NCBI GenBank assembly: GCA_017958745.1
Contig: JAGDCC010000008.1
Coordinates: 1 to 34,924 of the forward strand
Direction: 5' to 3'
DNA: 34,924 bases
Source: a bacterium
GTDB lineage: Bacteria; Patescibacteriota; Dojkabacteria; SC72
Under the pieces are notes generated by a model, which was not told the DNA's origin, ran no database searches, and saw only the letters and a program-made list of their open reading frames with translations. A program made the position numbers and the translations under genes. Below are positions 1-34,924 of the stretch, in pieces (positions within the stretch are counted from its first letter, which is position 1; each line of letters begins with the position of its first letter).

Positions 1-891
1 ATTACTTTTGTGGATATTGCTGGACTTGTTAAGGGTGCTTCTAAAGGTGAGGGATTGGGAAATCAGTTCTTGGGTCATATTAGAGATGTAGATGTAATTA
101 TGTATGTGTTGAGAGCTTTTGAGAGTAAGAGTATTGTGCATGTTTATGATAGGATTTCTCCTCTTGAGGATTTTGAGATTGTGCAATCTGAACTTATTTT
201 TAAGGATATAGAAACTGTAGAGAAAAGGCTTGGTGTTGTTAGTAAATTGAATAGAATAGGTGATGGTGGTGTTAAGAAGGAGGTTGATTTATTAAATAGA
301 ATAATGGAACAGCTTAATAATGGTAAGCCCGTTATTGAAATGCACATAGAAGATGAGGAGGAACAGAATATTCTTTATGATTTGCATTTATTAACCAATA
401 AGAAGAGAATGTTTATCCTAAACTGTAAGGATGGAATAGATACTGACAAGATTAATGAATGGAAGAGTGAACTTGAAAAAAAAACAAATAGCAAAGTTTT
501 GGTTGTAGATATTAAGATGCTTGAGGAATTTTCTTCTATGAGTGAGGATGAGATTGCAGAGTATGTGCAACTTCTTGATGATAAACCAACAACTATGGAA
601 GATATTATAATGGCAGCTTTCCATACCTTGAATCTTATTACTTTTTATACTGGTAGTGAGAAAGAGTGTAATGCTTGGAGTATAGAAGATGGTGCTACTG
701 CAAAGGAAGCAGCTGGTGCAATTCATACTGACTTAATGAATGGTTTTATTACTGCAGATATTGTAAACGTAGATGAGCTTGTAGATGTTGGTGGCTGGGT
801 AAATGCAAAGGAAAAAGGACTAATAAAGAACGTTGGAAAGGATTATATCGTACAGGATGGGGATTATATGGTTGTTTTGAGTAATAAGTAA
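1..891 (+). CDS. ychF: Ribosome-binding ATPase YchF/OLA1 family, 5'-truncated at window edge
   Basis: Frame 1 is open from base 1. ITFVDIAGLVKGASKGEGLGNQFLGHIRDVD... is the Obg/YchF switch region. The C-terminal end is ...DYIVQDGDYMVVLSNK, with TAA at 889-891. Confidence 0.9.
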   Translation: MTFVDIAGLVKGASKGEGLGNQFLGHIRDVDVIMYVLRAFESKSIVHVYDRISPLEDFEIVQSELIFKDIETVEKRLGVVSKLNRIGDGGVKKEVDLLNRIMEQLNNGKPVIEMHIEDEEEQNILYDLHLLTNKKRMFILNCKDGIDTDKINEWKSELEKKTNSKVLVVDIKMLEEFSSMSEDEIAEYVQLLDDKPTTMEDIIMAAFHTLNLITFYTGSEKECNAWSIEDGATAKEAAGAIHTDLMNGFITADIVNVDELVDVGGWVNAKEKGLIKNVGKDYIVQDGDYMVVLSNK

Positions 892-963
892 TTATTCTAA
901 TAGATGTTTATTCCTAAAAAGCTGGTATTTGATACTGTAATTTAGTATAATAAAGGTAGTTAT

Positions 964-1038
964 CGCGGGGTAGAGCAGTGGAAGCTCGTTAGGCTCATAA
1001 CCTAAAGGTCGTCGGTTCGAGTCCGACCCCCGCAACCA
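964..1038 (+). tRNA. Initiator tRNA-Met (anticodon CAT), CCA encoded
   Basis: Hand-folded cloverleaf. Acceptor 964-970/1028-1034, D stem 973-976/984-987, anticodon stem 989-993/1001-1005, loop ctCATaa (CAT 996-998), T stem 1011-1015/1023-1027 with TTCGAGT loop, CCA at 1036-1038. The C1xA72 mismatch and A11:U24 pair are bacterial initiator hallmarks. Confidence 0.85.
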
Positions 1039-1105
1039 GTTACAAACTAGATTTTATTTTTGGGATAAATCCTGTCCGCAATATATAATTTTATTTTTTT
1101 ACATT

Positions 1106-1792
1106 ATGGAAAGAAGTGAATTAAAAGAATGGGCAAAAAAGAAGAGGGAAGGAAATATTATTAAGATTCTCGTCGCTCTTTTGGTTCCATCTATGGTGAT
1201 TGCTATTGTGCAAGCCATTTTAATGAAGATATTTGGTGTTCAAGAATCAACTGTAACAAAGAGTGGTGAATTAATAATGGGAAGTAATATGGGAATTGGT
1301 GGAATTATTTCTTTAGTTTGTGGCTTAGCGGAGTTGGTTGTAGGTGTAAATATAATTGCTTATATTGTAAGAATTGTTAAGGATAAAGAGACATCTTTTA
1401 AGAGTTTATTTGATTTCTCTGGAAATATAGTAAGAACAGTACTTACTATGTTTTTACAGGGTGTGTTTATTTTCCTTTGGAGTTTATTATTTATTATTCC
1501 TGGAATTTTAAAGACATACTCCTATGCTCTAGTACCATACATACTTGCAGATAAGAGATACAAAGGTTTATCTGCTATGGAAGTTCTAAAACTTAGTGAG
1601 AAGTTGATGAAGGGACATAGATGGGATTACTTTGTATTACAACTAAGCTTCATTGGTTGGTATATTCTTTGCCCATTTACATTAGGAATATTGTATATAT
1701 GGGTAGTTCCATATAGTACTTTAGCTTTCACAAAGTTCTTACAGGATTTGTTGGATGCTGATAACTCTACTAAATCTACAAAGAAGGAATAA
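1106..1792 (+). CDS. DUF975-family polytopic membrane protein
   Basis: N-terminal RSELKEWAKKKREGN motif and several hydrophobic spans. The block YSYALVPYILADKRYKGLSAMEVLKLSEKLMKGHRWDYFVLQLSFIGWYIL is typical of DUF975, from memory. Confidence 0.75.
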   Translation: MERSELKEWAKKKREGNIIKILVALLVPSMVIAIVQAILMKIFGVQESTVTKSGELIMGSNMGIGGIISLVCGLAELVVGVNIIAYIVRIVKDKETSFKSLFDFSGNIVRTVLTMFLQGVFIFLWSLLFIIPGILKTYSYALVPYILADKRYKGLSAMEVLKLSEKLMKGHRWDYFVLQLSFIGWYILCPFTLGILYIWVVPYSTLAFTKFLQDLLDADNSTKSTKKE

Positions 1793-1818
1793 GTTGTAAA
1801 AGAATAGGTTAGCAAATG

Positions 1819-1846
1819 AGCGACATCTCGAATTTGAGATGTCGCT
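1819..1846 (+). terminator. Terminator-like hairpin after the DUF975 gene (11-bp perfect stem, 6-nt loop, no clear T tract)
   Basis: agcgacatctc (1819-1829) / gagatgtcgct (1836-1846). Confidence 0.5.
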
Positions 1847-1905
1847 TAACGAAATTGTTATATATCCAGATAGACTAGCATACAGAAATAATGTAAGATT
1901 ATTTC

Positions 1906-2787
1906 ATGCTCGATAAGGATAAGAAACCTTCTACTCATAATGTAATTTACATCTTTATATTTTTATTAATACTCATTCTTGCATTCGTAATTTACAGATA
2001 TGTAAGTATAGAAAAAACTTATATAAAGAATTCGGTGTCTCTAAAACAACTTTCACAACCAGATAGAGAAAATTCTATTGTCTTAGAGCAATCACAAAGG
2101 CAGGAGGAAATAACGCAGATATTCATAAAAGATACGGATATTGTTACGGATATAAATGGGCAATCTACATATGTATCACTACCTCAAACATACATGACAA
2201 ACGATTTCCCAAGTATTGTTGTTTATGGTCATGGAGCAAATGTTGCAATTACAGATAATCTTACAAGCGACTACATGCAAAAAATATCTTCTGTAGCAAA
2301 AATATTTACAGCACAAAACTATATCTTTATAGCATCAAATCAACATGGAGATAATTGGGGAAATAAAGAAGCAATCACAGATACATACCTTGCAATCAAT
2401 TGGGTTCAAACTCATTACGATACTTCTAATATAATTTACTTATTAGGATATAGCATGGGTGGACTTGTTACTCTTAATTTTGCAAAAGAATATGCTAATA
2501 CACTTAATATACGTGCAATTGCGTTACTTGCACCGACAGTTTATGATTGGGAATGGAAGCCAGAAATGGTGGAAAGACTTAATAATGTAGAAATTTGTAT
2601 TTGGCATTCACCATCTGATTATAGTGTACATTTTGAGAATTCTACACAATTACAAAACTATTTTGCGAAATATGGTAAAGAAATAACCTTAGTGAGAGTA
2701 ACAGACGATCACTTAAAAATGGAGCAAACGAGGATGGAAGATGTTAAGGATTTCTTTAATAAATCTAGAGATTCTATTAATCGATAG
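1906..2787 (+). CDS. Membrane-anchored alpha/beta-fold hydrolase (serine hydrolase)
   Basis: N-terminal TM helix (VIYIFIFLLILILAFVIY). Nucleophile elbow GYSMGG, candidate Asp (SPSDYS) and His (TDDHL) in the expected order. TAG stop. Confidence 0.7.
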   Translation: MLDKDKKPSTHNVIYIFIFLLILILAFVIYRYVSIEKTYIKNSVSLKQLSQPDRENSIVLEQSQRQEEITQIFIKDTDIVTDINGQSTYVSLPQTYMTNDFPSIVVYGHGANVAITDNLTSDYMQKISSVAKIFTAQNYIFIASNQHGDNWGNKEAITDTYLAINWVQTHYDTSNIIYLLGYSMGGLVTLNFAKEYANTLNIRAIALLAPTVYDWEWKPEMVERLNNVEICIWHSPSDYSVHFENSTQLQNYFAKYGKEITLVRVTDDHLKMEQTRMEDVKDFFNKSRDSINR

Positions 2788-2937
2788 CTTAATTTTGCCA
2801 TATAATTCAATCAACACCCTTTATTTAATTATTTTTTGGATTTTTGGAAAATAAGTGCGTATTTTTAGTCTCTAATCCTGATGTGGAATGCAGTTATGTG
2901 TTGCTATAAATGATTATATCGTAACAAAATATTATAC

Positions 2938-2966
2938 TTGCACACTATATACTCATGTGTTAGAAT
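2938..2966 (+). promoter_or_regulatory. Sigma-70-type promoter of groES-groEL
   Basis: TTGCAC (2938-2943), 17-nt spacer, TAGAAT (2961-2966). Confidence 0.7.
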
Positions 2967-2968
2967 CG

Positions 2969-2995
2969 TTAGCACTAATTAAATTAATCTGCTAA
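2969..2995 (+). promoter_or_regulatory. CIRCE-like HrcA operator
   Basis: TTAGCACTA-N9-ATCTGCTAA versus consensus TTAGCACTC-N9-GAGTGCTAA. It starts 3 nt after the -10, and the same TTAGCA...CTGCTAA arms recur upstream of hrcA. Confidence 0.75.
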
Positions 2996-3001
2996 TTTTG
3001 T

Positions 3002-3301
3002 ATGTCAAAAGATGTAAAAATACGCCCACTAGGAAGCAAAGTCCTACTTGTGCCAGATAAGGCAGAAGAAAAAACTGCAGGAGGTTTAGTTTTACCACCA
3101 AGTTCTATTGATGATCAAAAGCCAGAAACAGCTACTGTTCTTAAATTAGGAGATGGAAAACTAAAGGATGGTACTTATGATTTCAAAGTTAAGGTTGGAG
3201 ATAGAGTTTATTTCAAGAAATATTCACCAGATGAATTAGAAGTAGATGGAGAGAAATATCTCTTGGTAGATGGTGAAGATATCTTAGCTGTTCTTGATTA
3301 A
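3002..3301 (+). CDS. groES: Co-chaperonin GroES
   Basis: IRPLGSKVLLVP...KTAGGLVLP mobile-loop region. 99 aa, immediately upstream of groEL. Confidence 0.95.
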   Translation: MSKDVKIRPLGSKVLLVPDKAEEKTAGGLVLPPSSIDDQKPETATVLKLGDGKLKDGTYDFKVKVGDRVYFKKYSPDELEVDGEKYLLVDGEDILAVLD

Positions 3302-3317
3302 TTAATTTATTATCTGA

Positions 3318-4952
<1,635 letters not shown>

Positions 4953-4972
4953 TATCTATATCCTGTCACTGG

Positions 4973-5005
4973 AAAAGGAGGTCTAGGGCCTCCTTTTTTC
5001 TTTTT
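4973..5005 (+). terminator. Rho-independent terminator after groEL
   Basis: aaaaggagg (4973-4981) pairs with cctcctttt (4989-4997), followed by a T-rich run. Confidence 0.75.
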
Positions 5006-5029
5006 ATTATCTATTTTGTATAATAATGT

Positions 5030-5320
5030 ATGGCTTTTATAAGAAGAGTAGAAAATTTTGTGTGTGAGAATTGCAATACGGAGGTAGAGGGGAATGGTTA
5101 TACGGATCATTGCCCTAATTGTTTGTATTCTAAGCATGTTGATATAAACCCTGGAGATAGATTGTGTGATTGTAAGGGATTAATGAAACCTATATCTGTT
5201 GAATACAAGAAACAGAAATATAGAATTCATTATGTATGTACAAAATGTGGATATAAACATATTGTAGATGCTAACAAAAATGATAGCTTTGACGCTTTGT
5301 TAAGTCTTCAAAATAGCTAG
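5030..5320 (+). CDS. RNHCP-domain zinc-binding protein
   Basis: FVCENCN...GYTDHCPNCLYSKHVDINPGDRLCDCKGLM...CTKCGY matches the RNHCP domain pattern as I recall it. The 3' end overlaps the lepA 3' end by 21 nt (convergent). Confidence 0.65.
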   Translation: MAFIRRVENFVCENCNTEVEGNGYTDHCPNCLYSKHVDINPGDRLCDCKGLMKPISVEYKKQKYRIHYVCTKCGYKHIVDANKNDSFDALLSLQNS

Positions 5321-7126
5321 AAATGCATCTTGTGGAATATTTACCTTTCCAACCTGCTTCAATCTCTTCTTTCCTTTCTTTTGTTTCTCTAATAGCTTTA
5401 ATTTTCTAGAATAATCTCCACCATATAGTTTTGCAGTAACATCCTTTCTAAATGCTTTTACATCTTCTCTAGCTATTATTTGACTACCAATTGCTGCTTG
5501 TAGTGGAATAGGGAACTGCTGTCTTGGAATAACATCTTTCATAATGGATAGAAGTTTTGTTGCCTTTGGTCTAACGCTTTCTCTTGTATCTAGGAAATCT
5601 AATACAGAAACTTCTTCGTGGTTGACGAGGATGGATACTTTAACAACATCTGCAGGGAAGTAGTCTATGAATTCGTAGGACATGGATGCATAACCACTAG
5701 AGATGTTCTTCATTTGATCAAAGAAATTATAAATGAGAGATGCTAGAGGCATGTCATATTCTAGAATAATGTATTGATCTCTAAACTGCATATCTGATGC
5801 ATTGCTCATGAGATATTTTGTATTTACATATTGTCCTCTTTTGTTTTGGCATAATTCCATTAAATCTCCTATGTATTTATCTGGTGACATAAGCTCCATT
5901 CTTACCCATGGCTCTCTTATTTCTTTAATATAAGATGGGTCTGGTAACTCTTGTGGAGTTTGGATTATTAATTCTGTTCCATCTGTCTTTGTAACTTGGT
6001 ATTCCACTGCTGGAGCTGTTATTACAAGATCTATGTCGTATTCTCTTTCTAGTCTTTCTTGTACGATATCCATATGAAGTAGTCCCAAGAATCCACATCT
6101 AAAACCTGCTCCTAATAAATCTGATCTTTGTGGTGTAAATGTTAGAGATGCATCGTTTAGTGATAACTTTGTGAGTGCAACTTTTAGATTCTCGTAATCC
6201 TCTGTTTGTGTAGGGAAGAATGTAGCAAATATGTTTGGTTTTGGTGGTTTATAACCAACAAGTGGTTCTGTATCTTCTTTATTGGATATTGTGTCTCCAA
6301 CTGTAAAGTAAGAAATATCTTTCATGCCTGTTGCGATGTATCCTACTTCTCCTGCTGTAAGTGTTCCTGTCTCGTAAAGGTCCGGATTAAAGACTCCGAC
6401 TTCTATTGGTTTGAAGCTAGATTTTCTATTTAACATCCAGAGACTTTGTGGTTTGCTGTTATTGTGTATTATTTTCCCATCTATAAGACGTATTGCTATA
6501 ACTACACCACGATGTTCGTCATAGAATGAGTCAAAGACAAGTGCTTTTAGTGGTTTGTTTATATCTCCTTGTGGAGGAGGGCAATCACTGATGATTTTGT
6601 CTAATAGCTTGTCTACGTTTAACCCTGTTTTTCCAGATACTAGTAATATTTCTTCTTCTTTGAATCCAAGTAGACTTTCTATTTCTCGCATTCTTTCCTC
6701 TATATTTATATTGGGCATATCTACTTTGTTTAGTACTGGTATTAGTTTCAAACCTAAATCTAATGCTTTTCTTGCATTAGATATTGTTTGTGCCTGTATT
6801 CCTTGTGTTGCATCTACGAGTAGAATAGCAGATTCGCAAGCAGCTAAGGAACGAGATACTTCATAGGAGAAGTCTACGTGTCCTGGTGTGTCTATAAGGT
6901 TAAGTTGGTATCCTTTCCATTGCATTTTACATGCCTGTAATTTAATGGTGATACCTTTCTCTTGTTCTAAGTCTAATCTGTCTAAAACCCTTTCCTTTCT
7001 CTTATCTCTTTCGTCTGTGTGTGTTGCCTCCAGCATTCTATCTGCTAGGGTAGATTTACCGTGATCTATATGGGCGATAATAGAGAAATTCCTAATTTTA
7101 TTTAATGGTGTAATATTGTCTGCCAT
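5300..7126 (-). CDS. lepA: Elongation factor 4 (LepA)
   Basis: [30 protein letters not shown], canonical NKVD, and the LepA C-terminal domain. Confidence 0.97.
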   Translation of the reverse strand: MADNITPLNKIRNFSIIAHIDHGKSTLADRMLEATHTDERDKRKERVLDRLDLEQEKGITIKLQACKMQWKGYQLNLIDTPGHVDFSYEVSRSLAACESAILLVDATQGIQAQTISNARKALDLGLKLIPVLNKVDMPNINIEERMREIESLLGFKEEEILLVSGKTGLNVDKLLDKIISDCPPPQGDINKPLKALVFDSFYDEHRGVVIAIRLIDGKIIHNNSKPQSLWMLNRKSSFKPIEVGVFNPDLYETGTLTAGEVGYIATGMKDISYFTVGDTISNKEDTEPLVGYKPPKPNIFATFFPTQTEDYENLKVALTKLSLNDASLTFTPQRSDLLGAGFRCGFLGLLHMDIVQERLEREYDIDLVITAPAVEYQVTKTDGTELIIQTPQELPDPSYIKEIREPWVRMELMSPDKYIGDLMELCQNKRGQYVNTKYLMSNASDMQFRDQYIILEYDMPLASLIYNFFDQMKNISSGYASMSYEFIDYFPADVVKVSILVNHEEVSVLDFLDTRESVRPKATKLLSIMKDVIPRQQFPIPLQAAIGSQIIAREDVKAFRKDVTAKLYGGDYSRKLKLLEKQKKGKKRLKQVGKVNIPQDAFLAILKT

Positions 7127-7145
7127 AGAGGGTATTATACCATTA

Positions 7146-7697
7146 TTAATAGGTTTCTATGTCTGTTATTACGTAATCGTATGCTTCTTGGTTAAAAATC
7201 CTGCCACAATATTCGCATTTACCAGATGTGTTGACACTAATACTTACACCACATCCCGGGCATTTTCTTACTGCTTTTATATCTTTAGTCTGTATTTTCT
7301 TTTCTATTGTAAGTTCGTTTGTCTTCTCTATACGTCTATCATTTATACCAGAAACAAAATCGAATGAGTCTTTGTCTACAATATAATCCATATACCTACT
7401 GATTATTGTTACATCTATTATTATTTTATCTTCTGTTATTGTTACATCATCGATAGATGTATCCTTGACGTTTAACTCATCATACATCTGTTTGTGATTA
7501 TTCTTATTAAGCTTTTCTATTTGCTTGTCATATTTCTCTTCTAAATCTTCTCCAAGAAAATGTCTTACTTTATCTAGATTTCCCTGCATAATGGAAGAGA
7601 GAATCATTATAAACATATTATCTACCTTACTTTTAAACATAGCTTCGTTAAAAGTTGGGTCAACTTTTTGTATTTTTTCTAATAGATCTTTATCCAT
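7146..7697 (-). CDS. Soluble Tim44-like domain protein with C-terminal Zn ribbon
   Basis: The N-terminal FNEAMFKSKVDNMFIMILSSIMQGNLDKVRHFLGEDL pattern resembles Tim44-like (PF04280-type) domains. The C-terminus has CPGCG-x9-CEYCG. Confidence 0.6.
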   Translation of the reverse strand: MDKDLLEKIQKVDPTFNEAMFKSKVDNMFIMILSSIMQGNLDKVRHFLGEDLEEKYDKQIEKLNKNNHKQMYDELNVKDTSIDDVTITEDKIIIDVTIISRYMDYIVDKDSFDFVSGINDRRIEKTNELTIEKKIQTKDIKAVRKCPGCGVSISVNTSGKCEYCGRIFNQEAYDYVITDIETY

Positions 7698-7701
7698 ATT
7701 A

Positions 7702-8619
7702 TTAAGATTGTCTAATATTTTCTTTCTTACTTAATACAAAGTCTTTTGCTTTGACAACAATTGTTGTTCCACAGTAAGGGCATTTACCAGAAGCATTCAT
7801 GTTGACTGGAGCACCACAGCTTGGACACTTTTCTACTTTCTCTCCAGATTCTTTATCTCTGACGAAGGTCATTTCATAGTAATTGTTTACTTTGGTTGAG
7901 CTAGAACCTCTTAAGACTTGTTTTGTTTCTTTGTTAACAATGTAATCGTACATAGAGATAGACATGTTTGTTGTAATACTTACCATGTTGTTTTCCTCTT
8001 TGATATCTGTGATTACGAATTTGTGTAATTTAATACTGCTCATGATGTTTTGTTGCTTCTTTGCTCTTAGTGTATCCAATTGCATTGAATACATATTAAA
8101 CATCTCATCTGTAACAATATCTCGTATAGTGTCGGTATCGAAGTCCATCCATGCTTTTTGTAAATTCTTGTATATACCAAATGCTTGTAGCTTGAAGGTA
8201 TCTAAATCAAAATCTGGTATTAGTTTCTTTATCTTCTTTATTGTTACTCCAGATAATTCTGCTGTAACGTTTGAAGCGTTATCGTCTCCATCATCTGTTG
8301 GAGTAATACCACTTGAACCGCCATTATTACCTCCAGAAGAATTGCTAATTGCTACTATTACTATAATTATGATTATTACTAGAATTAGTGTTCCAATTGA
8401 ACCTGAGCCACCACCACTTCCTGAGTAGTGATAATCATCATCGTAGTCGTATGAACTACTGCTGGAACTTGACCATCCTGAATCGTAGCTACTAGAACTT
8501 CCGGAGTCATAGCTTGTATCAAAGCCACTGTCTGCTATAACTCTATTTCCGATGGAAAGAATAAGCAACAACGATACAAGCAGTGCTGTTAATATGTTCT
8601 TATTCTTTCTATCTTTCAT
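7702..8619 (-). CDS. Membrane Tim44-like domain protein with S/D/Y/G-rich ectodomain and C-terminal Zn ribbon
   Basis: Start set at ATG 8617-8619 (MKDRKNKNILTALLVSLLLILSIG signal/TM). Order: low-complexity SYDSGSSSSYDSGWSSSSSSSYDYDDDYHYSGSGGGSGS, then a second TM (IGTLILVIIIIIVIVAI), then a Tim44-like block (FDLDTFKLQAFGIYKNLQKAWMDFDTDTIRDIVTDEMF), then CPSCG-x9-CPYCG. The track ORF extends to a TTG at 8691. Confidence 0.6.
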   Translation of the reverse strand: MKDRKNKNILTALLVSLLLILSIGNRVIADSGFDTSYDSGSSSSYDSGWSSSSSSSYDYDDDYHYSGSGGGSGSIGTLILVIIIIIVIVAISNSSGGNNGGSSGITPTDDGDDNASNVTAELSGVTIKKIKKLIPDFDLDTFKLQAFGIYKNLQKAWMDFDTDTIRDIVTDEMFNMYSMQLDTLRAKKQQNIMSSIKLHKFVITDIKEENNMVSITTNMSISMYDYIVNKETKQVLRGSSSTKVNNYYEMTFVRDKESGEKVEKCPSCGAPVNMNASGKCPYCGTTIVVKAKDFVLSKKENIRQS

Positions 8620-8669
8620 AGCAACTTTGTTTATTAATTTACTAAATAAATAAGCTAAAACAATAGAGC

Positions 8670-9845
8670 TTATTCTAATTTCGTTCCACAATGTGGACAG
8701 AATTTAGCTGTACTGGAAACCTCTTTTCCACACTCAGTACAGAATTTTTTGTCTCCTGTATCTTCTTGTTTCTCTTCTGCCTTTTCTTCATGCTGGAACA
8801 TTGTTCCGTTTTCTGGTTGATTTGTTTCTGGGTTGTATGCTCCTTGGTTATTAGCATTATTCTGGTTTGCAGCATTCATTGCACTTGCCCCTGCATTTTG
8901 TGCCATATTCATGCCCATAAAACCTACTGCTGCACCACTACTATTTTCTGCTGCAGATTTCATAGCATCTGCTGTTGCTGATGCCATTAAACCAGATTGC
9001 ATTGCACTATTGGAAAAGATTGCAGCATCATCTATCTTACTGACTCTCTTCATTGATTCGTCTGTAAGGTTAATATCTGCAATTGCAACATCAGTTATTT
9101 CTAATCCATAACCTTTTCTCCAAGAATCATTGAGGATTGTGTTCATTTCATCAGAGATGTCTCCTCCATACAATCCCATGTCTCCAAAGGATACTTTGTT
9201 TTTACGCATTACTATAGAAATAGCTTTTGTAAGCTGTTCTACAAATTTTGCTTTCAATTGACTACCAATTACTTCTTCGCATGTAACTGTATCTTTTGCA
9301 TTTGCTCCAATTACATTGTGTACTAAAGTTACAGGATCTTTAACTTGGTATGCATATTCTCCAAAGAATGTAACTTCTAACATACCGTATTTCTCATCTG
9401 TGATTTTCTTTGGTTGTGGAGAACCAAATTTGTTTCCTGCAATTACTAGTAAGTTTACATAGTAAACTCTTTGATCTTTTGCAGTTTGACCTCCGTATGT
9501 GAATCTGTTTCCAATTGTCTTAATTGTTGCTTTAATACTCTCTCCTAAACTACCTGCGAAGATAGAAGGCTCTGAGCTTTTATCAAAAGTATATGTTCCA
9601 GGTTCTGCACTAAAATCTATAATTGCACCATTGTCTATTACCATCATTGCCATTCCTTCTGGAACAACGATTGCACTTCCGTTGGAAATAATATTATCGC
9701 TAGGGTTTGTATTTCCATCTCCATGATGGATTTCTCCTCTTTGTATTAAAACATCTTTATCTATAGTAGGGCAGGTTACATACTCCTTAAATTGATCTCC
9801 TAATGTGGATGATACGGAGGATTTTAATGCTTTTATTAATCCCAT
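8670..9845 (-). CDS. SPFH/Band-7 family protein (COG4260, YdjI-like) with C-terminal Zn ribbon
   Basis: MGLIKALKSS...NIISNGSAIVVPEGMAMMVIDNGAIIDFSAEPGTYTFD...KDQRVYYVN is the pattern of the 'virion core protein-like' SPFH family. The C-terminus has CTECG-x10-CPHCG. Confidence 0.75.
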   Translation of the reverse strand: MGLIKALKSSVSSTLGDQFKEYVTCPTIDKDVLIQRGEIHHGDGNTNPSDNIISNGSAIVVPEGMAMMVIDNGAIIDFSAEPGTYTFDKSSEPSIFAGSLGESIKATIKTIGNRFTYGGQTAKDQRVYYVNLLVIAGNKFGSPQPKKITDEKYGMLEVTFFGEYAYQVKDPVTLVHNVIGANAKDTVTCEEVIGSQLKAKFVEQLTKAISIVMRKNKVSFGDMGLYGGDISDEMNTILNDSWRKGYGLEITDVAIADINLTDESMKRVSKIDDAAIFSNSAMQSGLMASATADAMKSAAENSSGAAVGFMGMNMAQNAGASAMNAANQNNANNQGAYNPETNQPENGTMFQHEEKAEEKQEDTGDKKFCTECGKEVSSTAKFCPHCGTKLE

Positions 9846-9873
9846 AATTAATATGACTTAATTTAATGTGATA

Positions 9874-9901
9874 ATCATAGCATGGAGGGTATTTTAAGTA
9901 A
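9874..9901 (-). promoter_or_regulatory. Candidate promoter of the SPFH-Tim44-lepA operon
   Basis: On the minus strand: TTACTT (plus 9896-9901), 16-nt spacer, extended -10 TGcTATGAT (plus 9874-9882). Confidence 0.35.
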
Positions 9902-9986
9902 ATTGGTTATTACTTTGATTTTTATTTTTTATTTTTATATGGTATATATAATATTAAAGATTAGTATTATTTTATAGAATATAAAA

Positions 9987-11792
9987 ATGAGCGATTATAA
10001 TTTTTATTCTCAAGGTCAGAAGAAGAAAAATACTGCCAAGATTGCTCTTGTTGTAATTGCCGTGTTGGCTTTTGTTTCTCTTTGTTTTGGTGCTTTTTAT
10101 CTTTACCTTTATAGCGGAGATAAGGAATGTAAATATGTTAAGTATCGTTATAATGTTCTTAATTCTGATTCTTCTGTTAATGAGTTTATAAACGAAACAG
10201 TCCTTTCTGATTGTGATGGAGAAATAAAGTCTAGTAGTAATTTGTTTGTTACTAATGTCTCAAAGGATTCTGATAAGAAGGTAACTATTTCTTATGATGC
10301 AGGACTAAATAGTAAGTCTGGAGAAAGAACAATTATTCTTCCAGCTAAGGAGAAATTGGGTATTGATAAATCTGCGTATGCAGACGATAACGCTTCTCCT
10401 ATGAAGTTAAATATGACATTGGAGATTAGTGATAAGTATAATGAGTTTAAGTCTAAGATTTGTAACAAGTTTAATCTTTCTTCTTGTGTTGTAAATATCA
10501 CATTAAGAGACTGGAGTATTGAAGAAAATAATATTGTTATTACAAAGGACAATTTGGGAGAATATAAAAATTATTTACTGAAATATGGAACTAAGTGGAT
10601 AATGCAGAATATGAATTTCTCAAAGAGTAACAGACTTTATTCTTCCATTGCGTCAATATATGCAAATATTTCTTCTACATTAAAACCTCTAATTAGTGAT
10701 GCATCTTATGTTGAAGAAGTATCCGAATTTCTGAATAGATCTGTGCAGGGAAGAATTCTTAATAACTCTTCTAGTGGACTATCTGCTGTAACATGTTTAG
10801 ATATTGAAGAGATGATTACTAATATAGAAAAGTGCGGTGCAGCTTGCGAAAATGAATTGGGAGATGATTTTATTAGTAAGTTAGAAAAGACATGTGGTGT
10901 ATTTGATTCTTCCTATGTCTCAGATTATACGTTAAAGAGTAGTTTTACTCAGCTATCTCCGTATGTTAGTATGTCTCTTGCATGGAAATCCCATTCTAAT
11001 GATAGAGAATTTTTAGAGACAACATCTCAGATAATCAATGATTTCCTAAGTGATTCTTATTTTTCTGACAATAATCTATATGATACTTATCTTACTTCTG
11101 ATGCTTCTGTCGCTTTGAATATTATTTCTAAGAATGCAGATGCCTGCGGAAGTACTTGTGCAACTATTCTTTCCTCTACTCTTAGCAAATTTAATAAATA
11201 TCTTACTAAAAAAGCTGATAATGAGAGAGAAAATGTTTTTGTTAGCGGTTCTAATTACTTGACAGGAGAGGAGGTTACTTCTGCTGCTGAGGAGGATTAT
11301 TATTTATTGTGGTTAGATGGAAACAGTCTCAAAAGACAGGCTTATCTTTTGTATGAAACAGATAATAAATATACTTCTGCACAGAAGCAGAGTGTTTTGC
11401 TTTATTCTTATTATAATTATATAAACAATCGTTACAAGGATACATTTAAGTATTACGGTGCATATAATGTTGCTGATACTGCACTGGAACTTTATAAGTA
11501 TACGAAAAATCCGATATATTTAGATGAAGTGAATTATATCTACAAGAATGGTGATGCTATGAAATATAATGGGGAAAATGCTAAAGACAATGGATTGATA
11601 GGTTATTTGTCTTACATTAGTTTCTACAATAATTATAAGGATTTGAATAACTTATCTAGTGATGATATGATGAGCTTGGTTGCTAAGAATGCAAATAGAC
11701 TTTTAAGTATTATAGATGAACAACCGGAAGAATATGGTTATACATCTATTTTTACAGATAGCTATTTATTAAATATTATTTCTACATTATAA
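9987..11792 (+). CDS. Membrane-anchored (single N-terminal TM) extracytoplasmic protein, unknown family
   Basis: TM IALVVIAVLAFVSLCFGAFYLYLY followed by about 550 aa rich in N/S/Y. I recognise no motif. The stop lies 4 nt before the next gene. Confidence 0.6.
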   Translation: MSDYNFYSQGQKKKNTAKIALVVIAVLAFVSLCFGAFYLYLYSGDKECKYVKYRYNVLNSDSSVNEFINETVLSDCDGEIKSSSNLFVTNVSKDSDKKVTISYDAGLNSKSGERTIILPAKEKLGIDKSAYADDNASPMKLNMTLEISDKYNEFKSKICNKFNLSSCVVNITLRDWSIEENNIVITKDNLGEYKNYLLKYGTKWIMQNMNFSKSNRLYSSIASIYANISSTLKPLISDASYVEEVSEFLNRSVQGRILNNSSSGLSAVTCLDIEEMITNIEKCGAACENELGDDFISKLEKTCGVFDSSYVSDYTLKSSFTQLSPYVSMSLAWKSHSNDREFLETTSQIINDFLSDSYFSDNNLYDTYLTSDASVALNIISKNADACGSTCATILSSTLSKFNKYLTKKADNERENVFVSGSNYLTGEEVTSAAEEDYYLLWLDGNSLKRQAYLLYETDNKYTSAQKQSVLLYSYYNYINNRYKDTFKYYGAYNVADTALELYKYTKNPIYLDEVNYIYKNGDAMKYNGENAKDNGLIGYLSYISFYNNYKDLNNLSSDDMMSLVAKNANRLLSIIDEQPEEYGYTSIFTDSYLLNIISTL

Positions 11793-11796
11793 AAAT

Positions 11797-14700
11797 ATGA
11801 GAAAATATCTATTAAACATAACCATTGTTGTATTTACTGTTTTTTTGTTATTTCTTTTTAGTGGAAATGATGTTTATGCAGGAGTTGTAACTGTCCCATG
11901 TACGGCTTCTTGTGGATCGGGAGGTGGAACCTCTCAGCCTGTAGGTGGTAGTCCTGGTGATGTTACGACAGGTGAATACGCAGAAAATTATCAATGTAGA
12001 TGTGAATCTTGTAATGGAGGGAATGGAAATGCGACACAAACTCCTGGTGTATGTCCTGCTTGTACTGGTAACTGTACTAGTGCAACAATTTGTACTTCAT
12101 ATGTTTGGGTAATGGATTGTTATACAGATGCAGAAGGTAATATAACAAGTTGTGGCCCTTGTTATCCGGTTTGCCAGAATTATATATGTCAGGAATGTTG
12201 CTGTGAATGTGAAAATCCGTGTCCAGAAAAACCAACGTGTGGTCCAGAACCGTTTTATGAAGAAGGTTGGGTTTGGACAGGTGAGTATATAACAACTAAG
12301 TCAACCTATCCTGGTTGTGAATCTTGTAACTGTCATTGTGATCCATGGGAGTTAATATGTAAGGAAAAAAAATATGAGCCAATTATAATTCCAGAATGTG
12401 GTAATGGTATCCGAGATGCAGGAGAGCAGTGCGATCCTGTATTAGATGGCCCATCATGTTCTGCTAATTGTACATGGGCGAAGAAAAACTGCGGTGATAG
12501 TGTATGGCAATATGATGAGTATTGTGAGAAAGGTGATCCTGTTGGTGTACATGTTGCTTGGGATTCAAAAGAGTGTGACCAGAGTAAATGTGAGCCAAAG
12601 AAGGAGAAGGATGACGGTTTCTGTGGTGATGGTATTATTGATGCTGGGGAAGAGTGTGATCCTGGTAAGGATGGAACTGGTAATCGTGATACCTCTTGTA
12701 CGGCTGATTGTAAGCGAGCCAATGATGCTCCTTATTGTGGAAATGGGCAAGTAGATAATGGTGAAGTATGTGATTATTCTGCACCAGGTTACGATAGAGA
12801 AAATTGTACTGAAGAGTGTGAACCATGTGACCATTGTGTTTGTGAAGATTTGGAGTGTGATGTAGAGAAAGAAAGTGCCTATAGATCTACTGTACAGTTC
12901 TCCCCTTTTAATAAAAACAATATTAACAATTATAAATATGAGGTAAAAGGTTGGTCTGGAATAACGACATTTAATCCAACAATAGTAACAGCCACTTATT
13001 ATAATTTAACTACAAGTAATTATCAGAATCTTGAGGCTCTGTATTTCTGGATGGCAGAAGTTGGGGAAAGTATGGATGGAGGAATTCAGTTCTTAAATGA
13101 TTCAGTATCTGTCTCTCAGGGAAGCTTAAAGAGTAATAACAACTTTGGTTTTATGCTAAAGAAAACATACACATCCTGTCCAAGTGGAAAATCTTGTCTA
13201 AGCAATGAGTGGAAGAGTGGTAATAAAGGTAATTATGAAATATATCTTCCACAAAAGAAGGGTTCTTATGGACTTGAATGGGTTAAGTATGATGATAAAG
13301 GCTTGAACAGTTCTTTCTATATCTATGGTGCAAATGGTAAAAAAATGGTTCTTATAGAGATAGAAAATATAGAATATGACACAGATAAAACTTCTTATAA
13401 AGAAAAGGTAAAGCTTGTATTTAAGATGACATTCTTAAACTCTGATAATTTGCCAAGTGGAGTTGGTCCTGGAGAATATGAGCAGGTTCCTTCTGCAAAA
13501 TATCAGGTTTATAGTATGGCATTGAATGAATGGATGTTTACGACCAAGAGGTATTATGAGAGATATAAGAATGTTGCAAATGATGTTCCAAGAAATCTGA
13601 GTGAAAGTGTTACTACTGTTGGGCCAGATGGTAAGCCAGTTGCAGGCTCTTATCCAGTTGCTTTGAATAAATTGAAGGATAATGAGATAAGAAATTGGGA
13701 AGCAAGTCATTACAGAAAGAATGGATTATGGGGTGTAGATTTAGACTCTCCTGTTGTTGGGAATTTTACAAGTGGAAGTGGTAATGCACTTGTAATTGTA
13801 GGTAATTCTGGTTCTACAGTTAATGCGAACTGGAAGGCAACGGATATAGGTTCTGGTGTTGTTTATTCTGTAATGAATGGTTATCGTATTCTTGATGACA
13901 GTGAGGTAGATGACCAGACACTTTTGCGTAATGCTCCTATTACATATAAAAAGGTTCGAAGTAGTGGAACAATAGAAAGAACAGGAGTTTTAACTTTGCA
14001 AAAAGATTATGATGAATCTAAGATAGGATTTGTTAAAGTTGCTGTATTTCCAGACACAATCTGGAGTAAAAAAGAGGTTACTGAGGAAACAAGCAAGAAT
14101 AATTATTTAACTTATCCAACTGAAGTAGAGAAATCTTCTGATGAGATTAATTTGGGGAATAATAGGGGAGGAACAATTAGGTTATTCTTAACAGTCTTTG
14201 ACCAAGCAGGTAATACTATGCAGACTACAGTTACGTATGGTCTTTCAGAGTGGATACAAACTGCTGGTGGATTATTCTATTCCAAGGAAGGTACTAACTT
14301 TAATACAAGAGTATTTAAAGGTGATTCTGAACTATGGACTGGTAATATGAAATCTTTGTTTAATCGCTATAATATAACAGAAAAAACAACAAATATTGCT
14401 ACCGAGGTTATGGCAACTTCCTCTGATAAAACAACATCTCTTTATAAGTTATCTAGTGCTACAGATACTGCACAATTTTATAAATATGCTGGTTTGGATA
14501 CAGATAAAATGTTTAGTACTTATACAAGCCAAATGTTGCAAACATATAGATCCTATGTTCAAACAGAGAATGGCTCCAATCCAACTACTGGTGCAGTATG
14601 GAAATCATGTGAGGCTGGAGAGGGTAAATGTTCTGAGACTTGGACAGGAAGGGTTACAACTATTTCTGGTTTAAATAGTATTTTTAATAATAATAGAAAT

Positions 14701-15297
14701 GCTGCAGCTGGGTATTATGTAGATGGAGATTTAACAATAGGAGAGAATTCTAAAAGTAGTACGTTTGTTTGTGATGGTAGAGTAGTAGTTGTTGTTAACG
14801 GTAGGTTAAATATATATCCTAACATTACTAATGAGAATCCTACAAATGCTTGTGTGTTTATAGCACGAGGAGATGTACATATTTATGGAGGAAAAGATAG
14901 TACGACAGATTATAAAGACAGTTTTGATGGTACTGGATTTTCTTCTAATGCAAACCTCGTAGCTGATGAATTGCATGCATTTATTCTTACAGATGGTGTA
15001 ATTGTACTTGAGAAGGAGGAACAAACCTCTTTGCAGGATCCTTTATTTGTAGAGGGTGGGTTAGTATCTTTCACCAAGAGCTTGGATGATTATGCGAAAT
15101 CAAGTGATAGCGATGAGTATCAAATAAAGGAAGTAAGTTCTAGTATCGTTTTAAGAAGAGTCTTGGATGTTACAGATAGAAATATGTATCCTGTTCTTTC
15201 TGTTGTACAAAATCCTAAATATGGAAAAGCAGTAGAGGAAGTACTTGGTGCAGTAAGATTAGTTTACCAAACAGAAGTAGGATTCAAGGTTTATTAA
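11797..15297 (+). CDS. Giant secreted protein: Sec signal peptide, ~45-Cys module with three CGNGxxDxGExCD repeats, large C-terminal domain
   Basis: Signal peptide MRKYLLNITIVVFTVFLLFLFSGNDVYA|G. The Cys-rich module spans about 11899-12861. The remaining ~800 aa are Cys-poor and beta-rich by eye. Confidence 0.8.
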   Translation: MRKYLLNITIVVFTVFLLFLFSGNDVYAGVVTVPCTASCGSGGGTSQPVGGSPGDVTTGEYAENYQCRCESCNGGNGNATQTPGVCPACTGNCTSATICTSYVWVMDCYTDAEGNITSCGPCYPVCQNYICQECCCECENPCPEKPTCGPEPFYEEGWVWTGEYITTKSTYPGCESCNCHCDPWELICKEKKYEPIIIPECGNGIRDAGEQCDPVLDGPSCSANCTWAKKNCGDSVWQYDEYCEKGDPVGVHVAWDSKECDQSKCEPKKEKDDGFCGDGIIDAGEECDPGKDGTGNRDTSCTADCKRANDAPYCGNGQVDNGEVCDYSAPGYDRENCTEECEPCDHCVCEDLECDVEKESAYRSTVQFSPFNKNNINNYKYEVKGWSGITTFNPTIVTATYYNLTTSNYQNLEALYFWMAEVGESMDGGIQFLNDSVSVSQGSLKSNNNFGFMLKKTYTSCPSGKSCLSNEWKSGNKGNYEIYLPQKKGSYGLEWVKYDDKGLNSSFYIYGANGKKMVLIEIENIEYDTDKTSYKEKVKLVFKMTFLNSDNLPSGVGPGEYEQVPSAKYQVYSMALNEWMFTTKRYYERYKNVANDVPRNLSESVTTVGPDGKPVAGSYPVALNKLKDNEIRNWEASHYRKNGLWGVDLDSPVVGNFTSGSGNALVIVGNSGSTVNANWKATDIGSGVVYSVMNGYRILDDSEVDDQTLLRNAPITYKKVRSSGTIERTGVLTLQKDYDESKIGFVKVAVFPDTIWSKKEVTEETSKNNYLTYPTEVEKSSDEINLGNNRGGTIRLFLTVFDQAGNTMQTTVTYGLSEWIQTAGGLFYSKEGTNFNTRVFKGDSELWTGNMKSLFNRYNITEKTTNIATEVMATSSDKTTSLYKLSSATDTAQFYKYAGLDTDKMFSTYTSQMLQTYRSYVQTENGSNPTTGAVWKSCEAGEGKCSETWTGRVTTISGLNSIFNNNRNAAAGYYVDGDLTIGENSKSSTFVCDGRVVVVVNGRLNIYPNITNENPTNACVFIARGDVHIYGGKDSTTDYKDSFDGTGFSSNANLVADELHAFILTDGVIVLEKEEQTSLQDPLFVEGGLVSFTKSLDDYAKSSDSDEYQIKEVSSSIVLRRVLDVTDRNMYPVLSVVQNPKYGKAVEEVLGAVRLVYQTEVGFKVY
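12397..12774 (+). repeat. Three copies of a cysteine-rich repeat (CGNGIRDAGEQCD / CGDGIIDAGEECD / CGNGQVDNGEVCD)
   Basis: Copies at 12397-12435, 12622-12660 and 12736-12774. They resemble the Myxococcus-type cysteine-rich repeat (TIGR02232/DUF4215), from memory. Confidence 0.6.
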
Positions 15298-15315
15298 TAT
15301 GCAATGGCATATTAA
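15294..15315. terminator. Bidirectional hairpin between convergent genes
   Basis: ttaatatgc (15294-15302) / gcatattaa (15307-15315), loop aatg. The left arm contains the TAA of the 1166-aa gene, and the right arm abuts the TAA (15316-15318, minus strand) of the 81-aa gene. Confidence 0.55.
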
Positions 15316-15561
15316 TTAAACACCTCTAAAAGGGTTGCTGATGGATAATGCAGACACAGCAACCTTTTCTTTAGGGTTGGCAATGTCTTTGGCTATGCTT
15401 ACTTTTTCCGTATTTTTTCTTTCTGCATCTTGTATGAGAGAAAGGTCATCATTTAATTGTTGTGTGTTGTTGGTGGATACGGAATTTCCAAAAATGCTGT
15501 TATCTATAACTGGTGTAGCATTTGCTATGTCTTTTGATGTCTTGTTAAAAATTATTCCCAT
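15316..15561 (-). CDS. Small hydrophilic protein (81 aa), last gene of the VirB4 module
   Basis: The ATG overlaps the VirB4 3' end by 17 nt. There is no TM and no recognisable motif. Confidence 0.45.
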   Translation of the reverse strand: MGIIFNKTSKDIANATPVIDNSIFGNSVSTNNTQQLNDDLSLIQDAERKNTEKVSIAKDIANPKEKVAVSALSISNPFRGV

Positions 15562-18013
15562 TGTTTACCTCCTCCTCTTCTTCTGGGATAGCACTTCCTG
15601 TCGCATGATAGACTCCCTTTTGTGTTTCTCTTCTAGATTTCACAACTTGTGCGCTTATAGAACCTTCATCTAACTCAGTTAGGAAGTCTTTTTGGTATTT
15701 GTATCTCTCTGGATTTCTCTCCATATCCTGCTGTCTTAGTCTTTCTTCCAGTTCTCTCTTATACTGTTCCCTCTCTTTGTTTAAAGATTCCTCTTGAGAT
15801 TCTGTCTTTGCAATTGCACCTTGAATAATTTGTTCCTGTCTTTTAGTGTTTATACCAGATTTTGCTTGACTTACCTCTGGAGCGTAAACTTGTGCAAGCT
15901 CTTCTATCGTTCTTGTATCTGGTAGCCCTTTTCTAGCCTCTAGCTTTTCTAAATCCTTTGGGATTGATGTAACAATTTCATGCTCTGCAACGCTTGCTAA
16001 GACCTGTATTCCAACATGGCTTGCACCAGCAAAGAACAAACCTTGTCCAATATCTGCATTCTGTAGGAAAAATTTCTCTCCATCCGAGAGATTAAAGACA
16101 TCTTGTAGTCTTTGAACAGATGTTGATGTCTGCTTCATAAGCATCTGTAAGGAAGAGTTTGTAATGATAGCTCTCCCCATATCGTTATTAAGAAAATCTT
16201 CTACATCCTGTGAAATTGTTGTCAAACCAAGATAATACTTTCTAGCTCTCTTTGCAATTGAATACATAAACTCTGCGGATTCTTTTGATAACATCATGTA
16301 CCAAGCCTCATCTACAATAAGAATTCTTCTCTTTCTATCTTTTCTAACCTTTGTCCAAATAAAATCCAACATAAGGTACATAGCCATAGGTTTTAGCTCA
16401 TCTTGCAAATCTCTTATACTAAAGACAGTAAGAGGATTGTTTATTTCGAAATTGGTTTCCTCATTAAAAACTCCCGCACTGCTACCCATGATGTATCTTT
16501 CTAATCTATTCGCAAGACCTCTAGCCTCTGGTTCTGCCATACCTTTAAGTACCTTGTATAAATCTTCAAGCATAGGTGGTCTTCCGTTTTGAGTTCTTGG
16601 GTCGAAAGTAATACCTTTTTCTCTGTATGTAAGAATGAGTGCTTTGTCTAGAATAGAACCTTCTATATTAGATACTCCACCGTATAGTATTCTTAAAAAT
16701 CCTTGTAAGGATAGAAGCTTTGTTCTTAACTCGTCATCACCTTCTTCTGTTGCACCTGAAAGCTCGAATGGATTCATTTTATTTCCTTTATCTTGAGAGA
16801 AAGAAATATATGCACCATTTACAGCTCGTGCTAAGTTTTCGTATTCTTTTTCTGGGTCTATAATGATTATTTCTGTTCCAAGCATCAAGCTTCTGATTGC
16901 TTCTAATTTGACAAAATAACTCTTTCCTGAACCAGATTTAGCAAAGACAACAGTATTTGCATTTTCTAATTCGAAACGATCAAAGATAACAAGACTCTTG
17001 TTGTGCTGATTTAATCCATACATGATTCCGTGATCCATTGTTAACTCAGATGTAACAAATGGAAATGTGGTAGCAAGTGAGGTAGTATCCATATTTCTTG
17101 TTATGTAAAGATTGTCTATTCCACATGGCTCACTAGACACAAAAGCCTGCTCTTGCATAAGTGTTGCTGGTTTTGCAGTTACGTTCATAGCTGCTAGAGT
17201 AGAGATTACGTTTCTAGATATTTTTTCCAATGCTTCCATACTATTGGCATACATTGTGATGTACATAGCGAAGTGGAAAAACTTTTCTGTACCTTCTGCG
17301 ATAGAATCCTGCAATTGTTGTGCATCTGATAGCGCGACTTTTAGAGATGGATCTACTACTTTTCTGTCCTCCATTTGACCGTAAAGAGTAGCTTCCATTT
17401 CTCCTATCTTCTTTTTTAATTTGTCTAAAACAGTCTTAGAATCTACTGGGTAGTAAAATGTGCTGATACGTAAGGAATGTTCAAAATTGATGATTGGGGA
17501 AAGCCAGTTAGGACCTACAAACCTTGGGTAACCATCAACAAATACTGTCTTAAAGTAATAATCTCCCATCTGTAAATGATTAAAATCAATTTCCATGTCT
17601 ATAGGAGCAATTAAATCCTGTATAGAAACATTCTGTGTATCGGCTATTTCCAAAGGCCTTTCTGGTGGTATTTGTTCTTTTTCTTGGTTAGCTTCTTCTG
17701 CTTTTTTGGTTGTATTGGAACTACTGTTGTTTTTCTTGCTGTTTGCCTCTGCAAGTTTATCTAATAATGCAAATAAAGGGTTTTTATTGGTTTTCTTCTT
17801 TTCTTCTTCAACAAGAATATCTTTGCTTTTAGCTTTGCTACTACTATCATCTCCTTTTTTATCTCTTACTTCTTGAATTATTTCCGATTCTGCTTTGTTG
17901 AATTCTGCAATTTTATCTCCAGCAGATTGAAGACCTCTAGCTCCGTCATTAAGCATTGTTGTTGTCTGACTTGTAAATGTTCTATTGTAATTATTTGAAC
18001 TCATGTCTTCCAT
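15545..18013 (-). CDS. virB4: VirB4/TraC/PrgJ-family type IV secretion ATPase
   Basis: Walker A VFAKSGSGKSYF and Walker B RRILIVDEAWYMM. VirB4-type N-domain (HLQMGDYYFKTVFVDGYPRFVGPNWLSPII...LRISTFYYP). K/E/S-rich N- and C-terminal extensions. Confidence 0.85.
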   Translation of the reverse strand: MEDMSSNNYNRTFTSQTTTMLNDGARGLQSAGDKIAEFNKAESEIIQEVRDKKGDDSSSKAKSKDILVEEEKKKTNKNPLFALLDKLAEANSKKNNSSSNTTKKAEEANQEKEQIPPERPLEIADTQNVSIQDLIAPIDMEIDFNHLQMGDYYFKTVFVDGYPRFVGPNWLSPIINFEHSLRISTFYYPVDSKTVLDKLKKKIGEMEATLYGQMEDRKVVDPSLKVALSDAQQLQDSIAEGTEKFFHFAMYITMYANSMEALEKISRNVISTLAAMNVTAKPATLMQEQAFVSSEPCGIDNLYITRNMDTTSLATTFPFVTSELTMDHGIMYGLNQHNKSLVIFDRFELENANTVVFAKSGSGKSYFVKLEAIRSLMLGTEIIIIDPEKEYENLARAVNGAYISFSQDKGNKMNPFELSGATEEGDDELRTKLLSLQGFLRILYGGVSNIEGSILDKALILTYREKGITFDPRTQNGRPPMLEDLYKVLKGMAEPEARGLANRLERYIMGSSAGVFNEETNFEINNPLTVFSIRDLQDELKPMAMYLMLDFIWTKVRKDRKRRILIVDEAWYMMLSKESAEFMYSIAKRARKYYLGLTTISQDVEDFLNNDMGRAIITNSSLQMLMKQTSTSVQRLQDVFNLSDGEKFFLQNADIGQGLFFAGASHVGIQVLASVAEHEIVTSIPKDLEKLEARKGLPDTRTIEELAQVYAPEVSQAKSGINTKRQEQIIQGAIAKTESQEESLNKEREQYKRELEERLRQQDMERNPERYKYQKDFLTELDEGSISAQVVKSRRETQKGVYHATGSAIPEEEEEVNNGNNF

Positions 18014-18014
18014 T

Positions 18015-18638
18015 TTAGTCTTCTGTTGGATTATATATAGAATAAAACTCTGTAATTAACTCTTTATTTGTTAGCTGGTGGCCAGTTAATCCCATTCTTC
18101 CTAACTGCTTCAAAATATGATCTCTTTTAGGATATAGGTAAATCTTTGCTTTTTCTAGTACTGTCTCCAAGTTTTGTTCTTGTGCACTATCTGAATCTTT
18201 CTTTCCACCAAGTGGATTAATTGTTGACATGGAGGTATATGTGTAAGGAATAACAATGAAGAAGCTTTTATCCAATACCTCATTCTGGATAATTAATTTC
18301 TGTACAAAAACTGTGTATATATCTAGCTGTTTCCTAAGACCATCGCTCATAGCTCTTTGTTTTTGCTCGTCAAGATAATCAAGGTAATTGCTAATATCTA
18401 TTCTTTTTGTTCTAATGAGAATCTGTATTCTAAAACTAAGAGAATTAAGAAGTCCTGCAAAAGCATAGATCTTATTGTCTTGTTCATAATCTGCAAGAAG
18501 CTCAAAGTTAATAGAAGATGTCTGTATTACCATACTGACACTACCGTTCTTATTTACTACTAAATCATCTGCAATCTGTTTTACTGCAAGACTGTCTTGT
18601 GTAGAAGCTTTTGCTCTTGCTCTTGCGTTTCTATCCAT
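18015..18638 (-). CDS. Hypothetical T4SS-associated protein resembling a stand-alone VirB4 N-terminal domain
   Basis: SLAVKQIADDLVVNKNGSVSMVIQTSSINFELLADYEQDNKIYAFAGLLNSLSFRIQILIRT resembles the N-terminus of Gram-positive VirB4-like ATPases, by eye. The stop lies 1 nt before the VirB4 ATG, and the start overlaps the PrgI-like gene by 8 nt. Confidence 0.45.
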   Translation of the reverse strand: MDRNARARAKASTQDSLAVKQIADDLVVNKNGSVSMVIQTSSINFELLADYEQDNKIYAFAGLLNSLSFRIQILIRTKRIDISNYLDYLDEQKQRAMSDGLRKQLDIYTVFVQKLIIQNEVLDKSFFIVIPYTYTSMSTINPLGGKKDSDSAQEQNLETVLEKAKIYLYPKRDHILKQLGRMGLTGHQLTNKELITEFYSIYNPTED

Positions 18639-19512
18639 TCGTTAATGTGCTTATTTTAATTGGATTTTTGCTATCTGCTAGTTTTTTTGTTAATGCAATT
18701 TCGACATCAGGGAATATAAATTTAGAATGCTTAAAGCTTAGCACATAACTGCCTTCATCCCAATGCTTGTTTGATAGAAAATAACCATTAGGACCTGTCT
18801 TATTAGCATATAATATTCTTCCATCTTTTGACTTAAGGTATGTTGTTACATTAGTTATTGGTCTGTAGTCTTTTGTACATAACCATACATTGATATTTCC
18901 AGGAAGGTCATCTTGTCCTTCTATAGTAAATTGATAATTACCAATATTATCTTCTGTTATGAATATATGGTTCTCATCTAGTGGTGCTGCTGGTTGCTCT
19001 GCAAATGTGGTGGTGTTAAGAGTATCTATGTCTCCAATTGTTGCTTCTTGCTCCTTCTCAAATTTTGTCGCTTCATCAATGTTCTTTTGTATACCATCTA
19101 TACTTGTGTCTTCTCCTGCACCGATTATCTTTTTCTTAGTGCTTTGATCACTTGCGACAAGTCTTCCATCTTCTGTTGGCTTTACTGCTGGTTTGTTACG
19201 CTCTTGTTTCATTTCTTTGCTTAACCAAACTCTTTGAGTAGGGGCATTTATTGCCGTAAAATAATTCTTGAGAAAAACATCAGCATCTTGTCCGTTAATT
19301 GGTACCATTCCCATAAAGCATCCAATACCTCCAACCATAATTGCAGCAGGAATAGAAAGCTGTGGCGGTAAGATGTGTTCTGACGTCCAGTTTATAAGGA
19401 TTCCTGCGAGTCCAAGTCCCCCAGCTATCCACACAAATTGTTTGATAGTAAACCTCTCGAACAATTTGAATTGTACGTCTAATACATTTTGTGGTATCGC
19501 ATGTTGTCGCAT
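18631..19512 (-). CDS. PrgI-family (VirB3-like) membrane protein fused to a C-terminal beta-sandwich-like domain
   Basis: N-terminus MRQHAIPQNVLDVQFKLFERFTIKQFVWIAGGLGLAGILIN plus a second TM fits the PrgI pattern. The C-terminus (NINVWLCTKDYRPITNVTTYLKSKDGRILYANKTGPNGYFLS...GSYVLSF) resembles a CarboxypepD_reg-like fold. Confidence 0.65.
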   Translation of the reverse strand: MRQHAIPQNVLDVQFKLFERFTIKQFVWIAGGLGLAGILINWTSEHILPPQLSIPAAIMVGGIGCFMGMVPINGQDADVFLKNYFTAINAPTQRVWLSKEMKQERNKPAVKPTEDGRLVASDQSTKKKIIGAGEDTSIDGIQKNIDEATKFEKEQEATIGDIDTLNTTTFAEQPAAPLDENHIFITEDNIGNYQFTIEGQDDLPGNINVWLCTKDYRPITNVTTYLKSKDGRILYANKTGPNGYFLSNKHWDEGSYVLSFKHSKFIFPDVEIALTKKLADSKNPIKISTLTNG

Positions 19513-19663
19513 ATATAGTCATTTTATACTATATATGTTGTTGTGTCTAATCTTAGACTGCGTTTGCTAAGCTTTTTGTAATAAATAATTTTAATTGTTA
19601 CGGAGCGAAATAACTACTAAATATGCTGTTGTAGTGGCACTTTCCTTCGCTTTGATAAAGCTA

Positions 19664-19692
19664 TTGACACCGGTATGATAGTATCATATACT
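19664..19692 (+). promoter_or_regulatory. Sigma-70-type promoter of hrcA-grpE-dnaK
   Basis: TTGACA (19664-19669), 17-nt spacer, TATACT (19687-19692). Confidence 0.75.
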
Positions 19693-19718
19693 TAGCAGAT
19701 AAACTTAGTGACTGCTAA
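19692..19718 (+). promoter_or_regulatory. CIRCE-like HrcA operator
   Basis: TTAGCAGAT-N9-GACTGCTAA with perfect 7-nt arms TTAGCAG/CTGCTAA. It abuts the -10 and lies just upstream of the hrcA ATG. Confidence 0.75.
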
Positions 19719-19722
19719 ACCT

Positions 19723-20451
19723 ATGGAACTCACAGAAAGACAAAAAGAAATATTAATGGCTATTATAAATGAGTTTATGGATGAGGCTGATGAAGTTGGC
19801 TCTTTGGCATTAGTAGAAAAATATGATTTGGGTGTCAGTTCTGCAACTATTAGAAATGAAATGGTTAAATTAATGAAGCTTGGCCTTTTGGAGAAGAGTA
19901 ATATCTCTTCTGGAAGAATGCCTACAGATCAGGCATTAAGACTTTATGTTTCTAGAGCATTAAGAAATAACGGCTCTAATCCATTGAGTGTTGCGGAAAT
20001 AAGACAAGGAATTTATAGAGATAGATTCTCTCAAGATGTCGTTAAGAGAACGATTTTGAATCTTCTCTCCGAACAGTGTGAATCATTGGTCTTTATGATG
20101 TTGGATGGAGATTTGACCTATTGGGGTGTAAATCAATTGCTTAAATACGATGAGTTTAGAGATGTAGAGAAATTAGAAACAATATTTACATTTTTAGAGA
20201 ATAGTAGTCTTATGAATGACCTTGTAGAGAGGTATTCTCACGATAGTGGTGTAACATTGTTAATCGGAAAAGAGTCAGGAATCAATAACATGAGTGAATG
20301 TGCAATTGCTTTCACTAAGATATCTTTTTGGAATAAAGATGCTTGTTTTGTCGGTGTTATTGGCTCTAAGAGAATGGATTATGCAAGAGTAATTCCTTCT
20401 CTAAAGGAAGTTAGAAATGCTTTAGAAATGTCCATATCTGGATGGAGATAA
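19723..20451 (+). CDS. hrcA: Heat-inducible repressor HrcA (short form, 242 aa)
   Basis: MELTERQKEILMAIINEF...VGSLALVEKYDLGVSSATIRNEMVKLMKLGLLEK is the HrcA winged-helix N-terminus. I chose ATG 19723 over the track GTG 19708 because the latter lies inside CIRCE. Confidence 0.85.
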   Translation: MELTERQKEILMAIINEFMDEADEVGSLALVEKYDLGVSSATIRNEMVKLMKLGLLEKSNISSGRMPTDQALRLYVSRALRNNGSNPLSVAEIRQGIYRDRFSQDVVKRTILNLLSEQCESLVFMMLDGDLTYWGVNQLLKYDEFRDVEKLETIFTFLENSSLMNDLVERYSHDSGVTLLIGKESGINNMSECAIAFTKISFWNKDACFVGVIGSKRMDYARVIPSLKEVRNALEMSISGWR

Positions 20452-20467
20452 TTTAAGTATTAATATT

Positions 20468-21037
20468 ATGAAGAATTTGAAAGATAAAAAGAAAACAGAA
20501 GATTGTTGTGGCTGTCATGATTGTAAGTGTTGTGAGCAAATGAAAGCTAAGTTTGAAGAAGAGAGAAAGAATCTTGTTAATACAATTGACCAAGTGGAGG
20601 ATGAGAAACTTGTTATTAAGGAGCAACTTGCTGGTGCTTTGGCTGATTACCAGAATCTAGAAAAGAAGATGATAGAAAGAATAAATTTGAGATCTTTCCA
20701 AACAAAGAAGTCTATTTGTGAGGAATTATTACCGTCTTTGGATTCTTTGATAATTGCTATAAATACTGGCGAAAAGCTTACTCTTGATGATAATTCCAAA
20801 GCATGGTTAGAGGGTATTAAGGCAACGATGCAGTCCATGATTAAAGGACTGAATGGTATTGGCTTACAAGAATATATTCCTCAAGTAGGAGATTCTTTTG
20901 ATCCAAATACACAAGAAGCATTGGTTAATATAGAAAGCAAAGATGTGCAGGCAGGTTGTGTTGTAGAAGTAGTACAGCCTGGTTATACATTGGATGGAAT
21001 CATTATTAGACATGCAAGAGTTGTTGTTAGTAAGTAA
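20468..21037 (+). CDS. grpE: Nucleotide exchange factor GrpE with N-terminal Cys cluster
   Basis: Coiled-coil plus a C-terminal beta domain (FDPNTQEALVNIE...GYTLDGIIIRHARVVVS). Located between hrcA and dnaK. Confidence 0.9.
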   Translation: MKNLKDKKKTEDCCGCHDCKCCEQMKAKFEEERKNLVNTIDQVEDEKLVIKEQLAGALADYQNLEKKMIERINLRSFQTKKSICEELLPSLDSLIIAINTGEKLTLDDNSKAWLEGIKATMQSMIKGLNGIGLQEYIPQVGDSFDPNTQEALVNIESKDVQAGCVVEVVQPGYTLDGIIIRHARVVVSK

Positions 21038-21065
21038 ATTATTTAAATTTTAATTAATTAAACAT

Positions 21066-22979
21066 ATGTCAAAAATAATTGGAATAGACTTAGGAACTAC
21101 AAATTCGGTTATGGCTTATATGGAAGGTGGAAAACCATCTGTAATCTCTAATGCACAGGGTGGAAGATTGACACCATCTGTTGTTGCAGAGGGAGAAAAG
21201 GGAGAAATCCTTGTTGGTACACCTGCTAAAAACCAAGCAGTAGTAAATCCAGAAGCTACTATTTATTCTGTAAAAAGATTAATAGGTAGGCGTTGGGATG
21301 ATCCGGAGGTGGAGAGAGATAAAAAACTTCTTCCATTTGAAATGAGAGAATCTTCTAATGGTGGAATTGAAGTAAAAATGGGTAGTAAGTGGTATACACC
21401 ACAAGAAATTTCTGCAAAGGTTCTTGCAAAAATGAAGAAAGATGCAGAGGATTATCTTGGGCAAGAAGTAAAAGAAGCTGTTATTACAGTTCCTGCTTAT
21501 TTTGATGATTCTCAAAGACAAGCAACTAAGGATGCAGGTAAAATTGCAGGTTTAGATGTAAAGAGAATTGTTAATGAGCCTACAGCAGCAGCTTTAGCTT
21601 ATGGTGTAGATAAGAAAGGTAAAGATGAGAAGATTGCAGTATTTGACCTTGGTGGTGGTACTTTTGATATCTCTATCTTGGAAATAGGAGATGGTGTCTT
21701 TGATGTATTAGCTACAAATGGAGATACACATCTTGGTGGAGATGACTTTGACCAAATTCTTATCGATTATATTGCAGAGGAATTTAAGAAGAAGGAAGGT
21801 ATTGATTTAAGAGAAGATAAAACTGCATTACAAAGATTGAAGGAAGGTGTAGAGAAAGCAAAGATAGAGTTGTCTTCCAGTGAGCAGACAGAGATTAATA
21901 TTCCTTATATTACAGCTACAAATAGTGGACCAAAGCACTTGAAGGAGGAATTAACAAGATCTCAGTTTGAGAAATTGACATCTAGCCTTATAGATAAGAC
22001 AACAGTTCCTTGTGAGAAAGCTCTTAAGGATGCAGGACTAAGTAAGGAAGATATTGACGAGGTCTTACTAGTGGGTGGAATGTCTAGAGTTCCAGCTGTA
22101 CAAAAGAAGGTAGAAGAGTTCTTTGGAAAAGAGCCAAACAAGGGTGTAAATCCAGATGAGGTTGTTGGTGCAGGTGCTGCAATTCAAGGTGGTGTTCTTG
22201 CAGGAGATGTTACAGATATTACACTTTTGGATGTAACTCCATTGTCTCTTGGTTTGGAAACACTTGGTGGTGTTATGACAAAATTGATTGATAGAAATAC
22301 AACAATTCCTGTAGAAAAGAAGCAAGTATTCTCTACTGCAGCAGATAACCAACCAGCTGTAGAAATAAACGTCTTACAAGGAGAAAGAGAGATGGCTGCA
22401 GATAATAAATCTCTTGGAAGATTTATATTGGATGGTATTCCAGCAGCACCAAGAGGTGTTCCACAGATTGAAGTTACATTCTCTATAGATGCTAACGGTA
22501 TTCTTAATGTTAAGGCATTAGATTTAGCAACAAAGAAAGAGCAGAAGATTACAATTACTGCATCTACTGGTCTTAAAGAAGATGAGATTAACAGAATGGT
22601 AGAGGAAGCAGAAAAGAATGCAGAAGAGGATAAGAAGAAGAAAGAGAGAGCAGAAAAGAAGAATAATGCGGATAGCTTAGCATTTAATGCACTTAAGCTT
22701 ATCGATGAAAATAAGGATAAGATTGAAGAGAGTAAAAGAGATGAGATTAAGAAGAAAGCGGAGGAATTGCAATCTCTTATTGCTAAGGATGACTTTGATT
22801 TGAAGGAAGTAGAAGACAAATCTGATGATTTGATGAAGATTATGCAGGAAGTTGGAAAGAAGATGTATGAAGAGGCATCTAAAGAGCAATCTGCACAACA
22901 GAATAATGATTCTGACAATAAAGAGGAGTCCTCAGATGCAGGAGAAGAGAAGGCAGAAGAAGGAGAGGTTGTTAAGTAA
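21066..22979 (+). CDS. dnaK: Chaperone DnaK (Hsp70)
   Basis: [18 protein letters not shown] and [14 protein letters not shown] motifs. Full length, with an acidic tail. Confidence 0.98.
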
Positions 22980-23001
22980 AAATCTTTGATTTTGTCTTGC
23001 G

Positions 23002-23031
23002 AAATCCCAGCTATATGCTGGGATTTTTTTT
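23002..23031 (+). terminator. Rho-independent terminator after dnaK
   Basis: aaatcccagc (23002-23011) / gctgggattt (23017-23026), followed by a T run to 23031. Confidence 0.85.
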
Positions 23032-23081
23032 AATATGTAAATGGTGTATTATGAAATAGTCTTAATTATTGAAAAATCTGT

Positions 23082-23921
23082 ATGCTTCCGGTGAAAGAGA
23101 TTAAAGAATTTGTAATAAGTGTTGCTCCAATTTTTTTTATTTTATCTTTTGCATGTGTAGTTTCTGTAGGATTGTTTGCGTACAGTATTAATAACGAAAA
23201 ACAGTTAGCTAATGAGAAGGTTTTGTCTCTTGATGAACAAATCAGTGATTTAAGTAGAGCGAGTGATAGACAAAAAGAGATGATTAAAGACCTGGAAGAA
23301 TCTGTTAAAGATATGGAAAATACAATTCAGGAACTGGAAAATAAAGGAGAGGAGTTGAAAAAGAAAGGTGACGAATTGGAAAGTACTATAACAAGATTGT
23401 CTAGGAGAGATTTTTCTGATGAAGATGTAAAAATGACATTACAAAACTATTTAGATCTTCTGACTGCAATTTCCGTTTACAGATATGTGGAATGGTTAGG
23501 CTTCGAGAATTATAGGAATGATGATGCTGAATGTCGAAAAGGAGACATTGATTCACTAGGATTGAGTGTTTTACATGGAACAAATATTCCATACACAGAG
23601 GTTTTTGCAAGATTACGAGATTATATGTCTGAGGAATTTGTATGGGAGTTTATTAGTGGAGGAAATTCTCGTTATAGTTTACACTACTCTGTTGGGAATG
23701 ATGGTTATTTTTGCTACTCTAGTGGATCCGGTGTTGGTACGCACCTATATTTTACAGTCGCTAGTGTTGCTGTAGAAGATAATCACTCGGGATTATATGT
23801 TGCGGATGTTGTAAATGTATATGGTCTTGATTCTTCTGATGTTTTTAAAGTTGAGTTTAGAGTTGAAGACCATAATGGTAGGTGTGTAATTTCTTATATA
23901 AAAAGTGATTATGAATTTTAA
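23082..23921 (+). CDS. Membrane-anchored coiled-coil protein, paralog A (unknown family)
   Basis: N-terminal TM, a K/E-rich coiled coil, and a C-terminal domain (LQNYLDLLTAI...YTEVFARLRDYMSEEFVW...GYFCY...SGLYVADV...VISYI). Confidence 0.7.
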   Translation: MLPVKEIKEFVISVAPIFFILSFACVVSVGLFAYSINNEKQLANEKVLSLDEQISDLSRASDRQKEMIKDLEESVKDMENTIQELENKGEELKKKGDELESTITRLSRRDFSDEDVKMTLQNYLDLLTAISVYRYVEWLGFENYRNDDAECRKGDIDSLGLSVLHGTNIPYTEVFARLRDYMSEEFVWEFISGGNSRYSLHYSVGNDGYFCYSSGSGVGTHLYFTVASVAVEDNHSGLYVADVVNVYGLDSSDVFKVEFRVEDHNGRCVISYIKSDYEF

Positions 23922-23927
23922 GCTTTT

Positions 23928-24737
23928 ATGAGAAATAAAAAAAAAGTAATAATATGTATATGCGATGCTTTCTTAACCTTGTTCTTGATTGCTGTTGGGT
24001 TGTTTGCATATCATCTTTATAAAGAAAAGCAGATTGTTAACGATAAAGTATTGTTACTTAATGGACAAGTAGAGGAATTAAAAAAAACAAATTCTGAACA
24101 AGAAAGTGCTATAGAGGAAATGGAAGATACAATTCGTGAGATGTCTGTCTCTATCCGTGGTGTGGAAAATAGTAATTATAATCAGGAATATAAAAACCAT
24201 AGATTGGAGAACACTGTAACAAAATTGGTAGGTTTACCGGTATCTTTCTCGGAGGAAGAAATAAAAACGGCGTTACAAAACTATTTAGATTTGCAGACAG
24301 CCATAAAAGAAGGAAAATATTTAGATTGGTTAGGTTTTAAGGATTATCTAGGCAATAATGTCGAGTGTTATAAGTCTTTAATAGATCAATCGCTTGTCCA
24401 CAGAACGAAACTTTTGTATACAGAAGTTTTTACAGGTTTGCGAGACTATATGTCTGAGGAGCTAGTATGGGATTATGTAGGTAATCATCTTCTTGGTAGT
24501 TATTCTGTTAGTAAAGATGGTTATTTCTGCTATATGACAGATAGTTATATTAGTGTTCATAATAGTTACAGGGTTAAAAAAGTTATTGTTAAGGATAGTT
24601 CTTCTGGTTTGTATATTGCAGATGTTACTGAAGTCGGCTCTGCAGATGGTGATTCATCTGCTGTTTTCAATGTTGAGTTTAAGATTGAAGATTATAAAGG
24701 TAAAAGTGTAATTTCTTATATAAACTGGTTGAATTAG
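23928..24737 (+). CDS. Membrane-anchored coiled-coil protein, paralog B (unknown family)
   Basis: Same architecture as paralog A, 6 nt downstream. Shared blocks: LQNYLDLQTAI, YTEVFTGLRDYMSEELVW, GYFCY, SGLYIADV, VISYI. Confidence 0.7.
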   Translation: MRNKKKVIICICDAFLTLFLIAVGLFAYHLYKEKQIVNDKVLLLNGQVEELKKTNSEQESAIEEMEDTIREMSVSIRGVENSNYNQEYKNHRLENTVTKLVGLPVSFSEEEIKTALQNYLDLQTAIKEGKYLDWLGFKDYLGNNVECYKSLIDQSLVHRTKLLYTEVFTGLRDYMSEELVWDYVGNHLLGSYSVSKDGYFCYMTDSYISVHNSYRVKKVIVKDSSSGLYIADVTEVGSADGDSSAVFNVEFKIEDYKGKSVISYINWLN

Positions 24738-24913
24738 CATACTAAAATCTGGGAGTATATTCCCTTTGTAATAAAATATTGTAGTTTTTTAGAGTTTTGT
24801 GATACAATCCACCTACTTTTTGGTTATACTATTGAGAATAATTTAATTGCTCTGTATAATCGTGATTTGTGGAAGGATATTCCTCCTTCTTTTTAAATTA
24901 ATGTTTAATAATT

Positions 24914-27016
24914 ATGGATAAAAGTTCTTACAATGTAGAAATGCCTTTGGATAAAATTAGAAACATTGGTATTATCGCTCATATTGATGCTGGAAAAACA
25001 ACAACAACAGAAAGATTACTATTCTTTACTGGACAGGTACACAAAGTTGGAGAAGTAAGTGATGGAGCAAGTGAAACAGACTTTATGCCACAGGAAAGAG
25101 AAAGAGGAATAACTATCATGTCCGCTGCTGTAACATGCTTCTGGAATTATAATGGAGAAGATTACAGAATCAATGTTATTGATACACCAGGACACGTAGA
25201 CTTTACTGCAGAAGTAGAAAGATCCTTAAGAGTATTAGATGGTGCAGTAGTTGTTTTTGATGGAAGAAAAGGAGTTGAACCTCAATCTGAAACAGTATGG
25301 AGACAGGCAAATAAGTATCACGTACCAAGAATTTGTTTTATGAACAAAATGAACCTTATTGGTGGTGATTTTGACCATAGTTTTTCTACAATTAAGGAAA
25401 GATTATCCAATAAAGCAGTTGCAATAACATTCCCAATTGGAAAAGAGCAGAGTCTTTGTGGTTACATTGACCTTATTAAGATGAAAGCTTACAAGTACGA
25501 TGGAATTGATACACCGGATTTGAACGAGGTTCCTATCCCAGATGATCTTAAAGATAAGGTGGAAGGAATGAGAGCAACTTTGGTAGAAGCGTTGGCAGAA
25601 CAAGATGATGCATTAATGGAGAAGTACTTTGCAGGTGAGGATTTAACAGAAGAGGAAATGTATACTGCTTTGAGAAAAGGAACATTATCTGGAAATCTAT
25701 TCCCAGTATTAGGAGGTGACTCTAGAACAGCAATGTCTAAGACATTGTTAGACTACATAACAATTTGTCTTCCATCTCCAATGGATATTCCACCTGTAAA
25801 AGGTATTGATCCAAAGACAAAAGAAGATATAGAAAGAAAGGCAGATGCAAAAGAACCATTTGCAGGATTAGTATTCAAGATTGTTAACGATGAGCATGTT
25901 GGTAACCTATCTTATTTTAGAGTCTATTCTGGACAGATAACAGCAGGATCTTATGTATTGAACTCTACAAAAGGTACAAAAGAAAGAGTAAGTAGACTTA
26001 TCCTTATGCATGCAGCAGAAAGAGAAGAAGTAGATAAGCTAAAGGTAGGAGATATTGGTGCTATTGTTGGATTAAAAGATTCTATAACAGGAGATACACT
26101 TTGTGATGAAGCACATCCAATAATATTGGAGCAGATTAAATTTGCAGAACCAGTTGTTTCTGAGGCTATTGAACCTGCAACTAAGTCGGATGCAGAGAAG
26201 ATGTCCGAAGCTCTTGGTAGATTTGCAAGAGAGGATCCTACATTTAGAGTATCTTCTAACACAGAAACTGGACAGACAATTATCTCCGGAATGGGTGAGT
26301 TGTATTTGGATATTATTGTAGATAGATTGAAGAGAGAGTTTGGAGTATCTGCGAATGTAGGTGCACCACAAGTAGCATATAAGGAAACAATTAAGGATGT
26401 AGTTGAGCAGTCAGAAGGAAGATATATTAAGCAGTCTGGTGGTAAAGGACAGTATGGACATTGTTGGTTGAAACTGGAGCCAAGTGAAATGGGTAAAGGA
26501 TTTGAGTTTATTAATGAAATTAAGGGAGGTGCTATACCTAGAGAGTATATCCCAGCAATCCAGAAGGGTGTTGAGGAAGCAATGAAATCTGGTGTTGTAG
26601 CGGGATATCCAGTTGTAGATGTCAAAGTAACAGTATTTGATGGATCTTACCATGAGGTTGACTCATCTGAGGCAGCGTTTAAGATAGCTGGTTCTATGGC
26701 ATTTAAGGAAGGAAGTAAGAGAGGAAATCCAATATTGTTAGAGCCTATTATGAAAGTCGATGTTGATACACCAGATGATCATATGGGAGATGTAACTGGA
26801 TCTTTAAGTAGTAAGAGAGGGCAAATACAGAAGACAGAAAGTATTGGCTCTGGTATTAGCAGAATAACAGCTTTAGTTCCATTGGCAGAATTGTTTGGAT
26901 ACACAAGCGAATTGAGATCTTTAACTAGTGGTAGAGGAAGTGCTACTATAGAGCCATCTCATTATGCAGAGGTTCCAAGGAATGTTGCTGATGAAATTGC
27001 TGGTAGAAATAAATAA
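24914..27016 (+). CDS. fusA: Elongation factor G (non-canonical G4/G5 motifs)
   Basis: [24 protein letters not shown] and DTPGHVDF motifs with EF-G domains II-V. G4 reads NKMN rather than NKMD. Confidence 0.93.
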
Positions 27017-27040
27017 CTGCAAAAATAATATTATAAACAC

Positions 27041-27069
27041 TTGCATATCTTGCAACTTTTTGGTATTAT
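27041..27069 (+). promoter_or_regulatory. Sigma-70-type promoter upstream of tuf
   Basis: TTGCAT (27041-27046), 17-nt spacer ending in TGG, TATTAT (27064-27069). Confidence 0.6.
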
Positions 27070-27075
27070 CCAATG

Positions 27076-27097
27076 CAGTTTCTTAAAAAAGAAACTG
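27076..27097 (+). other. Hairpin in the tuf leader (9-bp stem, AAAA loop)
   Basis: cagtttctt (27076-27084) / aagaaactg (27089-27097). Confidence 0.5.
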
Positions 27098-27142
27098 TAG
27101 CAGTTTTAAGTAAATATATTTAAATTTATAAACAAACAAGAA

Positions 27143-28315
27143 ATGGCAGACTTTGAAAGAACAAAGCCACACATGAACATTGGAACGCTTGGTCATGTGG
27201 ATCACGGTAAGACTACCTTAATCAGAGGTATCTTAAAAGCATTCCCTATGAATAATGATGTAGATAAGATGATTGATAAATTGGATAAAGATCCAAATTC
27301 AAGAGCAAAGTCTATTACCATTTCTATTGCACACGTTGAGTTCGAAACAGAGAACAGACACTATGCATTGGTAGATTGCCCAGGACATAAAGATTACATC
27401 AAAAATATGATCACTGGTGCAGCACAAATGGATGGTGCTATCTTGGTAGTATCCGCAAGCGATGGTGCAATGCCACAGACAAAAGAGCACCTCTTACTTG
27501 CAAAGCAGGTTGGTGTTCCAAGGATTGTTGTGTTCATCAATGAATTTGGTGATACAGATCCAGAAATCTTGGAATTAATCAAATCTGATGTCCAAGACTT
27601 ATTGAAGAAGTATGGATTTGATGAGAATGCTCCAATAATTGTAGGAAATGCACTCAAAGCTCAAAATGGTGAGCCAGAGGGATTAGAAGCAGCTAAGGAG
27701 TTAATGAAAGCTGTTGATGAGTATTTCCCAATGCCAGAAAGAGAAATCGACAAGCCATTCTTACTACCTGTTGAAGATGTATTCTCAATTGAAGGTAGAG
27801 GAACTGTTGTAACTGGAAGAATTGAAAGAGGAAAGGTAAAGATTGGTGATGAGGTTGATGTATTAGGAATGGGAAGAAAAGCACAAAAAACTGCTGTTAC
27901 AGGTGTAGAAATGTTCAATAAGACATTAGCAGAAGGACAAGCGGGAGATAACGTTGGAATCTTATTAAGAGGTTTCAAGAGAACAGATGTACAGAGAGGT
28001 CAGGTACTTGCTGCTCCAGGAAGTATTCAAGTACATACTGAATTCAAAGCACATGTTTATGTATTAACAAAGGAAGAAGGTGGTAGACATACACCATTCA
28101 TCTCTGGCTACAAGCCACAGTTCTATATCAAGACTGCAGATGTAACAGGTGAAGTAGTATTACCAGAAGGTACAGAAATGGTTGCACCTGGAGATAATAC
28201 AGAATTCTCCGTAAAGTTGATGGATGAAGTTGCTTTGGAGGCTGGAACATCTTTCGCTATTAGAGAAGGTGGACAGACAGTAGGTCAGGGTGTTGTAACA
28301 GAGATTATTAAGTAG
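27143..28315 (+). CDS. tuf: Elongation factor Tu (non-canonical G4 and switch I)
   Basis: [19 protein letters not shown] and DCPGH motifs with well conserved domains II/III ([44 protein letters not shown]). G4 reads NEFGD and switch I reads AKSITI. Confidence 0.9.
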
Positions 28316-28324
28316 TGATTGAAG

Positions 28325-28358
28325 TAGATATGGAGGTGGAGTTCCACCTCTGTATCTA
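28325..28358 (+). terminator. 15-bp hairpin between tuf and rpsJ (terminator or attenuator; no adjacent T tract)
   Basis: tagatatggaggtgg (28325-28339) / ccacctctgtatcta (28344-28358), with two G-U pairs and loop agtt. Confidence 0.5.
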
Positions 28359-28409
28359 TAAAATATATAATTTTATTTTAAATAATTTAATTAAGCTCTT
28401 TTAAATAGA

Positions 28410-28721
28410 ATGGTTAATTCAACTACAAAGATTAGGGTCAAATTGAAAGGATATGATTCAATAGTCGTGGATAAGGCTGCAAAAAGTATTATAGAAACAT
28501 CTATAAGTACTGGTGCAAAGGTTGCAGGTCCAATACCTCTTCCAACAAAGAAAAGAAAGGTTGCTGTTGATAGATCACCATTTATTTACAAGAGCTCAAT
28601 GGAACATTTTGAAATAAATACATATAAGAGAATAATAGATATAATATATCCAACTGCCAAAACAATAGATGCTTTGCAGCATTTACAAATGCCAGCAGGA
28701 GTAGATATTGGAATACAATAA
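28410..28721 (+). CDS. rpsJ: 30S ribosomal protein S10
   Basis: IRVKLKGYD...PIPLPTKK...RSPFIYKSSMEHFE. Confidence 0.95.
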   Translation: MVNSTTKIRVKLKGYDSIVVDKAAKSIIETSISTGAKVAGPIPLPTKKRKVAVDRSPFIYKSSMEHFEINTYKRIIDIIYPTAKTIDALQHLQMPAGVDIGIQ

Positions 28722-28736
28722 TAATTAATTAAAACT

Positions 28737-29321
28737 ATGAAAGCATTAATAGGAATAAAAAAAGGAATGACAAGAGTATTCAAGGACGATAAAATTGTTC
28801 CTGTTACTGTCATAGATACAGAGGGATGCATTTTGTCTTTCTTGGAACCGAAAGGTTTTGAACTTGGAATTGGAGAAAAGAGAAATCCTTCTAAGGCAAT
28901 GGCTGGAAAATATAAAGAGGCAGGAAAGGTTCCTCATGATAGAAGATACTTTAAGGGAACATTGGATGGAGATTTGAAGATTGGAAGTGAGGTTAAAGCT
29001 AGTGAATTTAATGCAGACGATGAAGTTACAATAACTGGTGTATCTAAAGGTAAAGGATTCGCAGGTGTTGTAAAGAGATGGCATTTTGCAGGAGGTCCTA
29101 AGACACACGGTCAATCAGATAAGTGGAGGTCTCCAGGTGCAATTGGTCAAAGATCTACACCAGGAAGAGTTTACAAGGGATTACATATGGCAGGTAGAAT
29201 GGGTGGAAATACAATAACTTTGGAAGGAAGGAGGATTGTTGGTGTTAAAGATAATTTAGTAATGATTGCAGGACCATTACCAGGTGCTAATGGAGATATT
29301 ATAGCTATACATACAAAGTAA
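28737..29321 (+). CDS. rplC: 50S ribosomal protein L3
   Basis: GIKKGMTRVF, GKGFAGVVKRWHFAGGPKTHGQS. Confidence 0.95.
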   Translation: MKALIGIKKGMTRVFKDDKIVPVTVIDTEGCILSFLEPKGFELGIGEKRNPSKAMAGKYKEAGKVPHDRRYFKGTLDGDLKIGSEVKASEFNADDEVTITGVSKGKGFAGVVKRWHFAGGPKTHGQSDKWRSPGAIGQRSTPGRVYKGLHMAGRMGGNTITLEGRRIVGVKDNLVMIAGPLPGANGDIIAIHTK

Positions 29322-29325
29322 AAAT

Positions 29326-29916
29326 ATGGAAAGCATAGATGTAAAAGAATTAAAATTGAATAAGGAAGTTTGGAAAGTACCTTATAATGCAGATTTAATA
29401 GCACAGGTCATTTATATTTATAGAGCTAATGCTAGAAAGGGATCTGCTAATATCAAATCAAGAGGTGATGTTTCTGGTGGTGGTAAAAAGCCATGGAAGC
29501 AGAAGGGTACAGGAAGAGCAAGAGCAGGTTCTACAAGATCTCCGTTATGGGTACATGGAGGAGCAGCTTTTGCAACAGTAGGTGAGAGAGTCTTTGATAG
29601 AAGATTAAACAAGAAGATGGCTAGAAAAGCAGTATGTATAATGCTATCTGATAGATTGAAGGATGAGAAGTTAGCATTTGCTACATTTGGAAGTGATGCA
29701 AAGGCAGAGAGAAAGGCAGTTTTGGATAAATATAACAAATCATTGTTAGTGGTAACTGGCAATGAAGAAGCAGAGAAAATGTTGAGAAATATTGAATTTA
29801 TTAATATAATCACTCCTGAAAAAGTAAATGCAAAGCATTTATTGGAGAATAGAAATATTATAGTTGATAAAGAATCTATTAATATACTTGAAACTAGGTT
29901 AACAAATGGAAAGTAA
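29326..29916 (+). CDS. rplD: 50S ribosomal protein L4
   Basis: RGDVSGGGKKPWKQKGTGRARAGSTRSPLWVHGG. Confidence 0.95.
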   Translation: MESIDVKELKLNKEVWKVPYNADLIAQVIYIYRANARKGSANIKSRGDVSGGGKKPWKQKGTGRARAGSTRSPLWVHGGAAFATVGERVFDRRLNKKMARKAVCIMLSDRLKDEKLAFATFGSDAKAERKAVLDKYNKSLLVVTGNEEAEKMLRNIEFINIITPEKVNAKHLLENRNIIVDKESINILETRLTNGK

Positions 29917-30199
29917 TACTATTAAACTACAACCAGTAATGACAGAGAAGACTTATGCTATGGCAAACGCACAGAATAAGTATACTTTTATGGTACCTAG
30001 AGGTATTAATAATATTGAAATTGGTAAAGCAGTACAGATTAAGTATAAGGTTAAGGTTATTGATGTAAATAGAACAGTTAAGTATGGAAAGATAAGAAGA
30101 GATTACAGAACATACAAGATGAGAAGAGAACCAGATATGGTTAAAGTAATAGTTACTCTTAAAAAAGGAGATAAAATTGATGAATTTTTAAAGGCATAG
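29906..30199 (+). CDS. rplW: 50S ribosomal protein L23
   Basis: Position and the pattern PVMTEKTYAM...KYTFMV. Overlaps rplD by 11 nt. Confidence 0.9.
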   Translation: MESNTIKLQPVMTEKTYAMANAQNKYTFMVPRGINNIEIGKAVQIKYKVKVIDVNRTVKYGKIRRDYRTYKMRREPDMVKVIVTLKKGDKIDEFLKA

Positions 30200-30202
30200 A
30201 AT

Positions 30203-31054
30203 ATGGCAATAAAAAAGTTTAAACCTACAACTTCTACTAGAAGAAAGACAAGTTTGATTGATAGATCTGAATTACAGAAGGATGGAGGACCTAGAAATCT
30301 TACTGTACATAAAAAGAAGAATAGTGGAAGAAATAATCAAGGAAAGGTAACTGTAAGACACAGAGGAGGTGGCTTTAAGAGAAGATTAAGAATTGTAGAT
30401 TTTAAGAGAGATAAGTATGATATACCTGCTAAAGTTACAGGATTGTACTACGATCCAAATAGAACAGCATTCCTAGCATTGTTATTGTATGCTGATGGAG
30501 AAAGAAGATATATCGTTGCTCCACGTGGATTGAAGGTAGGAGATACAGTAGTATCAGGAGAGAAGACAGATGTATTACCAGGAAACGCAATGCAAATTAA
30601 GAATATCCCTTCTGGAACATCAGTATATTGTGTAGAAAATATGCCAGGAAGAGGTGCAAAGTATGGAAGATCTGCAGGACAGGTAATCATTGTACAAGGT
30701 ATAGATCCAACAGGAAAATTTGTGCAGGTTAAGATGCCATCTGGAGAAATCAGATTAATATTTGCAAACTGTATGGCAACAATCGGACAAGTAAGTAATG
30801 AAGATAATTTGAATGTTAAATTAGGAAAAGCAGGAAGAAAGAGAAACTTAGGATGGAGACCAGAAGTAAGAGGTATGGTTATGCATCCAGCAGAGCATCC
30901 TCATGGTGGTGGTGAAGGTAAAGGACAGACAGGTGGTAAAGCTAAGGATGTTTGGGGTCATAGAATTGGAACAAGAACAAGAAAGAATAAGAGAACAGAT
31001 GTCTTTATAATAAGGAGAAGAAGAACTAAGACAAGACAGTTCGCTAAGAAATAA
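30203..31054 (+). CDS. rplB: 50S ribosomal protein L2
   Basis: [33 protein letters not shown]. Confidence 0.97.
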
Positions 31055-31071
31055 TTTATAGGAAAAATAAT

Positions 31072-31377
31072 ATGTCTAGATCACTAAAAAAAGGACCATA
31101 CACAAATGAAAAATTAATGGAGAAAGTAAGAAAGGAAAGAGAGTCTGGAAAGATGAGTCCTATCAAAACGTGGGCAAGATCTTCTACTATAACTCCAGAA
31201 ATGGTTGGAATGAAGTTCTTAGTCTATAACGGAAAAAAGCATGAAGAAGTGTTGGTGGTTGAGTCTATGGTAAACCATAAATTAGGTGAATTTGTTTTAA
31301 CTAGAAAATTTAAAGGCCATGCAAAGAAAGGTAAGCTTTCTAAGGTATATGGCAGTAGTGGTAGATTTGAAGCATAA
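31072..31377 (+). CDS. rpsS: 30S ribosomal protein S19
   Basis: [26 protein letters not shown]-like [16 protein letters not shown]. Confidence 0.95.
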
Positions 31378-31382
31378 AAAAT

Positions 31383-31739
31383 ATGGAAGAAAAGAAACAA
31401 GAACAATTAGTAAAAGTGACTGTAAGAAATATTGCAGAATCTCCATTGAAATTGAGATTGGTTGCAGATGCAGTAAGAGGAAAGAATGCACAAGAGGCAT
31501 TAGATATACTCTCACTTATTAACAAGAAGGGATCTATCACAATGATAAAAGCAATTAATTCTGGAATTGCAAATGCAAAGGTATTATACGGAGTTACTGA
31601 GCCGGAGAGTTTGAAGATTAGTAAATTAACAGTAGATGCAGGAAAAACACTTAAGAGAACAGCTTTTGCTTCTAGAGGAAGAGTATCTAGAATTGATAAA
31701 AGAAGATCACATATTAATTTAGAATTAACAGTAAAGTAG
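31383..31739 (+). CDS. rplV: 50S ribosomal protein L22
   Basis: Position and the pattern PLKLRLVADAVRGKNAQEALDIL...RGRVSRIDKRRSHINLEL. Confidence 0.93.
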   Translation: MEEKKQEQLVKVTVRNIAESPLKLRLVADAVRGKNAQEALDILSLINKKGSITMIKAINSGIANAKVLYGVTEPESLKISKLTVDAGKTLKRTAFASRGRVSRIDKRRSHINLELTVK

Positions 31740-31740
31740 T

Positions 31741-32394
31741 ATGGGAAGAAAAGTAAATCCAAATGCAATAAGAATGGGTGTAAATAAAACATGGGAATCT
31801 GTTTGGTATTCTGATAAAAAGCATTTCCCAGACATGTTAGCAGAAGACTTGAAGATTAAGGAAATGGTTACAGAGGCAATGAAGGATGCTGAATTGGATA
31901 GCGTTAAGATAAACAGATCTATAAACAAGACAGAAGTAACAGCATATGTTGCTAAGCCAGGTGTTGCAATTGGAAGAGGTGGAGAAGGAATAGATTTATT
32001 ACAAAAGAAATTGAGAAGATTGTTGAAATCTAAGAATGTAGAAATGAAGGTTAAAGAAATTAAGAACTCTGATCTTTCTGCTAGAGTAGTTGCAAGAACA
32101 ATTGCAAATGGAATAGAGAGAAGACAACCATCCAAGTTGTTAGTTGCAAGTGCAAAAGAAAAGGTTATGGCAGCAGGGGCAAAGGGAGTAAGGATATGGA
32201 TTTCTGGAAGAATTAATAATGCAAGTCAAGCAAGAACAACAAAGGTAACAGCAGGATCTGTACCAGCACAAACATTAAGAGCTGATGTAGATTATGCTTT
32301 GGAAGTTGCACAAACAATTGATGCAGGACTTATGGGTGTAAAAGTATGGATATGTAAGGGAGAAAAAAATAATATAGAAACAGAAGAAGATTAA
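31741..32394 (+). CDS. rpsC: 30S ribosomal protein S3
   Basis: [14 protein letters not shown]...[14 protein letters not shown] (KH domain), [13 protein letters not shown]. Confidence 0.96.
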
Positions 32395-32414
32395 ATTATT
32401 TAGAATTAGAAACT

Positions 32415-32828
32415 ATGTTACAGCCAAAGAAAAGAAAATTTCCAAAAGAGTTTAGAGGAACGATGGGTGGAGTTGCTACAGCTAACAACAAAGTAACCTT
32501 TGGTGAATATGGCTTGAAAGCAATGGAAAATGGATGGATTAATGCAAGACAGATAGAGGCCGCAAGAAGAGCTGTTGCAGGTTATACAAAGAGAAAAGGA
32601 AAAGTATGGATAAAGATATTCCCACAGTAGTCTTACACACAAAGAGCAACAAACAGTAAGATGATGTGAGGAAAATGTGCAGTAGAGGGATATGTAGCAG
32701 TAGTGATACCAGGAACAATCATGATGGAAATAGGTGGTGTTGATGAAGCAACATCAAAAGAAGCAATGAGATTAGCATCACACAAGTTTTGTATAAAAAC
32801 TAAATTTGTAAGCAGAACAGAAATTTAA
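32415..32828 (+). pseudogene. rplP: 50S ribosomal protein L16 frame, full length and collinear but interrupted by in-frame TAG (32628-32630) and TGA (32667-32669)
   Basis: One frame reads MLQPKKRKF...[92 protein letters not shown] + TAA. It aligns without indels to the recalled B. subtilis L16 (...[70 protein letters not shown]...). Confidence 0.85.
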
Positions 32829-32837
32829 TAAATTGCT

Positions 32838-32846
32838 TGTTATAAT
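32838..32846 (+). promoter_or_regulatory. Perfect extended -10 (TGtTATAAT) in the rplP-rpsQ spacer
   Basis: tgttataat at 32838-32846, 45 nt upstream of the rpsQ ATG. Confidence 0.4.
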
Positions 32847-32890
32847 TGTAAAATATTGATAAAATACAGACCGTTACTTATTAAAAATAT

Positions 32891-33148
32891 ATGAAAAAGG
32901 AAGAAAAGAAAACAAACAAAAAAAGAGAAATAAATGGAGTGGTTATAAGTAACTCTATGAGTAAAGTTGTTAGAGTACAAGTAGATACTTTGGAATCACA
33001 TCCAGTTTATAAGAAGATTGTAAGAAGAAAGAAAGTTTTCTTTGCTAGAACAGAAAAGGATTTGAATATTGGAGATAAAGTAACAATAAGAGAAAGTAGA
33101 CCATTGTCTAAAAATGTAAGATGGATAGTTGTAGAGAAGGAGAAATAA
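32891..33148 (+). CDS. rpsQ: 30S ribosomal protein S17
   Basis: [20 protein letters not shown]...[16 protein letters not shown]. Confidence 0.93.
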
Positions 33149-33149
33149 A

Positions 33150-33521
33150 ATGATACAGAAAGAAACTCTTTTAACAGTAGCAGATAATAGTGGAGCAAAG
33201 GAAGCAAAGCTAATTGGTTTCTTAGGAAGCTCTAAGAGAAGATATGCATCTATCGGAGATGTTGTTACAGTTGCGGTACAAAAAGCAGCTCCAAATGGTG
33301 CTGTTCAAAGACATGAAGTATGTAAGGCAGTAATAGTAAGAACAAATAAGGAAATTAAGAGAAAGGATGGAACATACATAAGATTTGATGACAATGCAGC
33401 TGTTTTAATAGATCCAAAGAATAAAACTCCTAAGGGAAGTAGAATCTTTGGACCAGTAGCAAGAGAATTAAAAGATAAGGGCTTTGATAAAATTGTATCT
33501 TTAGCACCTGAAGTATTATAA
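33150..33521 (+). CDS. rplN: 50S ribosomal protein L14
   Basis: [18 protein letters not shown]...[11 protein letters not shown]...GPVARELK. Confidence 0.97.
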
Positions 33522-33530
33522 GTGAAGCAT

Positions 33531-33938
33531 ATGAAAATTAAAAAAGGAGACAAAGTAAAAATTTTATATGGAAAAGAGACAGGAAAGACAGGAGTCGTTG
33601 CTGTTGTTAACCCAAAGAACAACACAGTAGTTGTAGAAGGATTAAATCTATATAAGAGACATATAAAGGGAGATGGAAGAACTAGAACATCTGAGATAAT
33701 AACAATAGAAAAGCCATTCCCTGCATCTAAGGTTATGTTTATATGTCCATTATGTGGAAAAGCAACAAGAATTAAGATGAAGAAAGATGATAAAAAGGTT
33801 GTTAGAGTATGTGCAAAATGTGGAAAAGAAATAGCAGAAGTAGAGTCAAAGAAAAAGTCTGTTAGGGAAGGAAAAAAGGTAAAAGAAGTTAAGGTAAAAA
33901 CAAATAAAAAAGAAGAAAAGAAAAATAAGACAAAGTAA
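33531..33938 (+). CDS. rplX: 50S ribosomal protein L24 with CxxC...CxxC insertion-free Zn-ribbon variant and Lys-rich tail
   Basis: MKIKKGDKVKILYGKETGKTGVV (KOW). I preferred ATG 33531 over the track GTG 33522. The cysteines are at CPLC (33744-33755) and CAKC (33810-33821). Confidence 0.9.
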   Translation: MKIKKGDKVKILYGKETGKTGVVAVVNPKNNTVVVEGLNLYKRHIKGDGRTRTSEIITIEKPFPASKVMFICPLCGKATRIKMKKDDKKVVRVCAKCGKEIAEVESKKKSVREGKKVKEVKVKTNKKEEKKNKTK

Positions 33939-33943
33939 AAATT

Positions 33944-34498
33944 ATGAATAGATTATTAGAGGAATACAACAAAACAATAAAGAAGGAGTTACAGGATGAA
34001 TTGCATTATGACAATATAATGGAAGTCCCAACCCTGAGTAAGATAGTAATAAATGTTGGAGCTGGAGAAGCTGTTGCTAATAAAGCTGCGTTGGATGAAA
34101 TAAAAGATATTATTACAAAAATATCTGGACAGAAGCCTATTGTAAACAAAGCTAAAAAGGCAGTCTCTGCTTTTAAGATTAGAGAAGGAATGGATATTGG
34201 TGTTTCTGTAACATTGAGAAAAGAGAGAATGTGGGATTTCTTTGATAAATTAGTAAATATCGTATTACCAAGAACAAAGGACTTTAGAGGATTATCTGCT
34301 GAATCTTTTGATGGAGCAGGAAATTTCTCTTTAGGAATTGATGATCACACAGTGTTTATAGAAATAGACCCAAACAATGTTACAAAGATTAGAGGATTAG
34401 AAATAACGATAGTAACTACAGCAAAGAATGATGCAGATGCTAAAGCATTATCAGATAAATTTGGATTCCCTTTTAGAAAAGATGTCAACAACAGCTAA
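33944..34498 (+). CDS. rplE: 50S ribosomal protein L5
   Basis: [54 protein letters not shown]. Confidence 0.96.
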
Positions 34499-34676
34499 AG
34501 AACACAAAGCAGAATTATTGAAGAAGAAGTCTAAATATAGCACAAGAGTCTATAACAGATGTAAGTTATGTGGAAGATCAAGAGCTTATTTAAGACATTA
34601 TGGATTATGTAGAATATGTTTTAGAAAATTGGCCAGCGAAGGAAAAATAGCTGGAGTTAAAAAATCTATTTGGTAA
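34482..34676 (+). CDS. rpsN: 30S ribosomal protein S14 type Z (Zn-binding)
   Basis: [10 protein letters not shown]...[28 protein letters not shown]...W. I chose ATG 34482 rather than the upstream in-frame ATG at 34428. Overlaps rplE by 17 nt. Confidence 0.9.
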
Positions 34677-34691
34677 TTTATTAATAAAAAT

Positions 34692-34924
34692 ATGAACGAT
34701 TTAATAGCAGATTTACTAGCAAGAATACAAAATGCAATAATGAGGAAGAAAGAAGATGTTGTTGTCATTAACACAAACATGAACAGAAACATCTTGGATG
34801 TTCTCAAGAAGGAGCAGATGATAGAGGATTATTCTGTATCTGAAGATGGAAGAGAAATCAATGTTGTTCTTTCATATAAGAATGGTGAACCTGTTATTAC
34901 ATCATTGAAGAGAATTAGTACATC
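34692..34924 (+). CDS. rpsH: 30S ribosomal protein S8, 3'-truncated at window edge
   Basis: MNDLIADLLARIQNAIMRKKEDVVV... Position after rpsN. Confidence 0.9.
   Translation, partial: MNDLIADLLARIQNAIMRKKEDVVVINTNMNRNILDVLKKEQMIEDYSVSEDGREINVVLSYKNGEPVITSLKRIST

Follow-up and report, generated by a model that had tools for sequence, protein, structure and literature searches.

What does a VirB4 ATPase do in a bacterial chromosome when neither a relaxase nor a coupling protein is encoded beside it? This question is raised by a 34,924-nt stretch of a Dojkabacteria (WS6) genome (here, the window), in which four tightly packed minus-strand genes (19512 to 15316) encode a PrgI-like protein, a TrsD-like protein, VirB4, and a small protein, s81. 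An earlier sequence-only reading had described this cassette as a self-contained, minimal VirB4 motor domesticated for a function other than conjugation. Quinonero-Coronel et al. (2025) described a monophyletic, Patescibacteria-wide VirB4 clade nested in MPF-FATA, with TrsD and PrgI/VirB3 encoded adjacently, and proposed a non-conjugative role; of the 3,035 Patescibacteria genomes surveyed, only 103 had relaxases, and Dojkabacteria genomes were in the data set and scored VirB4-positive (PMC12102498). As cited there and in PMC12857230, Wang et al. (2023) found that the Saccharibacterium Southlakia epibionticum cannot grow epibiotically without its T4SS genes, among them homologues of TrsD, PrgI, and VirB6. 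The cassette is thus not a new kind of machine: it is a functional, well-conserved copy of the membrane-anchor and ATPase core of the known chromosomal, relaxase-less T4SS of Patescibacteria (CPR). Because a non-conjugative Patescibacteria T4SS has already been published, a domesticated role is the accepted reading, and it is also the best reading of our data (PMC12102498; PMC12857230).

The cassette is a tightly coupled four-gene unit

The four ORFs and their junctions are exactly as first noted. The PrgI-like and 207-aa genes overlap by 8 nt (ATGGATAG), a 1-nt gap separates the 207-aa and VirB4 genes (TAA-A-ATG), and the VirB4 and s81 genes overlap by 17 nt, with GGAGG 6 nt ahead of the s81 ATG. 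Both proposed borders were also found. Upstream, a 195-nt intergenic region separates the cassette from the divergent hrcA (identified by Pfam and TIGR00331), and downstream, an 18-nt convergent spacer lies inside a hairpin at 15293 to 15316. This AT-rich palindrome (10-bp stem, 4-nt loop; RNA fold of −13 kcal/mol, z = −4.2) extends across the stop codons at which s81 and a gene for a 1166-aa protein converge; it lacks a T-run, was not called by the terminator scan, and is a possible bidirectional terminator. A consensus scan placed a promoter-like site on the minus strand at 19521 to 19549 (TAGACA-17-TAAAAT, 10 of 12 matches), ending 8 nt ahead of the PrgI-like ATG. This site is a pattern match only and, because the region contains 11 such sites, fewer than the shuffle mean of 15.7, it is weak evidence for a promoter. 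The cassette is chromosomal, lies among housekeeping genes, and has about the GC content of its flanks. These data support a single unit of four conserved and tightly coupled genes.

Predicted products of the four genes

The first gene (18631 to 19512, minus strand) encodes a 293-aa membrane protein of PrgI/VirB3-like type: residues 6 to 87 match PrgI (PF12666) with 30.7 bits, above the Pfam cutoff of 27. The protein consists of an N-terminal two-helix membrane hairpin (helices at 23 to 44 and 50 to 69 in the AF2 model), a disordered linker (~118 to 176), and a C-terminal beta-sandwich (~182 to 288; pLDDT of 80 to 90). The C-terminal domain is transthyretin/CnaB-like, as its modeled fold matched carboxypeptidase-D transthyretin-like, CnaB, and pilin domains in Foldseek (E of 2e-4 to 1e-3). 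Across 74 Dojkabacteria homologues, conservation extends to both the N-terminal region and the C-terminal domain.

The second gene (18015 to 18638, minus strand) encodes a 207-aa protein that is soluble, with no transmembrane segment found. While its size and position had been noted correctly, it had been left unassigned; from sub-threshold scores and a weak fold match, it is a predicted TrsD/TraD-like protein with a relationship to certain VirB4 proteins in their N-terminal part. It matched NCBIfam TrsD (NF041427; E of 4.6e-7) and residues 99 to 232 of the Mbov_0397-family VirB4 model (E of 6.6e-7), both far below the curated cutoffs. Homologues carry Pfam PF26593 (TraC-like), and phmmer matched it (1e-28) to the product of the gene immediately ahead of virB4 in a Pontibacillus cluster. 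Searching the PDB with a medium-confidence AF2 model (pLDDT of 65), Foldseek returned R388 TrwK/VirB4 for all of the top 13 matches, each weak (E about 0.02).

The third gene (15545 to 18013, minus strand) encodes the 822-aa VirB4 ATPase, which scored 397.6 bits (cutoff, 325) against the NCBIfam family "VirB4-like conjugal transfer ATPase, CD1110 family" and matched Pfam P-loop_TraG, AAA_10, DUF87, and CagE_TrbE_VirB. A variable, low-complexity N-terminal region (1 to 130) is followed by the VirB4 N-terminal domain (~133 to 340), the P-loop C-terminal domain (~340 to 690), and a tail (~690 to 822) that is conserved among the aligned Dojkabacteria homologues. The Walker A (GSGKS) and Walker B (IVDEAW) motifs reported at the outset are present; in an alignment of 11 sequences, G361, G363-K364-S365, and V567-D568-E569-A570-W571 are invariant, as are many further core residues. 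Against the PDB, the profile of this alignment matched the VirB4 C-terminal domain structure 4AG5 (E of 5.8e-57) and no other entry, R388 TrwK included, below E = 0.001. More than 100 homologues among the matches listed are 65 to 71% identical to this VirB4, and all those with a named source are from Dojkabacteria/WS6. As for disabling mutations in relatives, a few virB4 copies are disrupted: in L089, a nonsense codon replaces that of the glutamate in Walker B, on a 13-kb scaffold that also contains an N-gap, L013 has a TGA at residue 681, and L077 has a frameshift. These disruptions may be assembly errors, or the gene could be dispensable in some populations.

The fourth gene (15316 to 15561, minus strand) encodes s81, a small hydrophilic 81-aa protein. 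It has no Pfam or NCBIfam match and no transmembrane segment, and a search of 1.84 billion representative proteins returned two matches, one of which was s81 itself. Of the 85 sources that were clustered, 75 have a homologue at this position, and the homologues share a C-terminal motif, ...AL.L.NPF(R/K)G. We regard s81 as an accessory protein that has so far turned up only in loci of the Dojkabacteria type.

Conservation and inheritance of the cassette

Essentially every Dojkabacteria species locus fetched has this cassette, with its gene order and tight junctions preserved. Among 76 loci from species-representative genomes, 61 have the full PrgI-TrsD-VirB4-s81 order, with an s81 homologue in place in each and junctions that are always tight, so that synteny is conserved. 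Contig ends truncate most of the other 15 loci, and in the rest, the two most divergent loci among them, clustering did not recognize the small gene. The flanks are hrcA-grpE-dnaK and surface-protein genes in the lineage of the window and lepA-recF-like ... Lon-like AAA+, dcd, thyX, glyA, and folD in the common Dojkabacteria context, which supports that the cassette moved as a unit, in this lineage into new surroundings.

The dN/dS values of the PrgI-like (0.033), TrsD-like (0.026), VirB4 (0.031), and s81 (0.10) genes, compared with 0.009 to 0.054 for flanking housekeeping genes, indicate that all four are under strong purifying selection. Pairwise VirB4 distances track those of LepA (Pearson, 0.83; 50 species), and VirB4 is about as slow as LepA (mean divergence, 0.305 and 0.248, respectively), supporting a vertically inherited core function rather than an ICE remnant. 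An ICE remnant or cargo, with its conjugation module now decaying in the chromosome, would fit the CD1110 VirB4 family, a family characteristic of Firmicute ICEs and plasmids, and the nearest plasmid-borne relatives, which are 30 to 37% identical and in some cases adjoin T4CP, relaxase, and NlpC/P60 genes. This origin is effectively refuted, and we regard it as extremely improbable, given a chromosomal position that is conserved among the fetched Dojkabacteria loci, the dN/dS of ~0.03 with intact catalytic motifs, the LepA-tracking distances, and a GC content equal to that of the flanks; also, neither an integrase nor a relaxase nor repeats turned up in the window. In sum, the cassette is intact, evolves under strong constraint, and has been passed on vertically.

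Partner genes and the case for a stand-alone motor

The window was scanned with Pfam and/or NCBIfam models on the 20 largest non-ribosomal ORFs, and its six-frame translation was searched using phmmer with relaxase, VirD4-like T4CP, VirB6-like, NlpC/P60 and M23 hydrolase, and pilin-like queries from two Firmicute clusters. The phmmer searches found nothing and, within the sensitivity of the three methods, a relaxase, a T4CP, a VirB6-like protein, a cell-wall hydrolase, or any further T4SS or conjugation gene was not detected in the window, bearing out the earlier statement that VirD4-type, relaxase, VirB6/PrgH-like, and hydrolase genes are missing from it. No further T4SS gene, these four included, was found within ±10 kb of virB4 in any of the related main-group Dojkabacteria loci either; in the most divergent locus (L082), two pilin-like genes lie ~7 kb from virB4.

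These absences, together with relocation of the cassette as a four-gene unit, are in agreement with a Dojkabacteria T4SS reduced to VirB3-TrsD-VirB4-s81, without VirB6, pilins, or coupling protein. Such a motor might energize a non-T4SS conduit, e.g., type IV pili or neighboring surface proteins. To our knowledge, however, no VirB4 works without a membrane channel partner. In some systems, VirB4 and T4CP can work with T4P or other machines (PMC12857230). Against a stand-alone motor, partner genes are normally unlinked in several Patescibacteria classes: VirD4-like T4CP homologues occur in 2,918 of 3,035 genomes (96%), almost always distant from virB4, the genes for VirB6-like and VirB2-like proteins are often unlinked to it, and divergent VirB6 and pilins evade HMMs (PMC12102498). 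Since T4CP genes are mostly, and VirB6-like and VirB2-like genes often, unlinked, their absence from 35 kb, or from ±10 kb, does not show a stand-alone motor. The absence of partners from the window stands, but a self-contained motor does not follow from it, and we consider such a motor unlikely.

Proposed function

We favor, with good but not full confidence, the explanation that the cassette is the cytoplasmic-membrane ATPase core of a Patescibacteria-type, MPF-FATA-derived T4SS that has its partners elsewhere, is non-conjugative, and serves a host-dependent lifestyle. By analogy with R388 cryo-EM structures and pCF10/pIP501 genetics, the PrgI-like hairpin would tether the VirB4 oligomer to the membrane, and TrsD would dock on that oligomer. 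The charged residues flanking the two transmembrane helices suggest that the beta-sandwich of the PrgI-like protein is cytoplasmic and may also dock on VirB4. ATP hydrolysis by VirB4 would then power a channel or pilus across the envelope, both its assembly and the transport through it. Genes for the channel, the pilin, and any coupling protein would lie elsewhere in the genome, as they commonly do in Patescibacteria, an extrapolation from other Patescibacteria classes made because no partner gene was found here or in main-group Dojkabacteria loci. Rather than conjugating, the machine would move macromolecules between epibiont and host cell.

On direction and substrate, two proposals have been published: uptake of nucleic acids from the host, and effector export. 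In the former, a specific version of our explanation, the VirB4 complex would pull host DNA or RNA into a nucleotide-auxotrophic cell, in analogy to archaeal Ced or Helicobacter ComB. We regard this version as possible but doubtful. It has been proposed for Patescibacteria (PMC12102498) and is in agreement with the lack of nucleotide synthesis in Patescibacteria, with the finding that comEC is dispensable and the T4SS essential in S. epibionticum (PMC11665869, PMC12857230), and with a 2026 preprint in which another Patescibacterium is reported to feed on host RNA and to have tubular, possibly T4SS, structures (10.64898/2026.06.21.733656). VirB4 also matches CedB (E of 1.9e-13), but at 49.9 bits, far under the cutoff of 700, this weak match reflects shared ATPase ancestry; moreover, no CedA-like or ComB-like partners were seen in the window, and effector export is equally cited (PMC11665869).

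Comparison with known systems

Like the cassette, the Patescibacteria T4SS has a chromosomal virB4 with PrgI/VirB3 and TrsD genes immediately upstream, no relaxase, no T4CP nearby, vertical inheritance within class, and MPF-FATA affinity (PMC12102498). Whereas VirB6, a VirB2-like pilin array, and hydrolases adjoin virB4 in Saccharimonadia clusters, the main-group Dojkabacteria cluster has four genes only and, unlike the compared Patescibacteria T4SS, the cassette in the window is not near dnaA. The Dojkabacteria cassette also differs in its conserved small fourth gene, which is not named among the components reported in that survey (PMC12102498), in the transthyretin-like extension on the PrgI-like protein, and in the N- and C-terminal extensions on VirB4; we found no description of these three features in the literature.

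The order VirB3-like, (TrsD), VirB4, with translational coupling, recurs in pCF10 (PrgI-PrgJ), pGO1/pIP501 (TrsC-TrsD-TrsE/TraC-TraD-TraE), and CTn2 (CD1110). VirB4 here scores above the CD1110-family cutoff, yet it is only 30 to 32% identical to Gram-positive MPF-FATA VirB4 proteins. Those systems are plasmid- or ICE-borne with relaxase, VirD4/TcpA, PrgH/VirB6, VirB8-like, and PG hydrolase genes (e.g., a Brevibacillus plasmid), none of which is linked here. The closest match in the plasmid collection is the 898-kb replicon of Pontibacillus sp. ALD_SL1 (NZ_CP062975.1), whose VirB4 is 37% identical over the core. As here, the TrsD homologue matched by phmmer and a small PrgI/TraL-like protein are encoded directly upstream of virB4, and no relaxase is annotated within 9 kb. 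In contrast to the cassette, this cluster also has genes for a pilin-like protein of the Mbov_0395 family, a VirB6/TrbL-like protein (779 aa), and an M23 peptidase (1050 aa), and its 621-aa VirB4 lacks the Dojkabacteria terminal extensions. R388 is a diderm MPF-T system with VirB6/8/10, an outer-membrane core, and pilus components, unlike the cassette. Its TrwM(VirB3)-TrwK(VirB4) complex (PDB 7O41, 8RTD) provides the structural model for a VirB3 hairpin anchoring a VirB4 oligomer, and its TrwK chains are the only consistent fold matches of the TrsD-like model.

Organization of the four-gene cassette and its conservation in Dojkabacteria

Based on re-read ORF coordinates, the cassette consists of four minus-strand ORFs at the positions assigned in the sequence-only reading, i.e., those for a PrgI/VirB3-like protein (19512-18631; 293 aa), a TrsD-like protein (18638-18015; 207 aa), a VirB4 ATPase (18013-15545; 822 aa), and the small protein s81 (15561-15316; 81 aa). 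The junction lengths from that reading also match the sequence. The PrgI-like and TrsD-like ORFs overlap by 8 nt (ATGGATAG), the TrsD-like stop codon and the virB4 start codon are separated by a 1-nt gap (TAA-A-ATG), and virB4 and s81 overlap by 17 nt, with GGAGG located 6 nt before the s81 ATG.

Upstream, the cassette is flanked by the divergent hrcA-grpE-dnaK cluster. On its 3′ side, an AT-rich palindrome at 15293-15316 with a 10-bp stem encloses two convergent stop codons; RNA folding of this palindrome gave -13 kcal/mol (z = -4.2), it lacks a T-run, and a terminator scan gave no canonical terminator. For the cassette, the best match to a promoter (19510-19549, minus strand) stops just 8 nt short of the PrgI-like ATG. 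No Shine-Dalgarno sequence precedes this ATG, in contrast to the strong GGAGG of s81, and the PrgI-like gene may have an mRNA with little or no leader. We also noticed a degenerate CIRCE-like inverted repeat (TTAGCAGAT-N9-GACTGCTAA; 19692-19718) that overlaps the hrcA GTG start; a canonical CIRCE element (≤3 mismatches) was found nowhere in the window, including the region upstream of groES at 3002.

In the source scaffold (ENA ERZ28653451 scaffold_27; 168,786 bp), the cassette is identical except for 2 nt. A scan of species-representative genomes gave 80 related loci, in which ORFs were called and clustered. The complete order PrgI-like, TrsD-like, VirB4, and s81 is retained in 61 of the 76 loci with a callable virB4, while most of the other 15 are truncated by contig ends; in the remaining incomplete loci, which include the two most divergent ones, the small gene was not recognized by clustering. 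Across loci, the junctions are tight throughout, with -4 to +5 nt for PrgI/TrsD, -14 to +4 nt for TrsD/VirB4, and an overlap of about 20-47 nt for VirB4/s81. The synteny check proposed in the sequence-only reading came out in favor of a conserved cassette. The usual Dojkabacteria context is rpsT-f12-f9-lepA-recF-like-f7(<)-[cassette]-f2(<)-...-dcd-thyX-glyA-folD, in which f12, f9, f7, and f2 are ORF families from the clustering. The context differs in the window and in L001, its relative at 94%, which have hrcA upstream and surface-protein genes downstream of the same four genes. The cassette is a discrete unit that has moved as a block.

Two further features were noted during these comparisons. 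Between dnaK and fusA, the window has two paralogous genes (23082-23921 and 23928-24737) for proteins of 279 and 269 aa with an N-terminal TM helix, a coiled-coil, and no family match; the pair is present in the source scaffold (L088) and missing in L001, in which dnaK adjoins fusA, which suggests that it was recently inserted or deleted at the strain level. At 7146-9845 on the minus strand, a three-gene run kept in L001 consists of genes for an SPFH/Band-7 protein (zinc ribbon at the C terminus) and for two Tim44-like proteins, one of which has zinc-ribbon matches, and this is an unusual combination.

VirB4 is an intact ATPase of the CD1110 family

The PrgI-like and VirB4 assignments hold up, as both proteins pass family cutoffs. 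VirB4 matches NCBIfam NF045971 ("VirB4-like conjugal transfer ATPase, CD1110 family") over residues 37-669 with 397.6 bits (cutoff, 325), in addition to the Pfam models P-loop_TraG, AAA_10, DUF87, and CagE_TrbE_VirB. The last of these (PF03135), which covers the VirB4-type N-terminal domain, matches marginally at residues 227-299 (22.9 bits; cutoff, 21). The Walker A (GSGKS) and Walker B (IVDEAW) motifs are intact, and the core residues G361, G363-K364-S365, and V567-W571 are invariant among 11 aligned homologs. A profile of VirB4 and ten homologs matched the VirB4 C-terminal domain in PDB 4AG5 with an E value of 5.8e-57. The N-terminal 130 residues are variable and of low complexity and begin with a conserved NNYNRTF motif; the C-terminal tail of ~130 residues is conserved among the aligned Dojkabacteria homologs. 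The public record of the source scaffold and L001 starts VirB4 at the second ATG (819 aa; window 18004-18013). The ME[DEN]... N-termini of other species favor the first ATG (822 aa), which lies 1 nt past the TrsD-like stop codon.

More than 6,000 VirB4 homologs were found at E ≤ 1e-10. The best 120 of these are 64-78% identical, with one at 94%, and, where the source is named, derive from Candidatus Dojkabacteria or candidate division WS6. Membership among the archaeal Ced-type DNA-import ATPases was not supported, as the match to CedB (NF041017) reached 49.9 bits against a cutoff of 700; genes for CedA-type membrane partners were not seen.

The three remaining cassette proteins

The PrgI-like protein matches Pfam PrgI (PF12666) over residues 6-87 with 30.7 bits (cutoff, 27), and its AF2 model has a membrane hairpin formed by helices 23-44 and 50-69. 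An ortholog from the related locus L002 has two hydrophobic segments, and the gene keeps its position wherever the cassette is complete (61 loci). The Pfam score, the two-helix hairpin, and the location directly upstream of trsD-virB4 are those of a PrgI/VirB3 protein. Behind a disordered linker, the model includes a confident C-terminal β-sandwich (pLDDT 80-90) that resembles transthyretin-like/CarboxypepD-regulatory and CnaB/pilin domains (E values of 2e-4 to 1e-3); some homologs match PF09430/PF22904. With four basic residues in the N-terminal 25, none in the short loop, and seven in the 45 residues after helix two, both termini are predicted to be cytoplasmic; therefore, the β-sandwich probably faces VirB4.

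The 207-aa protein was anonymous in the sequence-only reading; our searches give it a relationship. It has weak matches to NCBIfam TrsD/TraD (NF041427; E value, 4.6e-7) and to a stretch of the Mbov_0397-family VirB4 model (residues 99-232; E value, 6.6e-7). The 822-aa VirB4 aligns to residues 267-889 of the same model. Moreover, homologs of the 207-aa protein bear Pfam PF26593 ("TraC-like"). In a Foldseek search with its AF2 model (pLDDT 65), the top 13 PDB matches were all to R388 TrwK/VirB4, albeit weak (E value of about 0.02); a TrsD-like profile gave no match to PDB sequences. In every locus, the gene occupies the position of TrsD/TraD. Based on the TrsD, Mbov_0397, PF26593, and TrwK matches, the protein appears to be a TrsD-like relative, if a distant one, of the N-terminal part of VirB4. 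Because the score of 29.9 bits against NF041427 falls short of the curated cutoff of 200, we refer to it as TrsD-like and not as a TrsD member.

The hydrophilic s81 has a conserved C-terminal ...AL.L.NPF(R/K)G motif, and only one relative could be detected in a set of 1.84 billion representative proteins. It looks like an accessory protein that evolves fast but stays conserved in place.

The cassette is under purifying constraint and is vertically inherited

A chromosomal virB4 could be what is left of an ICE or a decaying module. We computed dN/dS between the window and L001 and obtained 0.033 for the PrgI-like gene, 0.026 for the TrsD-like gene, 0.031 for virB4, and 0.10 for s81, compared to 0.009-0.054 for hrcA, grpE, dnaK, fusA, tuf, and the SPFH gene. 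Among 50 species, pairwise distances of VirB4 and LepA correlate (Pearson 0.83), with a mean divergence of 0.305 for VirB4 and 0.248 for LepA. The GC content of the cassette (0.33-0.37) is like that of its flanks. Together, the dN/dS values, the VirB4-LepA correlation, and the flank-like GC content exclude an ICE remnant and a decaying or pseudogene module, and the conserved synteny also speaks against it. On these evolutionary signatures, we consider the cassette to be functional and vertically inherited.

The sequence-only reading named disabling virB4 mutations in relatives as evidence that would count against it. Such mutations are rare, with exceptions in three loci. In L089, a 13-kb scaffold from the sister sample SAMN15830176, the codon for the Walker B glutamate E569 is changed from GAG to TAG (L089 6357; window 16309), and virB4 also contains a scaffold gap of 38 N; the cassette is nearly identical in its other genes. 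Part of the apparent fragmentation of this virB4 is an artifact of the N-gap, and the nonsense change reflects an error of assembly or sequencing, or else a loss-of-function variant in the population. Two species-representative loci are affected as well: in L013, a TGA replaces a conserved Gly codon at residue 681, where the C-terminal tail begins, and the virB4 ORF of L077 is frameshifted around aa 144-229. These rare disruptions may be assembly errors.

Comparison of the window with L001 also revealed a divergence "valley" at 9923-15300 that reaches into 15300-19900. Two genes at 9987-11792 (601 aa) and 11797-15297 (1166 aa; a Cys-rich protein with CGNG..D.GE.CD repeats) have a nucleotide identity of 66-85% to L001. 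The cassette is 81-91% identical, with values rising toward hrcA, and the flanks are 92-99% identical. With dN/dS of 0.17-0.23 and no family match, the two surface-protein genes look hypervariable and are possibly involved in host interaction; linked divergence or recombination from them looks to reach into the cassette.

Search for additional T4SS components

Pfam and/or NCBIfam scans covered the 20 largest non-ribosomal ORFs of the window. Outside the cassette, these ORFs encode only housekeeping or uncharacterized proteins, i.e., YchF, DUF975, an alpha/beta hydrolase, GroES/EL, RNHCP, LepA, the two Tim44-like proteins, the SPFH-zinc-ribbon protein, HrcA, EF-G, and two large proteins without family match (601 and 1166 aa), both secreted or anchored; GrpE, DnaK, and EF-Tu were assigned from the gene annotation of related contigs. 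No integrase domain was found in the scanned ORFs. In addition, phmmer was run on six-frame translations of the window and all related loci. Its queries came from a Pontibacillus cluster and a conjugative plasmid of Brevibacillus and comprised a relaxase, a VirD4-like T4CP, a VirB6/TrbL-like protein, a pilin-like protein, and hydrolases of the NlpC/P60 and M23 types. Besides VirB4 and the TrsD-like protein, this search recovered only two pilin-like ORFs, both in L082. As the sequence-only reading had claimed, relaxase, T4CP, VirB6-like, and hydrolase genes are lacking in the window by these searches. By CONJScan logic, which asks for VirB4, a T4CP, a relaxase, and MPF-specific genes, a conjugative T4SS or ICE is not supported: Pfam, NCBIfam, and phmmer found neither a relaxase nor a T4CP across the 34.9 kb of the window or, in the related loci, within ±10 kb of virB4.

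No T4SS partner genes were found within ±10 kb of the cassette in the main-group Dojkabacteria loci. Among the conserved neighbors, the two that directly flank the cassette, the nucleotidyltransferase-like f7 and the Lon-lid AAA+ protein f2, were rejected as hidden T4SS components; f12 (182 aa, 3-TM) and f9 had no family match. L082, which is labeled Nomurabacteria, is the most divergent related locus (VirB4 58% identical). It has a longer PrgI-like protein (370 aa) and, ~7 kb upstream of its cassette, two tandem genes for VirB2/Mbov_0395-like pilins of 112 and 128 aa (L082 61-794, minus strand). Using jackhmmer with both proteins, we found no pilins near the cassette in the other loci.

One reading of these results is that the Dojkabacteria T4SS has been stripped to a VirB3-TrsD-VirB4-s81 motor that works without VirB6, a pilin, or a T4CP, in which case the lineage-specific s81 and the PrgI β-sandwich may couple to a non-T4SS envelope conduit. 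Such a four-protein motor would be the smallest known VirB4-based transport system; we consider it improbable. Partner genes unlinked to virB4 are common in Patescibacteria (PMC12102498).

The cassette is the known T4SS core of Patescibacteria

In a survey of 3,035 Patescibacteria genomes (Quinonero-Coronel et al. 2025; PMC12102498), VirB4 was found in 2,417, and 2,425 of 2,474 VirB4 proteins formed one clade within MPF-FATA. TrsD was the commonest accessory component (2,272 homologs, of which 1,664 adjoin virB4), and PrgI/VirB3 mostly adjoins virB4. The linkage of VirB6 and VirB2-like pilins is variable, VirD4-like T4CPs occur in 2,918 genomes and seldom near virB4, and relaxases were found in only 103 of the 3,035 genomes (PMC12102498). 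Entries in the survey dataset score Dojkabacteria genomes as VirB4 positive (PMC12102498), and the conclusions of its preprint name the class. The window has the same arrangement, i.e., a chromosomal virB4 with linked TrsD-like and PrgI/VirB3 genes and no linked relaxase. We conclude that the cassette corresponds to the T4SS core known from Patescibacteria, here carried by a Dojkabacteria chromosome. Indirect evidence that its VirB4 may fall within the Patescibacteria clade is that the close homologs among the matches retrieved are all from CPR genomes and that the nearest plasmid VirB4 proteins are at most 37% identical.

The survey authors proposed that the T4SS has been co-opted for non-conjugative use, possibly import of DNA or other macromolecules (PMC12102498). 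As summarized in PMC12102498 and PMC12857230, Tn-seq in Southlakia epibionticum (Wang et al. 2023) found T4SS genes to be essential for epibiotic growth; the essential set includes TrsD, PrgI, and VirB6 homologs and a pilin array, while comEC is dispensable. According to a perspective, the role of the T4SS is not known, and the candidate functions are to deliver effectors or to acquire nucleotides (PMC11665869). For another member of the phylum, a 2026 preprint reports host-RNA feeding together with pili that are possibly those of a T4SS (10.64898/2026.06.21.733656). The domesticated, non-conjugative chromosomal VirB4 module suggested by the sequence-only reading represents the published view; such a role for the cassette is plausible and has already been proposed.

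The locus offers no new principle. In Patescibacteria, the T4SS is essential in the sole species tested. What we document is that the conserved T4SS core of Dojkabacteria is a compact four-gene operon that evolves slowly, about like a translation factor, and is relocatable as a unit. The operon gives a minimal protein set for structural and complex-prediction work, i.e., a PrgI-like protein with a β-sandwich, a TrsD-like protein, VirB4 with extensions, and s81.

Outside the CPR, the nearest VirB4 proteins in the plasmid collection are of the CD1110/FATA type from Firmicutes and Actinobacteria (30-37% identity). Plasmids of Embleya (VirB4 37% identical) and Brevibacillus (32%) carry the usual conjugative set with a T4CP, a relaxase, and NlpC/P60. 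The top plasmid match is a cluster on an 898-kb replicon of Pontibacillus sp. ALD_SL1 (L085; NZ_CP062975.1, 351.8-361.4 kb), near which no relaxase is annotated. This cluster adjoins flagellar genes and encodes a pilin-like protein, a VirB6/TrbL-like protein of 779 aa, a small PrgI/TraL-like protein, a clear TrsD homolog, VirB4, and a giant M23 peptidase. It resembles the T4SS gene set of Saccharibacteria and may represent a sister, outside the CPR, to the Patescibacteria-type system.

Follow-up and report, generated by a model that had tools for sequence, protein, structure and literature searches.

The window analysed here is a stretch of 34,924 nucleotides, assigned by homology searches to Candidatus Dojkabacteria (WS6), a lineage of the Patescibacteria/CPR. 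It contains a canonical str/S10 operon, in which the genes encoding EF-G, EF-Tu, S10, L3, L4, L23, L2, S19, L22, S3, L16, S17, L14, L24 and L5 follow one another. The ends of the window resemble contig ends, as there is a mismatch 4 nt before its final base and a tract of differences at 33-129, and the window probably represents a complete contig of a short-read metagenome assembly. Between rpsC and rpsQ, in the S3-L16-S17 slot, lies rplP, the gene for uL16 (32415-32828, + strand). On translation its frame runs for 71 codons to a TAG, for 12 more to a TGA and for a further 52 to a terminal TAA, giving 137 codons in total. An earlier note on this DNA had described the same two in-frame stops, at 32628-32630 and 32667-32669, and had held the gene to be collinear with L16 without need of an indel. 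Both statements hold: with the stops masked, residues 4-132 match profile positions 1-132 of 132 of the Pfam family Ribosomal_L16 (PF00252), end to end and free of gaps (137 bits, E = 4.7e-40). The description of the lesions was correct for the two stops and overlooked a third, distinct one in the same cluster, a TGT (Cys) at codon 88 (32676-32678). When the gene is set against six other assemblies (L020-L025), each of the three codons on the + strand departs from them by one base: codon 72 is TAG for AAG (Lys), with T for A at 32628; codon 85 is TGA for GGA (Gly), with T for G at 32667; and codon 88 is TGT for GGT (Gly), with T for G at 32676. The three bases fall within 49 nt of each other, and every one is a first codon position changed to T.

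Comparison within the clade shows what is aberrant in this protein and what is not. The closest relative of the window L16 is P0001, an intact protein of 137 aa present on several contigs, to which it is 98% identical and from which it differs at K72 (TAG), G85 (TGA) and G88 (Cys) and nowhere else; nearly all of the top database homologues are also 137 aa long. When the window L16 was aligned with 17 relatives (alignment A1), codon 72 proved to be Lys in every other sequence, codon 88 Gly in 17/17 relatives and codon 85 Gly in 15/17. The TAG does therefore stand opposite a conserved Lys, as had been claimed, and the TGA, which had been assigned to a variable position, falls in a more variable column that holds Gly in most Dojkabacteria. 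What the alignment does not bear out is the claim that invariant residues have disappeared from the segment holding the stops (KP to stop-S, KP to RA and RMGxGKG to KMM-stop-GKC), given that the middle segment reads FP[HQ]K[SP]YT[QK]R[SA].NSKM[LM]GGKG in the relatives and the window has the normal Dojkabacteria L16 sequence here. The apparent local decay arose because the gene had been compared with the L16 sequences of E. coli and B. subtilis and not with its own clade; the aberrant residues number three, two replaced by stops and one by Cys. In its collinear full-length match, its identity to an intact 137-aa protein and its place between rpsC and rpsQ, the window copy is thus like any uL16 of the Dojkabacteria, and it differs from them in having TAG, TGA and TGT where the relatives have Lys, Gly and Gly. 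An uninterrupted frame with Lys72 and the GGKG loop, as is characteristic of uL16, occurs in all six comparator loci and in 18/18 Dojkabacteria-type genomes (L001-L018) and is not found in the window. A compensated frameshift across the middle segment was considered and rejected, as there are zero gaps relative to L020 and the in-frame segment equals P0001 but for the three residues.

The six comparators are independent assemblies of the same or a sister population and represent five samples, with four of them taken from ENA (ERZ28653451, ERZ28653755, ERZ28653902 and ERZ28653906) and two from Logan (SRR32285419 and SRR32285424). Four align to the window at near identity and without gaps: L020 (99.87% over 12.5 kb), L022 (99.71% over 7.7 kb), L023 (99.88% over 2.5 kb, 2507 nt) and L024 (99.84% over 1.9 kb, 1883 nt). 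The other two belong to sister strains, namely L021 (about 96% over 10.2 kb, with 5 gaps) and L025 (about 97% over 0.5 kb, without gaps). In all six loci the order of the genes is that of the window and the L16 is the intact P0001, and at 32628/32667/32676, where the window has T/T/T, 6/6 have A/G/G. In L023 and L024 the three rplP bases are the sole mismatches to the window. The variant is thus private to one assembly, with the others concordant over six loci and five samples, as a consensus error would have it. The earlier note had named in advance, as the observation that would speak against a genuine anomaly, relatives with sense codons at both stop sites, and this is what the comparison returned, with AAG and GGA in six assemblies from five samples; the last of its four explanations, an error in the consensus, gains support from the same codons.

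Some features of the window's own strain bear on how close these comparators are. The window carries a private tract in the EF-Tu gene, and its exact haplotype was not found in a second assembly; therefore none of the comparators is demonstrably the same clone as the window. This tract, in tuf (27770-27847), holds 7 differences in 78 nt against the otherwise 99.9%-identical scaffold_27, and a second one, in ychF (33-129), holds 8 differences in 97 nt against the same scaffold. The differences in both are mostly synonymous and mix transitions with transversions, unlike the error-type singletons described below, and the two tracts look like genuine mosaicism between strains, like recombination or like a strain-chimeric consensus. 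Protein look-ups for variants specific to the window (the 71-aa L16 fragment, S10 D80Y and the EF-Tu haplotype) returned none on record, which is in keeping with a consensus error. A 70-nt pattern in which the three sites were set to N had 0 matches in a scan of JGI metagenomes, and the population is therefore absent from the JGI metagenome collection.

A gene interrupted by stops may be a decaying duplicate whose functional counterpart lies elsewhere, or it may encode a protein made in two pieces; both had been put forward for this rplP, and in view of the following evidence either would be very improbable. Natural variation was gauged by comparing the window with the 96% strain L021 over the 15 genes from EF-G to L5. 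This gave 286 synonymous and 26 non-synonymous codon differences (92% and 8%), and 243 transitions and 127 transversions (66% and 34%). Within rplP, the three private sites aside, the same comparison yields 12 synonymous and 0 non-synonymous codon differences, which indicates that strong purifying selection has continued to act on the gene up to the sequence seen in the window, and a decaying pseudogene is excluded because of this. Beyond the stops themselves, nothing speaks for a duplicate or a split gene. Against a duplicate, the gene occupies the canonical S3-L16-S17 slot, where the sister strains hold their only visible rplP copy, an intact one, and it displays no decay other than the three bases, with no indels in the 12.5 kb shared with L020. 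Against a split protein, the 12 residues between the stops would be lost together with Lys72, Gly85 and Gly88 of the conserved KMxGGKG loop, and no ORF of at least 50 aa follows the TGA in the rplP frame.

The stops could also be decoded, with TGA and TAG read as amino acids and a full-length L16 made from the sequence as written. This had been among the possibilities raised earlier, and its starting point, that TGA is never a terminator in the window, is correct, as the 34 genes end in TAA (28), TAG (6) and TGA (0). TGA is equally rare as a terminator in the neighbouring data, with 0/61 gene calls in L020 and L021 and 1/209 ORFs in the 18 related loci L001-L018, although the genes sampled in these tallies are mostly highly expressed ones, which favour TAA. 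In addition, a TGA opposite Gly has the meaning of genetic code 25, in which UGA is Gly and which is used by the related Gracilibacteria and Absconditabacteria, so that the rplP of the window would share with that system both a TGA at a Gly position and a CPR host nearly devoid of TGA terminators. Other observations speak against decoding. Six of the 34 genes end in TAG, which is thus a working terminator, and every gene apart from rplP, 33 in all, is an intact ORF under code 11 that contains neither TGA nor TAG in frame, over roughly 11,000 codons. The near-identical strains have GGA and AAG at the rplP sites, code 25 leaves the TAG unexplained, recoding of any kind does not account for the accompanying G88C, and the literature treats Dojkabacteria as users of code 11. 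As the only gene with stops in its frame, rplP is a lone exception and not one case in a recoded genome, and decoding of the two stops as amino acids is extremely unlikely.

Individual forms of recoding were examined as well. Reassignment of UGA, whether as in code 25 or as in code 4, would place in-frame TGA at Gly or Trp positions in many genes, which is not seen in the 33 intact ones, and tryptophan is always encoded by TGG in the window. Reassignment or suppression of UAG, of the Pyl or Gln type, was rejected on the six genes that end in TAG and on the lack of any other in-frame TAG. Selenocysteine recoding fails on two counts, as the TGA aligns with Gly and the Rfam scan of the window at gathering thresholds returned one tRNA and nothing else, hence no SECIS. 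ARAGORN found tRNA-Met(CAT) as the only tRNA gene in the window, so that the suppressor tRNAs with CUA or UCA anticodons that had been proposed as a check are not encoded there. An alternative code across the genome was rejected on the basis of stop usage and the intact ORFs. With in-frame TGA absent from all the intact genes that were counted, the codon looks avoided in this clade, not reassigned. A narrower variant of the idea, in which a living subpopulation truly carries the three T's in phase and makes its L16 by reading through UGA and UAG, has just as slight a chance of being correct; if true, an essential ribosomal protein would depend on stop-codon suppression in a CPR bacterium.

The nature of the three rplP changes becomes clearer from the rest of the window, which was compared over its whole length with a 168-kb scaffold (L026 and L020) and with the other assemblies. 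Singletons private to the window that could be polarised by at least two other assemblies amount to eight (13268, 15924, 15963, 28647, 30092, 32628, 32667 and 32676). Outside rplP, these are C→A at 13268 (+), which gives S491Y in an 1166-aa hypothetical protein; T→A at 15924 and T→A at 15963, which give Q697L and N684I in a VirB4-like protein encoded on the − strand; G→T at 28647 (+), which gives D80Y in S10 (rpsJ), a residue that is E or D in the two solved S10 proteins shown in the alignment; and T→A at 30092 (+), which gives L63I in L23 (rplW). The rplP changes, all on the + strand, are A→T (K72 to TAG), G→T (G85 to TGA) and G→T (G88C). All eight are transversions (8/8), all are non-synonymous or nonsense (8/8), and when collapsed by strand they comprise four G→T and four A→T. 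In both spectrum and coding effect they are unlike evolved variation: compared with the natural variation in the same genes, the excess is significant for non-synonymous changes (Fisher p = 7e-9) and for transversions (2e-4), a pattern blind to coding effect. Three further substitutions private to the window (34301, 34452 and 34921) have the support of L020 and L021 only; two of them are transitions, and the private substitutions, these three included, are non-synonymous wherever they are coding. Judging from the sequences compared, the private changes beyond rplP, which affect S10, L23, L5, the VirB4-like protein and the hypothetical protein of 1166 aa, probably arose as consensus errors too.

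The position of the private changes is also informative. Private changes occur in the window at 0.23 per kb, a rate at which any one of them would have two more within 49 nt with a p of about 6e-5; the cluster in rplP therefore suggests one event, with an extent close to that of a read tail. A second small cluster is formed by 15924 and 15963, which lie 40 nt apart. Ribosomal-protein genes contain five of the private singletons (28647, 30092 and the three sites in rplP), and each of these changes the first base of its codon. Random error would be expected to yield a somewhat less ordered pattern; n is small, and the bias is partly explained by the enrichment of G at first positions on the purine-rich coding strand. 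Other codon positions are affected as well, both in the three singletons outside ribosomal-protein genes and among the private changes of the sister assembly described next. No shared motif, such as a methylation site, is evident around the erroneous bases in the sequence contexts inspected.

One of the sister assemblies, ERZ28653902, has private stops of its own. On one of its contigs (L022), S3 is cut into 82 + 124 aa by a GGA→TGA change at window-equivalent position 31987, and on another (L027) a GAG→TAG change at window-equivalent 16309 contributes to a VirB4-like gene being called in three pieces, a gene that also contains an N-run at about 16592-16622, which marks a scaffolding gap. Neither the S3 nor the VirB4 stop is present in the window. 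Transversions are also clustered on contigs of the same assembly, over stretches of up to about 55 nt, and one such cluster sits where a contig ends. Private stop-creating transversions that differ between assemblies and fall in essential genes are predicted by technical error and not by inheritance. The window region to which the VirB4-like gene belongs is a type-IV-secretion-like cluster (15545-19512, − strand) adjoining chaperone and ribosomal genes, which encodes a VirB4/TraG-type P-loop ATPase (822 aa), a TraC-like protein and a PrgI-like protein; upstream of it, at 9987-15297, lie the genes for two large proteins (601 and 1166 aa) without a Pfam match.

Taken together, comparison of the sequences leads us to read the two stops and the Gly→Cys change as a consensus error in this contig and not as a property of the organism, with a probability of about 0.88. 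According to this reading, the true rplP sequence would have AAG, GGA and GGT at the three codons and would encode, under the standard code, an ordinary intact uL16 of 137 aa. The three T's at 32628, 32667 and 32676 would be miscalls from the low-quality tail of one read or read pair, and a poor read of this kind would have been carried into a consensus built from short metagenomic reads where coverage was thin; the thin coverage, the read tail and the short-read platform are the presumed parts of this scheme, while the privacy to one assembly, the clustering, the spectrum, the blindness to coding effect and the purifying selection on the gene were observed. With low-coverage short-read metagenome consensus errors, whose spurious stops mimic pseudogenes, the case shares privacy to one assembly, clustering over the length of a read tail, a spectrum of transversions only, a non-synonymous effect in 8/8 changes and sister assemblies with different private stops in essential genes, its membership of that class being assigned by such comparison.

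The principal competitor takes the three T's as real. A clustered event private to this DNA, from error-prone repair or oxidative damage, would have struck a minor lineage that is non-viable or dying, or else extracellular DNA, which then dominated the reads at the locus; rplP would in that case be a brand-new null allele and not a functional arrangement. A single lesion-bypass event could yield three tightly clustered changes, all to T, and G→T is the classic outcome of 8-oxoG. The other private non-synonymous transversions in the window would likewise fit a damaged or mutator template. Nevertheless, this scenario appears unlikely. Deletion of L16 proved impossible in both E. coli and B. subtilis, the model bacteria tested (10.1101/2021.01.31.429008), and every other assembly of the population is intact. 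To reach the consensus, a lethal allele would need a coverage of about 1-2×, at which it is indistinguishable from read error, and the stops of the same class that are private to the sister assembly, again in essential genes, are more simply technical. Targeting by a diversity-generating retroelement (DGR), an element in which CPR genomes are rich, was also rejected as a source of the changes: the intact sequence has G at two of the three sites, so that the changes are not adenine-specific. The gene calls of the syntenic L020 and L026 loci include no reverse-transcriptase Pfam domain.

If the changes are a consensus error, as we favour, the biological import of the locus is small, rplP being an ordinary uL16 (PF00252) once the three bases are corrected. 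Its value lies in two cautions. Essential single-copy genes with internal stops in metagenome contigs can mimic recoding or pseudogenisation, and when a divergent lineage such as the CPR is set against E. coli or B. subtilis, residues that are normal for the clade can be mistaken for decay. There is also a practical consequence, as gene callers would score the contig as lacking a complete L16, with effects on estimates of marker-gene completeness and on ribosomal-protein phylogenies.

The region immediately downstream of rplP has features of its own. The gene for L29, rpmC, is absent between rplP and rpsQ in the window (32829-32890), and it is likewise missing from this position in L020, in L021 and in all 18 genomes of the Dojkabacteria type (L001-L018), where the spacer measures 56-120 nt, while the outgroup L019 has an ORF of 69 aa between the two genes, at the usual position of L29. 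Loss of L29 in the CPR is reported to be lineage-specific and has been named for some Peregrinibacteria (10.1101/2022.01.07.475337). The spacer of the window contains, at about 32835-32870, the motif CTTGTTA … TGATAAAATACAG, and a form of it is kept across the Dojkabacteria as CTTGAGA, about 17 nt and then TGnTAgAATACA. By its sequence, this motif looks like a sigma-70 −35 box followed by an extended −10 element, which suggests a predicted internal promoter ahead of rpsQ, in the slot usually taken by rpmC.
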